Origin: Pseudomonadota bacterium
GTDB taxonomy: Bacteria; Pseudomonadota; Alphaproteobacteria; SP197
DNA length: 64,000 bases
Reading direction: 5' to 3'
Assembly: GCA_039028155.1 (NCBI GenBank)
Contig: JBCCIS010000003.1
Coordinates: 25,904-89,903 of the forward strand
Made by a program: the position numbers and the translations under genes. How positions within the stretch are numbered: position 1 is the first letter of the stretch; every line of letters starts with the position of its first letter. The notes beneath the pieces were generated by a model. It was not told where the DNA came from. It made no database searches and worked only from the letters and a program-made list of their open reading frames with translations. Shown one piece after another: positions 1 to 64,000 of this stretch.

Positions 1-117
1 TCATCACCTTGGGCTGAGGTAACGGCAATCCGCCGTTATCCCATGATCTGACGACCGGCATCGTCCGAACCTAACGTGACTGCCGAAGCTTCCTTGTTCG
101 ACGCGAGATCGAATCCT

Positions 118-2130
118 ATGCGTGATCCCAAGTACGACATTCTCTTCGAGCCCATCCAACTCGGCCCGGTGACCGCCAAGAACCGATTCTACCAGGTGCC
201 CCACTGCTCCGGCATGGGCTGGCACCGGCCCAACACCTTGGCCGGCATGCGCGCCATGAAGGCCGAGGGTGGCTGGGGCGTGGTGTGCACGGAGTATTGT
301 TCGATCAATCCGACATCCGACGACGGCGCTTTTCCCCATGCTCGCCTCTGGGATGCCGACGATCTGCGCAACCAGGCGCTGATGGCCGACGGCGTCCACG
401 AGCATGGCGGTCTCGCCGGTGTCGAGCTGTGGCATGGCGGTAGCCGCGTCGCCAACCTGGATAGCCGCATGGCGCCCCTTGGTGTCGGTCCTGGCCGCGC
501 GCCGTCGCAGTCCGGCGCCAACCATCCGGTCCAGGCGCGCCAGCCGGACAAAACAGACATCAAGAACCTCCGGCGCTGGCAGGGTGAAGCAGCGCGGCGC
601 GCCATCGAGGCCGGGTTCGATGTCGTCTATGTCTACGCGACCCACGGTTATCTGCTCTCGGAGTTTCTGTACCCCGAGACAAACCAGCGCACGGACGAAT
701 ACGGCGGATCGGTTGAGAACCGCGTGCGCATCGTGCGTGAACTGATCGAGGAGACGCTCGAGGCCGTCGCCGGCAAGGCCGCGGTCGCCACCCGCTTCAC
801 GGTCGATCTGGGGGACGAGGAGACCTACGAGTCCTTCTCGCTGATCAAGGACCTGCCCGATCTGTGGGACCTTACCGTCGACGACTACGGCATCGAGATG
901 GGCGTCTCGCGCTTCGTCAAGGAAGCGGCCCTCGAAGACAGTGTCGCGCGCGCCAAGGCGATGACCTCGAAACCGGTCGTCGCGGTCGGTCGCTTCACCA
1001 GCCCCGATACCATGGCGCGGGTCATCAAGGCGGGCTCGCAGGACATGATCGGCGCGGCCAGGCCCTCCATCGCCGATCCGTTTCTGCCCAAGAAGATCGA
1101 GGAAGGGCGCCTGGAAGACATCCGTGAATGCATCGGCTGCAACATCTGCTACGCCCACGACACCTTGGGCATCCCCATCCGCTGCACTCAGAACCCGACC
1201 ATGGGCGAGGAATGGCGCCGCGGCTGGCATCCCGAACACATCGAGCGCAGCGCGTCGCCGGCAAACGCCTTGATCGTCGGCGCCGGTCCGGCCGGCCTTG
1301 AAGCGGCGCGGGTCCTGGGCGAGCGCGGCTTCGATGTCATGCTTGCCGAGGCGACACGCGACCTCGGCGGCCGGGTGACCACCGAAAGCCGCCTGCCCGG
1401 TCTTTCCGAATGGGCGCGGGTGCGCGACTGGCGCACGACCCAACTCGACAAGCTGATGAACGTCGAGGTGTTTCGTGAGAGCCATTTGGCCGCCGATGAT
1501 GTCATGGCCACCGGCGCCGAGTACGTCCTGATCGCAACGGGTTCGCAGTGGCGCACCGACGGCATCGGCAACAACCGCATGGAGCCGTGGGAAAACGGCG
1601 ACGGCGCGCGAATTGTCGGCGTCGACGCGATCCTAGCAGGCGATGAAACGCCCGCCGGACGCGTGGTCATCTACGACGACGACCACTACTACATGGCATC
1701 GGTCGTGGCGCTGGCGCTCGTCCAACGCGGCAACGACGTCACCTTGGTCACGACCGCGCACCGGCCCGTCGCCTGGGGCTCCCATACAGCCGAGATCTCG
1801 CAGTCTAATGCCGCCCTGCGCGACGCCGGCGTGGACGTTGTCACCTATCACCGCCTGGACGCCGTCGCGCCCGGCGAGGCGACCGTTGCCTGCGTCCACA
1901 GCGACAAGACGCAGACGATCAAGGCCGACTGGGTGGTGCCGGTGACGAACCGCGAGCCGGCGGGCGACCTCTACGAGGACCTTTTGGCGCGCGCCAGCAA
2001 TCTCTCCTTACACCGCATCGGCGATTGCGACGCGCCAGGCACCATCGCCGCGGCCGTCTACAGCGGCTACCGCACAGCGCTCGAGCTGGGCGAACCGGCA
2101 AGCGATCCACTCTACAGGCGCCAGCTCTAA
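118..2130 (+). CDS. Trimethylamine/dimethylamine/histamine dehydrogenase-family flavoprotein (OYE-like FMN TIM barrel + 4Fe-4S + C-terminal ADP-binding domain)
   Basis: N-terminus MRDPKYDILFEPIQLGPVTAKNRFYQVPHCSGMG matches the TMADH family, including the Cys of the VPHC motif (6-S-cysteinyl-FMN site). The CIGCNICY...IRCTQNP Fe-S motif is present. The Rossmann GAGPAG motif follows. Start taken at the ATG at 118, in frame with the track ORF whose first codon at 76 is GTG. Confidence 0.8.
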   Translation: MRDPKYDILFEPIQLGPVTAKNRFYQVPHCSGMGWHRPNTLAGMRAMKAEGGWGVVCTEYCSINPTSDDGAFPHARLWDADDLRNQALMADGVHEHGGLAGVELWHGGSRVANLDSRMAPLGVGPGRAPSQSGANHPVQARQPDKTDIKNLRRWQGEAARRAIEAGFDVVYVYATHGYLLSEFLYPETNQRTDEYGGSVENRVRIVRELIEETLEAVAGKAAVATRFTVDLGDEETYESFSLIKDLPDLWDLTVDDYGIEMGVSRFVKEAALEDSVARAKAMTSKPVVAVGRFTSPDTMARVIKAGSQDMIGAARPSIADPFLPKKIEEGRLEDIRECIGCNICYAHDTLGIPIRCTQNPTMGEEWRRGWHPEHIERSASPANALIVGAGPAGLEAARVLGERGFDVMLAEATRDLGGRVTTESRLPGLSEWARVRDWRTTQLDKLMNVEVFRESHLAADDVMATGAEYVLIATGSQWRTDGIGNNRMEPWENGDGARIVGVDAILAGDETPAGRVVIYDDDHYYMASVVALALVQRGNDVTLVTTAHRPVAWGSHTAEISQSNAALRDAGVDVVTYHRLDAVAPGEATVACVHSDKTQTIKADWVVPVTNREPAGDLYEDLLARASNLSLHRIGDCDAPGTIAAAVYSGYRTALELGEPASDPLYRRQL

Positions 2131-2208
2131 GCCCTTCGCGGGACGAACGGGACACAGTTGTCCACCCCCTCTCCTCTTAAGAGCGAGCCGGAGCGATGGT
2201 CTTTGCTG

Positions 2209-3084
2209 TCAGCCGGCGAACTTCGGTTCCGGCAGACCTTTGGCGCCCAGACCGGTGACCGCGTAAATGCCGCCGGCATCCGGTTTTGACGGCCTCAGCC
2301 CGTCAATCTCGTCACCGATCGACGTGACATAGAGCACGTCCATGTCGTCGCCGCCGAACGTCAGACTGGTGACCATCTCGATCGGCGTTTCGATCAGCTC
2401 GTCCAGACTGCCGTCAGGCGCGAAGCGCGCGATGCAGCCGGTTTCCGTGAAGGTCGTCCAGAGATAGCCGTCCGCGTCGATGGTCCCGCCATCGGGCGTG
2501 GCGTTATAGGGCCGGGTGTCGAGAAAAACGCGCCGGTTGGCCAGCTCGCCGGTCTCGATGTCGTAGTCATAGGCGTAGATCGTGTGTTTGTTGCTGTCGG
2601 CAAAATAGAAAATGCTGTTGTCCGGGCTCCAGCACGGACCATTGGCGCAAATGAACCCGCGGTCGACGACCGACCAGCTGAGATCAGGATCAAGCCGGTA
2701 GAGCGAGCCCTTCGGTTCCTTGAACGACAGGTCCTCGCTGCCGGCGAAGAAACGGCCGCGTCGATCGGCCTTGCCGTCGTTAATGGTCGTATCCGTTTTC
2801 TCCGGTTCGGGCTCCACGATGGTCTCGCAGGTGCCGGTGTCGAAGTCGAAGAAGTGGAAACCGCGATCCATTGCGATGACGGCGCCACCCTTCTCGCGCA
2901 ACGCCATGGAACCGCCGACATCACCGGGCAGTTCCCATCCGTCGATGTCACCCGAGCTGGGGTCGTACCGGAAAACGCCGGGTTGCAACAGGTCGAGCCA
3001 ATAAAGAGTACCGTTGTCGTGATCCCAAAGCGGTCCTTCACCGAGCCGGTAGCTTGCCGTGCCAATTCGTTCGTAGTTCACCAT
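2209..3084 (-). CDS. SMP-30/gluconolactonase/LRE-like lactonase (regucalcin family)
   Basis: The GEGPLWDHDNGTLYWLDLLQP motif and repeated beta-propeller blades are present. Start placed at the internal ATG (MVNYERIG); the outermost ORF codon is GTG. Confidence 0.75.
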   Translation of the reverse strand: MVNYERIGTASYRLGEGPLWDHDNGTLYWLDLLQPGVFRYDPSSGDIDGWELPGDVGGSMALREKGGAVIAMDRGFHFFDFDTGTCETIVEPEPEKTDTTINDGKADRRGRFFAGSEDLSFKEPKGSLYRLDPDLSWSVVDRGFICANGPCWSPDNSIFYFADSNKHTIYAYDYDIETGELANRRVFLDTRPYNATPDGGTIDADGYLWTTFTETGCIARFAPDGSLDELIETPIEMVTSLTFGGDDMDVLYVTSIGDEIDGLRPSKPDAGGIYAVTGLGAKGLPEPKFAG

Positions 3085-3261
3085 CGCGTTTCCACCCACC
3101 CGTTTTGGTCATGACATCGGCTATGCCGGCCGCACGCCGCATGACTCAAGTCTAGGTGGGCACCGGCGCCCTACCATGTATGAACAGCCATGCATCGTTC
3201 GCGGCATGCGATGTATTGGTTGAATGCGCGAACCCGAAAAGGGATTGGCGGACGAAAAAAC

Positions 3262-3738
3262 TTACACCTTCGCGACGTCGACAAAGGGCCCACCGGTCAG
3301 CGCCGCCAACTGGTCGGGTGTCAACTTGAAGACGGCGTTGGGCGTGCCGCCCGAGGCCCAGATCTCGTCGTGCTGCTGCAGGTCGTTGTCGAGCAGAACC
3401 AGAGGCGCCTGGTTATGACCGACCGGCGGCACCCCACCGATCGCAAAGCCGGTGGCGTCGCGCACGAAGTCGGCATCGGCCCGGCGAATTGTCATACCCA
3501 GCAGCCGGCCCACCTTCTTTTCGTCGACCCGGTTTGTGCCGCTGGCGATCACGAGGACGGGCCGATTGTCTTCCTTGGTGCGAAACAGAAGCGACTTGGC
3601 GATCTGCGCGACCGCGCAACCGATGGCCGCTGCCGCGTCATCCGCGGTTCTCGTACTCTCGTCGAACTCGAGCACCTCGAAACCGTCACCCAGCAACCCC
3701 TGAACACGAAGCGCGGTGGCATTGGTCACCTGTTTCAT
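3262..3738 (-). CDS. YbaK/ProX-type aminoacyl-tRNA deacylase domain protein
   Basis: The C-terminal 158 aa (MKQVTNATALRVQGLL...GGVPPVGHN...) fit the YbaK/EbsC deacylase fold. The upstream 47 aa of the track ORF are Arg-rich read-through. Start set at the internal ATG. Confidence 0.65.
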   Translation of the reverse strand: MKQVTNATALRVQGLLGDGFEVLEFDESTRTADDAAAAIGCAVAQIAKSLLFRTKEDNRPVLVIASGTNRVDEKKVGRLLGMTIRRADADFVRDATGFAIGGVPPVGHNQAPLVLLDNDLQQHDEIWASGGTPNAVFKLTPDQLAALTGGPFVDVAKV

Positions 3739-3758
3739 GGGTCTCCGACCAGCGCCGC

Positions 3759-4439
3759 CTAGCCGTTGAGCAGCGCCTCGACGGCATCCTTTGAAGCGCC
3801 GGACGCCAGGCCGCCGCCGTAGACGAACCCGATCGCGCGGCGATCGAAATCGGTCAGCCAGTCGGCCGGGTCGTCCCATGACATGACGCTTGCGACGCCG
3901 TTGCCCGGCACGCCGACCAGGCCCAGGGCTTTCATCGTTTCGCGCGCGACACCGCGTCCGATCTGGGTCTCCTCTTTCGACGTCACGAACATCATCGCCC
4001 CGGCGATGCCGCGTTCGAAGCTGAGCACGGAGATCTGACCGAAATTGTCCTGCTCTTGTTGGGCGGCGATGAAGTCCCGGGTCTTCTGATCGCGTTCCTC
4101 GGCGGACGCTCCGGGGAAGAACTTGGCCAGCAGCTCGGCATGACGTCCCGCTGCCTCCAGAGTGTTGTTGGCGACGATGAAGACAATGTTGACGTCACCG
4201 CCCTCGCGGTATTCGGCTTTCAGCTCAGAGGCGTCGCGGATCTCGTCGACCAAGGCCTCCAGGCAGACGCGGCCGGCCTCGCTGTCATCTTCGGCGACGA
4301 CGAACTTCGGCACGCTCTCCCAACGCACCATCTGGCGCAGACCGAACTGACCGTCCGGCATTCTGGCGAACATCAAATTCAGCAGGGCTTCCCTCTCGTC
4401 TTCCGCGAAGTGGTGCCCAACAAGCGATGTGGTCGTCAT
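3759..4439 (-). CDS. Hypothetical protein
   Basis: 226-aa ORF with GC3-biased codons and no recognisable family motifs. Confidence 0.5.
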   Translation of the reverse strand: MTTTSLVGHHFAEDEREALLNLMFARMPDGQFGLRQMVRWESVPKFVVAEDDSEAGRVCLEALVDEIRDASELKAEYREGGDVNIVFIVANNTLEAAGRHAELLAKFFPGASAEERDQKTRDFIAAQQEQDNFGQISVLSFERGIAGAMMFVTSKEETQIGRGVARETMKALGLVGVPGNGVASVMSWDDPADWLTDFDRRAIGFVYGGGLASGASKDAVEALLNG

Positions 4440-4561
4440 TTTGTCCTACCCAACAACGTGAACGTCATCCAAAGACCCGTCATGGCGAGGGGATGATATA
4501 TCGACCGGACCGTCCTATCCTGCGGTTTCTTCGTAACGACCCCCACGGGATGAGGATAACC

Positions 4562-5230
4562 ATGTCGGAACGCGTGTTACAGATGAGCGATCCCCTGCAC
4601 CAGTATCTTGTGGACGTCGCCGTCCGCGAACACCCGGTGCTGGCGGAGTTGCGTGAAGAGACGGCGACCATGCCCATGGGCATGATGCAGATATCGCCCG
4701 ATCAGGGCCAGCTTATGGCCATGCTGGTGCGCCTGACCGGCGCGCGCCGGATTCTAGAGGTCGGCACCTTCACTGGCTACAGCTCTCTGTCCATGGCGCT
4801 TGCCCTGCCTGACGACGGCTCGATCCATGCGTTGGACGTCAGCGATGAGTATACGTCGGTCGCCCGGCGACACTGGGAGAAGGCAGGCGTCGCCGACAAG
4901 ATCAGCCTGACCCTGGCGCCGGCGGCCGAAACTCTGCGCGGTTTCCTGGACGACGGCATGGCTGGCAGTTTCGATCTGATGTTCATCGATGCCGACAAGG
5001 AAAGCTACGATGCCTATTACGAGCACGGGCTGGAACTGGTGCGCGATGGCGGCGTCATTCTGGTCGACAATGTGCTTTGGGGCGGCTCGGTGATCGATCA
5101 CGCCAAACAGGACGCCGATACCGCCGCGATCCGCGCTTTGAACCACAAGCTCAAACATGACGAGCGGATCGACCTTACCATGCTGTCCATCGGCGACGGC
5201 CTTACACTCGCGCACAAGCGGGCATCGTAG
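4562..5230 (+). CDS. Class I SAM-dependent O-methyltransferase (family 3, caffeoyl-CoA OMT-like)
   Basis: The motifs ILEVGTFTGYSSL and FIDADKESY are typical of family-3 O-methyltransferases. Start set at the ATG preceded by GGATGAGGATAAC (RBS). The track ORF begins further upstream. Confidence 0.8.
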   Translation: MSERVLQMSDPLHQYLVDVAVREHPVLAELREETATMPMGMMQISPDQGQLMAMLVRLTGARRILEVGTFTGYSSLSMALALPDDGSIHALDVSDEYTSVARRHWEKAGVADKISLTLAPAAETLRGFLDDGMAGSFDLMFIDADKESYDAYYEHGLELVRDGGVILVDNVLWGGSVIDHAKQDADTAAIRALNHKLKHDERIDLTMLSIGDGLTLAHKRAS

Positions 5231-5275
5231 AGCAGATAGAATACGTCAATCTGCTCTACCTGTTTGGTTTTGGGC
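5227..5275 (+). terminator. Rho-independent terminator-like hairpin at the OMT stop codon
   Basis: Perfect 11-bp inverted repeat GTAGAGCAGAT / ATCTGCTCTAC with an 11-nt loop. It is followed by CTGTTTGGTTTTGGG (U-rich). The left arm overlaps the OMT TAG stop. Confidence 0.55.
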
Positions 5276-5333
5276 AGATCAACTTCGTCATGGGCGCAGA
5301 GGATTCGATCATTGGGGAAGGAAGGAATGCCAC

Positions 5334-5807
5334 ATGACAAACATTCTGTTTCGATTCGTGATTTTCGGTTTGGTCGCCGCGTTCCCCTGGGCCACGGCGT
5401 CAGCCGACGAGGTGACGGTGTCGGGATCAGCGACCTACATTCAAAGATGGGGTGAGACCATCACGCTGGAGAACGGCGGGCGATTGGAGCGTCTTCACCT
5501 CCAGGCCATCATCCACGACGACAACAACAGTCCGATCGACATGAACGCGCAGGACTGCACCGGCACTGCGGTTTACGACGCCGACGGCGCGTTCGTCATG
5601 AACACCGGCCATTGCCACGCGACCGACCTGGACGGCGACACCTGGTCCATGTGGTACCACCACACGCCCGACGGCAACACATGGGGTATCATGGGCGGAA
5701 CGGGCAAGTTCGCCGGGCTCAGCGGTGGCGGGACGACGTTTGTCGAGACGATCCACGCCGACGGCCGCCTATTCCTGACCTATGAAGGAACCATCGCGAC
5801 GCCTTAA
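5334..5807 (+). CDS. Secreted hypothetical protein (signal peptide)
   Basis: The internal ATG preceded by GGAAGGAATG gives MTNILFRFVIFGLVAAFPWATASA, a classic signal peptide. The upstream portion of the track ORF overlaps the OMT gene. Confidence 0.6.
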   Translation: MTNILFRFVIFGLVAAFPWATASADEVTVSGSATYIQRWGETITLENGGRLERLHLQAIIHDDNNSPIDMNAQDCTGTAVYDADGAFVMNTGHCHATDLDGDTWSMWYHHTPDGNTWGIMGGTGKFAGLSGGGTTFVETIHADGRLFLTYEGTIATP

Positions 5808-5836
5808 CGCAGGACGACCGCAAGGAGGCACGCATC

Positions 5837-6262
5837 ATGTCGACAGTGACCGACGCCACGACCCGGACCGCTCAATGCGGCTGCGGGGCGCTTTCGTTTA
5901 ACGTCAGCGGTGAGCCGAAACATGTTTACACCTGCAGCTGCACGAACTGCCAACGCGAAAGCGGCAGCGCCTTCACCTATTGCGCCATCTACTCGGATTC
6001 AGCGGTCAATACTCTTGGTGACCCCAAGCTGTGGCGTCGCAGCACGACGGAGTCAGGTCGCTGGATTGAATCCGGCTTTTGCCCTTCATGCGGCGTCACC
6101 GTGTTTTTCCGCATGGAAGCGTGGCCGAACGTGGTCGGCGTATCGGTGGGATGTTTCGCCGACCCCGGGTTCGCACAGCCAAGTCAACACTATTGGGCCT
6201 CGCGCAAGCACGCCTGGCTCAGTGTTCCCGACGGCACGGAGGTCCTGTCGTCACAAGACTGA
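5837..6262 (+). CDS. GFA (glutathione-dependent formaldehyde-activating)/CENP-V family protein
   Basis: A CGCG...CSCTNCQRESG...CPSCG zinc-binding Cys pattern characteristic of the GFA family. Confidence 0.7.
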   Translation: MSTVTDATTRTAQCGCGALSFNVSGEPKHVYTCSCTNCQRESGSAFTYCAIYSDSAVNTLGDPKLWRRSTTESGRWIESGFCPSCGVTVFFRMEAWPNVVGVSVGCFADPGFAQPSQHYWASRKHAWLSVPDGTEVLSSQD

Positions 6263-6401
6263 CACATCCGGCCAGCGCACCGAGACCCGGCGCCCCATAC
6301 CGACGATGGGCGACGCAAACCTTCGGTTTCCGACGTTGAGGCGAATCCCGTTACTGGTGTAGCGTGCCCGCCTTCGGATCTGGCGCTGGAGGGATGCCGC
6401 A

Positions 6402-6953
6402 ATGCCGTTACAGGAGCTGTTCTTTTCGTTTTCCGGTCGCATCAACCGCGCGACGTTTTGGACCCGCGCGATGCCGATCCTGTTCGTCTACAGCATGATC
6501 ACCAATACGGTCGCGGCCATCGAAATCTATGAGACCGGCCAATACGGCGTCATCTCCATTGTCTTAAGCCTGATCGGGATTTGGCCGGCCCTGGCCGTAA
6601 ACGTGAAACGACTGCACGATCGCGGGCGTTCCGGATGGTTCATTCTGATCGGTCTGATCCCCATTGTCGGTCCGATCTGGCTGCTCATCGAAACCTGGTT
6701 CCTGGGGAGCAAACCCGAAGCCAACCGCTTCGGCGAGGTGCCGACGAACCATGCATCGAGCGGCGCCGTGATCGGCGCCATCGCCACCATCGTCATCGCC
6801 ATGATCGTCGCCGTCGCGGTCGTACTCTCGGTTGTCGACATCAGCGTACCCGCCGACATGGCCTACCCCGAAGCAACCAGCGGCGAGTCGTCGGTCGAAC
6901 CTGAATCCGTGATGCCGGACGATTCGGAGGCCGCCACGTCAACGTCGAACTAG
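6402..6953 (+). CDS. DUF805 (YhaH-like) inner-membrane protein
   Basis: N-terminal FSFSGRINRATFW and KRLHDRGRSGWFILIGLIPIVGPIWLLI motifs typical of DUF805. Multi-TM with an acidic C-terminal tail. Confidence 0.65.
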   Translation: MPLQELFFSFSGRINRATFWTRAMPILFVYSMITNTVAAIEIYETGQYGVISIVLSLIGIWPALAVNVKRLHDRGRSGWFILIGLIPIVGPIWLLIETWFLGSKPEANRFGEVPTNHASSGAVIGAIATIVIAMIVAVAVVLSVVDISVPADMAYPEATSGESSVEPESVMPDDSEAATSTSN

Positions 6954-6966
6954 AGCGGAGCCTGAA

Positions 6967-7563
6967 CTAACCGCCTGCCACTTGGCACAGCGGGCCCGTC
7001 TGATCGGGCGTCGTCATCATCAGCGTGCAGGTGTCGTAGCCCTCATCCTTCAGGATGCCGTCGACCGTCGCCAATGTCGCCGCATCCAGGGTCGGCGTGC
7101 GGGCGAGAACCCAGCCGTATTCGCGTGAGGGATGACCCACCACCGACCAACGGTAGTCGGGATCCAAGCCGATGATCCAGTAGTCTCCGCCGGTCGCCCA
7201 CACCCACTCGCCGAAGACGTCAACGAACGTCACCTCAAGCTTGCCGTCCGTGGGATCACCCTGGAACCGAGCCCGGCCGTCTGCCTCGTCAAACGTGCCG
7301 TCGGCGATCTCGCAACGGTTCGTGACCGCGATCAGATCATCCTCGCCCGGCCCATAGGTCGCGGTGGTGTTTGCCACGCAGTCGCGCTGGAACCACACAG
7401 GGATCGCCGCGACCTGATGCCATTCACCGAGATAGCGGTCGACATCAAAACCGGAGACCGTATCCATCGACCCGTCGTTGCCGGATGCACACGCCGCCAG
7501 CAACAGACCAGTGGCGAACACAGCACTCAGGCGCGCGCGCCGAATCAGGTTGGCAAGTGTCAC
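6967..7563 (-). CDS. blc: Bacterial lipocalin (Blc-like) lipoprotein
   Basis: Lipobox LLLAAC, followed by FDVDRYLGEWHQVAAIP, the lipocalin SCR1 motif. Start assigned to a GTG preceded by GGGAGA; the track ORF extends further upstream. Confidence 0.6.
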   Translation of the reverse strand: MTLANLIRRARLSAVFATGLLLAACASGNDGSMDTVSGFDVDRYLGEWHQVAAIPVWFQRDCVANTTATYGPGEDDLIAVTNRCEIADGTFDEADGRARFQGDPTDGKLEVTFVDVFGEWVWATGGDYWIIGLDPDYRWSVVGHPSREYGWVLARTPTLDAATLATVDGILKDEGYDTCTLMMTTPDQTGPLCQVAGG

Positions 7564-7675
7564 AGGTGTCTCCCGCTTTGGGTTCTTGTTATTGGACCCA
7601 ATTTCTACGCAGCACGCGCCCGGGCCGATCAATTGTGATGTTGGGTCACCCAGAGGTGAGCGCAATACGCCCTGC

Positions 7676-8050
7676 TCAGGAGGCGTCCGAGAATGACAGC
7701 CCCTTCTCCGCCATCACCTCTTCCAAGGCCGCCAGCCCGTTCATGCCGGTCGGCCAGCCGGCGTAGTGGGCGACATGGATCATCACCTCACGCAGGGCTT
7801 CCGGCGAATGGCCGACATTGAGCGCGCCCTTCAGGTGGCCGCGAAGCTGGGTCCCCTGGGAGGTCGCGGTCAGGACCGCAACCGTGATCAAAGAGCGATC
7901 TTTGACCGGCAGGCCCTCGCGCGACCAGATCTCGCCGAACAGGTAATCGCAGGTCAGCTCCATCATGTCGTTGAAAGCCGGGCGGTCGCCGCCCCCGAGC
8001 GAACCGAAGAGTTGCTCAATCAACTTCTGACCTTTTTCGTGATCGCCCAT
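7676..8050 (-). CDS. Carboxymuconolactone decarboxylase (CMD/AhpD-like) family protein
   Basis: The VMIHVAHYAGWPTGMNG region is the CMD family signature. Start at the internal ATG (MGDHEKG). Confidence 0.7.
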   Translation of the reverse strand: MGDHEKGQKLIEQLFGSLGGGDRPAFNDMMELTCDYLFGEIWSREGLPVKDRSLITVAVLTATSQGTQLRGHLKGALNVGHSPEALREVMIHVAHYAGWPTGMNGLAALEEVMAEKGLSFSDAS

Positions 8051-8210
8051 CGTGCCACTCCTTTGCTGCCATGTCGGCCCCGGGAACCAGGGCATAGCGC
8101 GAGCAAATCAAGAAACCGGATCGGGCGCAAACGCAAACCCCGCGAACGACCTCTCCGTACCCCGTCTTCTCTGCGTAGTGGCCGCCAGGTCGTCCCGGCC
8201 CGATCCCGCC

Positions 8211-9128
8211 CTAGCTGCGCTTCAGCTTCGGGTCGAGTGCGTCGCGCAACCCGTCGCCCATCAAGTTAAAGGCCAAGACGGTGATCAGGATCGCTAGACC
8301 CGGGAACGTCACCACCCACCAGGCGCGCTGGATGAACTGCAGCGCGTCGGCCAGCATGGTGCCCCATTCGGGTGTCGGCGGCTGCGCGCCCAACCCCAAA
8401 AAGCCGAGCGCGGCGGCGTCCAAAATGGCGCTGGAGAAACCGAGCGTCGCCTGCACGATCAAGGGCGCCATGCAGTTCGGCAGCACGGTGACGAACATCA
8501 ACCGAAACGGGCCGGCGCCGGCGACGCGCGATGCCGTGACGTAGTCGCGGCCCAGTTCGGCCAGCACCGCGCCGCGCGTGATCCGCGCGTAGTGCGGTAT
8601 CACCACCACGGTCACGGCAATCATGGCGTTGATCAGGCCGGGCCCCAGGATAGCGACGATGACGATGGCCAAGAGCAGCGCCGGGAGTGCCAGCATGATA
8701 TCCATCAGCCGCATGATGGCGACGTCGACGACACCGCCGAAGAAGCTGGCCAGCAGGCCAAAGGTGACGCCGACCGCGAGTGCCAGGGTAACGACGACGA
8801 CGCCGATGATCAGCGACAGGCGCGCGCCGTAGATCAGCCGCGATAGAATGTCGCGGCCGACATCGTCGGTCCCCAGGATAAAGCGCGGATCGCCGCCCGC
8901 CCAGATCGGCGGCGACAGGAACGCGTCGCGGAACTGCTCGCTCGGCGCGTATGGCGCCAGCAGCGGCGCGAAGATCGCCACCGCGATAACAATCATGATC
9001 GTGATCAGGCCCAGCATCGCGCCCTTGTTGCGGCGGAACTGGCGCCAGAACAGGACCACCGGATGACGCGACGGCTCGGCCGGCGTCAGGGTGTCCGGCG
9101 TGTCGGTGGCGTTGACGCGGTCGGTCAT
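8211..9128 (-). CDS. ABC transporter permease, DppC/OppC family
   Basis: Multi-TM permease with the binding-protein-dependent transport EAA-like loop. It overlaps the upstream permease by 4 bp. Confidence 0.8.
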   Translation of the reverse strand: MTDRVNATDTPDTLTPAEPSRHPVVLFWRQFRRNKGAMLGLITIMIVIAVAIFAPLLAPYAPSEQFRDAFLSPPIWAGGDPRFILGTDDVGRDILSRLIYGARLSLIIGVVVVTLALAVGVTFGLLASFFGGVVDVAIMRLMDIMLALPALLLAIVIVAILGPGLINAMIAVTVVVIPHYARITRGAVLAELGRDYVTASRVAGAGPFRLMFVTVLPNCMAPLIVQATLGFSSAILDAAALGFLGLGAQPPTPEWGTMLADALQFIQRAWWVVTFPGLAILITVLAFNLMGDGLRDALDPKLKRS

Positions 9129-10159
9129 GCCTGCCCCCTGGCGCCGCGCTCGGTGACATGGCGGATGCGCGGGTTGATGACGCCGTACAGCACATCGACC
9201 AGCAGGTTGACCGCCATGATGACGGTGGCAACCAGCAGCACCCCGCCCTGAACGGTCGGATAGTCGCGCCGTCTAACGGACTCGATCAGCCACTTACCGA
9301 TGCCCGGCCACGAGAAGATCGTCTCGGTCAAGATGGCGCCGGCCAAGAGAATGCCGGTCGCCAGGCCGATCACCGTGACCACCGGGATCAGCGCGTTGGG
9401 CAGCGCGTGCGCGGTGACGACGCGAAGCTGCGACATCCCCTTGGCGCGCGCGGTCCTGACATAGTCCTCGCGCAGCACCTCCAGCATCGACGAACGGGTC
9501 ATGCGCGCGATGATCGCCAGCGGAATGGTGCCCAACGCCACCGCCGGCAGGATCAGATGGCGCACCGCTGACCAGAACGCGCCCTTTTCATCGGACAGCA
9601 GCGTGTCGATCAGCATGAAGCCTGTCTGATGATCGACCCAGAAATGCGCGGAGATGCGGCCCGAGACTGGCGTCCATCCCAGATTGACGGAGAAGAACAG
9701 GACCAGCAGCAGCGCCCACCAGAAGATCGGCATGGAAAAGCCGGTGACAGCAACACCCATGACCGCGTAATCGGCGGCGGTCCCGCGTTTGACCGCGGCG
9801 ATGACACCCAGCGGCAACCCCAGCACAATGGCGAAGATCATGGCGCAGACCGACAGCTCGACCGTCGCGGGGAAGCGGTCGAAGAACTCGCGCAGGACCG
9901 GTTCCTTGGTCACCACGGAGTCGCCGAAATCGCCCTGGACGATACCCAGCAGATAGTCGCCGTACTGCACCAAAAGCGGCTGGTCGAAACCGAACTTGGC
10001 CTTCAGTTCGGCGTGGCGTTCGGGCTCGATACCGCGCTCGCCCGCCATCATCTCGATGGGATCGCCCGGCACCAGCCGGATCAGCGCGAAGGTCAGCAGC
10101 GTCACACCCAGGAACGTGGGGATCAGCAGTCCGATCCTTCGGAGAACGAGCTTAAGCAT
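9125..10159 (-). CDS. ABC transporter permease, DppB/OppB family
   Basis: N-terminal MLKLVLRRIGLLIPTFLGVTLLTFALIRLVPGDP is the classic DppB/OppB start. Confidence 0.85.
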   Translation of the reverse strand: MLKLVLRRIGLLIPTFLGVTLLTFALIRLVPGDPIEMMAGERGIEPERHAELKAKFGFDQPLLVQYGDYLLGIVQGDFGDSVVTKEPVLREFFDRFPATVELSVCAMIFAIVLGLPLGVIAAVKRGTAADYAVMGVAVTGFSMPIFWWALLLVLFFSVNLGWTPVSGRISAHFWVDHQTGFMLIDTLLSDEKGAFWSAVRHLILPAVALGTIPLAIIARMTRSSMLEVLREDYVRTARAKGMSQLRVVTAHALPNALIPVVTVIGLATGILLAGAILTETIFSWPGIGKWLIESVRRRDYPTVQGGVLLVATVIMAVNLLVDVLYGVINPRIRHVTERGARGQA

Positions 10160-10239
10160 GACCTATATTAACGGCAACGGGTGGCGGACGCGCACAGCAT
10201 CCGCCACCCGAAGCCAGCAGCGCCCCCTAGTGGCCCTGC

Positions 10240-11841
10240 TTACTCGGCAAGATCGACGCCATAGAACGGATGACCGCCAAACGGATCGATTCTGTAGTCG
10301 ATCACGTCGTTCGTCATCGGCATGAAGACGACCGAATGGGCGATCGTCACCCACGGCGCCTCCTCCTTGAAGATCACCTGGGCTTCTTCATAGAGGCGTG
10401 TCCGCTCGTCCGGATCACTGCTCTGCTTGGCCTGCTGCAGAAGGCCGTCGAACGGCTCGTGACACCAGCGCGCACGGTTCGCGCCATCCGCGGCGGCGCA
10501 ACCCAGCAGGACATGCAGGAAGTTGTCGGGATCGCCGTTGTCGCCGGTCCAACCCAACAGCAGCATTTGATGCTCACCGTTCCGCGATCGGTCCAGATAC
10601 TCGCCCCACTCAAAGGTCACGATCTCGGCCTCGATGCCGATTTCGGCGAGGTCGGCCTGCATCAGCTCGGCCATGCGTTCGGCGTTCGGGTTATAGGGCC
10701 GCTGCACCGGCATCGCCCACAGGTCCGTCGAGAAGCCGTCGGGATAGCCGGCTTCGGCCAGCAATGCCTTGGCCTTTTCGGGATCGTACTCGTAGTCGGT
10801 GATGGCGTCGTTATAGGACCAGATTGTCGGCGGGATCGGGTTCTTGGCTTTCACGCCGGCACCCAGATAGACGGCTTCGATGATCGCGTCGCGATCGATC
10901 GCCATGTTGATGGCCTGGCGCACGCGCACATCGGTGAACGGATCCTTCTCCGTGTTCATGGCCAGATAGCCGACGTTCAGGCCTTCCTGCTGCATCACGT
11001 TGATGTCTGGATCGGCCATCATGGCTTCCAGATCAGCCGGGTTGGGATACGGCATGATGTGGCATTCGCCGGCCTGCAGCTTGTTGTAGCGCTGGGTCGG
11101 ATCGATCGTGATCAGGAAGACCAGCCGGTCGATCGGGGCGCGCCCGCGCCAATAGTCGTCAAAGGAGCGATAGTCGATGCGCTCGTCCTTGACGTAGCGC
11201 ACCATCTGGAAGGGGTCGGTGCCGATCGGCTCCAGGTCGAACGTATCGGGCGTGCCGGCCGCCATCATGGCATCGGCATACTCCGCCGACATGATGGACG
11301 CGAAATCCATGCCCAGATTGGCGATCATCGGCGCTTCGGGCTGGTTCAAGGTCATGACCACCGTCATGTCGTCGGTCTTCTCGACCGACTTCAGAAGGTT
11401 CGGCATGTCCATGCCCTGGAAGTACTCGTAACTGCCGCCGGACACGTTGTGATAGGGGTGCTCGGGATCGAGCTGACGGTTGAAGCTGAACAACACGTCG
11501 TCGGCGTTGAAATCGCGGGTCGGCGTGAAGTTGTCGCTTGACTGCCACTTCACACCAGGCCGCAGGTGAAACGTGTAGACAAGGCCGTCGTCGGAGACTT
11601 CCCAGCTTTCCGCCAGGGCCGGTTCAATGTTTGTCGAACCGCGCTCGAACTCGACCAGTCTGTTGAAGACATTGCGTGAGGATGCGTCAAACGTCGTACC
11701 GGCTGTATAGAGCGAAGGATTGAAACCTTCCGGGCTCGCTTCCGAACAGTAGACAAGTGTCTTTTCTGCTTGGGCTTCGCCCGCGGCAATACCAAAGGTC
11801 GCCAGCGCCGCGACCAGCGCTGTCAGCAACTTGTTGTTCAT
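10240..11841 (-). CDS. ABC transporter substrate-binding protein, family 5 (DppA/OppA-like), with signal peptide
   Basis: Start at the internal ATG preceded by GGAGGTAAC. Signal peptide [25 protein letters not shown]. Family-5 binding-protein fold over about 530 aa. Confidence 0.8.
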
Positions 11842-11973
11842 GTTACCTCCGTAAGACGAATGACAGGGGCGAGTAAATCGCGCGTCATTCAACCACCCTT
11901 ATCTGCCCCTAAAGAGTGATTAAACCGTACCTGAATCGGGGTCAACGGATGTATGGCTCGTGTAAACTTGCCA

Positions 11974-11989
11974 TCACATAGAAATGTGA
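11974..11989. promoter_or_regulatory. 6-4-6 palindrome TCACAT-AGAA-ATGTGA in the divergent SBP/GST intergenic region
   Basis: Perfect inverted repeat seen directly, in a locally AT-richer stretch. It has the same ATAGAAAT core as a second palindrome at ~12182. Confidence 0.35.
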
Positions 11990-12181
11990 CGCGAAACCAA
12001 CAAACGATATACAAGTTTAAAATTCGGCAAACGCGTGATGCACAACCCAGCATGTTGCAACGCATCATGGGACAAAACTTTAGAATGGCATTAACAAACG
12101 CCATCAATCTGGCGGCATGTTGCCGGAACGCACGCGCCACATCGACCATCCGTCGTGCTCGGGGGTCGATTCAAGATCGGG

Positions 12182-12197
12182 CGCGATAGAAATCGCG
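12182..12197. promoter_or_regulatory. 6-4-6 palindrome CGCGAT-AGAA-ATCGCG (second copy of the ATAGAAAT-core operator-like site)
   Basis: Perfect inverted repeat about 200 bp from the first one, in the same intergenic region. Confidence 0.35.
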
Positions 12198-12393
12198 ACG
12201 AAATCATGGATAAGAAGGCCGAATGTCAGGCGGGAAGCCCTGAAGACGAAGTATTCCGCAAGGAACTCTTGAAGTTATCCAAGGCGACGACCTTGGTGCG
12301 CTGGCGCAGACGGGAAAAATGTCGGGGCGTCTTGCTCGAAGACTGCGCACAGACGTAAACACGGGCCCATAGGCGCCATCGATCGAGGGAGAC

Positions 12394-13053
12394 ATGACCA
12401 TGCTGAAAGTCTGGGGACGCGCGACATCATCGAACGTGCAAAAGGTCATGTGGGCCATCGGAGAGCTTGGCCTTGACCACGAGCGCATCGATCTGGGCGG
12501 CCAGCATGGCGGGCTCGATACGGATGCGTACGGCAAGCTTAATCCGAACCGGGTCGTGCCGACCCTGGAAGACCGCGGCCGGGTGATCTGGGAATCGAAC
12601 GCCATCGTGCGCTACATCGCCGCGCAATACGGTGCCGGCTCTCTGTGGCCACAGGACCCAGGCGAACGCGCGTTGGCCGATATGTGGATGGACTGGGCGG
12701 CGACGACGATCCGCGACGACTATGTGACAGTGTTCTTCGGCCTGGTCCGTATCCCGCCCGAACACCGCGACATGGATGCCATCAACAGAGCGATCGTCCG
12801 ACTAAATGGGATCTACGCCAAGCTGGACGCCCATCTTGCCGGACGCGACTTCATCGCGGGCGATCACCTGACCATGGGCGACATTCCCGCCGGCATGACG
12901 CTGTTTCGTTACTATGACATGCCGCTGGATCGCCCTTCGCTGCCCAACCTGGAAGCATGGTATGCCCGCCTTCAGGAACGCGCGGCGTATCGCGAGCACG
13001 TCATGGTGAGTTACGAAAGCCTGCGCAACGACACGATCCCCCAGAACGACTGA
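12394..13053 (+). CDS. Glutathione S-transferase
   Basis: N-terminal thioredoxin-like GST fold (KVWGRATSSNVQKVMWAIGELGL...VVPTLED...ESNAIVRYI) and a C-terminal helical domain. Confidence 0.8.
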   Translation: MTMLKVWGRATSSNVQKVMWAIGELGLDHERIDLGGQHGGLDTDAYGKLNPNRVVPTLEDRGRVIWESNAIVRYIAAQYGAGSLWPQDPGERALADMWMDWAATTIRDDYVTVFFGLVRIPPEHRDMDAINRAIVRLNGIYAKLDAHLAGRDFIAGDHLTMGDIPAGMTLFRYYDMPLDRPSLPNLEAWYARLQERAAYREHVMVSYESLRNDTIPQND

Positions 13054-13221
13054 GGCGGCCATACCCTCGCCCGCTTGACCTGAAACCGAGGACGGCACCG
13101 TCACGATGGGGTCATAGGGTTCGGGCACACGCCAGCGACCGTGCTCGCAGGAAGCGCCTTCGTGTTGCGGCCACAAGGGTGGCCGTCCAGGATGGCGCTG
13201 AGACTTTAGGAGTTTCAGATC

Positions 13222-14259
13222 ATGCCGCTCTTGACCACGACCATCGGCGCCTTCCCCAAACCGGATTATGTGCCGCGCCGCGCCTGGTTTCACGACGTCG
13301 CGGCGGTCGGTGAGGCAGACGGCGACGATCTGAACGACGAGCAGGTTCTGGCCATCCATGATCGCGCCACGATCGACGTGGTCGAGGCGCAGGCCGACGC
13401 CGGCATCGACATACCGACCGACGGCGAGGTGCGCCGCGAAAACTATATCCACTACCACTGCCGCCACATGACCGGCTTCGAACCGGAGACGTTGACCGAG
13501 CGCGCCATGCGCAACGGCGCCTGGGTCGATGCGGTGCCCACCTTCACCGGCCCGATCAAGCCGACCGAGCCGTTTCTGCCGCGCGACTACCAGGTCGCCC
13601 AGGCCGCCACCGACCGGCCGGTGAAGATCACCGTCCCCGGGCCGCTGACCATTTCCGATTCAACGGCCGACCTGCACTATGGCGACGTGAAGGCCTGGTG
13701 CGGCGACCTGGCAGACGCCTTGAACGCGGAAATCCTGGCCTTGGCAGAAGCCGGCTGCCGGCACATCCAGGTCGACGAGCCGCTGTTTGCGCGCTTGCCC
13801 GATCAGGCTCTCGACTACGGTGTCGAAAACCTGGAGCGCTGTTTCCACGGCGTGCCCAGGCAGGTGACCCGCACCATGCACATGTGCTGCGGCTATCCCG
13901 ACAAGCTGGACGAGACCGACTATGTGAAGGCCGACCCCGAGGTTTATCAGCGGCTGGCCGGCGCCCTCGACGCAGCGGCGATCGACGCGGTGTCATTGGA
14001 GGATGCCCACCGGCATAACGACCTGTCTCTGCTGGAAAAATTCCAGTCGACCAAGGTGATTTTCGGCGCCGTTGAGATCGCGTCGAGCCAGATCGAGACC
14101 GTCGAACACATCAGCGCCCGGCTCGAGCAGGCCCTGCAGCACATCGACGCCGACCGGCTGCTCGCCGCGCCCGATTGCGGTCTAATCATGCTGGGCCACG
14201 ATCTCGCCGTCGCCAAGCTCAAGAATCTCGCCGAAGCCGCCCATAGCATCCCGACATGA
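13222..14259 (+). CDS. Cobalamin-independent methionine synthase (MetE) C-terminal-domain-like protein
   Basis: MPLLTTTIGAFPKP start and a UroD/MetE-like barrel. At about 345 aa it corresponds to only the catalytic half of MetE. Confidence 0.7.
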   Translation: MPLLTTTIGAFPKPDYVPRRAWFHDVAAVGEADGDDLNDEQVLAIHDRATIDVVEAQADAGIDIPTDGEVRRENYIHYHCRHMTGFEPETLTERAMRNGAWVDAVPTFTGPIKPTEPFLPRDYQVAQAATDRPVKITVPGPLTISDSTADLHYGDVKAWCGDLADALNAEILALAEAGCRHIQVDEPLFARLPDQALDYGVENLERCFHGVPRQVTRTMHMCCGYPDKLDETDYVKADPEVYQRLAGALDAAAIDAVSLEDAHRHNDLSLLEKFQSTKVIFGAVEIASSQIETVEHISARLEQALQHIDADRLLAAPDCGLIMLGHDLAVAKLKNLAEAAHSIPT

Positions 14260-14413
14260 GCCTGTTTCCGATGTGATCGCCGACACATTGAATAAACGCA
14301 TGGCAGACCCACATATTCGGCAGTTCTCCAACGGTGTCGGCCGCCCACATCATGGAGCCCTGGATGTTGACGAGACGTCATAACGACGGCCAGCCCAGCG
14401 AAAGGAGTTCGCC

Positions 14414-14566
14414 ATGAGCAAGTTTTTCAAGAAGCATGATGCGAGCCACGCTCGCAACACGGACAAGTACGACCGGCGCGACCACGGCGGGTCGAACGGA
14501 TCGACCGTAACAAGCGCCCTGATCGAGACCGTCTGGAACCCATTCTTCGTGCTCGGCCGCCGCTAA
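14414..14566 (+). CDS. Small hypothetical protein (50 aa), absent from the ORF track
   Basis: Strong Shine-Dalgarno AAAGGAG 6 nt upstream of the ATG. GC3-biased codons throughout. Product MSKFFKKHDASHARNTDKYDRRDHGGSNGSTVTSALIETVWNPFFVLGRR. Confidence 0.45.
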   Translation: MSKFFKKHDASHARNTDKYDRRDHGGSNGSTVTSALIETVWNPFFVLGRR

Positions 14567-14589
14567 GGCGCCGCCAACCACCCCATCCT

Positions 14590-14800
14590 CATCCCGGCCA
14601 AGCACAGCGCGAGCCGGGATCCACGAACACGGTATCCGACGCGTTGGCCATGATCGCGCCAACGCGTCTTAGTGTGCGTTCTTGGCCCCTTGTGTGTTGC
14701 GGCAGTGCGATGATGGTCGCGGACGGAAGACCGTTCGGTACGTTTGCGAAAACCGCATCGACGCCGTGTGCACAGAGCGTGTCTTTCAGAACGCCCCGTG
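14590..14800 (-). pseudogene. Degenerate partial duplicate of the 3' end of the adjacent glycerophosphodiester phosphodiesterase gene
   Basis: The minus-strand translation ...VCRVTRGVLKDTLCAHGVDAVFANVPNG... parallels the GDPD C-terminus ...VVCYTVNDAAKAQSLFARGVDAVFTDVPDV. About 70% nucleotide identity over roughly 60 bp. There is no start codon, and an in-frame stop lies inside the neighbouring repeat. Confidence 0.5.
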
Positions 14801-14812
14801 TAACGCGGCATA

Positions 14813-14937
14813 CCCCCTCACCCTATTTCGGCTAGGGCGCTGGTGCGCCCAAGCCTGCGCATCCCTCTCCCTCAAGGGGCGAGGGAAACAAAAAAATGGA
14901 CCCCCTCTCCCCTTGAGGGAGAGGGCCGGGGTGAGGG
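14813..14937. repeat. Small TIR-bounded palindromic element (MITE/REP-like)
   Basis: Terminal inverted repeats CCCCCTCACCC / GGGGTGAGGGG. Internal hairpins TCCCTC-AAGGGGC-GAGGGA and CCCTCTCC-CCTTGA-GGAGAGGG. An A7 tract. A GC palindrome GCGCGCGGCGGCGCGCC follows. It lies between the GDPD gene and its truncated duplicate. Confidence 0.5.
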
Positions 14938-14964
14938 GTCGCGCGCGGCGGCGCGCCAGATAAC

Positions 14965-15702
14965 TTACCTTAGCACCGGTAGGATGACGTCAGGCACGTC
15001 CGTGAACACCGCATCGACACCGCGCGCGAAGAGCGACTGGGCTTTCGCCGCGTCGTTGACCGTGTAGCAGACGACCTGACGGCCGGCCGCCTTGACGGCG
15101 CGGATCTGTGCGTCCGTGACCTGACGTTCGGAGAAATGCACGGACATGCAGCCGAGGACGCGCGCACCTATCGACCATTGCCAGCGCGACCGGCGCCATA
15201 TATTCAGCCCGGTCGGCACGTCGGGCCGCGCCTGACGGAACCCCATCAGACAACGCAACACGAAGCTTGAGACCAGTGGCCTGGGACGACCGGGCGGCCA
15301 TGCCTTGTCCAATGTCGCGCCGACGACACGGCCGGTGCGCCAGGCTTCGCCGGGGTTCGTCTTGATCTCGATGTTGGGGCGCATGCCGAGGTCGTGGATG
15401 GCGTCGAGCGCGTCGATCAGGGTCAGGACCCTCTCGCCGGCAAAGCGCGGATCAAACCACGCGCCGGCATCCAGTCGTTTCAGTTCGTCAGCTGTCTTCG
15501 CCGCGACCGGCCCGGTGCCGTCAGTGGTGCGGTCCAACGTGTCGTCGTGCACCAGAACCGGCACGCCGTCCTTGGACAGGCGCACATCGAACTCAACCCA
15601 GTCCAGGCCGAACGCGGCCGCCGCCTTGAACCCGGCGAGTGTATTCTCCGGTGCATGGGCGGCGGCGCCCCGATGCCCGATGACACGCGGCAGGTCGATC
15701 AA
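14965..15702 (-). CDS. Glycerophosphodiester phosphodiesterase (GDPD/UgpQ family)
   Basis: VIGHRGAAAHAPENTLAGF...WVEFDVRLSKDGVPVLVHDDTLDRTTDG is the GDPD signature. Start is ambiguous. A TTG at 15702 lies 8 bp from the upstream gene stop and is preferred. The alternative ATG at 15792 would overlap the upstream gene by 82 bp. Confidence 0.7.
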   Translation of the reverse strand: MIDLPRVIGHRGAAAHAPENTLAGFKAAAAFGLDWVEFDVRLSKDGVPVLVHDDTLDRTTDGTGPVAAKTADELKRLDAGAWFDPRFAGERVLTLIDALDAIHDLGMRPNIEIKTNPGEAWRTGRVVGATLDKAWPPGRPRPLVSSFVLRCLMGFRQARPDVPTGLNIWRRSRWQWSIGARVLGCMSVHFSERQVTDAQIRAVKAAGRQVVCYTVNDAAKAQSLFARGVDAVFTDVPDVILPVLR

Positions 15703-15710
15703 TCGGCGCC

Positions 15711-16874
15711 TCAGGCGATCAGGGCGTCCTGGCCGCGCTTGGCCAGACTGTGGGCGATAATCATGCGTTGGATCTCCGAGGTGCCTTCCCAAATCCGATC
15801 GACGCGCAGTTCCCTATAATAGCGTTCGGCGACATTTTCACGCATGTAGCCGCGCCCGCCGAAAACTTGCACCGCGCGGTCGGCCACCCGGTTGGCCATC
15901 TCCGAGCAATAGAGCTTTGCCATGGAGCACATGGCGTGCTGCACCTTGACGTCCTCGCCATCGTCGATTGCCTGCGCCAGGCGGTAGACCATCAGGCGAC
16001 CGGCCCAAAGTTCCGTCACGCAGTCGGCAAGCGGAAACTGCACCGCCTGGTTCTCAAAGATCGGTTTGCCGAACTGGACACGCTCCTTGGCGAACGCCGT
16101 CGCCTCGTCGATCAGCCGGCTCGCCGCGCCGCAGCAGCGCGCCGCGATGCCCAACCGTTCCTGACGGAACCATTCATAGGTCCAGGTGATGCCGTTGCCT
16201 TCGGGATCGATCAGGTTGTCAGCGGGCACCTTAACGTCGGTGAACTGCATGATCAGGTGGTGCGAGGGATAGGTGTGGGTATAGGCCGGCGTTCTGACGG
16301 TCTCGACGCCGGGCGTATCCTTGTCCAGATAGAACAGCGCATGCGTGCCGTCCTCCAGCTTGGCCTGGAAGATAAGGATGTCGGCCCTGTTGGCGCCGGT
16401 GACATGCCACTTAAGGCCGTTCAGCACATAGCCGTTGCCCTGCTTCTTGGCCGTCGCCTCGATGGCGTCGACGTCGGACCCGGCGCCTTCTTCCGTGATC
16501 GCGTAGCACTCATTCTTCGCGCCGGACAAAAGGTCCTTCACGTAGTGCTCCATCTGATACTCGGTCGCGGTGTGCAGCAGGAACGGCGACATGTCGTGAT
16601 AGCACCAACCCAGCCCGTTCGTGGTGCGCCCGATCTCTTCCTGGATCACCGCAATCTCGATCATCGAGAGTTCGGCGCCGCCGTGTTCTTTCGGGATCGA
16701 CGGCATGAAGAGACCCATTTCCTTGGTCATCTGTTTGTGCTTGGCGCGCACGTCTTCGGGGATCTCGCCGTCGTTCATCTCGGCGTGCACTTCCCAGGGG
16801 ATGAGTTCGCTGTCGACAAAGGGCCGCAGTTTCTCCTGCCAGACGCGGGCGGACTCGGGCAGCGGATAGGACAT
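15711..16874 (-). CDS. Acyl-CoA dehydrogenase
   Basis: ACAD fold with a C-terminal YYRELRVDRIWEGTSEIQRMIIA motif. Start at the internal ATG with a GGAGCG RBS. The track ORF carries an unsupported 54-aa N-terminal extension. Confidence 0.85.
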   Translation of the reverse strand: MSYPLPESARVWQEKLRPFVDSELIPWEVHAEMNDGEIPEDVRAKHKQMTKEMGLFMPSIPKEHGGAELSMIEIAVIQEEIGRTTNGLGWCYHDMSPFLLHTATEYQMEHYVKDLLSGAKNECYAITEEGAGSDVDAIEATAKKQGNGYVLNGLKWHVTGANRADILIFQAKLEDGTHALFYLDKDTPGVETVRTPAYTHTYPSHHLIMQFTDVKVPADNLIDPEGNGITWTYEWFRQERLGIAARCCGAASRLIDEATAFAKERVQFGKPIFENQAVQFPLADCVTELWAGRLMVYRLAQAIDDGEDVKVQHAMCSMAKLYCSEMANRVADRAVQVFGGRGYMRENVAERYYRELRVDRIWEGTSEIQRMIIAHSLAKRGQDALIA

Positions 16875-16947
16875 GGTTCGCGCTCCTTGCGTGACGGTGC
16901 CGGCCGGTTGGCCCGGCCGCACCGGCCGCGTTGTTTTCGAATGGATG

Positions 16948-18852
16948 CTACTCTGCGGCCTCGGCGAAGCCTTTCGCAAGACGCTCATTGGCCTCGGCGA
17001 CGGTGCCGCCGTTCGGCGCCACGTCCAACTCGGCAACCGGAAGGCGTGCGCGCACGTTGTTGTGGAAGGCCGCCAGGCAACGTTCCTTTTCGGAGAAGTA
17101 GCCTGTCGTGTAGGCGCCGGACTCCAGGCCCTGCTGCACGCGCAGGATGAGTTCGTCGTCCTCGTTCTGGACCTGGCTGTTGATTCGGTTGTTCAGCCAG
17201 CGCGCCGCCTTGACCTCGCGCCGTTCGTCGGCCAGGCCGAAGTTGCGCGAGCGCAGCACGCACTTGCCGGGCCCCAGGGGCACGACGTGGAAGAAGCTCA
17301 CCTGATCGGGATAGATGTCGAACGACTGGTTGGGAAACAGGCTGTAATAGCTCCAACTGCGCTGGCGGTCGTCCGGCAGATGATCGAAGCGCGGCAGCAA
17401 CCGCATGTAGAGCCCCTCGGCCCACTGGTTCGACGGCTTGTCGACCATCAACGAATGGGCGCGGCAGGTCGCGCGCTCGTCGGCATCGACCCAGTAGTTG
17501 GCGCCGAACATGCGGTAAAGACCGGGGTGGCCGACATTGATGTGATAACCCTCCAGGTAGTTATCCATCATGTTCTTCCAGTCGACGTCGATGACCTCGC
17601 CGACCCAGCACGAATCAATTGGCTGCAACTCGGCGAAGCGGTACGGCGCCAGCTCATCCTCATAGGCCGCCAGCAGTTCGCCGACGCGCGGGCCGCCGTC
17701 ATCGGAAAGCCGGACGAAGATGAAGCCGTTCCACGTGTCGATCTCAACCGGCTTCAGGCCGAACTTCGCGACATCCAGATCGGGGAACGTTTCCTTGGCG
17801 GGCATTGCCTTCAGGCTGCCGTCATAGTTATAGGACCAGCCGTGATAGGGGCAGACGATGTTAAAACGGTGGTTGCCTTGGCGGCCGGGGCACAGACGCG
17901 CGGCGCGATGGCGGCACACGTTGTGAAATGCCCGGAACGTGCCCTGCTTGTCGCGGATCACGACGACACGCCGGTTGGCGTAATCCAGCGTCAGGTAGTC
18001 GCCGGGTTTCTCGAACTCGCTTGTGTGACCGACGATCTGCCAGGACGCGTCGATCAGATCGCTCATCTCCAGTTCGAAGAACTCGTTGTTGTTGTATGTC
18101 CAGGCAGGCAGCGTCTTGGTCGCGCCGGCCGGTGCGCTCGCTGATGTGCCGGGTGACGACGTGCCGGTCGGCGGCGATACCGGCTCCGCCGGACGCGCGG
18201 CATTCAGGTCCGTCACCTTGTCGTCGGGCTCGCCGCCAAAATCGTCGGGGAAGAACGCCGCCAACACCGCGATGATCGAACGGCGCACCTCGCTGCGGTC
18301 ATAGGTCTCGCCATAGAACAACAGGTCGTACTGGAACCCCTGCTGCATGGCGCTCAGCGTGCGCGCGATGCGCGCGGCGTCCAGATGATCGAAACCGCGC
18401 GCGGCGATCAGCTCGGCGATCGGGCGGCGCAACTCGTCCTGAAAGCGGTCGTCCATGGCGCCACAAAGATCGCTATAGGTCTCGCGGCCCTTGGCCTCGG
18501 CCAGGAACGCGACCCAGGCCGCGGTACGATCAAGTGTCCAGTTGCGCGGGTGAAGGTCGGCGTCGACCAGCGCCAGGACACGCGCGGCCGGGTCGTCGCC
18601 AGCCGCTGCCAGACCGTCCTGCCAGATCGCCACGTAGCCATCGGCCAGATAGCGCATGGTCTCCAGGAACAACGCGTCCTTGCTGTCGAAGTAGAAGCCA
18701 ACGATGCCACGCGACAATCCGGATTCGTCGGAAACATCGCTCAACGTGGTGCGCGCATAGCCGTGTTTGCTGATGGCGCGAATGGTGGCGTCGATAAGCT
18801 GCTGGCGGCGCTCGTCCTTGCGGTCGCGGGTGGTGTCGTTCATGGCAGTCAT
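16948..18852 (-). CDS. Fusion protein: TetR/BetI-like HTH regulator (N-terminal ~215 aa) fused to a Rieske non-heme iron oxygenase alpha subunit (GbcA/Stc2/CntA-like)
   Basis: N-terminus RRQQLIDATIRAISKHGYARTTLSDVSDESGLSRGIVGFYF is a TetR-type HTH. A Pro/Ser/Thr linker follows. Then YNNNEFFELE, the Rieske CRHR...CPYHGW motif and a catalytic domain (NYLEGYHINVGHPGLY). The reading frame is continuous with no internal stop. Confidence 0.75.
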   Translation of the reverse strand: MTAMNDTTRDRKDERRQQLIDATIRAISKHGYARTTLSDVSDESGLSRGIVGFYFDSKDALFLETMRYLADGYVAIWQDGLAAAGDDPAARVLALVDADLHPRNWTLDRTAAWVAFLAEAKGRETYSDLCGAMDDRFQDELRRPIAELIAARGFDHLDAARIARTLSAMQQGFQYDLLFYGETYDRSEVRRSIIAVLAAFFPDDFGGEPDDKVTDLNAARPAEPVSPPTGTSSPGTSASAPAGATKTLPAWTYNNNEFFELEMSDLIDASWQIVGHTSEFEKPGDYLTLDYANRRVVVIRDKQGTFRAFHNVCRHRAARLCPGRQGNHRFNIVCPYHGWSYNYDGSLKAMPAKETFPDLDVAKFGLKPVEIDTWNGFIFVRLSDDGGPRVGELLAAYEDELAPYRFAELQPIDSCWVGEVIDVDWKNMMDNYLEGYHINVGHPGLYRMFGANYWVDADERATCRAHSLMVDKPSNQWAEGLYMRLLPRFDHLPDDRQRSWSYYSLFPNQSFDIYPDQVSFFHVVPLGPGKCVLRSRNFGLADERREVKAARWLNNRINSQVQNEDDELILRVQQGLESGAYTTGYFSEKERCLAAFHNNVRARLPVAELDVAPNGGTVAEANERLAKGFAEAAE

Positions 18853-19063
18853 CTCAAGAATTGGCAGTTTTTAAGGTGATTGGAGACTACCACACTACTT
18901 GGCTGAACGTCCAGCCAAATCTTCACCTACCTGGCAGGAACCGGGCGTGACACGCGACTCGGCAAGATCCTTTACATGTCGTCTGCGGGGTTCAGACTGC
19001 GTGTATGCGGTCGCCACCGCCGCCGGTGACGGCCGCCTAAAACCCAACAAGGAGGCTGCCGTG

Positions 19064-20188
19064 ATGAGGATGGAACTTTCCGAGTTTAAAGACCGCCTGG
19101 CATCGGGTTCGCTGACCCGCCGCGACATCAGCAAGGTGCTGGCTTCGGTCGGTCTGGTGACCGTCTCGATGCCGGTGATCAAGAACGCCGCCCATGCGGC
19201 GCCGACGATCCAGGTCTTCACCTGGTCCGGCTATGACGTGCCGGAGATGCACGGCACCTACACCGAGGCCTATGGTGCCTCGCCGGAGTTCTTGTTCTAC
19301 GCTGACAACGACGAGGCGATTGAAAAGGTCCGTGCCGGTTATGCGCCGACGCTAGTACAGCCGACCAGCTACATGATCGGCCGCTGGCGAGACGCCGGCC
19401 TGCTCGTGCCGATCGATACCTCGCGGCTCTCCTACTATCCCGAGGTCTTTCAGCAGTTGAAGGATATCGGCGCCTTAAGTCACGACGGTCAGACCTATGG
19501 CGTACCGTTGGCGTGGGGCAACAGTTCGGTCCTGTTCCGCAAGGACCTGGCGCCGGAATACGTCGACAACCCGACCTGGGAGATCCTATGGGATCCGAAG
19601 TATGCCGGCCGTCTTGCCCAGCGTGACTCGATGGATGCCGGCGTTCTCGAAGCCGCGCTGATTTTGGGCATCGAGGATCCCTACAACATGTCGGACGCTG
19701 ATCTCGAACGTGTTCGCGAGAAGCTGGTCGAGCAGCGCCCGCTGCTGCGCTACTACTGGAACAGCCAGGCCGACATTGAACAAGCCATCGCATCCGGCGA
19801 AATCGTCGCCGCCTATGCGTGGAACGACGCTTATGCGGCGCTGAAGCGCGAGGGCCATGACGTCGGCTATATGATTCCGAAAGAAGGTATTCTGACCTGG
19901 GTCGACACGACATGCATGATCAAGGACGGACCCGGCGACGAGGCCGAAGCCTATGACTTCATGAACGCGCTGATCTCGCCGGAAACCGGTGTCTTCCTGA
20001 TCGAGGAGTACGGCTACGGATCGGTCAACGAGAAGTCCTATCCGCTGGCCAACCAGGAACTGCTGGTCGAACTCGGCATCGAGGATCCCGACAAGGTTCT
20101 GGCGCTGGGCGAGTTCTTCGACGAGTGGAACCCGCAAGTCCGCGAAAAGGCCAACATCATGTTCGAAGAGGTGAAGGCCGGCTTCTAA
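19064..20188 (+). CDS. PotD/PotF-family periplasmic substrate-binding protein with Tat-type signal
   Basis: Start ATG after AAGGAGG. Signal region SLTRRDISKVLASVGLVTV is a twin-arginine-like motif. The polyamine/opine-type SBP fold follows. Confidence 0.7.
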   Translation: MRMELSEFKDRLASGSLTRRDISKVLASVGLVTVSMPVIKNAAHAAPTIQVFTWSGYDVPEMHGTYTEAYGASPEFLFYADNDEAIEKVRAGYAPTLVQPTSYMIGRWRDAGLLVPIDTSRLSYYPEVFQQLKDIGALSHDGQTYGVPLAWGNSSVLFRKDLAPEYVDNPTWEILWDPKYAGRLAQRDSMDAGVLEAALILGIEDPYNMSDADLERVREKLVEQRPLLRYYWNSQADIEQAIASGEIVAAYAWNDAYAALKREGHDVGYMIPKEGILTWVDTTCMIKDGPGDEAEAYDFMNALISPETGVFLIEEYGYGSVNEKSYPLANQELLVELGIEDPDKVLALGEFFDEWNPQVREKANIMFEEVKAGF

Positions 20189-20268
20189 CCGGTCCTCGCC
20201 TTTTACATTCTAACTGCCACGAAGACCCGGCGATCGAACCTATTGCCGGGTCCTGAGTGCGATTGTCG

Positions 20269-21540
20269 ATGCTAAGTACCGATCCCTATTGGTGGGAGGC
20301 GGCGGCGCCACAAACTTCGGATCAAACGCCGCCGCCTACCGCCGAGATTGCCATCGTCGGTTCCGGCTTTGCCGGGCTGTCGGCAGCGTTGACCTTGGCA
20401 CGCGGCGGCCGAAGCGTCGTTGTGTTGGACGCCGGCGCCATCGGCGGCGGCGCCAGTTCACGCAATGTTGGTTTTTTGGGCCACGAATTGCGCACGTCGC
20501 TGTCGCGCTTGACGGCACTGCACGGCCGATCGGAGGCGATCGAGATCGCGCGCGAGGGGATCGCCGCCCAGCGTTTTGCCATCCAGCGTATCAACGATGA
20601 AGCCATCGCGTGCGACCTCTGCGAACCCGGTCGTCTGGTTCCGGCTTGGCGCCCGTCCCATTACGGCGCCCTGGCCATCGATGCCGAGACCCAGTACCGC
20701 GCCTTCGGCATCGAGTTCGAGATGCTGGATGCCGATGCGCTGCGGCGCGAACTCGGCACAGACGCCTATTGCGGCGCCAAGCTGGTGCGCCGCTCCTTTG
20801 CGCTGCATCCCGGCAAGTTCGTCGCTGGCCTTGCCGAGCGCGCGGCGGATGCAGGGGCTGTTCTGGTCGACACCTGTCCGGTCGAGGCGATGGTCCCCGA
20901 CCACGATGGCGTGAAGCTCCACACCGCGCGCGGTCCCCTTCTTGCGCGTGAGGTTCTGGTCGCCACCAATGGCTACACGGGCCGACTGACCCCGGACCTT
21001 CGCCGCCGGCTGCTGCCCGTCGGCAGTTATGTTGCGGCGACGGAAGAACTCAGCCCCGAACGGATGGCGCGGATCTTGCCGACCGGCCGGGTCGGCGTCG
21101 ACACGCGGCATGTCTTTTCCGCTTTTCGCCCGTCACCGGATGGCAGCCGGCTGATCTTCGGCGGCCGCGCCTCGTTGCACAATCTGGACGCCCGCAGGGC
21201 CGCGACGATCCTGCGTCGCCAGATGGTGCGTCTGTTCCCCGACCTTGCCGATGTCGCGATAACCCACTCATGGAGCGGTTATGTCGCCTTCACGTTCGAC
21301 CGGCTGCCCCATTTGGGCCGCAAGGGTCGCGTTCGACACGTCATGGGATTCAACGGCGCCGGTGTCGGCATGGCGACCTATCTCGGTCACCGGGCGGCTC
21401 TATCGATCCTTGGCGGCAACGAGCCGGAAAGCATCTTCGAACGCCACGATTTTCCTACCCGCCGCTTCTACTCCGGCAACACGTGGTTTTTGCCGCTCGC
21501 CTTCGCCTATTACAAACTCAAGGATCGTTTCGCCCACTGA
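20269..21540 (+). CDS. FAD-dependent oxidoreductase, PuuB/OrdL (gamma-glutamylputrescine oxidase-like) family
   Basis: PYWWE N-terminal motif. Dinucleotide-binding IAIVGSGFAGLSAAL. C-terminal HSWSGYVAFTFDRLPHLG. Paralogous to the gene at 60876. Confidence 0.75.
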   Translation: MLSTDPYWWEAAAPQTSDQTPPPTAEIAIVGSGFAGLSAALTLARGGRSVVVLDAGAIGGGASSRNVGFLGHELRTSLSRLTALHGRSEAIEIAREGIAAQRFAIQRINDEAIACDLCEPGRLVPAWRPSHYGALAIDAETQYRAFGIEFEMLDADALRRELGTDAYCGAKLVRRSFALHPGKFVAGLAERAADAGAVLVDTCPVEAMVPDHDGVKLHTARGPLLAREVLVATNGYTGRLTPDLRRRLLPVGSYVAATEELSPERMARILPTGRVGVDTRHVFSAFRPSPDGSRLIFGGRASLHNLDARRAATILRRQMVRLFPDLADVAITHSWSGYVAFTFDRLPHLGRKGRVRHVMGFNGAGVGMATYLGHRAALSILGGNEPESIFERHDFPTRRFYSGNTWFLPLAFAYYKLKDRFAH

Positions 21541-21564
21541 TCAGCAGCAAGGGGACCGCAGACC

Positions 21565-22389
21565 ATGTTCTCATTCGAAGGCAAATGCGCCGTCGTGACC
21601 GGTGCGGGCCGCGGCATCGGCCGACAGATCGCGCTCAATCTCGCCGAGCTTGGTGCTGATCTGGTCCTTGCCTCACGCACCGAAGGCGAAATCCAGACGG
21701 TCGCCGGCGAGATCGAAGCGATGGGGCGGCGCGCCTGGCCGATCATCGCTGACATGGGCGACCTTGATCAGGCGCTTGGTCTTGTCGACCAGGCCATCGA
21801 CGCCATGGGCGCCATCGATGTCTGGATTAACAACGCCGGTGGCGGGAGCAGCGTCAAGGGCGGTGTCGGTCCGATCGAGGAGGCGACCGTCGAAGGATTC
21901 GACGCGATCTACCAGCTCAATGTCCGCGTTCCATTCTTCTGCGCGCGCAAGACGGCTGACCACATGGCAACGCGCGGTGGCGGCGCCGTGTTGAACATCG
22001 TCTCGATTGACGGTGTCTTCGCCGCGCCCGGTGAAGGCGTCTATGGATCGGCGAAGGCCGCTTTGATCAGCCTGACCGAAACCATGGCAATCGAATACGG
22101 CCGACACAACGTGCGCTTCAACGCGATCGCACCGGCGCTGATCGACACCAAGCTGGTCGAGCGCCACCTGAGATCCGACGAGGATCGCCAGACCCGTGCC
22201 TCGTTCTACCCGCTCAACCGGGTCGGCAAACCGCAAGACATCGCCGCTGCGGCGATCTACTTCTGCTCCGACGAAGCCGGTTGGACATCCGGCCAGACCC
22301 TGGTCGTTGCCGGCGGCAATCAGGCGACCAGCGATCTCTTCTTGTGGGTTCGCAAGCACAACCCGGTGCCGGAGAGCAGGAGGATGTAG
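21565..22389 (+). CDS. Short-chain dehydrogenase/reductase (SDR)
   Basis: TGAGRGIG Rossmann motif, NNAG, and the YGSAKAA catalytic Tyr-x3-Lys. Confidence 0.85.
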   Translation: MFSFEGKCAVVTGAGRGIGRQIALNLAELGADLVLASRTEGEIQTVAGEIEAMGRRAWPIIADMGDLDQALGLVDQAIDAMGAIDVWINNAGGGSSVKGGVGPIEEATVEGFDAIYQLNVRVPFFCARKTADHMATRGGGAVLNIVSIDGVFAAPGEGVYGSAKAALISLTETMAIEYGRHNVRFNAIAPALIDTKLVERHLRSDEDRQTRASFYPLNRVGKPQDIAAAAIYFCSDEAGWTSGQTLVVAGGNQATSDLFLWVRKHNPVPESRRM

Positions 22390-22530
22390 CCGGATCCCAT
22401 CGCGGCCGATGATTTTGGATGCGGCGAGGGCCGTGAACCTGCTATGGGGCGCGGACAGCATCATCTGTCGCCTCACTAGACAGCATCGCGCCCCGGGCGC
22501 CCGAACCACACCTTGCCAGGGATCACGCCC

Positions 22531-24402
22531 ATGACCGGACATCGTCTCGACCCCCTGTTGACGCCGCGCTCGATCGCGCTGGTCGGCGCCTCCGACCGGG
22601 CCGGCACGGTCGGCCACGGCATGGTGGCGGGCCTCAAGGACGCCGGGTTCGCCGGACCGCTTTACGCGGTTAACCCCAAGTATGACGAGGTTCAGGGCGT
22701 CCCCTGTTTTGCGTCGCTCACCGACCTGCCGGAACCTGTCGACCTCGCGGTGCTCGGCGTCAACTCGATCCGCATCGAACAGCAGATGGCCGACGCCATC
22801 GCGCTTGGCGCGCGCGCCTGTGCCATCTTCGACAGCTGTTATCTGGATGACGAAACCGATCGCGGCCTCCTGAAACGACTGCGCGCCATGGCGGCCGAGG
22901 CCGACATGCCAGTCTGCGGCGGCAACGGCATGGGTTACCTCAACATGGATGCCTGGCTGCCGGTCACGATCTATAACGCGGTGCCCAAGATGAAACGCGG
23001 CGGCAATGTCGCCTTCATCACCCATTCCGGCACCGTGTTTTCGGAGATCGGACTCAACGATCCCCGTTACGCCTGCAACCTCATCGTCTCGTGCGGGCAA
23101 GAGATCAATGGCACCATGGCCGATTACATCGACTATGCGCTTGCCCTGCCCTCGACCCGTGTCATCGCGCTCTTCATGGAAACCGCGCGCGATCCCGGCG
23201 CCATGACGTCCGCGCTCGACAAGGCGCGCAAGCAGGGCGTACCCATCGTTGCGATGAAAGTCGGGCGTACAGACCTGGCATCCGCCTACGCGGTCGTTCA
23301 CTCCGGCGCCATCACCGGCGACGACAACGTCTATCAGGCGCTGTTCGACCGCTATGACGTCATGCGCGTCGACACCATGGACGACATGGCCAACCTCTTG
23401 ACCCTGCTCTCGAACCCGCGCGATGTCGCCGATGGCGGTCTTTCCTGTGTGCTCGATTCCGGCGGCGAACGCGAGATGCTGGTTGATCTGGCAGACAGCT
23501 CAGGCACGCCGTTGACCGCGTTGTCGCCGGCGACACAAGAGGCGTTGCGCCCGCGCCTGAACCATGCGCTGGAGCCGGTCAACCCGCTGGACGCCTGGGG
23601 CACCGCCGACAACTACGAGGAAGATTTCGAGGAGTATCTCGCGCTGATGGCGGGCGACGACGGTACCGGCATGGTCGTCTTCTGCGGTGACATGACGTGG
23701 AGCCCGAACGTCAAGGAGGGCTATCCCAAGGCCCTGGTCGAGGCGACCAAGCGCACCGACAAACCGGTCGGCGTTCTCATCAACATGCCGACCTCCGGCT
23801 TCATGGAGGTCGGTCTGGAGATGGCCGAGGCTGGCCTCGTCGTTTTGTCGGGCACAAAATCGGGCCTGACCGCCATCCGCCACGCGATGACGTGGCGCGA
23901 TCGCGACATGTTGTCCCCTGACATTGGTGTTGTGTCGGCCGACCCGGCCGCCATTGACCGTTGGCGCGAACGCTTCGCCGCAGGCACACCGTCCAACGAC
24001 GACGCGCTCGCCCTCGTGGCGGACTTCGGTATCGCGTCTTCTGCCGATGCCGCGTCAGCCGGCGGGCATCCGCCGCTGGTCTTCTTGATGATCCGCGATG
24101 ACCAGTTCGGTCCCGTCGTCACGCTCGCCTTCGATGGCGCCCTGGGCGACGCCGACAACGACCGCCGTTATGTCATGGCGCCCATCGGTCCGGATGCGGC
24201 GGGGCGGCTGATCGACAGCGTGCGCCTGCGTTCACTTCTGGGCGAGGACGACGCTGACGTGGGCGCTTTGGCCCAGGCTCTCAGCCGTTTTTCCGTTCTC
24301 GTCGCGGCGCTCGGCGAGAGCTTGGACCGCCTCGAGGCCGGGAATGTCATTGCTTCTCCCAATGGCTCGACGGTTGGCCGCGCCAGCCTTTCGCTTCGAT
24401 GA
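22531..24402 (+). CDS. Acyl-CoA synthetase (NDP-forming), single-chain CoA-binding + ATP-grasp
   Basis: N-terminal CoA-binding domain (SIALVGASDRAGTVGH...LYAVNPKY) and a succinyl-CoA-synthetase-like flavodoxin domain. About 620 aa. Confidence 0.7.
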   Translation: MTGHRLDPLLTPRSIALVGASDRAGTVGHGMVAGLKDAGFAGPLYAVNPKYDEVQGVPCFASLTDLPEPVDLAVLGVNSIRIEQQMADAIALGARACAIFDSCYLDDETDRGLLKRLRAMAAEADMPVCGGNGMGYLNMDAWLPVTIYNAVPKMKRGGNVAFITHSGTVFSEIGLNDPRYACNLIVSCGQEINGTMADYIDYALALPSTRVIALFMETARDPGAMTSALDKARKQGVPIVAMKVGRTDLASAYAVVHSGAITGDDNVYQALFDRYDVMRVDTMDDMANLLTLLSNPRDVADGGLSCVLDSGGEREMLVDLADSSGTPLTALSPATQEALRPRLNHALEPVNPLDAWGTADNYEEDFEEYLALMAGDDGTGMVVFCGDMTWSPNVKEGYPKALVEATKRTDKPVGVLINMPTSGFMEVGLEMAEAGLVVLSGTKSGLTAIRHAMTWRDRDMLSPDIGVVSADPAAIDRWRERFAAGTPSNDDALALVADFGIASSADAASAGGHPPLVFLMIRDDQFGPVVTLAFDGALGDADNDRRYVMAPIGPDAAGRLIDSVRLRSLLGEDDADVGALAQALSRFSVLVAALGESLDRLEAGNVIASPNGSTVGRASLSLR

Positions 24403-24665
24403 TCCCAGCAAGCGCCTGAGTCCGCGCGATATCTTCGGTTCCCAGGCCGCTTGTGGCGGGGTCAAACATCACTACAATAAATCCGGGGTCGGGGCGCGTT
24501 CCGATAACCTACACGCGAAGCCGCAGACAACTCCGCGACGGAGGTTGCGTGTCCCGGCCCTACGCAGGGGCCTGACGCCATTGTGAGGGCCGACACTGGC
24601 AAAGCGCCAGTTCCCATCGCATGTATAGAGCCAGACGTTCTTGAATGGACTGCCGGGACCGAACG

Positions 24666-25574
24666 ATGACCCGCACGGCACGATACGTCACGCGCGAGCT
24701 CAGCGCCCTTTTGCTTTTGGTTGTCACATCGCCGCTCGCCTTGGCCGAAACGAACTTCGACCGCGGCCTTCTGTGGCGTGTCGAGCGCGAGGGCCTGCCG
24801 CCCAGCTTCGTCTTCGGCACCGTGCACGTCACCGACGAACGTGTCTTGGACGTGCCCAAGCCCGTGACCGGCGCGCTCGCCCAAAGCAAGACCGCGGTCT
24901 TTGAGCTGATTGTGACGCCGGAGCTGCAAGCCGAACTGGCCGGCGCCATGATGTTCACCGACGGCACGTCCTTGAAGCAGCTTACCGGTGAGGAACTGTT
25001 CGCAACGACCAGCGATGTCGCTGCCACCTACGGCCTGATCCCTTCCGTCTTGAACCTGATCAAACCCTGGGCGCTGATCGCCATGTTCAGCGCGCCGCCG
25101 GAGGAGACCCAGCGCCAGGCGCTCGGCCATCCCATGCTCGATGCCTGGCTGCAGGACGAGGCGCGGCGCCAGAACAAGAAGCTCTTGGCGCTGGAAGAAC
25201 CGCACGAACAGATCGCCGCGTTGGAAGGCTTGGAACTCGACCACCAGCTCGAACTGCTGCGCGCGACAGTCGAAAACAAAGCGGACGTCGACCGCATGTT
25301 CGCCAACACACTTGATCTCTATCTCGACCGTGACCTCGCCGGCCTTCAGCAACTGACCCAGGACGAAATGGCGGCGGGCGTCGGCAGTGACGTCCTCGAT
25401 GACTTCAATCAGAACCTCATCATCAGCCGCAACGACACCATGGCCGAAAGGCTGTTGCCCCTGATGAAGGACGGCGGTGTGTTCGTCGCCGTCGGCGCGC
25501 TGCACCTGCCCGGCGACAACGGCCTTTTGAACCAGTTGGCCGACGCCGGCTACGACGTCACGGTCGTCTACTAG
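24666..25574 (+). CDS. TraB/GumN family protein (secreted)
   Basis: Signal peptide followed by the LLWRVEREGLPPSFVFGTVHVTDE motif typical of TraB/GumN. Confidence 0.65.
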   Translation: MTRTARYVTRELSALLLLVVTSPLALAETNFDRGLLWRVEREGLPPSFVFGTVHVTDERVLDVPKPVTGALAQSKTAVFELIVTPELQAELAGAMMFTDGTSLKQLTGEELFATTSDVAATYGLIPSVLNLIKPWALIAMFSAPPEETQRQALGHPMLDAWLQDEARRQNKKLLALEEPHEQIAALEGLELDHQLELLRATVENKADVDRMFANTLDLYLDRDLAGLQQLTQDEMAAGVGSDVLDDFNQNLIISRNDTMAERLLPLMKDGGVFVAVGALHLPGDNGLLNQLADAGYDVTVVY

Positions 25575-25652
25575 GCTCTTCCCCCGTAAACTCGACAACC
25601 CGGGCGCCACGGCGCCATGGGCACATGGTCGATTACGCGGGGACAGCCTTCG

Positions 25653-26414
25653 ATGCCGAACAGAAAAGACCAGATCCGCGCGCTGTTGAAGAGTATCGAG
25701 ACCGGCGACCCCGGGCCTATCGCCGTCGTCAATCAGGAACGCTACATCCAGCATAACCCGCAGACCCATAAGGGCAGCGAGGGTCTGGAGGTGCTCTTCG
25801 AGCGCCTGTCGAAGACCTCGCCGCGCGTCAACGTCGTGCGCGCGTTCGAAGACGGCGACTTCGTTTTCGGCCACACCGAGTATGACTTCTCACGCTCGAA
25901 CATCGGTTTCGAAGTGTTCCGGTTCGACGGTGACCGCGTCGTCGAGCACTGGGACAACATCCAACAGCGCCAGGGCCCGAACCCGTCGGGCCGCACCATG
26001 GTCGACGGCGTGATTGAGTCGACTGACCGTGAGTTGACGGAGACGAACCGCGAGATCGCGCGCGCCTTTGTCGATGAGGTTCTCGTGCATCGCCAGTTGG
26101 ACACGCTGGAGAGCTACGTCAACGACGGATGTCTCATCCAACACGACCCGCACCTTGCCGACGGCGCCGAGGCGCTTCGTGCTGCACTTGAAACACGGTC
26201 GGAGACGGGTTTCGCGATCCAGTACGACCGCATCCATCGCGTCCTTGCCGAAGGCAGTTTTGTCCTGACCGTCAGCGAAGGATTCCGGAACGGCGTGCAC
26301 ACCTCATTCTACAATCTCGTGCGCATCGAAGACGGCAAAGTCGTCGAACACTGGAACACCGTCGAGGCGATCCCGCCACGCAGCGCGTGGAAGAACGACA
26401 ACGGCAAGTTCTGA
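25653..26414 (+). CDS. Tandem SnoaL-like/NTF2-like domain protein (predicted ester cyclase-like)
   Basis: Two repeated approximately 120-aa units, each ending in (V)VEHW(D/N), consistent with SnoaL-like polyketide cyclase folds. Confidence 0.55.
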   Translation: MPNRKDQIRALLKSIETGDPGPIAVVNQERYIQHNPQTHKGSEGLEVLFERLSKTSPRVNVVRAFEDGDFVFGHTEYDFSRSNIGFEVFRFDGDRVVEHWDNIQQRQGPNPSGRTMVDGVIESTDRELTETNREIARAFVDEVLVHRQLDTLESYVNDGCLIQHDPHLADGAEALRAALETRSETGFAIQYDRIHRVLAEGSFVLTVSEGFRNGVHTSFYNLVRIEDGKVVEHWNTVEAIPPRSAWKNDNGKF

Positions 26415-26423
26415 ACGACAGCT

Positions 26424-26639
26424 CTAGTCGAACGACTCCAGGTCCTCCGGCGTGGTTTCCATGGACGGCCAGCGCCAAAACGCCGCGACCCAGAACAGCA
26501 CGATGTTGGCGATAGGCACGTAGGCCAGCAGTCCCCACAACGGCGAGCGGCCCATCTTCTTCAATACCCAGAAGAACGGCAGGAAGAGGATGAGCCAAAA
26601 CATCAGCGTCCAATGGAGGATCGAGAGGACACCCATCAT
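26424..26639 (-). CDS. Small membrane protein (~71 aa, PLDc_N/DUF805-like motif), second gene of pair 1
   Basis: Internal start MMGVLSIL; contains WVLKKMGRSPLWGLLAYVPIANIVLFWVAAFWRWPS. Paralogous to the gene at 27878..28105. Confidence 0.6.
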   Translation of the reverse strand: MMGVLSILHWTLMFWLILFLPFFWVLKKMGRSPLWGLLAYVPIANIVLFWVAAFWRWPSMETTPEDLESFD

Positions 26640-26821
26640 GCGACCTCCCGCCGCCACGGCCGGTTCGCCAGAAGCAACAGCGCGATCGGCAGGCCGATGA
26701 TCGGTAGCAGCACGAAAAGGCTGAACGCCCATGAGGCGCCCGAACGCGCAAACATGATCGCGATCGGAATGCCAAACAGCACGTAGATGCTGATCATGTG
26801 AACAATCAGGAACAGCGACAT
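26636..26821 (-). CDS. Small membrane protein (61 aa), first gene of pair 1
   Basis: Two TM helices, MSLFLIVHMISIYVLFGIPIAIMFARSGASWAFSLFVLLPIIGLPIALLLL. Its stop overlaps the next start (ATGA). Paralogous to the gene at 28102..28299. Confidence 0.6.
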   Translation of the reverse strand: MSLFLIVHMISIYVLFGIPIAIMFARSGASWAFSLFVLLPIIGLPIALLLLANRPWRREVA

Positions 26822-26917
26822 CGCCTCACCTCCCTGGGGGGCACAAGTGTCGCGTCGAGGGCGCGCGGCTGTCCAGTCGGCTTGACACTCTATGCGACAA
26901 TATATAACATATACGTT
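26822..26917. promoter_or_regulatory. AT-rich divergent promoter/operator region of the ArsR operon
   Basis: TATGCGACAATATATAACATATACGTTATGG is strikingly AT-rich in a 65% GC genome. It contains the imperfect palindrome AACATATACGTT immediately upstream of the ArsR ATG. Confidence 0.5.
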
Positions 26918-27289
26918 ATGGAACTATCTCGTTATGAACAGGCACCGGCCAACCTGGACGCCGTGTTCTCAGCACTCGCCGATCCGACGCGCCGCGCCAT
27001 CCTGACCCGGCTGGCCGACGGTCAGGCCTCGGTCAACGAGATCGCGGCGCCGTTTTCCATGAGCCAGCCTGCCGTCTCGCGCCACCTGAAAGTCCTGGAA
27101 CGGGCCGGCTTGATCGAGCGCGATATCGACCAACAGCGCCGTCCGGCCCGCCTGAAGGCCGAGACCATGGCGGACGCCGTGGCGTGGCTGGAGCGTTTCC
27201 GTGCGTTCTGGGGCGCCAGTTTCGATCAACTCGACGACCTTCTGACCGATATGAAACGCAGCCATCAGAAAGACGAGGACCATGCCTGA
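26918..27289 (+). CDS. ArsR/SmtB family transcriptional regulator
   Basis: LADPTRRAILTRLADGQASVNEIAAPFSMSQPAVSRHLKVLERAGLI is the ArsR winged HTH. Start at the internal ATG (MELSRYE). Confidence 0.85.
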   Translation: MELSRYEQAPANLDAVFSALADPTRRAILTRLADGQASVNEIAAPFSMSQPAVSRHLKVLERAGLIERDIDQQRRPARLKAETMADAVAWLERFRAFWGASFDQLDDLLTDMKRSHQKDEDHA

Positions 27290-27785
27290 CACAGCCACGT
27301 ACGTTTTCGACCGCATGTTCGACGCGCCGCGCGCCATGGTCTGGCGCACCTGGACCGACCCCGAGCTTCTGGCCCGCTGGTACGGCCCGGGCGTCGAAAC
27401 AATCATTCACGGGTTCGACCTGAAGCCCGGTGGCGCATGGCTTAACGAGATGCGCTGGGGCGACAAATCCGACCGCAGCAAGATGGTGTTTCAGGAGGTC
27501 GTGCCCGAGGAGAAGCTGGTCTGGCACCACTCATCGACCGACGCCGATTGGAACATCGTCACCAATCCCATGATGGCCGACTGGCCGCGCGTGCTGCTGA
27601 CCACAGTGACGTTTGAAGACCAGGGCGCCCAGACCAAGGTCCGCCTGACCATGGTGCCGCTCGACGCCACCGAGGCAGAGATCGCCTGTTTCGCCGGCGC
27701 CATGGCCGGCATGGACAAGGGCTGGGGCAGCGGCGCCGACATTCTCGACACGATGCTCGCCGAACTTCAGGCAGCGGCCTCTTAA
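27282..27785 (+). CDS. SRPBCC/AHSA1 (activator of Hsp90 ATPase homolog-like) domain protein
   Basis: FDAPRAMVWRTWTDPELLARWYGP is the AHSA1/SRPBCC signature. It overlaps ArsR by 8 bp, the usual ArsR-AHSA1 pairing. Confidence 0.8.
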   Translation: MPDTATYVFDRMFDAPRAMVWRTWTDPELLARWYGPGVETIIHGFDLKPGGAWLNEMRWGDKSDRSKMVFQEVVPEEKLVWHHSSTDADWNIVTNPMMADWPRVLLTTVTFEDQGAQTKVRLTMVPLDATEAEIACFAGAMAGMDKGWGSGADILDTMLAELQAAAS

Positions 27786-27877
27786 GCGCCACCGCCAGAA
27801 CGAACATGACCGACGCACCTGGAGAGTGCGCCGGTCATGGATCTCAATGTCGACCCGGACGACGACCGGGCGATGCG

Positions 27878-28105
27878 CTAATCGAACTCGAGCGCGGTGT
27901 ACTGGTAGCCGTCGACCGACGGCCAGCGCCAGAAGGCGAAGACCCAGTACATAACGACGTTGACGAGGGGCACAAACAGCAGAACGCCCCACCACGGTGT
28001 GCGGCCCATCTTCTTCAAGACCCAGAAGAAGGGCAGAACGGGCAGCACAATAATGATCAACGCGACGACGATGAGCATGCCGCCAGCCATTGCGTCCGGA
28101 GTCAT
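27878..28105 (-). CDS. Small membrane protein (75 aa, PLDc_N/DUF805-like motif), second gene of pair 2
   Basis: PFFWVLKKMGRTPWWGVLLFVPLVNVVMYWVFAFWRWPS is nearly identical in pattern to pair 1. ATGA overlap with the upstream small gene. Confidence 0.6.
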   Translation of the reverse strand: MTPDAMAGGMLIVVALIIIVLPVLPFFWVLKKMGRTPWWGVLLFVPLVNVVMYWVFAFWRWPSVDGYQYTALEFD

Positions 28106-28299
28106 GCTCGCCTCCCGCGCGGTTCCCAGTCAGAGACCGCCAAAATCACGGCGGCAATCGGCAAGCCAATATAGGGAATGAGAACCAGCAGGCTCCATGC
28201 CCAGGTTTTGCCAATTCGGTTAAACATCACGGCAACGGGTATGCCGATCAGCAGATAGCCGAATATGGAAAAAATGATCGTTTCCATAGATATCCCCAA
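28102..28299 (-). CDS. Small membrane protein (65 aa), first gene of pair 2
   Basis: METIIFSIFGYLLIGIPVAVMFNRIGKTWAWSLLVLIPYIGLPIAAVILAV, paralog of the gene at 26636..26821. Confidence 0.6.
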   Translation of the reverse strand: MGISMETIIFSIFGYLLIGIPVAVMFNRIGKTWAWSLLVLIPYIGLPIAAVILAVSDWEPRGRRA

Positions 28300-28461
28300 T
28301 CACCCTTGGAAGCGGCGATTATCGCGGCTGATGGCCAAAACTGTCGTGTGACGCCCACTACATCCGTGCCTTTTGGGACTCTTTCGCGCTAGAGACCGTC
28401 GACAGGGCAGTTTTCGGCCTTCACGATACCAAAATAGCCCAAATCCGGAGGGATCAGCGCC

Positions 28462-28803
28462 ATGACCCAGCCTCTACGCTCCATCGTTAACGTTTATGAC
28501 GACACGTTTGGCCCCTATGACATGGAGGGGCCCGTGCAGGACGACATGAGTGTGTTGCTGGGCAGCTACAGCAACGACAGCAAGCGCGGGATCTACGTCA
28601 TGCGGATGCAACCGGGCGCGGAAACCATCGCCCACACCCACGGCTGCACCGAGGAGTTTCTGATCCTGGAGGGCGAGCTGATCGAGAGTGACGGCACCGT
28701 CCTAAAGCGCGGCGACCTCGTGACCTACGCCCCCGGCAGCCACCACAACTCCCGCACCGAAACCGGCTGTCTCCTGATCGGCTTCGATTGGGATCGTGCT
28801 TAG
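28462..28803 (+). CDS. Cupin domain protein
   Basis: Small beta-barrel with His-containing motifs (AHTHGCTEEF...GSHHN). Confidence 0.6.
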   Translation: MTQPLRSIVNVYDDTFGPYDMEGPVQDDMSVLLGSYSNDSKRGIYVMRMQPGAETIAHTHGCTEEFLILEGELIESDGTVLKRGDLVTYAPGSHHNSRTETGCLLIGFDWDRA

Positions 28804-28844
28804 GTCGTAGACCGCTAGCGCGGGTAGCTGCACCAGCCCACGCG

Positions 28845-29597
28845 CTAGATAACCACCGGGAACAGCAGGCAGAGGTAACAGGAAAGCGCCAGGGCGGGCC
28901 CGAAGGGAAAGACGCGGCCACGCCCGGCACCGCGCCAGAGAAGCGCCAGGACGATGCCGGCCAGGCCGCCCAACACGAGAAACGCCGGGATCAGCGGCAA
29001 GCCGATCCATAAGCCCGCCACCGCCATCAGCTTGACGTCGCCGAGGCCCAGGCCCTCGCGAGCGCGGAACCGGCGGTAGACCCAGCGCAACGCCATACCA
29101 GCGCCGCCCAGGACAAGTGCCGCGGCAAGGCCCATGGCGCCCGCGCCAATTGGATCGCCCAGCGCCACCCACCAACCCGGCGCCAGAACGACGGCCGCGA
29201 TCTGCAGGGGATCCGGCAGGTAGCCGTGCTCCAGGTCGATCACCGCCATCATGATCAGGATAAGACCGAGCGCCGCCAGCATGGGGAACGCGGGTACGAG
29301 ACCATAATCGAGCCAAGCGGCCAGAAAGGCGATCGCCGTCGTGATCTCGATGGCGATATAGCGCAGGCCGATCGCCGCGCCGCAGTGGCGGCAGTGACCG
29401 CGCGACGACAACCAGGACAAAACCGGAACAAGATCCCGGACCGAAAGCGGCGCCCCACAGGACGAACATCGTGAACGCTGTTCACGAAAGCTCTCGCCGC
29501 GCGGCAGCCGATGGGTCAACATGGTTGCGAAACTGCCAAAAACTAGCCCTAAAAGGGTAATCAATACCCCTTCCGAGAGTGCCCCGAGCACGGTCAT
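28845..29597 (-). CDS. pilD: Type IV prepilin leader peptidase (A24 family, PilD/GspO-like)
   Basis: N-terminal Zn-binding CSSCG...CRHCG tetracysteine domain, then the A24 peptidase membrane domain. Start at the internal ATG (MTVLGALSEGVL). Confidence 0.8.
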   Translation of the reverse strand: MTVLGALSEGVLITLLGLVFGSFATMLTHRLPRGESFREQRSRCSSCGAPLSVRDLVPVLSWLSSRGHCRHCGAAIGLRYIAIEITTAIAFLAAWLDYGLVPAFPMLAALGLILIMMAVIDLEHGYLPDPLQIAAVVLAPGWWVALGDPIGAGAMGLAAALVLGGAGMALRWVYRRFRAREGLGLGDVKLMAVAGLWIGLPLIPAFLVLGGLAGIVLALLWRGAGRGRVFPFGPALALSCYLCLLFPVVI

Positions 29598-29724
29598 CGC
29601 TCGGCCGTATGGCTGGCCGGCGTGGCGAAAATGCATCGCCCGACAACAGAAAGAATCAAGAGTCCCAACGGTTTGGTTCCAAATCCTTAAGTTCTAATGT
29701 ATATGGAATCGGTAACGGATTGTA

Positions 29725-31476
29725 TTGGGGTTCGGGGTGGTGTCGTTCAGAACGGATACCTACACCAAGTCACTGCCGCGCGCACGGTTGGCGCTGGCGG
29801 CGATCGCGGTTGCGTCGCTTCTGATCGCCTCGTGCGACAAACCGCTGGGCGACTTTCACGATCCCGAAGCCGGCCTCACCAAGGCCGATTACGAAGACAT
29901 TATTGGCACCTCGGCGACCCCGCCGGACGCCAGCGGCGCGTTGGCGCCGGAAGCGCCGCCGATCCCGGATCTGATGCCGGCCCTGGCCGTACCGGTGCCA
30001 GCGACGGGTCCGGAAAGCCGGCTCGTCTCGATCTCCGTCGTCGACACGGTGCCGATCCGCGACGTGCTGATCGAGCTGGCCCGCGCCGCCGAGGTCGACC
30101 TGGAACTCGATCCCGCGATCGAAGGCGGCATCATCTTCAGTGCCCAGAACCGACCGTTCATCGAGGTCATCGACCGCATCTCGGCCATGGCCAACCTGCG
30201 CTACGAATACAAGGGCGGTATCCTGAGGATCGAGATCGACCGGCCCTATCACGCGACCTACAAGGTCGAGCATCTGGCCGCCGCGCGCAGCGCAACGAGT
30301 TCGGTCGATATCTTCACCGACGTCTTCTCCTCGGTCGGCGACAACGCGATCAGCAACGGCTCTGCCGCCCGCATCGAGCAGGTCACAGAGAACGACTTCT
30401 ATGGCGAACTGGCGACCAACGTGCGCCAGATCCTGACCAATTCCTCGCCAGCCGAAGAAATCGAGGAAATCCAGCTTGCTTCGGTCCAACCGACCCTGGA
30501 CGGCGAGGGCGAGGAAGTGACCGACGCGGTCGCCGAGCCGGTCGAGGACTTCTCCATCAATCGCCAAAGCGGGCTGCTCTCCGTCTTCGCGACCCAGCGC
30601 CAGCACCGCCTGGTGCAGGACTACCTGCGCGAGCTGATCATCCGCTCGTCGTCCCAGATCGTGGTCGAGGCCAAGGTGTTGGAAGTCCAGCTGAGCGATC
30701 AGTTCCGCAGCGGCGTCGACTGGAGCGTGGTGGTCGGCATGCTGGGCGGCCAGGCGGGTTTCCTGTTGAACACCGGCCTTGCCAACATCCCCAACAATTC
30801 GCCGGATCTGGCTCAACTCAGCTTTGTTGGCGGCGATGTCGACGCGGTCGTCAACCTGATCAGCGAGTTCGGCACCACGCGCACGCTCGCCAATCCGCGC
30901 CTATCGATCACCAACAACGAGCCGGCGGTTCTGAAGGTCGCCCAGAACCAGGTCTATTTCACCCTGGAGTTCGAAACCAACACGACCCAGGGCGTCGTGA
31001 CCGAGACGGTCGAAAGCACGGTCAACACGGTGCCGATCGGTCTGGTCATGCTGGTGCAGCCGTCGATCGATCTGGACACCGACCGCGTGACGCTGAGTTT
31101 GCGCCCGACACTGTCCAACATTGTCGAATTCGTTGACGATCCCGCGGTCTCGATCGAATCCAACAACACGGTTGTCTCGCAGGTCCCGGTGGTCGAGGTA
31201 CGCGAGTTCGACTCCATCGTCACGGCGCGATCGGGCGAGGTCATCATCCTGGGCGGCCTGATGCAGGAGACCGCGCAGAACAACGAGGCCGGCCTGCCCG
31301 GCTTCCAGGACATCCCGTGGGTCGGCAACGCCTTCAAGTCGAATGACGACGATCGCGAGGTCCGCGAACTCGTCATCTTCCTGCGCGCGACCATCGTGCC
31401 CCAGCCGGTGCCGGCGCCTGCGGATATCGATCTCTACAACACCTTCGCCATCGACCCGCGACCGCTCACATTCTAG
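29725..31476 (+). CDS. Type II/IV secretion system secretin (GspD/PilQ/MshL-like), lipoprotein
   Basis: C-terminal secretin domain (VTARSGEVIILGGLMQET...LPGFQDIPWVGNAFKS...LVIFLRATIV) and N-terminal N0/N1-like domains. Lipobox LLIASC near the N-terminus. First codon TTG; GTG alternatives at 29737 and 29740. Confidence 0.8.
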   Translation: MGFGVVSFRTDTYTKSLPRARLALAAIAVASLLIASCDKPLGDFHDPEAGLTKADYEDIIGTSATPPDASGALAPEAPPIPDLMPALAVPVPATGPESRLVSISVVDTVPIRDVLIELARAAEVDLELDPAIEGGIIFSAQNRPFIEVIDRISAMANLRYEYKGGILRIEIDRPYHATYKVEHLAAARSATSSVDIFTDVFSSVGDNAISNGSAARIEQVTENDFYGELATNVRQILTNSSPAEEIEEIQLASVQPTLDGEGEEVTDAVAEPVEDFSINRQSGLLSVFATQRQHRLVQDYLRELIIRSSSQIVVEAKVLEVQLSDQFRSGVDWSVVVGMLGGQAGFLLNTGLANIPNNSPDLAQLSFVGGDVDAVVNLISEFGTTRTLANPRLSITNNEPAVLKVAQNQVYFTLEFETNTTQGVVTETVESTVNTVPIGLVMLVQPSIDLDTDRVTLSLRPTLSNIVEFVDDPAVSIESNNTVVSQVPVVEVREFDSIVTARSGEVIILGGLMQETAQNNEAGLPGFQDIPWVGNAFKSNDDDREVRELVIFLRATIVPQPVPAPADIDLYNTFAIDPRPLTF

Positions 31477-31567
31477 GATCGCGGCCGTTCGTCGGCGGAC
31501 TTGTCTGGGGTTGGGCAAGCGGCGGGTTTAGGGCGCTCGGGTTAAAGGGGAAGTTGGGTCTTAAGCC

Positions 31568-32335
31568 TTGGTTACGACGTTCCGCTATATCGTGCTGACA
31601 GCCGTGCGCGACCGGTTGCTGATCGGTGTGGCGGTCGCGCTCGTCTTGGCGGCCCTGCTTGGCGCTTTCCTGGGCGACGCGACGGCGCTGGAACAGGGCC
31701 AGATGTCGCTGGCCTATGCCGGTTTCATGACGCGGCTGATCCTGGCCATGGGCCTGATCCTTTTTGTCTGTTTTCACGTGCAGCGCAGCTACGATAACCG
31801 CGAAATCGATCTTATGCTGTCGCGGCCGATCTCGCGTGCCCAGTTCGTCATCATCTACTGGCTCGGCTTTTCCGGCGTCGCTGTGCTGCTGGCGCTGCTC
31901 GCGACCGTCGTGCTGCCGATTGCCGCGTTGCCACAAGGCGCCGGCCTTCTTCTGTGGATGATCAGCCTGATGTTGGAGTCCCTGCTGGTCGTCGCGGTCA
32001 GCCTCTTCTTCGCGCTGACGCTGAAGAGCGCGGTCGCCTCGGTGATGGCGAGTTTCGGTTTCTATCTCCTGGCGCGCATGACCGGCCTGTTGGTCAACAT
32101 CGCCGAGGCCGACTGGTCCATCTTGCAAGAGACCACGCTCGGCGCGTTCATCGGCTATGCCGTCTATGTGTTCGGCTTCATCATGCCGCGGCTCGACCTG
32201 TTCGGCCAGACCTGGTGGCTCAACTATGGCATGCCGGCCGAGCTGCCGGCCGGCCTGATTGTCGCGCAGGCGGCGATCTATACGGCGCTGCTGCTGGCCG
32301 CGACGATTTTCGACTTCCGGCGGCGGCGGTTCTGA
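31568..32335 (+). CDS. ABC-2 type transporter permease-like membrane protein
   Basis: Six predicted TM helices and the ABC-2 signature-like segment NREIDLMLSRPISRAQFVIIYWLG. TTG start, no ATG until residue 46. Its TGA is directly adjacent to the next ATG (TGATGG). Confidence 0.55.
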   Translation: MVTTFRYIVLTAVRDRLLIGVAVALVLAALLGAFLGDATALEQGQMSLAYAGFMTRLILAMGLILFVCFHVQRSYDNREIDLMLSRPISRAQFVIIYWLGFSGVAVLLALLATVVLPIAALPQGAGLLLWMISLMLESLLVVAVSLFFALTLKSAVASVMASFGFYLLARMTGLLVNIAEADWSILQETTLGAFIGYAVYVFGFIMPRLDLFGQTWWLNYGMPAELPAGLIVAQAAIYTALLLAATIFDFRRRRF

Positions 32336-33066
32336 TGGCCGGCCAACGCCTGACGCTCGCCCTCATCGCGCTGCTGCTGGCCGCGCAGGTGGCGCTCGCG
32401 ACCCAGACCATCGCGCGCCACGACATCGACGACACGCTCGCCATGCCGCCACCACGCGAGGTCGCGAGCGTGCTTGCGCTGGGCGACGACCAGTTCTTTT
32501 TCCGTCATGGCGTCTTGGAGATCACCCATGCCGGCGTCGCCGACGGCGACACCATCTATCTGCGCGATTTCGACTATGACGTGCTGGTCGCCTGGCTGTT
32601 CCTGCTCGACGAGCTCGACCCGCGTTCCGGCGCCGTGCCCTTCTTGGCGGCCTACTGGTATGGCCGCACGCCAGTGGTCGCCGATGCCGCCTTGATCGTC
32701 GACTATCTGGAAGCCCGCGCGCTCGCCGACCCGGAAACCGGTTGGCGGTGGCTGGTCGAGGCGGTTTATCTGGCGCGCTACCGGCTTAACGATCTTGACC
32801 GCGCGCTGGCGCTCGCCGAGCTCGCGGCCGACGGCAAAATCGAGAATGCGCCGTTCTACGTGCAGCATCTGCCGGCCTTCATCCAGCTCGATCTCGGCGA
32901 ACGCGACGCCGCGCTCGTGCTGCTGCGCGCGCTCTTGGAAGAGAACCCAGATCTGCCGGAAGACGAGCTCAATCTGTTATTCTTCATGATCGACCGGATC
33001 GAACGCGACGGGGGTGACGGCATGACCGAGCCCGGCGCCGCATCCGGCGAAACGGACGGAACATGA
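32336..33066 (+). CDS. Secreted all-helical (TPR-like) hypothetical protein
   Basis: ATG immediately after the upstream stop. Signal peptide MAGQRLTLALIALLLAAQVALA. The track merges it into a 370-aa read-through ORF. Confidence 0.6.
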
Positions 33067-34163
33067 ACGACATTACACTCTCGCTCTCGCAGATCCTGCA
33101 GCTCGTCGGCGTGGTGCAATGCGTTTACGTCATCGCGCTGACGCTGGTCCGCACCGACGATTACCGTTTCGCCGCCCTGCCGGTCATGCTGTTCGCCGCG
33201 ATCGCCGTCGGTTTCGGCGTCCAGCTATTGATGACCTTGACGGAGATCGGCGAAAGCCCGTTCTTGAACGGCGTCTATCTGTTCGTAGAAACGGCGGTGC
33301 CGCCCTTGATGTACCTGATGGTCATCGAGTTGGCGAAGCGGCGCATTCCCGCCTCGCCCCATTGGCTGATCCTGGGCCTGCCGCTGCTGGCGGTGCCGGC
33401 GATCAATGTCGCCGTCCAGGCCGAGACCATCTGCCTGGGCGCCGATGGCAGCTTCTGCGTCGAGCCCTACCCGATGTTCTCGCTGTTCCGGGTTATCGCC
33501 GGCGTCGCCATTCTGCTGTTGCTGGTCGCGGTGATCTCGCGCGATCTCAAGTCGCTCCTGACCCAGAGCATGGGCAAGGAGAAGTACTGGATCGTCATCG
33601 CGTTGATCGGCGCCATCATCTCGTTGCTGGCGGTGAACCTGTTGAGCGCCTTCGAGGTGCTGAACGAGAGCGAGGCGGTGTTCGTCACGACCGTCCTGGA
33701 ACTGACGCTGATCTACCTGCTGATCTCATCCCTGTTCCGGGTCTATGGCGGCGCCGTCACGATCCGCACCAGCCGTGACAAGGGGCGTGACGGCGAGCGT
33801 GAACCGCTCAACGACGAGGAAATCAAGCTGGTCGAGCGCATCAACGAGCTGATGACCCTGGACAAGGTCTATCAGGAGGCCTCCTACAGCCGCAAAGATC
33901 TGGCCCAGGAGCTCGCCATCGCCGAACACCAGCTGTCGCGGATCATCAACACCGGCTTCGCCATGAGCTTCAGCGACCTCATCAACAACCATCGGGTCGA
34001 GGAAGCGAAGTACCTGCTGCGCACCACCGACGAGCCGGTCAGCTCGATCGCCTTTGATGTCGGCTTCAACAGCCTGGCCTCGTTCAACCGCGTGTTTCGC
34101 AAGGTGACCGATCAGACGCCGACCGCGTTTCGCCAGAACGGCGGCGAGGCGCCGAGCCAATAG
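33063..34163 (+). CDS. Membrane-integrated AraC-family transcriptional regulator (N-terminal polytopic membrane domain + C-terminal AraC HTH)
   Basis: About 230 aa with six or seven hydrophobic helices, then a classic AraC HTH (YSRKDLAQELAIAEHQLSRIINTGFAMSFSDLINNHRVEEAKYLLRTTDEPVSSIAFDVGFNSLASFNRVFRK). ATGA overlap with the upstream gene. Confidence 0.75.
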   Translation: MNDITLSLSQILQLVGVVQCVYVIALTLVRTDDYRFAALPVMLFAAIAVGFGVQLLMTLTEIGESPFLNGVYLFVETAVPPLMYLMVIELAKRRIPASPHWLILGLPLLAVPAINVAVQAETICLGADGSFCVEPYPMFSLFRVIAGVAILLLLVAVISRDLKSLLTQSMGKEKYWIVIALIGAIISLLAVNLLSAFEVLNESEAVFVTTVLELTLIYLLISSLFRVYGGAVTIRTSRDKGRDGEREPLNDEEIKLVERINELMTLDKVYQEASYSRKDLAQELAIAEHQLSRIINTGFAMSFSDLINNHRVEEAKYLLRTTDEPVSSIAFDVGFNSLASFNRVFRKVTDQTPTAFRQNGGEAPSQ

Positions 34164-34522
34164 CCCGTTTCGGCTGTCGGACCCCGCCGCCGGCCTACCC
34201 TGTCGATCGTAGTAGAATCTTCGGTTCTTCCCCTAAGGTCTTGATTCAATATCGAATCTTGTGCGCTGCAGCATGAGTTTTCAGCGACTGGCAGGGTCAG
34301 TTTAGAGCTAGAACTCCTCAATCTGTAAATCTGACACCGCACAACGCCAGATAGCGAAGACCCCCCAAAGGATTAGCCCTAAAGAGTAGGTTCGAGGAGA
34401 ACGAGAGCGTTGCGTCTGTGCCGTTTTGGGACAGTCGCAAGTCGAGCAAGGCGCGATCGACTTCGTATCACAGTGAAACAGCCGGCAAGCCGGCACAGAG
34501 ACCAACGCGAGGATCCGAAACC

Positions 34523-35185
34523 ATGCAGGGTAACGTGGGTAACGACAGACACAGCTCCGAACGCGGCTTTACGCTGGTCGAGCTTTCCATCGTTCTTGTC
34601 ATCATCGGGCTTTTGATCGGCGCCGTCCTGAAGGGCCAGGAGTTGATCGAAAGCGCGCGGCTGAAGTCGCTGATGACGCAGATGAACAGCTACAAGACGG
34701 CGACCCAGATCTTCAAGGATCGTTATGGCTCGCTGCCCGGCGATTTCGACGAGGCGACGACCGTGCTGAACGCCTCGGCCAACGGCGACGGCGACGGCCT
34801 GATCGACGGCAACGGTGGCAACGGCGAAGGCCCGCTGTTTTTCGAGCATTTGGTTCGCGCTGAGCTGATCTCCGGTGTTTCGGTCAACGATCCCATCCCC
34901 GACAGCAAAGCCGGCAACGGCGAAGTCCAGGCCGACAACGACGACGTCAACCAGGGCTCGCAGGACACCAACTTCTTCCGCGCCGGCGGCCTGAACGGCG
35001 TCGCCAGCACCCGCGATATCCTGAGCGGCGCCCAGGCGGGCGAGCTGGACAACAATTTCGACGACGGCAGCGGTATCACGGGCGATATCCAGTCCGAGGG
35101 CGGCAATGACTGCCGCACCAATGCCGGCGTCCACAACTTCACCGATGGCGACGTCGCCTGCGTCTTCTTCGTGAAAATCGAATAG
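34523..35185 (+). CDS. Type IV prepilin / pseudopilin (class III signal peptide)
   Basis: MQGNVGNDRHSSERG|FTLVELSIVLVIIGLLIGAV is a prepilin peptidase cleavage motif (G/FTLxE) followed by a hydrophobic N-methylation helix. Gly/Asp-rich C-terminus with a Cys pair. RBS GAGGAT. Confidence 0.8.
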   Translation: MQGNVGNDRHSSERGFTLVELSIVLVIIGLLIGAVLKGQELIESARLKSLMTQMNSYKTATQIFKDRYGSLPGDFDEATTVLNASANGDGDGLIDGNGGNGEGPLFFEHLVRAELISGVSVNDPIPDSKAGNGEVQADNDDVNQGSQDTNFFRAGGLNGVASTRDILSGAQAGELDNNFDDGSGITGDIQSEGGNDCRTNAGVHNFTDGDVACVFFVKIE

Positions 35186-35235
35186 ACCGCACGACCATGG
35201 CGGATGACGGGCCAGCCGGCCCGAGCTGATCACCG

Positions 35236-35266
35236 TTAGGGGGAAGCGCCGCGCGCTTCCCCCTAA
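35236..35266 (+). terminator. Rho-independent terminator-like hairpin after pilin gene 1
   Basis: Perfect 14-bp inverted repeat TTAGGGGGAAGCGC/GCGCTTCCCCCTAA with a 3-nt loop, followed by TCGTTTG. It begins 50 bp after the pilin stop. Confidence 0.6.
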
Positions 35267-35543
35267 TCGTTTGAATCCGCTCTCCATCTAAGAATAGAGC
35301 AGATTCACCTGCCTTGAAGGCATCGCGTCGTGATGCGTTCAAGGCAGGATCTGCTCTTGCCGGCTGGCCCTTTCTTTTGCGCCGAAGACGCAGCTAGCAG
35401 GTTGCGCGGAGTCGCAAAAGAGTGCAGAATTACAAGCTGTTATCGGGGAGTCTGCGACTCAGACTCGAGATATCGGCGACAAGTCATTGAATGCCGAAAA
35501 ACCGGGGTTGGGCGATCGCTAAGGCGCGACGGAAGCTGATCAG

Positions 35544-36920
35544 GTGAGCATCCTCTACAAGGCATTGTCGAAAGCCGCGCGCGAGAACGCCGAGCAGGCG
35601 GATGGCGCGCCCCTGGTGCTCGGCAACGACCTCGGCGACGACCCCGGAACCGCCTTCGACGACGCGACCTACCGCGAGCCGCGCCGGCGCCCCTGGGCGC
35701 TGCTGGGTGTGGCCGGCCTCGTTGTCGTGGCCTGCATCGGCGGCTACGTCTATTTGACCTCGCTGGAAGATGACGATGTCGTGGTTAACACCGGTGGCGA
35801 GATTGTCGATTTCTCCAAGCAGAACCAGGCTGCGGCCGGGGCCGACGAACCCGACGTCATTGCGGCTGATCCGTCGAACGAGACGTCAGACGACGCTCTT
35901 GTCGAAACGGTCGAGGTGGTCGAAGTCGTCGAAACCGCCGATACCGTCGAGCCGGTCGAACTCGCCGAACCGGATGTGACGACCGAAACCCAGACGTCGA
36001 CCGCGCTCGATATCGTTCCGGCCGCCTCGCTGGATGTCGTCAACGGCAGCGGGACCGCGACCGACGTCGCCGAAATCAGCGAAACGGCGGAAACGACGAC
36101 GAGCGAGAACGCCGGCGACGTAACCGCGGCAGTCAATGGCGAGACCATCGAGGAGACGCTGGCACGCCTCAGCAACGAACGCGGCGGCGACGACCTCACC
36201 ACGCCCATCGACGTCGACCGCACGCCCGAAGCGGCCATGGAAGCTGCGACCACCGGCGACGGCGCCATCACCGTGTCGTCCGTAGAGACGGCGGCCACCG
36301 AAACCACCCCCGAAACCACAGTCGAGTTCACCATCGATGCGGAGGGCTCCGGCAACCGGCAGAAGTTCGAGGCGGCCTATGCCGCGCTTCAAGCGGGCAA
36401 CGCGGAAGCCGCCATGGATCTCTACATGGATGTCTTGCGGGAAGAGCCGGACAACCAGTTCGCCCTCTTCGGCCTGGCTTCCACCCTGCAGCGCATGGGC
36501 TGGTTGGGCGAGGCGCGCGCGACCTATGAGGAGCTCTTGGCGATCGACCCGAACAATCGCGGCGCGCTGACCAACATGATGGCCCTGATCGCCCAGGAGG
36601 CGCCCGACCAGGCACTGGCGAACCTGCAGCGGCTCTATGAGATCAATCCGGGGTTCAGTCCGATCCCCGCCCAGATCGGCCTGCTCTACGCCGACATGGG
36701 CGACTATGGCGAGGCGGTGCGCAATCTGAGTCTCGCCATCGACATGGAGCCGGACAACATGAACTACGTCTACAACCTCGCGATCATTCACGACCGGCTC
36801 GGCCAGCACACCGAGGCGCAGGCGCTCTACGAGCAGGTGATCGAGTTTGCCCAGTATCGCGATGTCAGCGTGCCCGTTGCCGCCATCCGCGAGCGCGTGT
36901 CCTACCTGAAACGATTGTAA
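35544..36920 (+). CDS. TPR-repeat pilus biogenesis protein (MshN/PilF-like) with N-terminal membrane anchor and acidic low-complexity spacer
   Basis: GTG start. TM helice WALLGVAGLVVVACIGGYVYL. A long acidic spacer rich in Glu, Thr, Ala and Val. C-terminal TPR repeats (...AAMDLYMDVLREEPDNQFALFGLASTLQRMGWLGEARATYEELLAIDPNN...). Confidence 0.65.
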   Translation: MSILYKALSKAARENAEQADGAPLVLGNDLGDDPGTAFDDATYREPRRRPWALLGVAGLVVVACIGGYVYLTSLEDDDVVVNTGGEIVDFSKQNQAAAGADEPDVIAADPSNETSDDALVETVEVVEVVETADTVEPVELAEPDVTTETQTSTALDIVPAASLDVVNGSGTATDVAEISETAETTTSENAGDVTAAVNGETIEETLARLSNERGGDDLTTPIDVDRTPEAAMEAATTGDGAITVSSVETAATETTPETTVEFTIDAEGSGNRQKFEAAYAALQAGNAEAAMDLYMDVLREEPDNQFALFGLASTLQRMGWLGEARATYEELLAIDPNNRGALTNMMALIAQEAPDQALANLQRLYEINPGFSPIPAQIGLLYADMGDYGEAVRNLSLAIDMEPDNMNYVYNLAIIHDRLGQHTEAQALYEQVIEFAQYRDVSVPVAAIRERVSYLKRL

Positions 36921-36934
36921 GCGGAGATCAGGCG

Positions 36935-37801
36935 ATGCCTTTCTTGAACCATTTCGGCTTGAAGGAACATCCGTTCTCGCTGACACCCAATCCGGCGCTT
37001 TTCTTCGGCGGACGCCTGCATCGCCCGATCCTGGAAATGCTGAGCTTTGCCCTGAAGCGCGGCGATGGCGTCTTGACCGTGGTCGGCGATGTCGGCACCG
37101 GCAAGACCATGCTGTGCCGCCTGCTGCTGCAGGTTCTGGACGGCGAGGCGGCGCTGGCCTACCTGCATGCGCCGCTCTCCGACGATACGGACATCGCTCG
37201 CGACGTCGCGCGCGAGTTCGGTCTTGATGTCGGCCCACACGATGACGCCTTCCACATCCTGAACCGCTTCCTGCTGGAACAGCATAGCGCCGGCCGCCGC
37301 GCCGTCCTGGTCATTGACGAAGCCCAGTCGCTTGGCCGCCCGGGGCTGGAGACGATCCGTCTGCTGTCGAACCTGGAGACCGAATACAGCAAACTTCTGC
37401 AGACCGTCATGTTCGGCCAGCCCGAGCTCGACGCCCTGCTGCAGCAGCACGCGCTGCGCCAGCTCAACCAGCGCATCGCCTTCCGGTTCGAGACCCGCGC
37501 GCTCACCGCGCGTGATGCCTCGCGTTACGTGCAGCACCGTGTCCACCGCTGTTCGATCAACGGAGACCCGCGCGAGATGTTCACCAAGAGCGCGCTTGCC
37601 ATGCTGGCGCGACACAGCCGGGGCGTGCCGCGCGTCATCAACATTCTGGCCGACAAGGCGATGCTGGCGGCCTATGCGGAAAACGTCACGACCGTGCGCC
37701 GCCGCCACATGGTGGCCGCCATCGACGACTCACCGTCGATCGCCCAGAAGCTTGCCTTCTTCCGCCGCTGGAACGTGGCGCGGCTGGCCGGCGTCGGCTG
37801 A
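36935..37801 (+). CDS. ExeA/GspA/MshM-like AAA ATPase
   Basis: MPFLNHFGLKEHPFSLTPNPALFFGG...VVGDVGTGKTMLCRLLL...VIDEAQSL is the ExeA-type AAA domain, with Walker A and the conserved N-terminus. Confidence 0.8.
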   Translation: MPFLNHFGLKEHPFSLTPNPALFFGGRLHRPILEMLSFALKRGDGVLTVVGDVGTGKTMLCRLLLQVLDGEAALAYLHAPLSDDTDIARDVAREFGLDVGPHDDAFHILNRFLLEQHSAGRRAVLVIDEAQSLGRPGLETIRLLSNLETEYSKLLQTVMFGQPELDALLQQHALRQLNQRIAFRFETRALTARDASRYVQHRVHRCSINGDPREMFTKSALAMLARHSRGVPRVINILADKAMLAAYAENVTTVRRRHMVAAIDDSPSIAQKLAFFRRWNVARLAGVG

Positions 37802-37803
37802 TC

Positions 37804-38961
37804 ATGGCCGGCGCCAACCAGATCGACCAACTGCTCGCCTATATCGTCAAGAGCGGTGCGTCGGATCTGCATCTCTCATCCGGCCGCGCGCCCGCCATGC
37901 GCGTCGACGGCGACATCGCCGCCATGACCGATCAGGAATTCACCGCCGATCAGGTGCGCGTGCTGGTGACCGAGATCATGTCGGACGACCAGAAAGCGGC
38001 TTACGACGAAGACCTGGAACTGGACTTCGCCTATCAGGCCGATCACAGCCTCGGCCGCTTCCGCGTTAACGCGTTCAACACGGCGCAAGGCCCCGCGGCC
38101 GTGCTGCGTACCATTCCGACCGACGTCCCAACACTCTCGGATCTCGCCGCGCCCAGCCTGTTCGCCAAGCTCGCCTCGCTGGAACACGGCCTGATCCTGG
38201 TGACCGGACCCACCGGCAGCGGCAAGTCGACGACACTCGCCGCGATAATCGACCACATCAACACCAACAGCAAAAAACACATCCTGACCGTCGAGGACCC
38301 AATCGAATTCGTGCACCCGCCCAAGCAGTCGTTGGTCAACCAGCGCGAGGTCGGGCGCGACACATTGTCCTTCCACCGTGCCCTCAAAAGCGCGTTGCGC
38401 GAGGACCCCGACGTCATCCTGGTCGGCGAGATGCGCGACCTCGAAACCATTTCGCTCGCGCTGACGGCGGCCGAGACCGGCCATCTGGTGCTCGGCACAT
38501 TGCACACGACCTCGGCGCCCAAGACCATGGACCGCATCATCGATGTCTTCCCGGCCGGCGATAAGGACATGGTCCGCGCCATGCTGTCGGAGTCGATCCA
38601 GGCGGTGGTCAGTCAGATTCTGCTGAAGCGTCTCGACGGCGGCCGCGTCGCCGTCCACGAGATCATGACCGGCACGCCCGCGGTCAGGAACCTGATCCGC
38701 GAGAACAAGATCCCGCAGATCGTTTCGATGATTCAAACCGGCCAGCGCCACGGCATGGTCACCATGAAGGACGCGGTGCAGGCTCTGGTCGACAACAATG
38801 TCGTCGACGCCGGCGAACTCGAACGCTTCGAGGCGATCTCCGGCGAGTCCGCCGAGGCGAACGAGTCGACGGTCAACGACAACGGCGCCGGCCAACAGTC
38901 GACGCCGCAGGCGCCACCGCCGGAGCCCAACAAGAAAAGCCTCCTGCGCGGCCGTTTCTGA
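37804..38961 (+). CDS. pilT: Type IV pilus retraction ATPase PilT/PilU
   Basis: GLILVTGPTGSGKSTT Walker A. VEDPIEF, the Asp box and REDPDVILVGEMRD motifs. AIRNLIRE-like helix. About 385 aa. Confidence 0.85.
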   Translation: MAGANQIDQLLAYIVKSGASDLHLSSGRAPAMRVDGDIAAMTDQEFTADQVRVLVTEIMSDDQKAAYDEDLELDFAYQADHSLGRFRVNAFNTAQGPAAVLRTIPTDVPTLSDLAAPSLFAKLASLEHGLILVTGPTGSGKSTTLAAIIDHINTNSKKHILTVEDPIEFVHPPKQSLVNQREVGRDTLSFHRALKSALREDPDVILVGEMRDLETISLALTAAETGHLVLGTLHTTSAPKTMDRIIDVFPAGDKDMVRAMLSESIQAVVSQILLKRLDGGRVAVHEIMTGTPAVRNLIRENKIPQIVSMIQTGQRHGMVTMKDAVQALVDNNVVDAGELERFEAISGESAEANESTVNDNGAGQQSTPQAPPPEPNKKSLLRGRF

Positions 38962-38973
38962 CGGGTCGCCTGA

Positions 38974-39738
38974 CTAGCGCGCCGACTCCGGTTCGGCGTC
39001 TGCGTGATCGATAGCGTCCAGAAAGGCGCGTTCCAGTGACCCGCCGCCATGGCGCTCGCGCAAACTTGTGGGGTCGCCATGATAGAGGATGCGCCGGTCG
39101 CTCAAGACAGCGACGGCATCGCAGATCTCGTCGATGTCGGACAGGATGTGCGAGCTGAAAAAGACCGACCCGCCGGCCTCGCGATAGGCAATCAGACGGT
39201 CCTTCAGAAGGATCCGCGCGCGTGGATCCAGGCCCGTCATCGGTTCGTCGAGGACCAGCAACGGGCGTTCGCTCATCAGCGTCGCCATCAAGCCGGCCTT
39301 CTGCATCATGCCCTTCGAATAGGTCGCGACGCTGCGGTTAAGCGCGTCGGGATCGAGCGCCAGGCCTTCCGCGCTCGATGCCAACGTCGCGCGATCGGCC
39401 TTGATGCCGAAATAGGCGAGGCTCAACGTAACGAACTCGCGGCCCTTCAGCGTGCGTGAGACATTGAGGTTTTCCGGCAGGTAAGCGAGCGCGTTACGCG
39501 CGGCGGCGTCGCGGCAGTCGCGGCCAAAAAGCCGGATTGTACCGGCCGCCGGTTCGATCAGGTTCAGCATCGTCTTGATGAAGGTCGTCTTGCCGACGCC
39601 GTTCAGGCCGATCAGCCCCAGGATCTCGCCGCGCCCGACCGTCAGGCCGACGTTCTCCAGCACGGTGCGCTCACCATAGGCAACGCTCAACGTCTCGGCT
39701 TCAAGTGCCGGTCCCTCGCCATCGTCGCGCCCAACCAT
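38974..39738 (-). CDS. ABC transporter ATP-binding protein (ABC-2/CcmA-like subfamily)
   Basis: GLNGVGKTT Walker A, the ABC signature YSKGMMQKAGL, and Walker B LLVLDEPMTGLD. Start at the internal ATG; the track ORF reads through the upstream hairpin. Confidence 0.8.
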   Translation of the reverse strand: MVGRDDGEGPALEAETLSVAYGERTVLENVGLTVGRGEILGLIGLNGVGKTTFIKTMLNLIEPAAGTIRLFGRDCRDAAARNALAYLPENLNVSRTLKGREFVTLSLAYFGIKADRATLASSAEGLALDPDALNRSVATYSKGMMQKAGLMATLMSERPLLVLDEPMTGLDPRARILLKDRLIAYREAGGSVFFSSHILSDIDEICDAVAVLSDRRILYHGDPTSLRERHGGGSLERAFLDAIDHADAEPESAR

Positions 39739-39782
39739 GATGCGTCGCCCTAGAGCCTTAACGGCTCGGCTAGCATCACCGG

Positions 39783-39843
39783 CCCGCTCCCCCGCCCGGC
39801 CACCCATGGCAGCATCCTAGGGGTGGCCGGGCGGGGGAGCGGG
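39783..39843. terminator. Perfect 23-bp GC-rich inverted repeat (hairpin) between the pilus-assembly operon and the ABC ATPase gene
   Basis: CCCGCTCCCCCGCCCGGCCACCC - 15-nt loop - GGGTGGCCGGGCGGGGGAGCGGG. The two arms are exact reverse complements. Confidence 0.5.
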
Positions 39844-39875
39844 CTGGTCACAGCGACGCGTAAGCAAATCATACT

Positions 39876-40616
39876 CTAGTCCTGTGCCTGCAAGGCTCTT
39901 TCCAGATCGCGCAATTGGTCCTGTTGCGCCGGGCTCAAGCTCAGATCCTCCGGCGTCGCCAGTGCTTCGACATCGATCTCGCCGCCGCCGTCCGCGATGG
40001 TCCCACCCTGCTCTTCGGGCGGCCTCAAAATCGCAAGCGCGGAGACGTCGACCACGTCGTCGGTGTCGGCGAGATAGATCTGATGGGGCCGCAGTGTAAA
40101 GACGCGGCGGTTCTGCGGCTGCGACGCATCCGGCATCCAGACCAGGTCGACATAGTCCGGCCCGATCGCGTTGACGCGCAGGTCCGCCGGCATGGTGTCG
40201 GGTGTCACGTGCTCGCTGTTCAGCCACAACGACCAGCGCGTCGGACTGAAGTAGAGCAAGGCATCCAGGCGAAAGTCGCGCAGGGCGACCGGTGCCACGG
40301 TCACTGTCTCGCCGGTCTCCTGCACATCGGCGAGGCCGTCGGCGCCGGTGACGGCCAGGCGCACGGCGGCATCGATCAAGGCCGCCTCGTGTTCCGTCAG
40401 CATCAGGTTGTCGCGGGCGATGATGCGTAGGACGTCGTCGTCGCTCAGGCTGCTGTCGACCTGGAGCTGCTGGACCGCGGGCAGGTCGATGGCGGGTGTA
40501 GTCGCTTCATCGCCGGAGTCCTCGCCGTCTTGTGCCAGCCCCCAGCCCGCGATAACCACGGCCGACAACACGACGGCGCCGAGCCATGTGCCAGTCTTTC
40601 GAACAATTCGGCCCAT
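39876..40616 (-). CDS. Periplasmic pilus-assembly-associated hypothetical protein (PilP/MshK-position)
   Basis: ATGA-coupled to the upstream PilO-like gene. N-terminal signal-anchor. No recognisable motifs; assignment is positional. Confidence 0.45.
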   Translation of the reverse strand: MGRIVRKTGTWLGAVVLSAVVIAGWGLAQDGEDSGDEATTPAIDLPAVQQLQVDSSLSDDDVLRIIARDNLMLTEHEAALIDAAVRLAVTGADGLADVQETGETVTVAPVALRDFRLDALLYFSPTRWSLWLNSEHVTPDTMPADLRVNAIGPDYVDLVWMPDASQPQNRRVFTLRPHQIYLADTDDVVDVSALAILRPPEEQGGTIADGGGEIDVEALATPEDLSLSPAQQDQLRDLERALQAQD

Positions 40617-41308
40617 CACGACTCGTCCCAATCGTCGTCGTCCCAGTCGTCGTCATCATCGTCGTTACCGGCGACAACAACCGCGTTGTTCCAGTTGATC
40701 GATAGCGTTCCCTCGAACACGGCAACCCGTTCGCCGGCGACGATTTGATCCAGCAGCGCGTCGGAGATCTCACTGATGCGCCGGACGTTCATCGCATCGA
40801 CCTGGACCTGACCGTCCAGCCGGCTGATGAACTCGGCGATGAACCCCAGGATCTGCGTGTCCGTCAGGCTGCGGACCTCCAGGCCGATCTCCGTCCGGGT
40901 CAGGAGAAGCTCGGTACCGTCTTCACCTTTAATCTCCTCGACCATCTCGGGCTGGAAGTCATAGCCCAAAAACACCAGGCCGTACTTCGGGCCCAGTTCC
41001 TCAAGCAGTTGCGCGGCGCGCAGGCGGCTTTGCTCGGTCAGAAAGCCGTTGGCGACAATCGTCTCATAGCGCTCACCCTGGGCCTGCACGACGGCGATCT
41101 CGTCTTTCAGTTCGCCGATGCGTTCGTCCAGCTCTTCGATTTCCCATTCCAGGCTGCCAATCTCGATCAGCTTCTGCTGGTTCTGAGCCTCGATCTCGCT
41201 GGAATAGTGCACGACCGCCCCGCCAACGACGATCAGCACGATCACCGGGATGATCAGCCGGCGCGCGATCGCCTTCAGCACCTGCGGCGTCAGATAGTTC
41301 AGGTTCAT
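40616..41308 (-). CDS. PilO/MshJ-like pilus assembly protein (TM + coiled coil) with poly-Asp/Trp C-terminal tail
   Basis: N-terminal TM (IIPVIVLIVVGGAVV). Coiled-coil region. C-terminus ...AGNDDDDDDWDDDDWDES. ATGA overlap with the upstream PilM/N gene. Confidence 0.55.
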   Translation of the reverse strand: MNLNYLTPQVLKAIARRLIIPVIVLIVVGGAVVHYSSEIEAQNQQKLIEIGSLEWEIEELDERIGELKDEIAVVQAQGERYETIVANGFLTEQSRLRAAQLLEELGPKYGLVFLGYDFQPEMVEEIKGEDGTELLLTRTEIGLEVRSLTDTQILGFIAEFISRLDGQVQVDAMNVRRISEISDALLDQIVAGERVAVFEGTLSINWNNAVVVAGNDDDDDDWDDDDWDES

Positions 41309-42873
41309 GACGCCGCCTCGCTCACCTCGATCTCAGGCAGGATAATGCTGATGACGGCGGCGAAGCCGGTGTCGCCGTCCTCCAGCGGATCGCCCAATGC
41401 GACCTGACCGATCAAGTTCTGGTTCGGCAGGATATCGACCGGCGGATCGGTCACGCGCACGTCGAAACCCGGCATGATTTCGGCCATGCGCTCGGCCAGC
41501 GCGTCGGTCACGACAACGGCGTCTTCCATGTCGCCTATGGTGCTGTCCAAATGCACCGTTACCGCCAAGCGGATATCGCGCAGGCCGGCCTCTTCCTCGA
41601 TGACCCAATCGACTTCGTGCACCACGATGTCCGGGCCCAAGGTCGGCCCGATCAAGGCCAGGAACGGCAGGGGTGACGGCGCATGGGTCGACAGCCGGTC
41701 ATAGGTAGCAACGGTGTCGGCGACTTCGGGTGCGGAAACCAGGAAGCTCGCGGCGAGCTTGCCGGTCGCTTCCAGTTCGGCTTCGCGCTCTGTCGCCACC
41801 AACGCGATGTCGCGATGGGCCCGGTCGACTTCCTGGGATTCGACATAGGCCTCGGAAAGACCGAACGTCGCGTAGCCGACGATCAGCGCGATGAAGACGT
41901 AGGCCGCGCGCGTCGTCAGCGCACCCGCGCGTTTTTCGTAAAGCTCCTCGGGCAGCAGCGACAGAACCGGACGTCGTTTCTGTGCGAACACCGCGCCGTG
42001 CAGCACCTCGCCATAGCTATCATCGGGCTCGGCGACGCCCGCAAGCCTCAGCCTTTCGGCCGCATCATGCGGTGTCACCATGCGCAGATGCGACGGCGAC
42101 ATGCCGAGATTAAGCAACTCCTGGCCGATCTCCGGCGTTCCCGCGACGATAATGTCCAGGCCCTGATCGTCGCTATAGGACATGCGCCTCAGATAGCCCA
42201 TGCTCAGCTTGTATTCGCGCTCGATGGTCTGGGCGACTTCGCTGGCGCTGGCATCCGCCGGCGCGCTTTGCGTCAGGCGCGTGAAGACGAACTCGTCGCC
42301 GCGAATGACCACCTGACGGAAACCGCCGGTGCGGTGGCGCGTCACCAGCATGACCCATTGGGGCCGGCTGCCGCGCCGATGAAACAGGTTGGAGAGATTG
42401 CGCGCCAGCGACACCGCTTCCAGTGGCAACAGCGAGAACGGCTTGACCGGGTTGGGCGCCTGATTGATCCAGTCGATCCAGCCGTCAAGCGCCGGTGAGG
42501 CAGGCAAACCGGCCAACAGATAGCGGCGGTCGCGCCGCTCGCCATCCTGGCGGCCCAGGTAGTGCGCGGCCTTTATCTTCGCTTCCGAAAACGCCGTCGC
42601 CAGCCTGCGCTGCAACATGCCGGCGGCGTCGAACATCGAAACCGGCGGAATCGATTCCTTGGCAAACGACTGCTCGAGGACGTCGATCAGCGGGTACACC
42701 GGCGTCGACGGCGAGTCCTTCAGCATCTCCAGCATCTGCGCGCTGTCGCCGGGATCGCTGGTCGGCGCGAAACAGCGGTCGCGCACCCGCGCTCCTGTCA
42801 CGCGCAGCAGCACCGCGCCCTCATCGCCGATGACCAGGACGAACTTGTTCGACGTGCCGAACGAGAAGTTCAT
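41305..42873 (-). CDS. PilM-PilN fusion-type pilus assembly protein (MshI-like)
   Basis: N-terminal actin-like PilM start (FSFGTSNKFVLVIGDEGAVLL). A central TM (AAYVFIALIVGYATFGL) followed by a PilN-like periplasmic region. 522 aa, comparable to MshI. Confidence 0.6.
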   Translation of the reverse strand: MNFSFGTSNKFVLVIGDEGAVLLRVTGARVRDRCFAPTSDPGDSAQMLEMLKDSPSTPVYPLIDVLEQSFAKESIPPVSMFDAAGMLQRRLATAFSEAKIKAAHYLGRQDGERRDRRYLLAGLPASPALDGWIDWINQAPNPVKPFSLLPLEAVSLARNLSNLFHRRGSRPQWVMLVTRHRTGGFRQVVIRGDEFVFTRLTQSAPADASASEVAQTIEREYKLSMGYLRRMSYSDDQGLDIIVAGTPEIGQELLNLGMSPSHLRMVTPHDAAERLRLAGVAEPDDSYGEVLHGAVFAQKRRPVLSLLPEELYEKRAGALTTRAAYVFIALIVGYATFGLSEAYVESQEVDRAHRDIALVATEREAELEATGKLAASFLVSAPEVADTVATYDRLSTHAPSPLPFLALIGPTLGPDIVVHEVDWVIEEEAGLRDIRLAVTVHLDSTIGDMEDAVVVTDALAERMAEIMPGFDVRVTDPPVDILPNQNLIGQVALGDPLEDGDTGFAAVISIILPEIEVSEAAS

Positions 42874-42935
42874 GTCTGTCCTGCCGGCCTAATGACGAGC
42901 GTGGTTAGCGGGTTTCGTTGCATCGGGCTCCACCC

Positions 42936-44147
42936 CTAGAAGCCCATATTGCCGAAGTTGTCGTAGATCGGGCCCAGCACGCCCAGCACGACCCACAAGA
43001 CGATACCGCCGATGGCGATGGTCAGCGCCGGCTCGATCGAGCTGATCATCGACGTCACGGCATTATCGACCTCGCGGTCATAGAAGTAACCGATGTTCTC
43101 CAGCGCTTCATTCAGCTTGCCGGACTCTTCGCCAATCTTGAACATGCGCACCACCAGATGCGGAAACTGGCCGGTCGCCTCCAGGGCCGCCGACAGCGAC
43201 GTACCGCTCTGCACGTTTTGGCGCGCCATGCTGAGCGATTCCGCCAGCATCTTGTTGGCGACGACACGGCGTCCGGTATCGATGCAGTTCAGAACGTCGA
43301 TGCCGCTTTGGAATGTCAGGGCGAAGAAGTGGGCGAAGCGCGCCAGCGCCAGCTTCTTCAAGACCGGGCCGACGCCTGGAATACGGAACTTCATGGCGTC
43401 GAACCAATAGGAGAAACCCTCGAAGAAACGCAGCAGAAAGGTGACGGTCAAGAAACCGATGACCGGCACGGCAAGCACGACCCACCAGTAGGAAGCGAAG
43501 AAGTTCGACGTCGCGATCAACGCGCGGGTCATGAACGGCAGCTCGCCGGACGTCGAGATCAGGAATTCCGACACCTGCGGTACGACGAACACCATCATCA
43601 TGAAGATGACGCCGAAAACCATGATCATCATGAACATGGGATAACGCGTCGCCTTCTTGATCTTCGACGTCATCTCGCCTTGCCACTTCAGGTGGTCGGC
43701 CAGATGGCCGAACGCGTTGGAGAGATTGCCGCTCTGTTCACCGGCGGCGACAACACCGGTGAAGACCGCGTTGAAGACCTTCGGGTGCACCTCCAGCGCG
43801 CGGCTCAGATACATGCCGTCGCTGACGTTCCGAACGACTTCCGACAGGATATCTTGCAGGCGCCCGGAATCGGTCGCCTCGCGCACATCGTTCAGCGCAT
43901 CCAGCAACGGCACGCCGGCGCGGTCCAGTTGCTGCAGATGAATGCACATCTGCACCATGTCGTCGTTGGTGATTTTCTTCTGCAGAAAGGTCGAGACCTT
44001 GCTCTGGCGCACCTCGCCATGGCGGATCAGGTCCAGACCCATGACGCGAAGGTTCGACTCAAGGTCCATGACGTTGACCGCGTTCAACGTGCCCGTGACG
44101 TTGCGGCCGCTCTGGTTCATGGCGCGGTACTTGTAGAGCGGCATCAA
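42936..44147 (-). CDS. Type IV pilus/T2SS inner-membrane platform protein (PilC/GspF/MshG family)
   Basis: Two T2SSF repeats and a conserved C-terminus (...IEPALTIAIGGIVLWVVLGVLGPIYD...). 4-bp overlap with the upstream ATPase gene. Confidence 0.85.
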   Translation of the reverse strand: MMPLYKYRAMNQSGRNVTGTLNAVNVMDLESNLRVMGLDLIRHGEVRQSKVSTFLQKKITNDDMVQMCIHLQQLDRAGVPLLDALNDVREATDSGRLQDILSEVVRNVSDGMYLSRALEVHPKVFNAVFTGVVAAGEQSGNLSNAFGHLADHLKWQGEMTSKIKKATRYPMFMMIMVFGVIFMMMVFVVPQVSEFLISTSGELPFMTRALIATSNFFASYWWVVLAVPVIGFLTVTFLLRFFEGFSYWFDAMKFRIPGVGPVLKKLALARFAHFFALTFQSGIDVLNCIDTGRRVVANKMLAESLSMARQNVQSGTSLSAALEATGQFPHLVVRMFKIGEESGKLNEALENIGYFYDREVDNAVTSMISSIEPALTIAIGGIVLWVVLGVLGPIYDNFGNMGF

Positions 44148-46210
44148 AACAGCCTGTCGGTCATGTTGATGTGGCGCACCAGCTCGGCGACGCTGGTCTC
44201 GCCCGCCAGCACCTTCGCGATGCCGTCATCGCCCATGGTCTTGAAGCCGTGCTTGCGCGCGCACGACAGAAGCTCGACGCGCGAGGCCTCACGGGCGACC
44301 AGTTCATCCATCTCATCGTTGAAGCCCAGAATCTCGACCGCCGCCACGCGGCCGCGGTATCCCCGGTTGTCGCAGGCCTCGCAACCGACGGGATGCCAGA
44401 TCTCCGGCTTTTCGGCGGGGTCGATGCCCAGCACCTGACATTCGTCCTCGGTAGCCGGGCGCGCCTCCTTGCAGGCGTCACACAGGCGGCGCACCAGGCG
44501 CTGGGCCAGGATGCCGATGACGTGGCCGGCCAGCATGGACGGGTTGAGTTTCAGATCGACCAGACGGGGAATGGCGCCCAGCGCATCGTTGGTGTGCAGC
44601 GTCGTATAGACCTGATGGCCGGTCATGGCCGCGCGCAACGCCATGGTCGCGGTGTCTTCGTCGCGCACCTCGCCGATGAAGACGATATCGGGGTCCTGGC
44701 GCAGAATAGAGCGCACGCCCTCGCCGAACGACATGCCGGCGGCCTCGCGGATATGCGACTGGCGGATCAGCGGCAGCTCGTACTCGACCGGGTCTTCAAG
44801 GGTCATGATATTGACCTCGACCGAGTTGATCTTCTCCAGCATGGCGTAAAGCGTCGTCGTCTTACCCGAACCGGTCGGGCCGGTGATGACGATGATGCCT
44901 TCCGGCCGCTTCAAGAGCGTGCCCATGACCCGCGTGTTGTGCTGGCTGAAGCCGAGCTCGTCCAACGGCTTCAACGACTTGGATTTGTCGAGCACGCGGA
45001 TAACGATGTTCTCGCCGTGCACGGTCGGGTGCGACGCCACACGGAAGTCAACCTCCCGGCCGCCGACATGGATGCTCATGCGCCCGTCCTGCGGGTTGCG
45101 CGTATCGGCGATGTTCATGCCGGAGATGATCTTGATGCGCACCGAGATCGCCGGCCAATAGTCCTTATGGAAGGTGCGCACCTGGGTCAGGATGCCATCG
45201 ACGCGATAGCGCAGACGCACGAACACGCCTTCCGGTTCGAAATGCATGTCGGACGCGCCGACCTTCACCGAGTCCATGATGATCGCGTTGACCAGGCGCA
45301 CCGTCGGGTTGACGTAGCCGTCCTCGGTGGTCAGCGCCTGAATGTCGACAACGCCGGTCTCGATCTCGCGCAGAATGCCGTCGATCGACATTTCGTAGCC
45401 GTAGAGCCGGTCGATCGCCTCGGTCAGGTCCTGTTCGGATGTCAGCAGCGGCAGGATTTCGATATCGCGCGGGAAACAGCGGCGCAGCTGGTCAAGCGCC
45501 AGGACGTCATAGGGATCCGACATCGCCGCCTGCAGCACATCGTCGACCATGGCGACGGGCAGGACCGCGTACTTCGACGCAATGTCCTTAGGCACCTGTT
45601 TGATCAGGTCGGCGTCGAACATGGCGGTCGCGGGGTCGAACTGTTCCAGCCCGGTCGATTCCGCCAACACTTCCGACAGCGCCGACTGGGTGATGAAGCC
45701 CAGATCGACAAATACTTCGCCCAGGAGCTTGTCGCCGCGCTTGCGCTCGCGCATGGCAACGTCGAGTTGGTCCTGCGAGATCAGGCCGAGTTCGCGCAGC
45801 CGCTCGCCCAGGCGCATCTGCTTGACCTGCCCGGTCTGGGGCGCGCCCGCCGGACGCGTCGGCGCGTCGGCCACGCCCCTATCCGCCAACGCCGCCAGAT
45901 CGGGCATCGGCGGCATGGCCGGCGTCTCCGGCGCCGCCGGTGCCGCCGACGCTGTCGTGGCATCCTCGATCGTCTCGGCTGCCGTGTCGCTGGCAGGAGC
46001 GGCCGCACCGGTATCGTCGACGCGAATTTCGAAGCTGGGTTTGGGTGCTGAGACCGGTGCCGCGTCCTCATCCAATGCTGGTTCGGACCGTGCCGGTGGC
46101 GGCGGTGGTGGCGGGGCGTCCGCGCGAACTTGGGCGCCGGCCCCCTTGGCGAGGTCCGCTGCCATGGTCAACGGTTTGCCCGACCTGCCGGGCTTGCCGA
46201 ATACCGCCAT
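44144..46210 (-). CDS. GspE/PilB/MshE-family assembly ATPase with MshEN-type N-terminal domain and a ~150-aa Pro/Ala-rich N-terminal extension
   Basis: Walker A GPTGSGKTTT. Asp and His boxes. C-terminal tetracysteine CDAC...CEAC. An N-terminal T2SSE_N/MshEN-like segment (LGEVFVDLGFITQSALSEVL...). Residues 1-150 are low-complexity (PPPPPPPA...). Strong RBS GGTGAGGA before the ATG. Confidence 0.85.
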   Translation of the reverse strand: MAVFGKPGRSGKPLTMAADLAKGAGAQVRADAPPPPPPPARSEPALDEDAAPVSAPKPSFEIRVDDTGAAAPASDTAAETIEDATTASAAPAAPETPAMPPMPDLAALADRGVADAPTRPAGAPQTGQVKQMRLGERLRELGLISQDQLDVAMRERKRGDKLLGEVFVDLGFITQSALSEVLAESTGLEQFDPATAMFDADLIKQVPKDIASKYAVLPVAMVDDVLQAAMSDPYDVLALDQLRRCFPRDIEILPLLTSEQDLTEAIDRLYGYEMSIDGILREIETGVVDIQALTTEDGYVNPTVRLVNAIIMDSVKVGASDMHFEPEGVFVRLRYRVDGILTQVRTFHKDYWPAISVRIKIISGMNIADTRNPQDGRMSIHVGGREVDFRVASHPTVHGENIVIRVLDKSKSLKPLDELGFSQHNTRVMGTLLKRPEGIIVITGPTGSGKTTTLYAMLEKINSVEVNIMTLEDPVEYELPLIRQSHIREAAGMSFGEGVRSILRQDPDIVFIGEVRDEDTATMALRAAMTGHQVYTTLHTNDALGAIPRLVDLKLNPSMLAGHVIGILAQRLVRRLCDACKEARPATEDECQVLGIDPAEKPEIWHPVGCEACDNRGYRGRVAAVEILGFNDEMDELVAREASRVELLSCARKHGFKTMGDDGIAKVLAGETSVAELVRHINMTDRLF

Positions 46211-46398
46211 TCCTCACCTCTAGCGCCTGATGGATGCTGTCGGCCGACCCCTCGGCACAAGACAACAGAACGTCACCGGTCTCCCGTGGCGTTTTCAGGC
46301 GTCCCCAACTGCTTTCTTCCCGCGTATTTTAGTACACAAGCTGTTAGATTCATATTCAGATAATGCTCAACCCGTCCTATAAGTCGGATTAATGTGAA

Positions 46399-46480
46399 CT
46401 GTGTTTATGACGCACAATCAAGCCGGTCTGTGGCGACCGTCACAACTATATCCGTCGTTCTCTTGATTTGATAAACACAG
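46399..46480. promoter_or_regulatory. 10-bp inverted repeat CTGTGTTTAT ... ATAAACACAG (62-bp spacing) in the AT-rich divergent promoter region between the mshE-like operon and pilin gene 2
   Basis: Seen directly in the 290-bp intergenic region, which is markedly AT-richer than the flanks. Confidence 0.35.
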
Positions 46481-46503
46481 TGGATTAGCGGCACTGGCCA
46501 AAT

Positions 46504-47259
46504 ATGACGTCTGATTCAACACAGAATCCGTTCCAATCGACCGAAAAGGGCTTCACCCTGATCGAAATGGCGATTGTGATCGCCATTATCGGCGTTTTGG
46601 TCGCCATGTTGGCGCCGATGCTGGGCAATATCGCGGAAAACAACCGAACGGAACTGACCGTTCAGCGCATGGACCAAATCGAGAACGCCATGGTCGTTTT
46701 CCTGCGCCAGAACGGCCGCCTGCCATGTCCGGCCGCCCCCAACGGCGCGCCCCTAGGCGATGAACGCGCCAGCTGCAACACCGGCAACAACAACGACGGT
46801 ATCGTGCCGTTCCGCAGTCTTGGGCTGGCCGAGGCCGACGTGCGCGACGGCTACGGCAACTATTACACCTATCATGTCGCCGAGGACTACGCCGACAGCA
46901 GTTTGCCCACGGTGATGACCGATCCCGGCGGCTTCTGTTTCGTCGCCTCCGGCGAGCCGAACGGCGATCTGGATATCGAAGACATCAACGGCACCAACGT
47001 GACCGGCCAGGACATCGCCTTCACGCTGATCAGCCATGGCAAGAACGGTTATGGCCGATACGACCCGCCGGGCAACGGCAAGGTCAACGCCAATGGCGGC
47101 GGCACCTTCGAGGACGAGAACAACGATTCCGACGCCGACTTCGTCGACGGCATCCGTCTAACCGACGATGCGACGGACGGCCCGCTCGATGACGCGGTCA
47201 TCTGGAAAACGCGCGACGGGCTGGCCGGCCAGGCCATTGAGTTCGGCTGTTCGCCGTAG
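46504..47259 (+). CDS. Type IV prepilin (class III signal; large 251-aa pilin, candidate major subunit)
   Basis: MTSDSTQNPFQSTEKG|FTLIEMAIVIAIIGVLVAMLAP is a leader plus N-methyl-Phe helix. C-terminal Cys pair (C...GCSP). Confidence 0.8.
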   Translation: MTSDSTQNPFQSTEKGFTLIEMAIVIAIIGVLVAMLAPMLGNIAENNRTELTVQRMDQIENAMVVFLRQNGRLPCPAAPNGAPLGDERASCNTGNNNDGIVPFRSLGLAEADVRDGYGNYYTYHVAEDYADSSLPTVMTDPGGFCFVASGEPNGDLDIEDINGTNVTGQDIAFTLISHGKNGYGRYDPPGNGKVNANGGGTFEDENNDSDADFVDGIRLTDDATDGPLDDAVIWKTRDGLAGQAIEFGCSP

Positions 47260-47379
47260 CCATAACTAGGCTTACTGAACCCACAACTTGCCAGTGCTCG
47301 AACTCAACCATAGGGTGTTGGGCAAGAGTTGCGGAGTCTACCCTTCGCTACGTTGAAGACAGCATTACGATATCATCTC

Positions 47380-47892
47380 ATGGAAACACCAGAGTTCAAC
47401 CTAAAGAACCGTGTCGCGCCGTTAGGGCGTTGGTATGAACACTTGGTCTATTTCTTTATCGCGAGTTTTTTCTTTGCTGTTTGGACATACTGGGTCGCCG
47501 GAAAATACCATCCATACTATGTACTAGATACTTTGGGGCATGCCGTTTGGTCGCTTCTAGCTTTCTATTTATCCAATAAAATCTTACTAATCGTTTATCG
47601 ACACTTAAACTTTGCAATCGCTTTCTGTGCATACTACATTATCGCGCTTATCATATTTGTTACGATAAGCGTATCAATTATAGCGATGAGGTCTCTGGAA
47701 GGAAACGAAGCGCTAAAATTTGACGGAATATGGATCTATCACTATGGGTTTATTACTTGGGAAGGTTTCATATGGGAGGTCAAGTACTTCTCAAGAAACT
47801 TCATTCCGCTGTTTTTGGCAAACCTAGCTTCAATCTTACTGCTACGATTAATCTACAAACTTCTAAGTTGCCGATTTGTACGCGGTGGGTAG
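47380..47892 (+). CDS. Hypothetical polytopic membrane protein encoded in an AT-rich (~42% GC) island
   Basis: The ORF (TTG at 47329, first ATG at 47380) encodes four or five hydrophobic helices. It is rich in Phe, Tyr, Ile and Lys, with AT-rich codons unlike the host genome. Confidence 0.5.
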   Translation: METPEFNLKNRVAPLGRWYEHLVYFFIASFFFAVWTYWVAGKYHPYYVLDTLGHAVWSLLAFYLSNKILLIVYRHLNFAIAFCAYYIIALIIFVTISVSIIAMRSLEGNEALKFDGIWIYHYGFITWEGFIWEVKYFSRNFIPLFLANLASILLLRLIYKLLSCRFVRGG

Positions 47893-47962
47893 TGGCTTAA
47901 GCACTCTCCGACGCCAGTGCATCAACATGTACAGACGACCTCTTTCAACCCGATCTTCTTCG

Positions 47963-48013
47963 AACTCGTGACGACCTAGCCGGCCTGGCGATCGAGTTCG
48001 GCTGTTCGCCCTA
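47963..48013 (+). repeat. Imperfect direct repeat of the last ~17 codons of pilin gene 2 (relic 3' end), bounding the AT-rich insert
   Basis: CGTGACGACCTAGCCGGCCTGGCGATCGAGTTCGGCTGTTCGCCCTAG matches ACGCGCGACGGGCTGGCCGGCCAGGCCATTGAGTTCGGCTGTTCGCCGTAG at 47208-47259 (about 38/45 identities over the central alignable 45 nt). The two translate as RDDLAGLAIEFGCSP* and RDGLAGQAIEFGCSP*. Confidence 0.6.
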
Positions 48014-48026
48014 GGGTAGGCCGGCT

Positions 48027-49439
48027 CTAGACCGCGTTCGTCCCTTCGTTCCAGCTTTGCAGCTTGCGGTAGACGGTCGACGGACTGATCTCCAGCAGCG
48101 CGGCGGCGCGTGGCACGTTGCCCTCGCTTAGACGCAGAGCTGCTTCGATCGCCTCGCGTTCGACCTCGTGCAGCGGACGGATATCGACGTCCGTCAAATC
48201 ACCAGGTGCGGCATCGGCCCTGCGTTTGCGCAAGGGATCGTTGGCCGGCTGCGGCAGCCCGGCCGAGCCGTCCAGTGGAGGCGGCAGCATCTCGCGCGTC
48301 ACGACCTCGCCGGTGTTCAAGACTACCACGTTACGGATGATGTTCTGCAATTCCCTGACATTGCCCGGCCATGAATAGGCACGGAAGAGATCGCGCACGC
48401 TGGCGTCCAACCGCGCGAACGGTTTGCTTTCCTGGCGCGCGAACTCACGCAGGAAGTTTTCGGCAATGTCGATGACGTCGTCGTCACGCCGGTTGAGCGG
48501 CGGCAGGTGAATCGGAATGACATGCAGGCGGTAATAGAGGTCGGCGCGGAACCGGCCGCTCTCGACCTCCTTCAAGGGATTGCGGTTGGTCGCGCAGACA
48601 AAACGCACATCGACCCGCTCCGACCGGCTTGAGCCGACCTGCTGGAACGTTCCGGTTTGCACGAAACGCAACAGCTTGGCCTGCAGCGCCGGCGCCATGT
48701 CGCAGATCTCGTCCAGGAACAGCGTGCCGCCATCGGTCAAGGTCGCCGCGCCGTCGCGATTGGAAACCGCGCCCGTAAACGCGCCTTTCACATGGCCGAA
48801 CAGCTCGCTCTCCAGAAGGTCGCGCGGTATTGCCGCGCAATTGAGCGCCATGAACGGCCCGTCGGAGCGCTCACTTAGATGGTGAATCGCCTCGGCGCAC
48901 AGCTCCTTGCCGGTGCCGCTCTCACCGGTAATGAAGATCGATGCCTGACTGGGCGCGGCGCTTTGAATGGTCGCGTAGACGCTTTGCATCTCCATCGACG
49001 AACCGATGAAGCCGGCGAAGGAGCTGTGTCGTGTCTCGCTCGTCATGCCGTCGACCAGACGCTGCAGTTCGCGCCGCTCCAGCGCGTTGCGCAACGTGAC
49101 GATCAGGCGTTCTTGGCTGAACGGTTTGACCAGGAAATCGTACGCGCCGTCGCGCATCGCCTCGACCGCCGCGCTGACCGAGCCGTGGGCGGTGATGATG
49201 ACGACGGGGCACGGCAACTGGCGTTGCTTGATCCAGCGCAAGATTTCCAAGCCATCGATGTCGGGCAGTCTGAGATCGAGAAGGACCGCGTCCGGCGCCT
49301 GTTTGTCGATTGACGAAAACGCCGCCTCGCCGGTTTCGACGTGTTCAACGGAGACGGGCTCGAAGCGCAAGTACTCCTTGTAGACACGCGCCAAGGGTGG
49401 CGTGTCTTCGACCAGAAGCACTGTCTGCTGACGGTTCAT
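48027..49439 (-). CDS. Sigma-54-dependent response regulator (NtrC/PilR family: REC + AAA+ + Fis HTH)
   Basis: Receiver domain ([14 protein letters not shown]...[16 protein letters not shown]). GESGTGKE Walker A. The GAFTGA sigma54-contact motif. C-terminal HTH. RBS GGAGG before the ATG at 49439. Confidence 0.9.
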
Positions 49440-49645
49440 AGCCCTCCTCACGAACCGTAGTCCCGCTGCGTCTTAAACTAGAGCAGATTGGACATGTGTT
49501 CAATCTTTTGGACCCCGCGTAGGACGCCCATCGACTCTACGTATCATCAGTAATCATGGATTTGGCGACGAACATACAAATCGTGGCAACTCCGCCGGAG
49601 GACGTCGTCCAACAGCAGTTTTCCTTGTCGTCTCAACGCTTTATC

Positions 49646-50191
49646 ATGCTAGGCTTGGACGACGACGAACTCATGAAGCTGGCCGGCGAAGGTGACCGCG
49701 AAGCCTTTGCCGGGCTGGTCGAAAGGCACCTGGACCGTTGCGTGACGATCGCGCGGCGCAGCCTGGGTGGTGCCCAGAGCGAAGCCGAAGACGTCGCCCA
49801 GGACGCCATGATGCGTTTGTGGCGGCACGCACCGCGCTGGGAATCGGGCCGCGCCCGGGTATCGACCTGGCTCTACCGCGTGGTCGTCAATCTTTGCATC
49901 GACCATGCGCGCAAGAACAAACGCTATGGGGGCGAGGTGCCCGAGGATACCGTCGATGAGGCGCCAAGCGCCTTCGACGGGCTGGCGGCCAAGGGGGTGT
50001 CCGACGCGGTCCAGGATGCCATCCAGGAACTGCCGGAACGACAGAAGACGGCGCTCGTCTTGTGCTTCTATGAAGGCATGAGCAACGCGGAAGCGGCGAG
50101 CGTGATGGAATTGACTGTAGGAGCGGTTGAGCAATTATTGGTCCGGGCCAGGCGCAGCCTGCGCGTCAGTTTGGCCGGCCTTCGCGAGTAA
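49646..50191 (+). CDS. ECF-type RNA polymerase sigma-70 factor
   Basis: Region 2 (AEDVAQDAMMRLWRHAPRW...STWLYRVVVNLCIDHAR) and region 4 (MSNAEAASVMELTVGAVEQLLVRARRSL). Start inferred at the internal ATG (MLGLDDDELMKL). Confidence 0.75.
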   Translation: MLGLDDDELMKLAGEGDREAFAGLVERHLDRCVTIARRSLGGAQSEAEDVAQDAMMRLWRHAPRWESGRARVSTWLYRVVVNLCIDHARKNKRYGGEVPEDTVDEAPSAFDGLAAKGVSDAVQDAIQELPERQKTALVLCFYEGMSNAEAASVMELTVGAVEQLLVRARRSLRVSLAGLRE

Positions 50192-50202
50192 CGGAAACAA
50201 CA

Positions 50203-50502
50203 ATGAACGAGACAAACAACATCCATGGTCTGTTGAGCGAGCGCGAGCTCGACCGGGCGCTGAACGCCTGGCGAGTGGAAGGCGCCAGCGACGGTTTGGC
50301 CGAACGCATCGCGGCTGACATCGATATGATGGAGCAGACCGAAAACCCGCGCATCGTCACCCCGCTGCTGAAGACCGCCGCGGCGCTTCTATTCGCCGCC
50401 GGCCTCGGCATCTTCGTCGGCCTGATGGAAGACAACCCCTCGACCGTCGACCTGACCGACTTCGTGTTCGGCCAGCACGCCGAAGACGGATTGACGCTAT
50501 GA
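50203..50502 (+). CDS. Putative anti-sigma factor (small single-TM protein)
   Basis: Lies immediately downstream of the ECF sigma gene. One TM (AAALLFAAGLGIFVGL). ATGA-coupled to the next gene. Confidence 0.45.
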   Translation: MNETNNIHGLLSERELDRALNAWRVEGASDGLAERIAADIDMMEQTENPRIVTPLLKTAAALLFAAGLGIFVGLMEDNPSTVDLTDFVFGQHAEDGLTL

Positions 50503-50939
50503 ACGGGTTGGGGCGATGGACAAAGGTCCTGGGCGTCGTGCTCGTCGTGTCGCTGGCGTTCAACTTTTTCCTGATCGGCTGGATGGGCGCGCGATGGGTC
50601 TATGACCAGCACATGGGCCCGAAGTTCTCCGTGACGCGCCTGGTGCACGACCTGCCCGACGAGCAGCGCGAAGCCGTCTTGGCGGTTTTCGAGAACAACC
50701 GCGACAAGGTCCACGAAGCCATGGACAGCCTGCGCGACGCCCGTCACGCGGTATCGGACGTCATGCTGGCGGAGCCGTTCGATGCGGAAGCCGCCGCGGC
50801 CGCGCTCGCCGAACTCAGACGCCAAAGCACCACCATGCAGGAGACCATGCACGCCGCGCTTCTGGAGGCGGCGGTCAACCTGCCGCCTGAAACCCGCGTC
50901 GACCTCGGCCGCTTTGCCACCATGCCCCGCGCGCGGTAG
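50499..50939 (+). CDS. Periplasmic helical protein, Spy/CpxP (LTXXQ)-like, putative
   Basis: Signal-anchor followed by a helical region with LxDEQ/LPPETR motifs. Co-operonic with the ECF sigma and anti-sigma genes. Confidence 0.4.
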   Translation: MNGLGRWTKVLGVVLVVSLAFNFFLIGWMGARWVYDQHMGPKFSVTRLVHDLPDEQREAVLAVFENNRDKVHEAMDSLRDARHAVSDVMLAEPFDAEAAAAALAELRRQSTTMQETMHAALLEAAVNLPPETRVDLGRFATMPRAR

Positions 50940-50973
50940 GACGGCTTCGTACGCTTGCCAAAGCAGGTCGAAG

Positions 50974-51597
50974 ATCAAACGGCTCGCACACTACTTTGTC
51001 ACCGATATCGAGAGCGACGGGCCTTCGCCCCTAGACAACTCGATGCTCAGCTTCGCGACCGTCGTCGTGCGCGAAGATGGTGAGATTTGCGGCACGTTCG
51101 AAGCAGTCCTCGAGCCCCGACCTGATAAACAGCCGAATCACCAGACCATGACCTTCTGGCGGTCTCAGCCGGAAGCGTGGAAAGCCGCAACAGCGGATCC
51201 GCAGCCGCCGCGGGAGGTCATGACAGCATTTGCCGACTGGGTTGAGAGCTTTGATGGTCCGCGCTCGTTTGCAGCACGGCCTCTCGCCTTTGACGGAAGC
51301 TGGATCGATGCCTACCTGCGGGAGTACACCGACACCTACCTCCTAGACGTTCCCTATTGGGGACGATGCATCTTCACGTCGGGTGCACTCGATATTGGCT
51401 CCTACATCTCCGGCGTTTTCAATCGAACCGATCCCCACGGCGACATCGACATTCCGAAGGCATGGCTTGGTGAACACGAACACACCCATCGTGCCATCGA
51501 TGACGCGCGCGGATACGCCGCGCTTCTTAGTCGCCTGCTGCGGGTTGCGTCACGCCAACCATCCCACCCCGACGACTTCCTTCCTGACCGTCGCTAA
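50974..51597 (+). CDS. DEDDh 3'-5' exonuclease (DnaQ/RNase T-like); start codon uncertain
   Basis: Exo I FVTDIESDG, Exo II FDGSWIDAYL, Exo III HRAIDDARGYAALL. No ATG or GTG lies between the upstream stop and Exo I. The candidates are an in-frame ATC at 50974 (KIKRLAHYF) or a TTG at 50914. Confidence 0.55.
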   Translation: MKRLAHYFVTDIESDGPSPLDNSMLSFATVVVREDGEICGTFEAVLEPRPDKQPNHQTMTFWRSQPEAWKAATADPQPPREVMTAFADWVESFDGPRSFAARPLAFDGSWIDAYLREYTDTYLLDVPYWGRCIFTSGALDIGSYISGVFNRTDPHGDIDIPKAWLGEHEHTHRAIDDARGYAALLSRLLRVASRQPSHPDDFLPDRR

Positions 51598-51617
51598 TCG
51601 GGTGAGTCCTTGACTGG

Positions 51618-52271
51618 TCAGTGATGCACCGCTTCGATGATGCCGAAGCGGCCGAGGCCGGCGACGACCATTTCGACGGCGAGCGCGATCAACAGGATGC
51701 CGAAGACGACCTCCGAGATGACCAGCGTTGTCGGTTTGAGCCGCTTCGAGAGTTTGTCGATATTGCTGAAGATCAGGTAGTCGAACCCGGCAATCACGAT
51801 AATGACGGCAAGGACAACCAGCACCGCCCAGATCGAGCCGACCTCGCCGGACGCGATGATCAAGACCGCGATGCCGACCGGATTGAGCAGATAGGGTATG
51901 GCCAGCGGGTAGACCGCCATGCTGTTGATATCAGTCGGCTCGTCCTCGGCCCCTTCTTCCTTTTTCTTGCCGGGTCCAGCGAACATGCCGAGCGCCAGGA
52001 TCAACAGAATGATTCCGCCCGCGATGCTGATGGCGCCGCCGGAAATGTGCAGAAGCCGCATCAGCAACGCGCCGCATGCAAACAGCACGATCGCCGTGAT
52101 GAAGGCCGTCTTGACCATCTTGACGCCGACTTCACGCTGCTGGTGCGCCTCAAGATGTTTGGTTTTCTCTAGAAACGGAACCAGCGCGATTTTCGGTCCC
52201 ATGCCGATGAGCATCAGGACCAAAAGGTTCACGACCATAGGAACACTAACGACAGAAAGATCCACGGGCAC
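51618..52271 (-). CDS. MarC family (UPF0056) integral membrane protein
   Basis: Six TM helices with an N-terminal GMGPKIALVPFL motif. RBS GGAGGGGG before the ATG. Confidence 0.6.
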   Translation of the reverse strand: MPVDLSVVSVPMVVNLLVLMLIGMGPKIALVPFLEKTKHLEAHQQREVGVKMVKTAFITAIVLFACGALLMRLLHISGGAISIAGGIILLILALGMFAGPGKKKEEGAEDEPTDINSMAVYPLAIPYLLNPVGIAVLIIASGEVGSIWAVLVVLAVIIVIAGFDYLIFSNIDKLSKRLKPTTLVISEVVFGILLIALAVEMVVAGLGRFGIIEAVHH

Positions 52272-52402
52272 CCCCTCCCCTTTGACAGCAGCCTAGAGCA
52301 GATTGTGTCTGGATGGAATCGCTTGACTGTTTGATCCAACCCTGAGGCGCCCGGCGGCGGATACGCAACCAGCGGTTAGCCATCGGTATGGGCCAATGAT
52401 GA

Positions 52403-53281
52403 CTAGTCGTCGCGCAGCAAGCGTAGGTAGCTGTCGTAACGCGCCGGCGGAATCTCGCCCGCCTCAGCGGCCTCACGAACGGCGCAACCGGGTTCGTGAT
52501 CGTGTGTGCAGTCGCGGAACCGGCATGCGGGGATCAAGTCGAGGAACTCCGGGAAGTATCCGGCCAGCTCCTGCGGGCTGATGCCGGTCATGGCGAGCGA
52601 GCGTACGCCAGGCGTATCGACGACGCCGGTTTCGTCGTCCAGCCAGTGCAAGGTCGCGACGGACGTCGTGTGACGCCCCTGCCCGCGCTTGCCGCCGACC
52701 TCCGCCGTCTCGGCCGCCGCCTCACCGACCAGGGCATTGACCAGCGACGACTTGCCGACACCGCTGTGGCCGGCGAAGACCACCAGCTTGCCGTCGATCA
52801 GGCGCCTTAACTCATCCAAGCCGCGATGGGTCTTGGCTGACACCTCGACGATCGGCAGGCCGAGATCGCGGTAGATCGAGAGATCGGGCAGATCGTCGGT
52901 CAGATCCGCCTTGTTGACGGCAACCGCCGCGTCGATGCCGCCGTATTGGCAGAGCACGAGGTAGCGGTCGATCAGGCGGGGGTGAAACGGCGGACGTTTG
53001 GCGGCGACGACGATGACGGCGAGATCGATGTTGGCGGCCAGCACGTGCTCCTCCGCACCCGCGTCGGAACGGCGCGTCCGGTCATGGCGCAACCGTGCCA
53101 GACGATTTTGGCGCGGCGCGGCGTCGACCACCACCGGTCGGCCGCGCGGCCCATCCTCGTCGACCACGACGCGGTCGCCGATCACCGGAAAGAACGGCGC
53201 ATCCGGCGAGACGGCACAGCGCCTGATGTCACCCGACGGTTCCTCCACGCTGACGAGTTCGCCATGCACCTCGACCACCAT
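52403..53281 (-). CDS. rsgA: Ribosome small-subunit-dependent GTPase A (RsgA/YjeQ)
   Basis: Circularly permuted GTPase: NKADL precedes GHSGVGKSSL, then DTPG. C-terminal zinc knuckle CRFRDCTHDHEPGC. Start at the internal ATG (MVVEVHGELV). The track ORF has a 109-aa spurious extension. Confidence 0.8.
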   Translation of the reverse strand: MVVEVHGELVSVEEPSGDIRRCAVSPDAPFFPVIGDRVVVDEDGPRGRPVVVDAAPRQNRLARLRHDRTRRSDAGAEEHVLAANIDLAVIVVAAKRPPFHPRLIDRYLVLCQYGGIDAAVAVNKADLTDDLPDLSIYRDLGLPIVEVSAKTHRGLDELRRLIDGKLVVFAGHSGVGKSSLVNALVGEAAAETAEVGGKRGQGRHTTSVATLHWLDDETGVVDTPGVRSLAMTGISPQELAGYFPEFLDLIPACRFRDCTHDHEPGCAVREAAEAGEIPPARYDSYLRLLRDD

Positions 53282-53319
53282 GGGCCAGTCAGTGTGTGGT
53301 GTCGGGCGCACGGACGCTG

Positions 53320-54531
53320 TCACGTTCCCGGCGCACGGCGCGCCAGAATGAGCAGCGCGGCGGCCAGCATGCCCAGGCCAACGGCACAAACGACCGCCGC
53401 CAACGGCACCGGCGTACCAGTACCCAACGCGCCGACTGCCAGGCTCGCGCCTGCCCAGCCGCCGAACTGCAGGAAGCCCAGCAAGGCCGATGCCAGACCG
53501 GCATCGTCCGCATAGCGGTTGATGGCTTCGGCCATGGCGTTGGGCATCGAAAGGCCCATGCCGACAAAGTAAAAGGCCATGGGCGCCAGGATAGACAAGA
53601 CCGACCAAAACCCCAGCGCCATCGTGATGATCAAGACAATGCCGCTAAGCGCCGACAAGGCGGAGCCAATCGCAATCATGACGGTGACCGAATAGACGCG
53701 GCCCGTCAGACGCGTCGCAATGGCGCTGCCCAAGGCGAAACTGCCGACATTCAGCATGGAGAACATGCCGAAGACCTGGGGCGATACGTCGAGTAGGCGG
53801 ATAAAGACGAATGGCGCCCCGGCGATGTAGCCACCCAGGCCCGCCATACCAAAACCGACCACCAGCGCCGGCGCCAGAAACCGGCTGTCCCGCAACAAGG
53901 AAAAGTACCGCGCGACAATCGAGGTGATCTGCGCGCGCCGCCGGCGATCCCGGGGCAGCGTCTCGTCGAGCGACAGGTAGACGAATACAATGCTCAACAG
54001 CCCGAGCGCGGTCAGGACGCCGAACACAGTACGCCAACCAAACCAGGTCGCGATAAAGCCGCCGGCGGTCGGCCCGAAGGCCGGCGCCAACGCCATGACC
54101 ATGCCGATGGCGGCCAGCACGCGCGCGGACTCCGCTCCCTCATAGCGATCGCGCACGATGGCGCGGCTCAAGGTCGGCGCGACGCAGGCGCCGAAGGCCT
54201 GGACGATGCGCGCGGCGATCAGGATCTCGACCGTTGGCGCGATCATGCAGACCAGACTTGCCACGCTGAAGACGATCAGGCCCGCGTGCAGCACCGGCAG
54301 ACGTCCGTAGCGATCGGATAACGGCCCGACGATCAACTGCACGACCGCGAAGATCAGAATGAAAAGCGTGAACGTCAGCTGGACCTGGGCGTCGGGCACA
54401 CCATAGTCGTCGGCGATTGCCGGCAGCGACGGCAGGTAGAGGCTCAGCGCCAACTGACCGATACCGGTCAGATAGGCCATCAGCAGGATCAGGCCGGTGC
54501 CGCCTGCCCGTCCGTTACCCGCCACGCTCAT
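53320..54531 (-). CDS. MFS transporter, Bcr/CflA drug-resistance subfamily
   Basis: Twelve TM helices and the GPLSDRYGR motif (MFS signature A region). Confidence 0.8.
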   Translation of the reverse strand: MSVAGNGRAGGTGLILLMAYLTGIGQLALSLYLPSLPAIADDYGVPDAQVQLTFTLFILIFAVVQLIVGPLSDRYGRLPVLHAGLIVFSVASLVCMIAPTVEILIAARIVQAFGACVAPTLSRAIVRDRYEGAESARVLAAIGMVMALAPAFGPTAGGFIATWFGWRTVFGVLTALGLLSIVFVYLSLDETLPRDRRRRAQITSIVARYFSLLRDSRFLAPALVVGFGMAGLGGYIAGAPFVFIRLLDVSPQVFGMFSMLNVGSFALGSAIATRLTGRVYSVTVMIAIGSALSALSGIVLIITMALGFWSVLSILAPMAFYFVGMGLSMPNAMAEAINRYADDAGLASALLGFLQFGGWAGASLAVGALGTGTPVPLAAVVCAVGLGMLAAALLILARRAPGT

Positions 54532-54568
54532 GCGTGCATCGCGCGCGGCCTCAGCGGGTGAACGACCC

Positions 54569-56272
54569 TCATCGTGTCAATGGTTTGTACTTGATGCGAT
54601 GGGGCTGGTCGGCCTCCGCGCCCAGGCGCCGGCGCCGGTCTTCCTCATAGGCTTCGTAGTTGCCCTGGAACCACTCGACATGGCTGTCGCCCTCGAAAGC
54701 CAGGATGTGGGTCGCGATGCGGTCCAGGAACCAGCGATCATGGCTGATGACGATGGCGCAGCCGGCAAACTCGGCTAGCCCGTCTTCCAGCGCGCGCAGC
54801 GTGTCGACATCCAGATCGTTCGACGGTTCGTCCAGCATCAACAGGTTCGCGCCCGACGTCAGCACCTTCGCCAAGTGCACGCGGTTGCGCTCACCACCGG
54901 ACAGCTGGCCGACTTTCTTCTGCTGGTCGGCGCCGCGAAAACCGAACGCGCCGACATAGGCCCGGCTCGGCACCTCGCGCTTGCCCATCTGGATCGTGTC
55001 GGCGCCACCAGAAATCTCTTCCCACACATTGGCGTCGGCCTTCAGATCGGCCCGCGATTGATCGACATAACCCAGCTTCACCGTGTCGCCGATGCGCAGG
55101 GCGCCGCTGTCCGGCGTCTCCTGTTCGGCGATCATGCGGAACAGGGTCGTCTTGCCGGCGCCGTTCGGCCCGACCACGCCGACAATGCCGGCCGGCGGCA
55201 GCTTGAACGACAGGTCGTCGATCAGGAACTTGTCGCCGAACGCCTTGTTCAAATGATCGGCCTCGATCACCAGATCGCCCAGGCGCGGGCCGGGCGGAAT
55301 GACGATGCGACCGCGCGACGGACCTTCGTCGCGCTGCTGGCTTTCGGCGAGCAGATTCTCATAGGCGTTCAGACGCGCCTGGCCCTTGGCCTGGCGGGCG
55401 CGCGGGCTTTCGCGCACCCATTCCAGTTCGCGCTGCAGCACGCGGCGGCGCGCCGCCTCCTCGCGGCCTTCCTGCTCCAAGCGTTTCTGCTTCTGATCGA
55501 GCCAGCCGGAATAGTTGCCTTCATAGGGAATGCCCTGGCCGCGATCCAGTTCCAGGATCCAGCCGGCGACATTGTCCAGGAAGTAGCGGTCATGGGTGAC
55601 GGCGACGACCGTACCCTCGTAGTCCTCCAGGTGGCGCTCCAGCCAGGCGACGGACTCGGCGTCCAGATGGTTGGTCGGCTCGTCCAGCAGCAGAAGATCG
55701 GGTTTCTGCAGCAACAGTCGGCACAGCGCGACGCGGCGCCGCTCGCCGCCGGACAGATTGGTCACGGCCGCGTCGCCCGGCGGCAGGCGCAGCGCGTCCA
55801 TGGCGATTTCCAGCGTGCGCTCGAGATCCCACCCGTTGACCGCGTCGATCTGCTCCTGCAGTTCGCCCTGCTCCTCGATCAGCGCCGCCATCTCGTCGTC
55901 GTCCATCGGCTCGGCGAACTTCAGCGCCACTTCGTTGAACCGATCCAGCAGCGCCTTGGTCTCGGCCATTGCCTCCATGACGTTACCCATGACGTCCTTG
56001 GAGTCATCAAGCTCCGGTTCCTGGGGCAGATAGCCGACCTTGACGCCCTCGGCGGCCCAGGCCTCACCGTTGAACTCGGTCTCGATGCCGGCCATGACCT
56101 TCATCAGGGTCGACTTGCCGGCGCCGTTGGGGCCGAGGACACCGATCTTCGCACCCGGCAGGAAACTCAGCCAGATGTCCTTCAACACCTCGCGCCCACC
56201 GGGATAGGTCTTCGTGAGACCCTTCATGACATAAACGTATTGATAAGCCGCCAAGGCGCGCTCCTGCTTCAA
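54569..56272 (-). CDS. ettA: ABC-F ATPase EttA (energy-dependent translational throttle)
   Basis: Collinear with EttA throughout ([15 protein letters not shown]...[20 protein letters not shown]...; two ABC cassettes; C-terminal [10 protein letters not shown]). The outermost codon is TTG. A second in-frame TTG at 56254 gives an EttA-like [10 protein letters not shown] start. Confidence 0.85.
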
Positions 56273-56479
56273 CGATGTGTTTGTGTGTGGTGCGGCTCAG
56301 GCCGCGCGCGCCTTTTACCCCAAAGTCGCGGAGAAGCGGAAGCCCAACGTGAACACCCTGCGTTCGCGCTCGGCGGCCTCTGGCGACGCGCTCGGCGCCG
56401 AGTTAGCGGTTGCCGGTCAACGACAGGACACCGTAAGCTTGACACCGCCGGTAGCGAGGTGGGGGAGCCTGTGCAACGT

Positions 56480-57607
56480 ATGTGGGGTATCAGTCCGCGT
56501 CGCCTGTCGATCCTTCCTCTGTTGCTGGTACTGGCCGCCGGGTGTGACGATCAGGAGTCCGAGGCCAAGACCGCGGAGCCGCCAAAGGTTATCGTAACTG
56601 AGGCAATCCTGGAGACGGTGCCGCTCTATCTTGAGCTGACCGGTCGCACGGAAGCATCCATCACCGTTGAGATTCAGGCGCTGGTCGACGGCCATATCGA
56701 AACACGCAACTTTGTCGAAGGCAGCGATGTCGCCAGGGGCGACACACTGTTCGTCATCGATCAAAGACCCTACGAACTCGAGCTCGAGCAGTTGCTTGGC
56801 CAGCAAGCCAAGGACAGCGGCAGTCTGGCGTTCGCGAACAAGCAGCTGCAACGCATGACGGAACTGGCGCAGGACGGCACGGTCGCGCCGGAACGTGTTG
56901 ATCAGGCGACCGCTACCGCCCAGGAGGCGCAAGGCACCTACGACAGCAGCGCGGCCGCGGTAGCGAACGCGCAACTCAATCTGGCGTTCACCACCGTCCA
57001 GGCGCCGATCGACGGTCGCGTCGGCAGGATCTTGCAAGACGTCGGCAATGTCGTCACCGGCGGCGAGACCGTCCTGGCGGAGCTGGTGCAGATGGATCCG
57101 ATGTATATCTATCTCAGCCTCAGCGAAGCCCAGTACCTGAGCTTTCGCGAGCACCGGGACATCTACGATGATCTGCCGGTAACGATCGAACTGTTGGACG
57201 GCACGAAACACCCGCACATGGCGCTTCTCGACTTCGTCGACCCCGGCTTCAATCCGTTGACGGGCACGATCGCCTTCCGCGCGGCGTTTCCCAATCCCGA
57301 CGACACGATGCGGCCGGGGCAGTATGCCGTCGTCCGTATCGAATTGGCCGAACAGCCCGACCAGGTGACGGTGCCGGCCGAAGCGGTCGGCCAGGATCAG
57401 GCGGGCTTCTACGTCTTTGTTGTCGATGAAGAAGACAAAGCCCAGATGCGGCGGGTCAAGATAGGACGCCTCTATGAGGGCCGGCGCATCATCGAAGAGG
57501 GCCTCGAGGCCGGCGAGACCGTCATCGTAAAAGGCCTGCAGAAGGTTAGATCCGGCACGACGGTGCGGATAGAACGAGACCAACCCTCAGAACCCGTCGA
57601 GGGCTGA
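56480..57607 (+). CDS. RND efflux membrane fusion protein (periplasmic adaptor), lipoprotein
   Basis: Lipobox LVLAAGC, biotinyl-lipoyl-like and beta-barrel domains (AcrA-like). RBS GGGGGAG. The track fuses it into a 910-aa read-through ORF. Confidence 0.8.
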   Translation: MWGISPRRLSILPLLLVLAAGCDDQESEAKTAEPPKVIVTEAILETVPLYLELTGRTEASITVEIQALVDGHIETRNFVEGSDVARGDTLFVIDQRPYELELEQLLGQQAKDSGSLAFANKQLQRMTELAQDGTVAPERVDQATATAQEAQGTYDSSAAAVANAQLNLAFTTVQAPIDGRVGRILQDVGNVVTGGETVLAELVQMDPMYIYLSLSEAQYLSFREHRDIYDDLPVTIELLDGTKHPHMALLDFVDPGFNPLTGTIAFRAAFPNPDDTMRPGQYAVVRIELAEQPDQVTVPAEAVGQDQAGFYVFVVDEEDKAQMRRVKIGRLYEGRRIIEEGLEAGETVIVKGLQKVRSGTTVRIERDQPSEPVEG

Positions 57608-57660
57608 ATGCCCCTTCGCCAGCGACAGCCATGTGTGACCGGCCTATCTGATGGCGTGTC

Positions 57661-60600
57661 ATGGTGAGCAATTTCTTCATCGACAGGCCGATCTTCGCCT
57701 CCGTCATCGCGATTATCTTTGTCCTGGCAGGCTTGATCGCGATCCCGGTCCTGCCGGTGGGCGAGTTTCCGGAGGTCGTGCCGCCGACCGTCGTCGTCAA
57801 CGCCACCTACACCGGCGCCAGCGCCGACGTGGTCGAAGAGGCCGTGACCACGCCGCTGGAAGAGGTGATCAACGGCGTTGAGGGCATGGTCTACATGTCG
57901 TCGACCAGCTCCAACGACGGCACCTCCAACATCACGGTCACGTTCGAGGAAGGTTACGATCTCAACATCGCCAATATCGACGTCGACAAACGTGTATCGA
58001 CCGCGATGTCGAACCTGCCCGACCAGGTGGTGGCGCAAGGCGTGAACGTCACCAAAGAGGCGGTGGATCTGACCATCGTCGTCAACCTTATCTCGCCTAA
58101 CGGCACATTCGACAGTCTGTTCATGTCGAACTACGCCGACATCCACATCTACGAACGGCTGAAGCGGATTCCAGGCGTCGGCAAGGTTCAGGTGTGGGGG
58201 CAACGGCTTTACGCCATGCGCATCTGGCTCGACCCGCAGAAGCTTGCCAGCCTGGGCCTGACCGCCGGTGACGTCTTCGACGCCGTCACCGATCAGAACC
58301 AGCAGGTTGCCGCCGGTGCCATTGGTGAGCCACCGGCGCCATCGGACCAGAAGTTCGAGCTGATGCTGACGACACTGGGGCGACTGGAGACACCTGAGCA
58401 GTTCGAGAACATCATCCTTGGCACCGGTGACGACAACGCGATCATCCGCGTGAAAGACGTGGCGCGTGTGGAGCTGGGGGCAGAAGACTACACGTTCACC
58501 TCACATCTCGACGGTGGGCAGAGCGTCGGGCTTGCCATCTCGCAGCTGCCGGGCGCCAACGCCTTGGCGCTGGCGACGGGCGTACGTGCCCTGATGGCCG
58601 ACTTATCGAAGGACTTTCCGGAAGGCCTGGAGTACCGCGTCCTCTACGACACCACGGAGTTTGACCGCGAAGCGATCCACGATGTGATCGTCACACTGTG
58701 CGAGGCGATCTTTCTCGTCATCATCGTCGTTGTCATCTTTCTGCCCAGCCTGCGTTCCGCGCTGATTCCGCTGATCACCATCCCGGTGTGTCTTGTCGGC
58801 ACGTTCGGCATGATGTTGGCGCTCGGCTTCTCAATCAATCTGCTGACCCTGTTCGGCCTCGTGCTTGCCGTCGGGTTGGTGGTGGATGACGCGATCGTGG
58901 TGGTCGAGAACGTCTCACGGCACATCGAATTGGGCGAGAAGGACCCGAAGGTGGCGGCGCGGCGTGCCATGGCCGAAGTAACCGGCCCCATCATCGCGAC
59001 CTCGCTGGTCTTGATGGCGGTCTTCATTCCCGTCGCGTTGATACCAGGCTTGTCCGGCAAGCTCTATCAACAGTTCGCCTTGACCATTGCTGCGGCTGTC
59101 GCGATCTCGGCGATCAATGCGCTGACCCTGAGCCCGGCCTTGTGCAGCCTCCTCCTCGGTAGCGCCAAGCCGAAGCCCAAACTGATACAGCGCTTCGATG
59201 CCGGCTTTACCTGGTTCTCCAAACGCTACGAGACGGCCGTGGGTAAGCTGGTACGCCATCGCAAAATGGTGATGCTCGGTTTCATCGGGCTGCTCGCCGC
59301 GACCGTTTTCATGTTCACGATCGTCCCGGCCGGATTCATTCCCGACGAGGATCAGGGCTACTTCATCGTCAGCCTGCAGACGCCCGAAGGCACCTCGCTT
59401 GGAAAGACCCAGGAGGTCGTCAACCAAGGCTACGAAGTCCTGCACCGGATGCCCGGCATCGAGGGCGTGATCACCTTCGCCGGCTTCAATTCACTGACGA
59501 ACACGTCAGCGCCCAATATCGGCAACCTGTTTGTCGTGCTCAAACCCTGGAGCGACCGCAGCGACGCCAACGAGGACGTTGAGTCGCTGATCGCCCAAGC
59601 CCAGGCCAAGTTTGACGACATCCCCGGCGGCGTTTTTCAGACATACAACCCGCCACCGATCTTCGGTTTGTCACCGACCGGCGGCTTTCAGTTTGAACTG
59701 GAGGACACGACCGGCGGATCCATCGCCGACTTGGAGGATATCGCGACAAGCCTGATCGCGGCCGGCAACGCGCGCCCAGAGCTGGAAGGGCTGTTCAGCC
59801 AGTACTCGGCTACCACGCCACAGCTCTACATCGACCTCGATCGCGAAAAGGCCATGCTTGAAGGCGTGGCGATCAGCGATATCTTCGATGCGCTGCAGAC
59901 CTTCCTCGGTGGCGCCTATGTCAACGACTTCAACATCTTCGGGCGCGTCTATGAAGTCTATCTGCAGGCCGATGTCGACGCGCGGCAAACGCAGGAGAAC
60001 ATCGGGCAACTCTATGTGCGCAACGCGGCCGGCGAGATGGTCCCGCTCAGCGCCCTGGTGACCCTGCATCCGGATGTCGGCACGCGGACCATCTATCACT
60101 ACAACCTCTTCCGCGCGTTGGAGATAAGCGGCTCGCCGGCCGAGGGCTACAGTTCGAGCGAGGCAATCGACGCGATGGAGGAAGTCGCCGAGCAGAGCCT
60201 GCCGCGTGGCTACACCTACGAATGGACCGGCAACGCCTATCAGGAACTCCAGGCCGGCGACGTGGCGCCACTGATCTTCGCGCTGGCGGTGGTGTTCGCC
60301 TTCCTCTTCCTGGCCGCCCAGTACGAAAGCTGGATCATGCCGTTGATGGTGCTGCTGGCCGTGCCGCTTGCCATGTTCGGCGCCCTGGTGGCGCAGTATG
60401 TGCGCGGCTTCGACAACGATCTCTATGCGCAGATCGGCCTGGTGATGCTGATCGGTCTGGCCAGCAAGGGCGCGATCCTGATCATCGAGTTCGCGCGGCG
60501 CCGCCGCCAGGACGGTCTGGGTATCGAGGAGGCGGCGTTGGAGGCGGCCCGCATCCGCCTGCGGCCGCTCTTGATGACAGCCTTCGCGTTCATCATCGGC

Positions 60601-60762
60601 GTGCTGCCGCTGGTCCTCGCCAGCGGCGCCGGTGCCGCGGCCCGCCAGTCGCTGGGCACCGCGGTGTTCGGCGGCATGATTGTCGCGACCGTGCTTAGCC
60701 TCGTGCTGGTCCCGGTCCTTTATGTGGTGATCGAGCGGTTGCGCGAGAGGCGTTCAAGGTAA
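57661..60762 (+). CDS. RND family efflux pump permease (AcrB/HAE1-like)
   Basis: 1033 aa. MVSNFFIDRPIFASVIAIIFVLAGL start. Twelve TM helices with two large periplasmic loops. Confidence 0.9.
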   Translation: MVSNFFIDRPIFASVIAIIFVLAGLIAIPVLPVGEFPEVVPPTVVVNATYTGASADVVEEAVTTPLEEVINGVEGMVYMSSTSSNDGTSNITVTFEEGYDLNIANIDVDKRVSTAMSNLPDQVVAQGVNVTKEAVDLTIVVNLISPNGTFDSLFMSNYADIHIYERLKRIPGVGKVQVWGQRLYAMRIWLDPQKLASLGLTAGDVFDAVTDQNQQVAAGAIGEPPAPSDQKFELMLTTLGRLETPEQFENIILGTGDDNAIIRVKDVARVELGAEDYTFTSHLDGGQSVGLAISQLPGANALALATGVRALMADLSKDFPEGLEYRVLYDTTEFDREAIHDVIVTLCEAIFLVIIVVVIFLPSLRSALIPLITIPVCLVGTFGMMLALGFSINLLTLFGLVLAVGLVVDDAIVVVENVSRHIELGEKDPKVAARRAMAEVTGPIIATSLVLMAVFIPVALIPGLSGKLYQQFALTIAAAVAISAINALTLSPALCSLLLGSAKPKPKLIQRFDAGFTWFSKRYETAVGKLVRHRKMVMLGFIGLLAATVFMFTIVPAGFIPDEDQGYFIVSLQTPEGTSLGKTQEVVNQGYEVLHRMPGIEGVITFAGFNSLTNTSAPNIGNLFVVLKPWSDRSDANEDVESLIAQAQAKFDDIPGGVFQTYNPPPIFGLSPTGGFQFELEDTTGGSIADLEDIATSLIAAGNARPELEGLFSQYSATTPQLYIDLDREKAMLEGVAISDIFDALQTFLGGAYVNDFNIFGRVYEVYLQADVDARQTQENIGQLYVRNAAGEMVPLSALVTLHPDVGTRTIYHYNLFRALEISGSPAEGYSSSEAIDAMEEVAEQSLPRGYTYEWTGNAYQELQAGDVAPLIFALAVVFAFLFLAAQYESWIMPLMVLLAVPLAMFGALVAQYVRGFDNDLYAQIGLVMLIGLASKGAILIIEFARRRRQDGLGIEEAALEAARIRLRPLLMTAFAFIIGVLPLVLASGAGAAARQSLGTAVFGGMIVATVLSLVLVPVLYVVIERLRERRSR

Positions 60763-60875
60763 CCGGTTCTTCAATGGCGCGACATGTCGTGCTCGCCTCG
60801 TGCGGACTCGCGCCGAGGCGGGTGTCAGCCTCTCAACATCGCGCTACCATGACCGACAACAGCGGGGGATGAACC

Positions 60876-62180
60876 ATGGCCGACCTCTTTGCCGACGGTT
60901 TCAAGGAAACGCCCTACTGGTGGGACTTGGCGCCGCACGACGAGACCGACGAACAGATGCCACCGGCCGAGGCCGACGTGGTTATCATCGGCTCCGGCAA
61001 TGTCGGGCTCTCCTGCGCGCTTTCCCTGGCGCGATTAGGCAGAAAGGCGGTCGTGCTGGACGCCGAGGCGGTCGGCCATGGCGCCAGCACGCGCAATGCC
61101 GGCTATCTGGGGCGCGGCCTCGCCTTCAAGTACAGCGATCTTGCCGCCAAGCTCGGTCGCGATGCGGCGGCGGAACTCGCCACCATGGCGGTCACCGCTC
61201 ACGACTATGCCGCCGGCCTGATCCGCGACGAGCAGATCACCTGCTACTACCGCGACAGCGGCCGGTTTCTGGCGGCGCCCTCCAAGCGCTTCTACGACAA
61301 GCTCGCCAAAGACCTCGACATGATGCGCGCCGACGGCGTTCCCATCGACGCGGAGATGATCCCGCCCGAGCGCCAGCATGAGGAGATCGCCAGCGACATC
61401 TATCACGGCGGCCAGATCCTGCGCGGCAACGGCATCATCCATCCGGGCCTCTATCATCGCGGCCTGGTCGAGCGGGTCCGCGCCCAGGGCGCCGATGTCA
61501 TCGGCTACTGTCCAGCGACGTCGGTCGACCGATCAGGTGGCGGGTTCTCGGTCGCCACGCCCAGGGGGACCATTCGGGCGCGCGATGTCGTCGTGGCGAC
61601 CAACGGTTACACGCCTAAGGCGCTGCCCTGGCATCGCCGTCGCGTCGTGCCGATCTCCGCCTTCATGGTCGCCACCGAGGCGATCACGCCCGAGCTCATG
61701 GCGACGATTCTGCCTCGGGGTCGGCCGCTCCTGGAGATCTGCAACACGCCGATTTGGATCCGGCCGAACGAAGACGGCACCCGTATCCTCTTCGGCGGCA
61801 CGACGGGCGAGGAGCTCGGCAATCTGCATGACAAGGCGCGCCGCCTCTATCAGGAGATGACACGCGTCGTGCCGGCGCTCGACGGCGTCAAGCTCACACA
61901 CTGCTGGACGGGAAAGGTCGCCTTCAGCTTCGACATGCTGCCGCACACCGGCACCCATGACGGCATCCACTACGCGCTCGGCTGGTGCGCGGTGGGCGTG
62001 CCGCTGGGCACCTATCTGGGCCACCAGACGGCGCTGCGCATCGCGGGCGACCCCGCCTCGGCCACACCCCTGGACGATCGGCCGTTCCCGACCCGCCCCT
62101 TCTATTACGGCACGCCGTGGTTCCTGCCGCTCGTCGTTGGTTGGCGCAAATGGCAGGACCGCAGGATGCTGCGCGAGTAG
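60876..62180 (+). CDS. FAD-dependent oxidoreductase, PuuB/OrdL family (paralog of 20269..21540)
   Basis: PYWWD motif, VVIIGSGNVGLSCAL, HCWTGKVAFSFDMLPHTG. Collinear with the earlier paralog. Confidence 0.75.
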   Translation: MADLFADGFKETPYWWDLAPHDETDEQMPPAEADVVIIGSGNVGLSCALSLARLGRKAVVLDAEAVGHGASTRNAGYLGRGLAFKYSDLAAKLGRDAAAELATMAVTAHDYAAGLIRDEQITCYYRDSGRFLAAPSKRFYDKLAKDLDMMRADGVPIDAEMIPPERQHEEIASDIYHGGQILRGNGIIHPGLYHRGLVERVRAQGADVIGYCPATSVDRSGGGFSVATPRGTIRARDVVVATNGYTPKALPWHRRRVVPISAFMVATEAITPELMATILPRGRPLLEICNTPIWIRPNEDGTRILFGGTTGEELGNLHDKARRLYQEMTRVVPALDGVKLTHCWTGKVAFSFDMLPHTGTHDGIHYALGWCAVGVPLGTYLGHQTALRIAGDPASATPLDDRPFPTRPFYYGTPWFLPLVVGWRKWQDRRMLRE

Positions 62181-62456
62181 GGTCAGTCTCAGGCGACCAG
62201 AGCGGATCGCGATTAATCAGAGCCGCTGCAGAGCCACAGCGAAGTCGCCGGAGATCGGCAAGGGATCGCTGAGATCGATTTCGTCGCCGAAATCTCCGCT
62301 CGTACCGAGTTGGCACGCCACGCTGCCGATATCCGTGAGGATGTCGCCGTCTTGGGATGTGGATTCCACATCGATGACAAGAACACCGCCCTCCGGTTCA
62401 TCCTTGCGGTAGAGGCTCTCCGTCGCATCGCCGCAACAGGCTCGCTTCGGCGCCTC

Positions 62457-63128
62457 TCAACTGGCCCCCGTGCCCCTGCCAAAGGTGTTTGTTTCGAACC
62501 AACGTGACCAAGCCTGCCACGCATCGACGAGATCGGCCATGATGGCGTAGCCGGATCCGTCGCAGTGCATCCGATCGCCTCGCGTCAGGCTCTCCCTATA
62601 GCGGCGGTCGGCCAGAAGCGGCGTTTGAATGTCGAGATAGGGCACGCCGAGCTTGGCGGCCAACGCCATGAAACGCTGATTGAGCGCGACGGCGGTTTCC
62701 TGCTTGAAATCGAGCTCCAGACCTTCGCTGGGGCGCATCGGCGAACACGCCACGTTTGCCGGCGGAAGACCGACCCACAGGACCGGCGCCAAGTCACGGG
62801 CCTCGCCGACAATCGCTTCGGCGTTCGCGACGGAGGCATCCTCCGCGACGCGGCGGCCAACACCCCTCACCTCCGCGACGTCGTTGATGCCGAACTGGAG
62901 CACGATACGGTTGTCGGCGCCCTCGGAGAAACGCGCCAGGCATTCATCTTTCCAGCGATCGCGGATCTCATCGGTGGTTTGGCCCCGGATGCCGAGATCA
63001 TAGAAGGTCAGGCGATAGGCACCCGAGAACCGCCGCTCGCACAAACGTCCGATCCAGCCCAGCCCCGCTTCGTCGCCGGAGCCGTTGATGTAACTGTCGC
63101 CCACGAAGCAGATGCGCAAGTCACGCAT
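62457..63128 (-). CDS. SGNH/GDSL hydrolase family protein
   Basis: Block I ICFVGDSYINGSGD (catalytic Ser in GDS), block III GINDV, and a C-terminal DxxH-like region. RBS GGGAGGGG before the internal ATG. Confidence 0.7.
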   Translation of the reverse strand: MRDLRICFVGDSYINGSGDEAGLGWIGRLCERRFSGAYRLTFYDLGIRGQTTDEIRDRWKDECLARFSEGADNRIVLQFGINDVAEVRGVGRRVAEDASVANAEAIVGEARDLAPVLWVGLPPANVACSPMRPSEGLELDFKQETAVALNQRFMALAAKLGVPYLDIQTPLLADRRYRESLTRGDRMHCDGSGYAIMADLVDAWQAWSRWFETNTFGRGTGAS

Positions 63129-63303
63129 GACATTCCCCTCCCGGCCAACGCGGTAGAGCATAGGATGACGCGATGCCACGCGCCAACCCGATCAGTCCGG
63201 CCCGTACGCATCATCGCCAGCCCCGTTCCGCGGCCGGTAGGCAGGGCCGTGGCGTTCACTTATCATTATCGGTGTCTTGCGCGCTTGTTGGAGGGGAGTT
63301 GCG

Positions 63304-63858
63304 ATGCATTTGGCGCGACGCTGCGTATGGTTGGCGGTCTTTACGATGTTTCTGGGATCACAGGCTGAGGCCGGGGAGATCGTTCGTGACCCCGCGTTAA
63401 TCTCTTCGATGCCGATCAGGGGCGTCACACTGGACATGACACCAAGAGAGGCCTTCGAGCACCTGATCGCCATGGGTTACAACGCCGGCAATGTCGCGAC
63501 CTATGACGACTGGGATACCGGCGGATTGAACCTGGTGCTCGGCGACTTCGGCGCGCCGGAAGGCCGGTCGGAGATTTCCTTGTCGCGCACGGCCGCCGGT
63601 GAGCGCCTGGTCAACATATCTGAGACGCTCAACGTGCCGCCGGGTCAGATCGACTCGCATGCGGAGATCAATGCCATCCGGGCTCATTTCGGTATCGCGC
63701 CCGACGATCCGAACTGCCACGTCAACGAACACGACACCGGCGCCTGCCGCGTCGGCGACGCTGCGGAGAATGCGAACCATGCCTTTGGCATCAACGCGTT
63801 TCCGACGATGATTCTGCGCTACGCCACGCGCAACCATGAAATGAAGGACTCTTACTGA
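63304..63858 (+). CDS. Secreted hypothetical protein
   Basis: RBS GGAGGGGAG before the ATG. Signal peptide MHLARRCVWLAVFTMFLGSQAEA. No recognisable family motifs. Confidence 0.5.
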   Translation: MHLARRCVWLAVFTMFLGSQAEAGEIVRDPALISSMPIRGVTLDMTPREAFEHLIAMGYNAGNVATYDDWDTGGLNLVLGDFGAPEGRSEISLSRTAAGERLVNISETLNVPPGQIDSHAEINAIRAHFGIAPDDPNCHVNEHDTGACRVGDAAENANHAFGINAFPTMILRYATRNHEMKDSY

Positions 63859-64000
63859 TCTCCAATGATCCGCGTGCTTGCCGGAGAAGCCCTCGTCATC
63901 AACCGATGAACGGCACCGAAGTAGCGCGGCGGACCGAACGCGAAGCCAGAGACTGACTATGTTCACCTCAGACTACATCACCTCACACCCCTCCGTTCCT

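Follow-up and report, generated by a model that had tools for sequence, protein, structure and literature searches.

Gene context of the GDPD locus

The window, the whole 64-kb stretch of DNA that was analysed, carries on its minus strand a gene for a glycerophosphodiester phosphodiesterase (GDPD), followed at its 3′ end by a palindromic element and then by a decayed second copy of the gene end. The gene product matches the Pfam GDPD family (PF03009) at 3.4e-50 over profile positions 1-243 of 244, and the closest proteins, P0001 (87%) and P0002 (84%), are each 247 amino acids long. The GDPD stop codon lies at 14965-14967 on the minus strand, and the open frame runs on in the other direction to a TTG at 15792. 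Weaker protein matches were to Azospirillaceae/Rhodospirillales, and no close relatives of the GDPD were confirmed in a metagenome scan. Genes for the two closest proteins are located at three sister loci, L003 (P0001) and L001/L002 (P0002), and L002 lies within a 5.5-Mb genome. The features of the locus are listed below in window coordinates.

14567-14692 (no strand): ancestral intergenic DNA, 80% identical to the sisters, with a conserved hairpin at 14621-14685; outside the insertion
14693-14724 (minus strand): decayed ancestral last codons, stop and small downstream hairpin, which read CCCCGGAcTTaATCCGGGG in the sisters; from alignments of the relic to L002 and L003
14725-14806 (minus strand): R, the decayed relic of the GDPD 3′ end, ...RVTRGVLKDTLCAHGVDAVFANVPNGLP.., with 4-5 indels and a frameshift
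14807-14812 (no strand): junction between the motif pair and the relic, ~6-9 nt, given by the alignment boundaries
14813-14885 (minus strand): left BoxC/TM unit, in opposite orientation, CCCTCGCCC-CTTGA-GGGAGAGGG, 39-nt loop 2, GGGTGAGGGGG
14886-14902 (minus strand): central spacer, which on the GDPD strand reads GGTCCATTTTTTTGTTT; this T-run follows the proximal hairpin
14903-14939 (plus strand): right BoxC/TM unit, type B, CCCTCTCCC-CTTGA-GGGAGAGGG-CCG-GGGTGAGGG-G
14940-14964 (no strand): spacer of the insert, 25 nt, with a small G+C-rich palindrome GCGCGC-GGCG-GCGCGC; absent from the sisters
14965-14973 (minus strand): last two codons (Leu-Arg) and TAA stop, inserted DNA that replaces the ancestral AEIT-stop or VPTP-stop
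14981-15069 (minus strand): F, the functional copy of the duplicated 3′-terminal segment, ...YTVNDAAKAQSLFARGVDAVFTDVPDVIL, which aligns to the relic at 76%
14965-15708 (minus strand): GDPD gene, 247 codons, extent as in the sister gene calls

The palindromic element and its fold

The element spans 127 bp (14813-14939) and ends 25 nt past the GDPD stop, which agrees with the initial annotation of a ~125-bp element directly 3′ of the gene. The 11-bp terminal inverted repeats described there are also present: CCCCCTCACCC (14813-14823) and GGGGTGAGGGG (14929-14939) are complementary at 10/11 positions, and a perfect 10-mer is obtained if they are shifted by one base. Between them lie two inner 23-nt arms that are 96% complementary to each other, hairpin A (CCCTCTCCCTCAAGGGGCGAGGG, 14863-14885) and hairpin B (CCCTCTCCCCTTGAGGGAGAGGG, 14903-14925). 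On the plus strand the order is arm, 39-nt stretch, hairpin A, 17-nt A-rich spacer, hairpin B, CCG and arm. The 39-nt stretch contains a further small hairpin at 14830-14855, and by arms and fold the internal hairpins number three, where two had been counted.

When computed for Watson-Crick pairing only, the single-stranded DNA of the element folds at -56.5 kcal/mol, as against -33.1 ± 3.1 kcal/mol for shuffled sequences (z = -7.5), and 0/200 shuffles folded as well as the element. The element is non-coding, being located between the GDPD stop (14965) and the non-functional relic, with no Pfam-supported ORF across it. It occurs once in the 64-kb window, and Rfam gave no match at gathering thresholds over the whole window.

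A terminator scan returned two sites, both at the central spacer on the minus strand, where 0.9 were expected, and the match to the consensus was weak. The terminator-like match runs from 14925 to 14903 with the tail GGTCCATTTTTTT, with 2-6 nt between the stem and the start of the T-run. The proximal hairpin may therefore, together with the T-run GGTCCATTTTTTTGTTT, end the GDPD transcript, and would then serve as the present terminator of the gene.

Assignment of the element to the BoxC/PIT/TM_ECO family

By its sequence pattern, the element consists of two known intrastrand-triplex motifs, BoxC/PIT/TM_ECO, in head-to-head inverted orientation, and is not the MITE- or REP-like element that had been proposed. 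BoxC and PIT were reportedly named by Bachellier et al. in the 1990s and by Hoyne et al. in 2000, and to our knowledge neither a function of the motif nor its means of spread has been established in some thirty years. BoxC (1990s), the PIT element (2000) and TM_ECO are three names for one motif (Holder et al. 2015, PMC4666352), which has also been termed a ‘G-quadruplex-hairpin-duplex switch’ (bioRxiv 10.1101/032615). The TM_ECO pattern is 5′-CCCTCNCCC-N3-6-GGGNGAGGG-N3-GGGNGAGGG-3′, loop 2 is of type A (TTA) or type B (CCG), and inverted pairs are frequent (PMC4666352). The motifs form a triplex in vitro, not detectably in vivo, and neither promoter nor terminator activity of PIT elements was found in E. 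coli (PMC4666352). No mobility genes or transposase have been linked to the motif; it is strongly associated with local rearrangement and with raised variability nearby, for which breaks or slippage were suggested as the cause, and closely related strains differ through gain and loss of motifs (PMC4666352). As for structures, the BoxC/TM element can take the form of hairpins or cruciforms, and its G-rich third segment that of a triplex or quadruplex in vitro.

The sole exact match to the TM_ECO pattern in the window is at 14903-14937, where shuffles gave an expectation of 0, and it is of type B. The left unit matches the pattern when a 30-45-nt gap is allowed. Only one of the two units is thus canonical, since the left unit has a loop 2 of 39 nt, which includes the hairpin at 14830-14855. 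The TM_ECO core was present in 4234/5426 complete E. coli genomes, and in the wzc-wcaA spacer of E. coli 14EC033 the units are arranged head-to-head as CCCCTCACCC-CGG-hairpin, 16-nt spacer, hairpin-TTA-GGGTGAGGGG.

A scan for paired hairpins with one genome per species gave at least 120 stretches from many phyla, and the same head-to-head layout was observed at many genome loci among the matches listed. Variants with an extra small hairpin in loop 2 were found in Tistlia (L020), Sphingomonas (L021) and Stellaceae (L072, 40 nt), and further at L091, L046, L050, L056 and L057. Judged by this layout, the left unit is a member of a long-loop-2 variant class found in other genomes. The window contained no near-identical full-length copies, and the 120+ loci listed match only in the 36-nt core; other copies of the 39-nt loop, the spacer or the flanks were not present among the fetched loci. 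The conserved unit is thus the motif and not a 125-bp mobile element, because only the 36-nt core matches other loci.

A relic of the gene end lies beyond the element

The DNA past the element contains a direct repeat of the gene end (14732-14779 and 14988-15035), with 75% identity at an offset of 256. Local alignment of the gene 3′ end with this DNA gave a score of 38 over 55 columns, compared with 17.8 ± 2.4 (maximum 27) for shuffled controls, which places the similarity of the two ends ~8.5 sd above the shuffles and above chance level. With indels, 14725-14806 aligns to 14981-15069 with 60 matches, 19 mismatches and 13 gap columns (76%). The translated relic reads ...LCAHGVDAVFANVPNGLP... 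where the gene reads ...LFARGVDAVFTDVPDVILP..., and in a longer pair the relic reads ..LKDTLCAHGVDAVFANVPNGLPSATII.. against ..AQSLFARGVDAVFTDVPDVILPVLR followed by the stop in the gene. Beyond the similarity to the gene itself, the relic is collinear with the 3′ coding end of the sisters, their stop position, the small downstream hairpin and the shared intergenic DNA.

These results bear out the degenerate duplicate of the GDPD C-terminus that was initially described, but not its length of ~35 codons, as the clear relic covers ~18 codons, or up to ~29 if a frameshift is allowed. Likewise, the span first assigned to the feature (14590-14965) does include the element and the relic, but its part from 14590 to 14724 is ancestral intergenic DNA common to the sisters. 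For annotators, this means that BoxC/TM motifs can create pseudo-duplicates of gene ends.

The functional copy F is 87-92% identical to the sister genes, as compared with 82-83% for the whole gene between window and sisters, and sliding identity along the GDPD gene against the sisters revealed no break and no sign of a foreign functional 3′ end. Because it is as similar to the sisters as the rest of the gene, the functional end is orthologous and not imported. This similarity, together with the collinearity of the relic with the native 3′ end, does not favour the homology-facilitated capture suggested earlier. Homology of the window gene to the sisters stops at 14974 (against L002) or 14978 (against L003): the C-termini are shared up to ...ILPV, after which the sisters continue with AEIT-stop or VPTP-stop and the window with LR-stop. 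Since the window leaves the sister sequence after ...ILPV, the last two GDPD codons and the stop are read from the insert.

Comparison with the empty sister loci

The window shares with L001, L002 and L003 the gene order acyl-CoA dehydrogenase (ACAD), GDPD, 50-aa ORF, MetE-like and GST. The distance from the GDPD stop to the 50-aa ORF is 398 bp in the window and 148 bp in the sisters; the sister loci differ by ~250 bp at the GDPD site, and the flanks are collinear at 80-90%. Alignment of the locus with these genomes showed that the element and the relic are both missing from 3/3 syntenic sister loci, and no TM motif was found in ~33 kb of sister DNA. As judged from these alignments, the difference is a lineage-specific gain of ~171 bp of new DNA (14807-14980) inside the last GDPD codons together with a target duplication of ~88 bp. 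The total gain of ~256-260 bp is consistent with the offset of the direct repeat.

The insert is made up of a 35-nt leader, the 127-bp motif pair and ~9 nt more. It contains no ORF or integrase within its 171 bp, and no donor for it was found among the fetched loci. At the ends of the element, between the flanks ...GCGGCATA and TCGCGCGC..., there is no short target-site duplication, and the abutting flanks ...ACGCGGCATA and TCGCGCGCGG have no common repeat. The duplicated segments are instead set off from the element by 35 nt and ~9 nt.

The GDPD site thereby offers a dated comparison of a filled with an empty site for the BoxC/PIT/TM motif outside enterics. Among E. coli genomes, no clean empty site with an insertion signature was found: the pair form at wzc-wcaA was present in only 6 genomes, and at alx-sstT the alleles observed were a deletion between the two units and an unrelated filler.

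Flanking duplications at motif loci and at the pilin gene

For 125 motif elements from at least 120 loci, we aligned the left 200 nt to the right 200 nt and compared the scores with those of 615 position-shifted controls. A flanking-repeat score of at least 30 was reached by 3/125 elements and by 17/615 controls, and of the three high scorers one was the window locus, while the others (L052 and L123) were larger units in tandem array. In view of these proportions, long flanking duplications are no general signature of BoxC/TM motifs. As such duplications are atypical of these motifs, the motif may be a passenger rather than the cause of the duplication.

A similar arrangement is present at a pilin gene (46504-47259), of which the last 52 nt and ~10 nt past the stop recur at 47963-48029 with 83% identity (score 59, shuffles 18.7 ± 2.2). 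In this locus (47208-48029), ~640-700 bp lie between the copies, with 37-42% GC as against 63% in the window. The insert contains neither inverted repeats nor a triplex motif; it carries a 187-aa hydrophobic ORF for which neither a Pfam family nor a homologue was detected. The sister genome has no insert at this place, and there the stops of the pilin gene and of a convergent sigma-54 regulator are 12 nt apart; in the window the same 12-nt distance separates the end of the pilin relic from the regulator stop. Window and sister pilin genes have few differing aligned positions along their length. In geometry the pilin and GDPD sites agree, both being located between convergent genes, and they carry unrelated cargo. 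Flanking repeats are absent from two further insertions that the window has and the sister genome lacks (20189-22517 and 50930-51617). The strongest local direct repeat (26464/27918) was considered as a relic and rejected, as it is a paralogous small gene pair.

The order of functional end, insert and relic end that the initial annotation had seen at the pilin gene is thus real, while the recurring mechanism read into it is unproven, given that the pilin cargo is unrelated, that flanking repeats are no commoner than in controls and that the two other insertions lack repeats; the same holds for any mechanism common to the GDPD and pilin sites. It is doubtful that a process in this lineage inserts small DNA at the abutting 3′ ends of convergent genes, duplicating ~70-120 bp of target while both genes survive, with the BoxC/TM pair at GDPD and the low-GC ORFan cassette at the pilin gene as its two examples. 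If it did exist, the acquisition of a BoxC/TM pair would for the first time be documented by a clean pair of filled and empty sites, at GDPD, and the decayed relic there would provide a neutral clock by which active conservation of the motif is shown.

Age and origin of the insertion

Between F and R, 24% of the aligned sites differ, as do 35-37% of the third-codon positions between window and sisters. From this comparison, the duplication event is old, and if the relic decays neutrally it would date roughly to the split of window and sisters. All of the pattern-defined positions of the motif units are intact (54/54). If the pair were coeval with the duplication, the chance of 54 intact positions at 20% neutral change per site would be 0.8^54 ~ 6e-6. 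With 54/54 positions intact beside a relic decayed by 24%, the pair is either conserved, through selection or homogenisation, or younger than the duplication; under equal age, the intact motif argues for maintenance by selection or homogenisation.

From the motif identity, the relic, the absence from the sisters and the positions of the junctions, we infer a one-step mechanism. After the split from the three sister genomes, a ~171-bp segment would have been inserted into the GDPD gene at a point four codons ahead of the stop. The single event behind it would have been the fill-in repair of a staggered break or else a replicative template switch at a sequence that forms structure. The upstream copy would have stayed joined to the gene, which now ends in Leu-Arg-stop, and the downstream copy would have kept the old stop and decayed; the structure-prone motif could have been the trigger or mere cargo. 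We put the probability of this whole account, in which the BoxC/TM pair arrived in one illegitimate event that brought in 171 bp and duplicated 88 bp, at roughly 0.55. We do not think that the event was a transposition.

Several other origins were weighed against this account. Integrative elements that target the 3′ ends of genes leave a functional end, an insert and a relic end in this order, and the geometry at the GDPD gene is such as these elements make. A small circle, perhaps left over from an integrative element, with a look-alike of the GDPD end could have integrated in the Campbell or att manner, by one crossover close to the 3′ edge of the homologous stretch, with its cargo later reduced to ~171 bp; the 5′ part of the relic would then be donor DNA that was never identical to the gene. 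The upstream part of the relic is indeed far more divergent and indel-rich than its core, as it is in the pilin relic, and two instances of the pattern, with different cargo, lie within 64 kb. Against such an origin, neither insert has an integrase, other coding capacity or an att-like conserved core, both functional ends are fully orthologous to their sister counterparts, the searches yielded no related donor sequence, and uneven decay over <90 nt can be explained by chance, so that we regard it as unlikely. A tandem duplication of the GDPD 3′ end followed later by a BoxC/TM pair between the copies seems quite improbable. The pristine motif pair next to a relic diverged by 24% with several indels would fit a younger motif, and motifs are known to come and go between close strains (PMC4666352); yet 88 bp is not a multiple of three and the C-terminus would have been frameshifted until rescued, two rare events are needed at one junction, and none of the three sister loci contains an intermediate.

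We consider it very improbable that a MITE- or REP-like mobile element transposed into the 3′ ends of genes and made the duplication through its insertion mechanism. The terminal inverted repeats, the size of ~127 bp, the strong fold and the absence from the sisters are what such an element would present, whereas its ends lack a short direct repeat, 35 nt and ~9 nt of other DNA part it from the duplicated segments, only the 36-nt core is conserved among copies, other copies lack flanking duplications, and the literature ties no transposase to the motif (PMC4666352). That the relic resembles the gene end by chance, or is a piece of some unrelated GDPD paralogue, is hardly credible: GVDAVFTD is conserved across the family and a G+C-rich genome lifts the background similarity, but a nucleotide alignment ~8.5 sd above shuffles, collinearity into the native stop region and intergenic DNA of the sisters, and the lack of a second GDPD fragment at the sister loci all speak against it.

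Comparison with known systems

The element resembles bacterial MITEs (Correia, ERIC and RUP) in its size of ~130 bp, its terminal inverted repeats, its strong fold and its position near genes, where MITEs can supply terminators. Unlike them, it has no short fixed target duplication and its full-length copies are not conserved; we know of no parent insertion sequence of the BoxC/TM motif. With REP/REPIN sequences, which are mobilised by RAYT, it shares two inverted hairpin units with a spacer and an intergenic location, often at the 3′ ends of genes. A conserved GTAG-like tetranucleotide marks the 5′ end of REPs, which are found in the neighbourhood of a RAYT gene; in the window units no GTAG-type motif is visible, and the core consists of three segments (C-arm, G-arm and second G-arm), unlike that of REPs. 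The attL/attR duplications of integrative elements that target 3′ ends likewise leave a functional end, an insert and a relic end with the gene intact, but the insert in the window is 171 bp without an integrase, and the functional end is native and not borne by the element.

The closest likeness is to BoxC/PIT/TM_ECO, with a pattern match, an inverted pair, a short spacer, an intergenic position, a rearranged locus and no mobility gene. Differences from the described motifs were observed as well. The left unit carries 39 nt with a hairpin in place of a 3-nt loop 2, and the window pair combines a type B unit with a long-loop unit, whereas known pairs combine type A with type B. The insertion overlaps the last codons of the gene, supplies its stop and is accompanied by a ~88-bp duplication, which is unreported for BoxC/PIT/TM_ECO and was not observed in 122 further elements. 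The host of the pair at the GDPD locus is a Rhodospirillales-like alphaproteobacterium, and BoxC/PIT/TM_ECO has been described from many bacteria, E. coli among them. As a scar the duplicated gene end is real and somewhat unusual, but it is no evidence for a new kind of element; the element itself represents no new class and is a new BoxC/TM pair of a long-described repeat family.

Duplicated gene ends, repeats and small genes in the window

A second locus where an insert separates a functional gene end from a relic end lies at a pilin gene, with the following features.

46504-47259: pilin gene
47208-48029: duplicated pilin end plus insert
about 47270-47962: low-GC insert
47329-47892: ORF within the insert, encoding a hydrophobic ORFan of 187 aa

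The copies flanking this insert (about 650-700 bp, GC 37-42%) consist of 52 nt of the pilin 3' end, duplicated at 83% identity, and about 10 nt beyond the stop codon. The syntenic sister genome is without the insert, and only 12 nt separate the stops of the pilin and sigma-54 regulator genes there. Two other stretches of the window, 20189-22517 (about 2.3 kb) and 50930-51617 (about 0.6 kb), were also missing from the sister genome, and no flanking direct repeat was found at either.

Repeats and small genes were observed at three further places.

14414-14566, plus strand: 50-aa ORF without a Pfam family
26424-26732, minus strand: small membrane-protein gene, paralogue 1 (..FFWVLKKMGRxPxWG..)
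27878-28105, minus strand: small membrane-protein gene, paralogue 2 (same motif)
34520-35185: first pilin-like gene
35158-35393: nest of inverted repeats downstream of the first pilin-like gene

The two membrane-protein paralogues, which have 119 nt in common at 79% identity, flank an ArsR-like/SRPBCC-like gene pair. One arm in the nest repeats the last 19 nt of the pilin-like gene in inverted rather than direct orientation (79% complementary). The 50-aa ORF, with 90% nucleotide identity and no indels relative to the sister genome, probably represents a genuine small gene that converges on the glycerophosphodiester phosphodiesterase gene.

Alleles and distribution of the triplex motif

Three alleles were found in the alx-sstT intergenic region of E. 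coli (L129-L131).

K-12: motif pair, tail-to-tail
EC08: one hairpin, the product of a deletion between both CCCTCTCCC arms
REL606: unrelated filler of about 400 bp

At least 120 contigs predicted to be viral, which may include host DNA (IMG/VR, L132-L211), carried the canonical pattern of the BoxC/PIT intrastrand-triplex motif TM_ECO, as did large plasmids or chromids (H1-H8) from Azospirillum, Enterobacter, Deinococcus, Vitreoscilla, Sphingomonas and Mitsuaria. In 2015, TM_ECO was reported to have no association with phages or plasmids (PMC4666352).

Among the matches listed (genome_contigs, L005-L124), many alphaproteobacterial copies of the motif carried an extra small hairpin inside loop 2, and paired triplex-motif hairpins occurred in genomes labelled as Bacteroidota, Chloroflexota, Planctomycetota, Acidobacteriota, Verrucomicrobia, Cyanobacteria, Armatimonadota, Nitrospirae and others. 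The range of the paired motif is far broader than the 262 proteobacterial genomes listed for TM_ECO in 2015 (PMC4666352).

Follow-up and report, generated by a model that had tools for sequence, protein, structure and literature searches.

Trigger enzymes that carry their own DNA-binding domain include PutA, in which an RHH domain is joined to proline dehydrogenase/P5C dehydrogenase, as well as BirA and NadR. In these proteins, a sequence-specific DNA-binding domain and an enzyme of the pathway under its control reside in one polypeptide chain; the TetR–Rieske oxygenase fusion described here has a comparable domain architecture and a predicted autoregulatory layout. However, the fusion employs another DNA-binding fold (TetR) and another enzyme class (Rieske oxygenase), and its TetR module carries its own effector pocket. 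To our knowledge, TetR-family regulators are viewed as two-domain proteins that stand alone, and the regulation of Rieske oxygenases as acting in trans. In literature searches that left most subscription papers outside their reach, no publication on TetR/BetI–Rieske fusions was found, and nothing relevant was retrieved on TetR–enzyme fusions and TetR trigger enzymes or on a betaine pathway combining a Rieske oxygenase, an acyl-CoA dehydrogenase (ACAD) and a CoA ligase. The architecture is apparently unstudied.

The closest described relative of the regulatory half is BetI, the TetR-family repressor through which the bet regulon responds to choline (b0313 in Escherichia coli). E. coli BetI contains the same Pfam pair, TetR_N plus TetR_C_6, and in its regulon, too, a single palindromic box lies in a region of divergent promoters. 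In E. coli, BetI binds the betI–betT spacer (PMC5934670). For the oxygenase half, the best sequence and fold matches are the group V oxygenases CntA, Stc2 and GbcA. CntA uses a bridging glutamate (E205) and an aromatic pi-cation residue (Y203), and its activity requires the reductase CntB (PMC7948474). Furthermore, a cysteine pair beside the CntA iron site (C206/C209) has been highlighted for group V (PMC10952381). Like the members of this group, the fusion is found without a beta subunit gene and in a gene context of quaternary-amine or N-methyl catabolism, whereas its N-terminal DNA-binding module sets it apart from CntA, Stc2 and GbcA.

The fusion gene lies on the minus strand at 16948..18852 of the window, i.e. 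the whole 64-kb stretch of DNA that was analysed. It forms one ORF of 634 aa with an ATG start and zero internal stops. A second ATG at 18843 would yield a protein of 631 aa; this start, three codons later, is the one called by NCBI for the identical protein (P0001), and the same later Met is the start of an orthologue with 81% identity. Four Pfam domains are recognized, all above their gathering cut-offs. The helix-turn-helix (HTH) DNA-binding domain TetR_N (PF00440; aa 19–64, 18661..18798) scores 47.2 bits against a cut-off of 24, and the BetI-type effector and dimerisation domain TetR_C_6 (aa 88–200, 18253..18591) scores 46.3 bits against 27. They are followed by the Rieske [2Fe-2S] domain (PF00355; aa 270–356, 17785..18045; 76 bits) and by the mononuclear non-heme iron catalytic domain Ring_hydroxyl_A (aa 421–604, 17041..17592; 133 bits). 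Between the two halves, at about aa 205–245 (18118..18240), lies a linker rich in Ala, Pro, Thr and Ser. An AF2 model of the protein (mean pLDDT 90.1, pTM 0.64, domain pLDDT above 90) contains two confident domains with no fixed interdomain packing. Nine long helices over aa 5–200 (pLDDT above 90) form the all-helical, two-domain TetR fold, and the linker is disordered, with a pLDDT below 50 for aa 208–242. The initial annotation, which had read this ORF as an uninterrupted chain of a TetR HTH with its ligand-binding core, a Pro/Ser/Thr-rich linker and a complete Rieske alpha subunit, is thus borne out in each of these parts.

The same architecture was found in 69 of the best 120 homologues, at 34–100% identity. 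These fusions make up roughly 35 clusters at 50% identity and derive from NCBI, JGI, ENA and Logan assemblies, including contigs of 2.9–5.5 Mb. Close orthologues (56–81% identity) are all fused and only a few distant relatives are split, which does away with the idea that orthologues might always be split. A search with the TetR half only returned standalone TetRs alone and missed the known fusions, and is therefore no gauge of the ratio of fused to unfused genes. A homologue of 1342 aa (P0200), considered as a larger natural fusion, was set aside because it also has ABC-transporter domains and is probably chimeric. The TetR and oxygenase halves have co-diverged (Mantel r 0.78), and comparison with the 81% orthologue gives dN/dS values of 0.048 for the HTH, 0.11 for TetR_C and 0.17 for the Rieske and catalytic domains. 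No part of the protein is under stronger constraint than the HTH, which is 96% identical in this orthologue, and the linker is fast-evolving, with a dN of 0.46 and an in-frame indel of 13 codons. Across the 34 fusions with a measurable linker, its length ranges from 19 to 42 aa and its sequence is variable, while the reading frame is always kept. Taken together, these observations show that the fusion is genuine and conserved in many bacteria.

Downstream of the fusion stop codon, at a distance of 74 bp and preceded by an AAGGAG ribosome-binding site, lies an ACAD gene (15711..16874, minus strand) that is probably co-transcribed with the fusion. An ACAD gene also lies directly 3' of the fusion in the loci L001, L002 and L003, in the latter two after a Rieske paralogue. 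Next is a gene for a glycerophosphodiester phosphodiesterase (GDPD; 14965..15792, minus strand), whose translation probably begins downstream of the TTG given in the ORF list and which occupies the same position in L001. A terminator-like hairpin with a T-run (14903..14925, minus strand) marks the end of the fusion–ACAD–GDPD unit. Divergently, on the plus strand, the cluster encodes a PotF/PotD-like periplasmic binding protein (SBP_bac_8; 19064..20188) with a twin-arginine (Tat-like) signal, a DAO-family FAD amine/amino-acid oxidase (20257..21540), a short-chain dehydrogenase (SDR; 21565..22389) and an ADP-forming acyl-CoA synthetase (CoA_binding_2, Succ_CoA_lig and ATP-grasp_5; 22513..24402), the last of which is found next to fusion genes more often than any other neighbour. 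The cluster contains no other regulator gene. Other fused loci, namely L085 and L086, deviate from this layout: the fusion is preceded by another gene in its operon, or the locus has an additional, separate TetR gene.

The amine-catabolism setting that had been proposed for this neighbourhood calls for one refinement: an uncharacterised cluster for amines or betaines, with CoA activation, is a more apt description than a polyamine (Puu) pathway. None of seven genes from the cluster and two more distal ORFs reached the cut-off of an NCBIfam equivalog, the only model passed being that of a generic SDR subfamily. The enzyme at 76–2130 that had been listed as belonging to the TMADH family is an OYE/FadH-type Fe-S flavoenzyme located 15 kb from the fusion. 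Among the Pfam-annotated ORFs of the window, none resembles betA or betB (choline dehydrogenase and betaine-aldehyde dehydrogenase).

The divergent promoter region contains a candidate BetI-type operator. This 20-bp palindrome, TTGGCTGGACGTTCAGCCAA (18899..18918, halves TTGGCTGGAC and GTTCAGCCAA, half-sites TTGGCTG/CAGCCAA), lies 47–66 bp ahead of the ATG of the fusion and, on its other side, is separated by about 146 bp from the start of the divergent binding protein gene. Its core, TGGACGTTCA, is identical over 10 bp to the core of a box in the E. coli betI–betT spacer, the full boxes reading TTGGCTGGACGTTCAGCCAA in the window and TTGATTGGACGTTCAATATA in E. coli. The E. coli box was taken from a direct motif scan of the bet locus, where it is the top match within 8 kb. 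The palindrome is unique within the window and identical in the 81% orthologue, although the flanks have diverged. Fusions with 35–47% identity have related palindromes upstream, at −45 to −75, and at 8 of 12 loci outside the motif-building set the best upstream match is among the top two of the locus, with the proviso that such rank statistics are inflated in GC-rich genomes because the motif is AT-rich. A strict scan around the box gave no match to a canonical sigma-70 promoter, and a comparison of eight sequences revealed no clear pattern of co-variation between recognition helix and operator half-site.

The TetR part itself shares about 24% identity with E. coli BetI. Residues common to both are R15, G31, T36, Y54, F55, K58, W113, F116 and D185; G31, T36, F55 and K58 of the HTH are invariant among the 69 fusions. 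In TetR_C_6, W113 and Y126 are invariant as well, while F116, E119 and R123 are nearly so. However, E119, R123 and Y126 of the pocket are specific to the clade and differ from the residues of BetI, and the scores for the BetI equivalogs remain below cut-off (TIGR03384, 97.9 versus 201.3 bits; NF001978, 90.7 versus 118 bits). In addition, the TetR part is covalently joined to an enzyme, unlike BetI.

The oxygenase half retains the residues expected of a complete alpha subunit. The Rieske motif C313-x-H315...C334-x-x-H337 is conserved in 100% of the 69 fusions, and the catalytic domain contains the motif Y432-x-E434-G-x-H437-x4-H442 together with D565, with H437 conserved in 97%, H442 in 99% and D565 in 100% of them. 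The bridging E434 is present in all 69 fused and 49 standalone homologues. As in CntA, the motif has the form E-x2-H-x4-H, the bridging residue is Glu and not Asp, and an aromatic residue precedes it by two positions. This residue, Y432, falls on the pi-cation position of CntA-Y203, a trait of subgroup Va, in a register derived from the motif and not from structural superposition; the position is Tyr or Phe in 40 fusions and Asp in 27. A Foldseek search against the PDB returned Stc2 and CntA as the best matches (probability 1.00, TMt 0.73–0.85), at 22–25% identity to the solved structures. The assignment to a glycine-betaine/carnitine/stachydrine demethylase type made in the initial annotation is not established by these comparisons, since Stc2, a demethylase, and CntA, a C–N cleaving enzyme, score equally, and the GbcA equivalog reaches 174 bits against a cut-off of 670 with a coverage of aa 246–479 only. 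The Cys-x-x-Cys pair of group V is also missing; at these positions, no Cys occurs in any of the 69 fused or 49 standalone homologues, the window protein having G435 and I438, and the fusions Gly (60 of 69) and Ile, Val, Phe, Leu or Met, respectively.

In contrast to CntA with its CntB, no cognate reductase gene adjoins the fusion, in line with what had been noted before: none was found among the Pfam-annotated ORFs or by motif scan. The same result was obtained for the entire 64 kb (Pfam on long ORFs, with two at 54.9–60.8 kb covered by motif scan only). When every ORF of 70 aa or more was scanned for motifs, no plant-type [2Fe-2S]/FNR ORF turned up in a genuine reading frame, and no reductase gene was seen in eight comparator loci. 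A second Rieske oxygenase is likewise missing from the cluster of the window, from that of the 81% orthologue and, by motif scan, from the 64 kb.

True split pairs of TetR and Rieske genes exist in Dongia sedimenti and in Acidobacteriota, and in some relatives the two genes are divergent. The pair of D. sedimenti R-7 comprises the same two families in the same order and orientation as the fusion, and a related palindrome is located at −65 of its TetR gene. Its TetR protein terminates at an ...FPxxF motif, as do the TetR parts of the fusions, and the oxygenase starts shortly 5' of an LPAWTY motif that is common to the fusions. Unlike the single-ORF fusion, the pair consists of two ORFs that are separated by 89 bp and read in different frames, with identities to the window protein of 30% for the TetR and 41% for the oxygenase. 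As genuine split versions exist, a regulator gene and a neighbouring oxygenase gene that would have been under its control are the most likely origin of the fusion.

The conserved cofactor and HTH residues of the 69 fusions and the conserved BetI-like box upstream favour the regulator-enzyme option of the initial annotation. We propose, with a probability of roughly 0.6, that the fusion is a bifunctional autorepressor-oxygenase, or trigger enzyme, encoded in a cluster for amine/betaine catabolism that is so far uncharacterised. In this model, the N-terminal BetI-type module would most likely dimerise and bind the single BetI-like palindrome at 18899–18918. It would thereby repress its own operon (fusion, ACAD and GDPD) as well as the opposite one, which encodes the binding protein, the FAD oxidase, the SDR and the ADP-forming CoA ligase. 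A small-molecule effector in the TetR_C_6 pocket, probably a quaternary or N-methyl amine bearing a carboxylate, would lift the repression. The conserved ligands suggest that the C-terminal module is a cofactor-competent Rieske alpha subunit of the beta-less lineage acting on quaternary ammonium compounds. The oxygenase modules would most likely assemble into head-to-tail alpha3 trimers, receive electrons from a reductase encoded elsewhere and attack an N-methyl or C–N bond of the pathway substrate. With the two modules joined through a disordered stretch of about 40 residues, repressor dosage would likely rise in step with enzyme dosage, and the sensor would be kept beside the activity that destroys the inducer. 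Such dosage coupling and proximity may give threshold-like induction and rapid shut-off. Counting against the model are the lack of a reductase gene in the 64 kb and in the eight comparator loci, the deviating layouts of L085 and L086 and the missing match to a sigma-70 promoter. A TetR dimer and an alpha3 trimer on one chain also constitute a symmetry mismatch, for which we know of no solution.

A stronger version of this proposal, in which catalysis and DNA binding would be mechanistically coupled and the fusion would be the first TetR-family trigger enzyme of this kind, is tentative and rather unlikely. In that case, the oxygenase might consume or generate the effector beside the TetR pocket or relay the redox state of the Rieske cluster or the iron. 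Alternatively, the mismatch between dimer and trimer might force a higher-order assembly, e.g. a D3 hexamer with three operator-binding dimers, the formation of which would depend on substrate or cofactor loading. Such coupling is not required, because the TetR module has an effector pocket of its own, and the switch of PutA, in which flavin reduction leads to membrane binding, has no evident counterpart in the fusion.

Apart from coupling, the Rieske half may serve as an extra input to the TetR module, responding to substrate, redox state, iron or O2, with catalysis being carried out by paralogues or other enzymes. Standalone Rieske paralogues adjoin the fusion in about half of the fused loci, directly beside it in L002/L003, L084, L011, L019 and L029, and a mainly sensory role of the fused copy is therefore conceivable at those loci. 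The longer Rieske branches of fused than of standalone copies, the Asp that replaces the aromatic residue at the CntA-Y203 position in 27 of the 69 fusions and the lack of a reductase nearby point in the same direction. As a general explanation, a purely sensory Rieske half is nevertheless improbable: the four Rieske ligands, the 2-His-1-Asp triad and the bridging Glu are intact in 97–100% of the fusions, dN/dS in the catalytic domain (0.17) is not above that of the Rieske domain, and the clusters of the window and the 81% orthologue would be left without any other Rieske oxygenase. Furthermore, a second sensor is not obviously needed, since the TetR_C_6 effector domain is itself conserved.

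Equally, it is doubtful that the fusion is a device for co-expression, in which the linker would be cleaved or the modules fully independent and the only meaning of the joint chain would be synthesis at a 1:1 ratio. The retention of the fusion down to 34% identity with co-diverging halves speaks against this, and inspection of the fusion linkers revealed no conserved cleavage motif, even though the linker is long, disordered, of low complexity and unconserved, the model shows no fixed packing between the domains and the split relatives apparently work as two proteins. An internal translation start yielding free oxygenase was considered and rejected, as no suitable start codon or ribosome-binding site was found in the linker.

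That the TetR half is vestigial, i.e. has lost DNA binding and remains as an appendage for substrate binding, solubility or oligomerisation, would fit its score of 98 bits against the BetI equivalog cut-off of 201 and the separate TetR gene at the operon promoter of L086; the strong constraint on the HTH, its invariant hallmark residues shared with E. coli BetI and the BetI-type palindrome kept at a fixed upstream distance make this highly improbable. Finally, the sequencing fusion envisaged in the initial annotation, i.e. a TetR gene and a Rieske oxygenase gene merged by a lost stop codon or frameshift in the metagenome-assembled genome from which the window originates, is refuted by the recurrence of the fusion in dozens of independent assemblies, some on megabase-sized contigs, by purifying selection in both halves and by the frame preserved through the linker indel and all linker lengths, the real split arrangements being those of distant relatives and the one seemingly split close relative (P0121, locus L089) being rejected as such because its fusion, ACAD, DAO and GDPD genes are all frameshifted on the contig.

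As a conserved natural fusion, the autorepressor-oxygenase would add a new class to the few DNA-binding trigger enzymes, and it poses the structural question of how an obligate dimer and an obligate trimer share one chain. With an operator predicted, split relatives known and the split form present in an isolate (D. sedimenti R-7), the different readings can be tested directly. If catalysis and DNA binding were coupled, gene expression would track enzymatic flux and not substrate concentration alone. The fusion is also a potential ready-made, self-contained sensor-enzyme part for the sensing of quaternary amines or betaines. Its cluster points to an uncharacterised CoA-dependent catabolism of N-methylated or quaternary amines in soil and aquatic Proteobacteria, a route that may bear on osmolyte and methylamine cycling.

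The fusion is encoded on the minus strand at 16948-18852 by one uninterrupted ORF of 634 aa, counted from the first ATG. The single reading frame and the TetR/Rieske layout proposed in the initial annotation are confirmed by the ORF call and by four Pfam domains above their gathering scores: TetR_N (aa 19-64), the BetI-type TetR_C_6 (aa 88-200), Rieske (aa 270-356) and Ring_hydroxyl_A (aa 421-604). The junction DNA of the window contains neither the stop codon nor the frame change that had been considered there, and encodes a Pro/Ser/Thr/Ala-rich linker, close to the Pro/Ser/Thr-rich one first described. The identical NCBI protein (P0001, 631 aa, 'MAG: SRPBCC family protein [Pseudomonadota bacterium]') starts three codons later, as does the 81% identical orthologue (locus L001). 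The same fusion was sought in relatives and is present: 69 proteins of at least 580 aa occur among the best 120 matches in a search of 5.8 billion proteins. The best-supported reading, with a probability of roughly 0.6, is that of a bifunctional autorepressor-oxygenase.

Across the 69 fusions, the four ligands of the Rieske cluster (C313, H315, C334 and H337) never vary, and those of the catalytic iron (H437, H442 and D565) are kept in 97-100%. The neighbours of the oxygenase half in sequence and fold searches are the Stc2 stachydrine demethylase, the CntA carnitine monooxygenase and 3N0Q, beta-less enzymes acting on quaternary amines. CntA is a head-to-tail α3 trimer, in which a bridging Glu205 is required for electrons to cross the subunit interface and Tyr203 makes a π-cation contact with the quaternary ammonium group (PMC7948474). 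Read from the motif, the window protein has Y432-x-E434-G-x-H437-x4-H442 in the same register. The bridging Glu is found in all 118 fused and standalone homologues, and the position of Tyr203 is aromatic in 40 of the 69 fusions and Asp in 27. However, none of the 118 homologues has the Cys-x-x-Cys pair known from group V (PMC10952381), the two positions holding Gly and Ile/Val/Phe instead, and the window protein scores 174 with the GbcA equivalog model, whose cut-off is 670. By these sequence criteria the oxygenase half therefore belongs to a separate, so far uncharacterised clade with ties to group V, whose chemistry may be demethylation or C-N bond cleavage. Neither the annotated ORFs of the 64-kb window nor a motif scan of it revealed an FNR-type or ferredoxin-type partner, which agrees with the earlier remark that no reductase gene is adjacent; none was found in eight annotated comparator loci either. 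That the oxygenase half acts only as a sensor is unlikely; with well-conserved ligand sets on one side and the TetR hallmarks G31, T36, F55 and K58 showing no variation in the 69 fusions on the other, both halves look functional.

The linker could be delimited in 34 fusions. It measures 19-42 aa there, with much Ala/Pro/Thr/Glu/Gly and no conserved sequence. In the comparison with L001 it shows a four-fold higher dN and an in-frame indel of 13 codons. The AlphaFold2 model, built with 30 family members as input, has a mean pLDDT of 90.1 and a pTM of 0.64; both modules exceed a pLDDT of 90 and residues 208-242 fall below 50. This combination suggests two rigid bodies joined by a flexible tether. 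A pure co-expression device, or a protein whose linker is cleaved, is a doubtful alternative; the pairwise distances computed for one half correlate with those for the other over the 69 fusions (Mantel r 0.78, with none of 2000 permutations as high), which fits inheritance of the two halves as one unit.

The N-terminal module is called BetI-like on account of its sequence family, its HTH residues and a predicted operator. However, it is no BetI orthologue: its equivalog score is 98 bits against a cut-off of 201, and its identity to E. coli BetI is ~24%. In the effector domain, E119, R123 and Y126 (window ~18475-18498) are kept in fused and split members, whereas E. coli BetI has S, Q and L. 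From these clade-specific residues we infer a ligand other than choline, possibly carboxylate-bearing; the three form a candidate signature of a zwitterionic (betaine-like) effector. A vestigial TetR half is very improbable, dN/dS (NG86) against L001 being 0.048 for the HTH and 0.11 for TetR_C, compared with 0.17 for both the Rieske and the catalytic domain.

The predicted operator lies in the 211 bp that separate the fusion start from the divergent gene of a binding protein, which probably starts at Met 19064. It is a 20-bp palindrome, TTGGCTGGAC|GTTCAGCCAA, at 18899-18918, 47-66 bp upstream of the fusion ATG. With two mismatches allowed it is matched nowhere else in the window, which does not decide the matter by itself, as 16 of 100 shuffles gave at least one match. 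The palindrome is identical in L001, where the flanks have diverged, and related palindromes stand at equal distance in fusions of 35-47% identity: TTGAATGGACATTCAATCAA (L002/L003), TTGAATGGACATTCAATCAT (L084) and TTGAATGTCTATTCAT (L087). A matrix built from these sites was tested on 12 loci outside the training set. In eight, including the split Dongia locus (-65) and Kiloniellaceae (-65), the best match in the 200 bp preceding the TetR or fusion gene came first or second among all matches of the locus; these ranks are somewhat inflated, because an AT-rich motif is favoured in intergenic DNA, which is AT-richer. The fusion of L086 comes last in a long operon, and there the top match of the locus is at that operon's promoter. 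BetI binds the betI-betT spacer of E. coli (PMC5934670). Most tellingly for a BetI-type box, the K-12 spacer contains TTGATTGGACGTTCAATATA, at 18.2 bits the clear top of the 8-kb bet locus (next unrelated site, 6.4 bits), with a 10-bp core, TGGACGTTCA, identical in the window palindrome. The strongest BetI-like box in the locus of Dongia sedimenti R-7 (L030), ATAACTGAACGTTCATTCAT at 15508-15527 (24.5 bits), is found 5.5 kb beyond the TetR gene on its downstream side and may point to another promoter of the regulon.

Nearly all 69 long homologues share an identical four-domain architecture at identities from 100% down to 34%, and derive from NCBI, JGI, ENA and Logan assemblies, including contigs of 2.9, 4.4 and 5.5 Mb. 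When 1.84 billion cluster representatives were searched exhaustively with HMMER, the top 150 included ~35 fused ones at the 50% level. Among species-representative genomes, fused genes were seen in Kiloniellaceae, Arenicellales, Steroidobacteraceae and one betaproteobacterium, and source names among the best 120 matches further include Alphaproteobacteria, Gammaproteobacteria, Kiloniellales and Myxococcota. The sequencing fusion allowed for in the initial annotation is contradicted by this recurrence across assemblies, by the dN/dS values and by the in-frame linker indel, and an assembly or sequencing product can practically be dismissed. P0121 (237 aa, 83% identical) was rejected as a split close copy. 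Its 9-kb contig (L089, ENA ERZ21788738 ctg42216l), syntenic to window 14-24.5 kb at ~83-85% nucleotide identity, has frame shifts throughout, with mid-gene frame changes in the fusion, acyl-CoA dehydrogenase, DAO oxidase and glycerophosphodiester phosphodiesterase genes alike. It is an indel-rich assembly, so that the split is the artefact and the 'standalone TetR' pollutes protein databases. P0200 (1342 aa; TetR_N, TetR_C_6, Rieske and the start of Ring_hydroxyl_A, then ABC_tran and ABC_membrane) is probably a chimeric contig or gene-calling artefact, not a larger natural fusion. A search with the TetR half only returned standalone TetRs exclusively, missing known fusions, and is unusable for a fused/unfused ratio.

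Relatives show every intermediate arrangement between separate and fused genes. A BetI-like TetR gene is divergent from the Rieske gene in L008 and L033, and a separate, co-directional TetR ORF lies immediately upstream in the Acidobacteriota loci L056 and L061; in Dongia sedimenti R-7 a 216-aa TetR is followed co-directionally, after 89 bp and in a different frame, by a 403-aa oxygenase. The split TetR ends at an FPxxF motif and the split oxygenase starts ~20 residues ahead of LPAWTY. Since the same motifs border the linker in fusions, the linker represents what was once the intergenic spacer together with the start of the oxygenase. In a neighbour-joining tree, fused forms spread across deep branches with standalone clades interspersed.

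The fusion is followed, after a 74-bp spacer, by the acyl-CoA dehydrogenase gene and then the phosphodiesterase gene, beyond which lies a terminator-like hairpin (14903-14925). The spacer holds an imperfect, GC-rich hairpin that lacks a T-run (16895-16927, minus strand), which might stabilise mRNA or attenuate transcription, and 3' of it the dehydrogenase's AAGGAG RBS (16882-16887). The divergent genes encode a PotF/PotD-like binding protein (19064-20188, plus strand; twin-arginine-like signal SLTRRDISKVLASVG), a DAO-family oxidase, an SDR and an ADP-forming acyl-CoA synthetase. The binding protein is an orphan, as no ABC permease or ATPase gene adjoins it. L001 is fully syntenic. Recurrent in other fused loci are ADP-forming CoA ligase, PotD/F-type binding proteins, FolD/PurU, aminotransferases, paired amine oxidases with a GCV_T aminomethyltransferase, and acyl-CoA dehydrogenase or enoyl-CoA hydratase. 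In about half of the fused loci, the fusion has one or two standalone Rieske paralogues as immediate neighbours (L002/L003 11950-13185, L084 9887-11113, L011, L019, L029). These are ~400 aa long, share ~50% identity with the window oxygenase half and form their own clade; they could carry out successive oxidations, assemble into hetero-trimers or share out sensing and catalysis between them. No cluster gene reaches an NCBIfam equivalog cut-off, and the cluster is read as an uncharacterised catabolic route in which a carboxylate-bearing N-methyl or quaternary amine would be processed as its CoA thioester and C1 units would be handed to tetrahydrofolate. The cluster contains no other regulator gene, the closest being an AraC-family gene at 33-34 kb. 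The 'TMADH-family' enzyme named earlier does exist, as an OYE/FadH-type Fe-S flavoenzyme (76-2130, plus strand) ~15 kb away from the fusion; at a distance of ~42 kb there is a second DAO-family oxidase (60876-62180, plus strand). Type II secretion/type IV pilus-like genes (prepilin peptidase, secretin, T2SSF, T2SSE/MshEN ATPase, N-methyl pilin) occupy 28845-31476 and 42936-47259; L001 is likewise flanked by prepilin peptidase and secretin.

Both domain families are known already, annotation pipelines give such proteins both names (among the best 120 matches), and DNA-binding trigger enzymes are an established concept (PutA, BirA, NadR); the fusion is no new category of system. In full-text literature searching, neither a TetR/BetI-Rieske fusion nor the present cluster was found described. 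It is nevertheless real, conserved, mechanistically intriguing and immediately testable. As an autorepressor-oxygenase, its TetR module would occupy the single BetI-type box and repress both divergent operons until the effector binds, and its oxygenase module, as an α3 trimer served by an unlinked reductase, would oxidise the pathway substrate. A dimeric TetR module and a trimeric oxygenase would then share one chain, a mismatch that this reading has to accommodate. With both modules on one chain, the sensor would sit beside the activity that removes the inducer and repressor dosage would scale with enzyme dosage. A sharper induction threshold and a faster shut-off would be expected from this one-chain design.

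Follow-up and report, generated by a model that had tools for sequence, protein, structure and literature searches.

Two pairs of very short membrane-protein genes lie on either side of an ArsR–AHSA1 (SRPBCC) operon in the window analyzed here, a 64,000-nucleotide stretch of an alphaproteobacterial genome, and this arrangement raises the question of whether the pairs and the regulator form a single stress- or metal-responsive system or whether each pair has an identity of its own. Our analysis favors the latter: each pair is probably a copy of a two-gene module that is widespread and encodes a predicted heteromeric membrane unit, and its adjacency to ArsR is lineage-specific.

Pair 1 comprises A1 (positions 26636–26821, 61 residues) and B1 (26424–26639, 71 residues), and pair 2 comprises A2 (28102–28287, 61 residues from its ATG) and B2 (27878–28105, 75 residues). 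All four open reading frames are found on the minus strand where a preliminary description of this DNA had placed them. The ATG start of A2 follows the NCBI call, and an alternative TTG at 28299 would yield a protein of 65 residues. As that description also claimed, the start codon of the B gene overlaps the stop codon of the A gene in an ATGA sequence at both junctions (−4 nt), and a GGGAGG Shine-Dalgarno sequence is located inside each A gene, 4–5 nt 5′ of B. A1 is itself preceded by a GGAGGT Shine-Dalgarno sequence. The proposed paralogy of the modules is borne out by alignment, with 51% identity between A1 and A2 (E = 1e-17) and 60% identity between B1 and B2 over 52 residues (E = 5e-23). 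Comparison of the window with the related genomes L001, L003 and L004 yielded dN/dS values of 0.06–0.37 for the pair genes and assigned most substitutions to third codon positions, which indicates that these genes are under purifying selection. The four open reading frames are real genes, and the data bear out the description of the two modules as paralogous micro-operons in which genes for small membrane proteins are tightly coupled. We do not count as a natural fusion the 131-residue open reading frame at the pair-1 site of L001: it arises from one extra T in a T-run, with the A1-like sequence intact in the shifted frame, and most likely reflects an assembly error.

The four proteins share the motif that had been noted at the outset, in which a basic residue is followed by G-x-(S/T)-x-W-W, a hydrophobic stretch and P-x-(I/V)-(G/N). 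Alignment of the A and B profiles with hhalign (probability of 98.8%, E = 1e-16, 66 columns) demonstrates that the two proteins, both of them two-helix hairpins, are homologous to each other. B-type proteins carry an invariant mid-membrane asparagine (P-x-V-N) that is replaced by a glycine at the same position of A-type proteins (P-x-x-G). An AlphaFold2 model of B2 (pLDDT of 84) supports the hairpin shape and places helices at residues 3–20, 23–32, 37–58 and 62–69. Loop charges average +1.8/−0.1 and the N-terminal tail is net acidic. A Foldseek search of the PDB with the B2 model returned no match, and the best sequence match among solved structures was no better than E = 0.96.

We next consider the family to which these hairpins belong. 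The preliminary description had likened them to DUF805 and PLDc_N proteins, with a full DUF805 gene elsewhere in the window at 6402. The latter gene is confirmed, as its product matches PF05656 over positions 1–111 with 95.5 bits. The likeness of the small proteins to DUF805 is real and remote: all four contain the core hairpin motif of this family (basic turn, G-x-S-x-W-W, L-I-P-x-(I/V)-G), and the B profile aligns with residues 50–94 of the window's DUF805 protein (E = 5e-5, probability of 66%; E = 0.0026 for the weaker A profile). A2 matches profile positions 46–100 of the 111-position PF05656 model with 13.0 bits (E = 0.15), below the gathering threshold of 25.7 bits, and A1, B1 and B2 gave no match to it at E ≤ 1. 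Among 37 B-family members, 15 match PF05656 weakly, the best at 8e-07, and 17 match DUF5684 (PF18936). DUF5684 is also the best Pfam match of B2 (20.1 bits, E = 1e-3) and is matched by A2 with 16.8 bits; both scores fall below the gathering threshold of 27.4 bits and both alignments span positions 5–41 or so of 81, about half of the model, whereas A1 and B1 had no DUF5684 match in the Pfam search. IMG names B homologs 'YhaH (DUF805 family)', UniProt naming likewise refers to the DUF805 family, and for some B homologs a PF05656 match had been precomputed. The PLDc_N resemblance did not survive: PF13396 was absent from the families listed for the small proteins of the window (E ≤ 1) and from those listed for 37 B-type and 14 A-type members of the family (E ≤ 0.01), and membership in PLDc_N is rejected. 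In NCBIfam, neither A nor B had a meaningful match; a single B-family member hit a cardiolipin synthase model weakly (6.5e-05). The literature search returned no mention of DUF5684 and incidental mentions of DUF805, the sole phenotype found for the latter being the requirement of E. coli yhaH for infection by two phages (PMC12548472). Under our best explanation of the locus, which we hold to be probable as a whole, A and B belong to an uncharacterized DUF805/DUF5684 superfamily of which they would match the conserved core hairpin only.

The B family is far larger than its Pfam coverage suggests. Its profile matches 1020 clusters at 50% identity (E ≤ 1e-3) and at least 1630 clusters at 90% identity, so that more than 1000 clusters of ~70-residue proteins are mostly missed by Pfam, in line with the general under-annotation of small membrane proteins, most of which are uncharacterized. 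We defined the A–B module by a B-type gene (P-x-V-N) that directly follows an A-type gene (P-x-x-G) in the same orientation, the junction being no longer than 11 nt. Both window pairs, L001–L004, L062 and 13 of 46 distant species-level loci have this organization. The distant examples, from Alpha-, Beta- and Gammaproteobacteria and from Myxococcaceae, have junctions of −8 to +11 nt and the genes overlap in 10 of 15 cases, upholding the earlier view of a conserved micro-operon, which extends to other phyla. Clustering of the open reading frames flanking the distant pairs revealed no conserved neighbors beyond close relatives. Gene order is also kept in six natural single-chain fusions of A followed by B (P0121, P0192, P0191, P0193, P0103 and P0012), suggesting a complex between the two proteins. 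AlphaFold2 modeled the P0192 fusion with low confidence (pLDDT of 60, pTM of 0.31). At the remaining 33 of the 46 distant loci, B occurs without A, indicating that A is dispensable for the family. Most relatives are such lone B genes in housekeeping contexts (urease operons, rlmN, argG). B-type genes were encountered most often inside urease operons: lone copies recur between ureA, ureB and ureC, downstream of urea ABC transporter genes. Our literature search on small open reading frames inside urease clusters found nothing useful.

The genes between the two pairs are those previously described. On the plus strand, positions 26918–27289 encode a 123-residue ArsR/SmtB-family winged-helix regulator (PF01022, 58.3 bits with a cut-off of 22; NF033788, 80.5 bits with a cut-off of 55), and positions 27282–27785 encode a 167-residue AHSA1/SRPBCC-domain protein (PF08327, 76.8 bits over residues 14–159 with a gathering threshold of 22.1), the two genes overlapping by 8 nt. 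The ArsR protein contains no cysteine, and hence no cysteine-based metal or metalloid site such as the C-x-C of helix 3, so that there is no indication of metal sensing. A promoter-like site upstream of arsR (26882–26919, plus strand) consists of TTGACA (26882–26887), a 17-nt spacer and TAACAT (26905–26910). The AT-rich palindrome that had been reported here is readily recognized: the near-palindrome ATAACATATACGTTAT at 26904–26919 overlaps the promoter-like site and reaches the ATG of arsR, whose mRNA is probably leaderless. It lies inside a 38-nt tract with 31.6% GC, against 62.8% for the window, and 0.18% of 38-nt windows are as AT-rich. ATAAC-N6-GTTAT occurs once in the 64 kb; its arms ATAAC…GTTAT are conserved, with a compensatory sixth position (ATAACA/TGTTAT in L001 and ATAACT/AGTTAT in L004). 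The palindrome is a candidate ArsR operator.

The bracketing of this operon is partly as claimed. Pair 1 is divergent from arsR across a 96-bp intergenic region in all four related genomes, whereas pair 2 and the AHSA1 gene are transcribed toward each other. In the gap separating B2 from AHSA1, a terminator-like hairpin with a 15-bp stem (27805–27839, minus strand) may end the pair-2 transcript. The upstream regions of the two pairs differ. That of pair 2 (28300–28400, minus strand) is common to a divergent cupin gene, is highly conserved among the four genomes and contains a sigma-70-like site (ACGACA-18-GATAAT, 28347–28318) and no ATAAC-N6-GTTAT sequence. Pair 2 is served by a conserved promoter region of its own and by a terminator-like hairpin, with no ArsR-type palindrome. 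A regulatory RNA upstream of pair 2 was ruled out, as Rfam gave no match over 26000–28800 at E ≤ 1 and the upstream RNA fold has a z-score of 0.14, with no folding signal.

Could the pairs and the ArsR–SRPBCC genes nonetheless constitute one stress- or metal-responsive system, in which ArsR controls the small membrane proteins when the SRPBCC protein binds a ligand? The order cupin–A2–B2–AHSA1–ArsR–A1–B1–SnoaL is kept in four genomes, just 96 bp separate pair 1 from arsR, and the palindrome arms are conserved with compensatory change. These four genomes are close relatives, though (ArsR dN of 0.01–0.06), and they alone have the ArsR–AHSA1 genes adjoining the pairs. Within 5 kb of B at the 46 distant species-level loci, no ArsR or AHSA1 homolog was detected, even at E ≤ 0.1. 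In a syntenic relative (L062/L063), the same cupin and GumN genes flank one pair alone, and ArsR and AHSA1 are missing. The B protein of L062 is closer to B1 (61% identity) than to B2 (49%), yet the −10 region there is like the one upstream of pair 2. The cassette and the second pair may either have been gained in the window lineage or have been lost in L062. Conversely, a Microbulbifer plasmid and S. meliloti pSymB carry the ArsR–SRPBCC cassette unaccompanied by A or B open reading frames. Together with the convergent orientation and palindrome-free upstream region of pair 2 and the absence of cysteines from ArsR, these observations make a single system unlikely. The functional link proposed in the preliminary description is therefore not upheld, since the pairs occur in relatives unlinked to ArsR, the outcome which that description had itself named as counting against it. 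The ArsR adjacency is specific to a narrow lineage and is not evidence of shared function; the bracketing is probably incidental and, eye-catching as it is, gives no ground for inferring a metal or stress system. Our literature search on ArsR–SRPBCC provided nothing useful.

The small size and strong hydrophobicity of the proteins, the adjacency and coupling of their genes, the duplication of the module and a very weak similarity of B2 to a Pfam holin family (E = 0.2) could instead point to small-toxin modules, in which a cognate immunity or antiholin protein would counter a hydrophobic membrane toxin or a holin-like protein. We consider this highly improbable. A and B are homologous and also occur fused in one chain, which would be surprising in a toxin–antidote couple, their relatives are for the most part solitary B genes in housekeeping surroundings, and the window has no mobile-element neighbors. 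Searches of PHROGs and PADLOC gave no match, and a phage or defense origin of the pairs was discarded on these grounds. That the small open reading frames are chance open frames in GC-rich DNA is barely conceivable: the window does contain many long spurious open reading frames on both strands, some overlapping the pair genes, but the dN/dS values in the proposed frames, the homolog clusters across phyla, the correctly spaced Shine-Dalgarno sequences and the NCBI annotation of A2 and B2 (AAF563_02495 and AAF563_02490) effectively refute it.

We thus return to the widespread two-gene module, for which we propose the following model. A and B would each form a two-helix membrane hairpin around the basic turn (R/K)-(K/R)-x-G-x-(S/T)-x-W-W, which, according to the positive-inside rule, would face the cytoplasm and leave both termini outside. 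The stop/start overlap and the internal Shine-Dalgarno sequence would provide translational coupling and roughly equimolar synthesis of A and B, which are predicted to assemble into a heteromeric inner-membrane unit of at least four helices. B is evidently able to work alone as well, given the many B-only genomes. In the window lineage, the module would have been duplicated, with a self-contained ArsR–SRPBCC cassette now located between the copies. At most, pair 1 may be under ArsR control, locally co-regulated with arsR through the shared 96-bp divergent intergenic region. Our guess is that A and B are structural or accessory membrane subunits rather than enzymes. A bolder and quite doubtful extension would make A and B an undescribed, widespread two-subunit complex with a 'split' DUF805-type fold of Asn- and Gly-bearing subunits and a specific physiological role. 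On this reading the recurrence of lone B genes among ureA, ureB and ureC would point to urea, ammonia or pH handling at the membrane, and one copy in the window lineage would have been placed under a ligand-sensing ArsR–SRPBCC switch.

Several known systems resemble parts of this locus. SdpR–SdpI is a system in which a membrane protein sequesters an ArsR-family autorepressor at the membrane. The window likewise has an ArsR-family regulator adjoining membrane-protein genes, and its ArsR protein matches the SdpR model NF033789 with 69.3 bits, below the cut-off of 100. In the window, however, ArsR is partnered by an SRPBCC protein that is soluble, neither A nor B is related to SdpI, and the adjacency is not conserved. 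Paired small multidrug-resistance (SMR) proteins of the EbrAB and YkkCD type, often encoded by overlapping genes, form heterodimers, and some of their relatives are homo-oligomeric singletons. They resemble A and B by analogy, not homology, in pairing small paralogous membrane proteins from neighboring genes: SMR proteins have no sequence relationship to A and B, for which no transport function is indicated, and they have four helices each and pairs of opposite topology, whereas A and B are two-helix proteins predicted to share one topology.

A closer comparison is with DUF805 (COG3152), represented by the E. coli inner-membrane proteins YhaH and YhaI, which have the same core helix and basic turn G-x-S-G-W-W and, as in A and B, a second core helix carrying L-I-P-x-(I/V)-G. 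DUF5684 presumably has the same P-x-x-N version of the second-helix motif as B. The A and B proteins differ from DUF805 in their length of about 60–75 residues, without the N-terminal third of the family (the first helix and its G-R-I-x-R motif), and in their occurrence as a heterotypic coupled gene pair or A–B fusion, of which we know no description for DUF805. We conclude that the A–B pair is a new paired variant within a known superfamily, and that pair and fusion together offer a concrete, testable heteromeric-hairpin hypothesis for the otherwise opaque DUF805/DUF5684 proteins.

Two pairs of genes for small, mutually related membrane hairpin proteins of types A and B are encoded on the minus strand of the window. 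Pair 1 comprises A1 (26636-26821, 61 aa) followed 3' by B1 (26424-26639, 71 aa), and pair 2 comprises A2 (28102-28287, 61 aa from the NCBI ATG, or 65 aa from a TTG at 28299) followed 3' by B2 (27878-28105, 75 aa). In each pair, the A stop codon overlaps the B start codon in an ATGA motif, and a GGGAGG Shine-Dalgarno sequence lies within the A gene, 4-5 nt 5' of the B start. Identity is 51% between A1 and A2 (E 1e-17) and 60%, over 52 aa, between B1 and B2 (E 5e-23). The arsR (26918-27289) and AHSA1 (27282-27785) genes, which form a two-gene ArsR-SRPBCC cassette, lie between the pairs on the plus strand. Since 96 bp separate pair 1 from the divergent arsR and pair 2 is convergent with the AHSA1 gene, the pairs do bracket this operon as initially described, with divergent transcription for pair 1 only. 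A ChrR-like cupin gene (28462-28803) diverges from A2, and a SnoaL-like gene (25617-26414) converges with B1. The latter two are 9 nt apart (26415-26423), which leaves no space for a terminator, so their transcripts must overlap or end within the opposing gene.

We compared the locus with those of three close relatives, the ENA contig L001 and the Alphaproteobacteria MAG loci L003 and L004, all of which share the order cupin-A2-B2-AHSA1-ArsR-A1-B1-SnoaL. The dN/dS values of the four small genes range from 0.06 to 0.37, similar to those of ArsR and AHSA1, substitutions in them fall mostly at third codon positions, and pair 2 retains its 4-nt overlap in all four genomes. By these sequence signatures, A1, B1, A2 and B2 are real genes. 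In L001, pair 1 is called as a 131-aa ‘fusion’ (7334-7729), which is explained by one extra T in a T-run of A1; as the A1-like sequence continues unbroken in the shifted frame, this ORF most likely reflects a misassembly rather than a pseudogene or a genuine fusion. Synonymous divergence between the window (26424-28287) and L001 (5866-7729) is 0.38 for ArsR and 0.27 for AHSA1, and 0.93, 1.60 and 1.26 for A2, B2 and B1, respectively, values that are noisy for such short genes; against L003 and L004, it is mutually consistent across all genes. The contrast in the L001 comparison may mean that the cassette was recombined or transferred, or that the small genes evolved faster in L001.

The A-B arrangement extends well beyond these relatives. 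Among 46 species-level genome loci with a more distant B homolog, 13 carry an A-type ORF immediately 5' of B on the same strand (L007, L027, L029, L030, L032, L034, L035, L036, L039, L040, L041, L045 and L046) and span Alpha-, Beta- and Gammaproteobacteria as well as Myxococcaceae, the remaining 33 having B alone or two B genes (e.g. L008). L007 harbors two tandem A-B pairs, indicating that the module was independently duplicated there. Spacing at the A-B junctions varies between -8 and +11 nt, with an overlap in 10 of 15 cases. Six natural proteins (P0121, P0192, P0191, P0193, P0103 and P0012) fuse an A-type to a B-type hairpin in a single chain, in the same order as the genes; in P0012 (568 aa), TPR repeats separate the two hairpins. 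Genes that stay adjacent and tightly coupled, and that fuse in the same order, classically encode two subunits of one complex, and we infer on these grounds that A and B belong together. A heteromeric membrane hairpin complex would thus be their most likely mode of action, a reading we favor with some reserve. The AlphaFold2 model of the fusion P0192 is of low confidence (pLDDT 60). That of B2, computed from 101 sequences, is a helical hairpin (pLDDT 84) whose helices cover residues 3-20, 23-32 and 37-58, followed by a short helix at the C-terminus. The turn joining the helices is strongly basic (mean charges +1.8/-0.1) and the N-terminal tail is net acidic, so the positive-inside rule would place the turn in the cytoplasm and leave both termini outside.

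The preliminary description placed the pairs around a stress or metal regulator. ArsR and AHSA1 homologs lie beside A/B in the window, L001, L003 and L004 only; the remaining loci gave none near A/B at a threshold as lax as E<=0.1. Decisive here is a more distant, syntenic relative, L062/L063, which shares with the window the A24 peptidase, cupin, GumN/TraB and CoA ligase genes. A single A-B pair (L062 5819-6213; L063 about 850-1247) fills the slot of the window's A2-B2-AHSA1-ArsR-A1-B1-SnoaL, with neither ArsR nor AHSA1 lying within 6 kb and no SnoaL gene. The L062 B protein is closer to B1 (61% identity) than to B2 (49%), yet the -10 region of this locus, GAGATAATCGC, looks like the pair-2 one, GCGATAATCGC; the single pair is either ancestral or derived by deletion from the window layout. 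Conversely, a self-contained ArsR-SRPBCC cassette occurs without nearby A/B ORFs on a Microbulbifer plasmid (ArsR 76% identical) and on S. meliloti pSymB. A-B pairs are therefore generic and unlinked to ArsR beyond the close relatives, an outcome that the preliminary description itself named as counting against its reading; a functional link between the pairs and the ArsR-SRPBCC unit finds no support, and the bracketing is probably a lineage-specific accident of genome arrangement. The window ArsR has no cysteine, so nothing indicates metal sensing.

Regulatory signals bear on the same question. A good sigma-70-like promoter precedes arsR (TTGACA, 17 nt, TAACAT; 10/12 matches; 26882-26910). 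Only 7 nt separate the end of its -10 element from the ATG, and a Shine-Dalgarno sequence is lacking, so the arsR-AHSA1 mRNA is probably leaderless. The strikingly AT-rich palindrome reported earlier is indeed present, as a 16-nt near-palindrome, ATAACATATACGTTAT (26904-26919), which runs across the -10 element into the start codon, within a stretch of 31.6% GC (62.8% for the window). It occurs once in the 64 kb, where 0.23 occurrences are expected by chance with at most one mismatch. Its arms are kept in the relatives and its spacer varies, with a compensatory change at the sixth arm position (ATAACA/TGTTAT in L001, ATAACT/AGTTAT in L004), which fits a candidate autoregulatory operator of a dimeric winged-helix protein. 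Pair 1, for which no sigma-70-like promoter was detected, could come under ArsR influence through mere proximity. Two A1-arsR intergenic blocks outside the arsR promoter, AGTGTCGCGTCGA and CTGTCCAG (26846-26880), are kept in the four genomes and may be an alternative-sigma promoter or a second regulator site. The upstream region of pair 2 differs from that of pair 1, is shared with the divergent cupin gene and has its own promoter-like site; together with a 15-bp terminator-like hairpin 3' of B2, this points to an independent transcription unit. Across the four genomes, the cupin-A2 intergenic segment 28300-28400 is far more conserved than synonymous sites of the neighboring genes and contains an invariant block, GGCACGGATGTAGTGGGCGTCACACG. 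The palindrome does not occur there. As the segment also has neither an Rfam match nor an unusual RNA fold, it probably holds protein-binding sites for some regulator.

In other genomes, B-type genes recur most strongly in urease operons rather than next to ArsR. Of six high-scoring homologs sampled on long contigs, five are embedded in a urease operon, 3' of urtBCDE-ureD, and the sixth lies elsewhere; a urease-operon B gene is likewise found in 4 of the 46 genome loci. These lone B genes (67-78 aa) occupy the ureA/ureB or the ureB/ureC gap, in the layouts urtBCDE-ureD-ureA-[B]-ureB-ureC or ureB-[B]-ureC (about 3001-3230 or 4001-4210 in L053-L058 and L066-L068; about 4929-5195 in L011, L015, L016 and L023), in Hyphomicrobiales and Xanthobacteraceae-type genomes. 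Apart from urease clusters, no functional context was seen to recur for the family; the window contains no urease genes, and distant A-B pairs have varied housekeeping neighbors such as rlmN, argG and fnr. In L067, a 71-aa gene call at 330-545, flanked by urtD and urtE, encodes four tandem MIPKSGYRFS(V/D)(E/V)(I/M)MRQQ copies and looks like a translated repeat DNA element rather than a real protein. On pSymB (L065, CP140934.1 115361-118147), a GFA-family gene and, beyond it, urtA of a urea ABC transporter come after the ArsR-SRPBCC cassette, a second link to urea genes that is possibly coincidental.

Searches for known relatives returned no phage or defense family (PHROGs, PADLOC) and no homolog among solved structures, either by sequence or by Foldseek of the B2 model against the PDB. 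C-terminal FHA domains are joined to B-type hairpins in P0229, P0230, P0263, P0295 and P0299 (225-232 aa); with the TPR-bearing fusion, they suggest that the hairpin may also be a membrane anchor for signaling domains. A and B are homologous over their full length (hhalign 98.8%, E 1e-16) and differ chiefly in the second helix, where B has an invariant Asn (P-x-V-N) and A a Gly (P-x-x-G). A B-type profile retrieved 1020 clusters at 50% identity (E<=1e-3), nearly all of 65-90 aa, with the consensus ...P...IL-(R/K)-K-A-G-(Y/R)-S-G-W-W-x-L-x-x-x-V-P-L-V-N-x-I-M-L-W-V-F-A-F-x-R-W-P. A word-indexed search found at least 1630 B-type clusters at 90% identity, several with a precomputed PF05656 match. 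None of the four window proteins scores above threshold in Pfam or NCBIfam, the top sub-threshold matches being DUF5684 (B2 20.1 bits, A2 16.8 bits) and DUF805 (A2 13.0 bits), and the families reported for them do not include PLDc_N. What the preliminary description observed is confirmed; its interpretation was partly right, in calling the pairs paralogous, coupled and DUF805-like, and wrong as to PLDc_N. Weak matches recur among 37 B members (DUF5684 in 17, DUF805 in 15), and many B homologs bear the IMG name ‘uncharacterized membrane protein YhaH (DUF805 family)’. The gene at 6402 proved, as proposed, to encode a full-length DUF805 member (95.5 bits), and the B profile aligns with residues 50-94 of its product (E 5e-5). 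The novelty is modest: A and B belong to a ‘mini-DUF805’ family that is large but poorly annotated, and some of its members occur as a heterotypic A-B pair or fusion.
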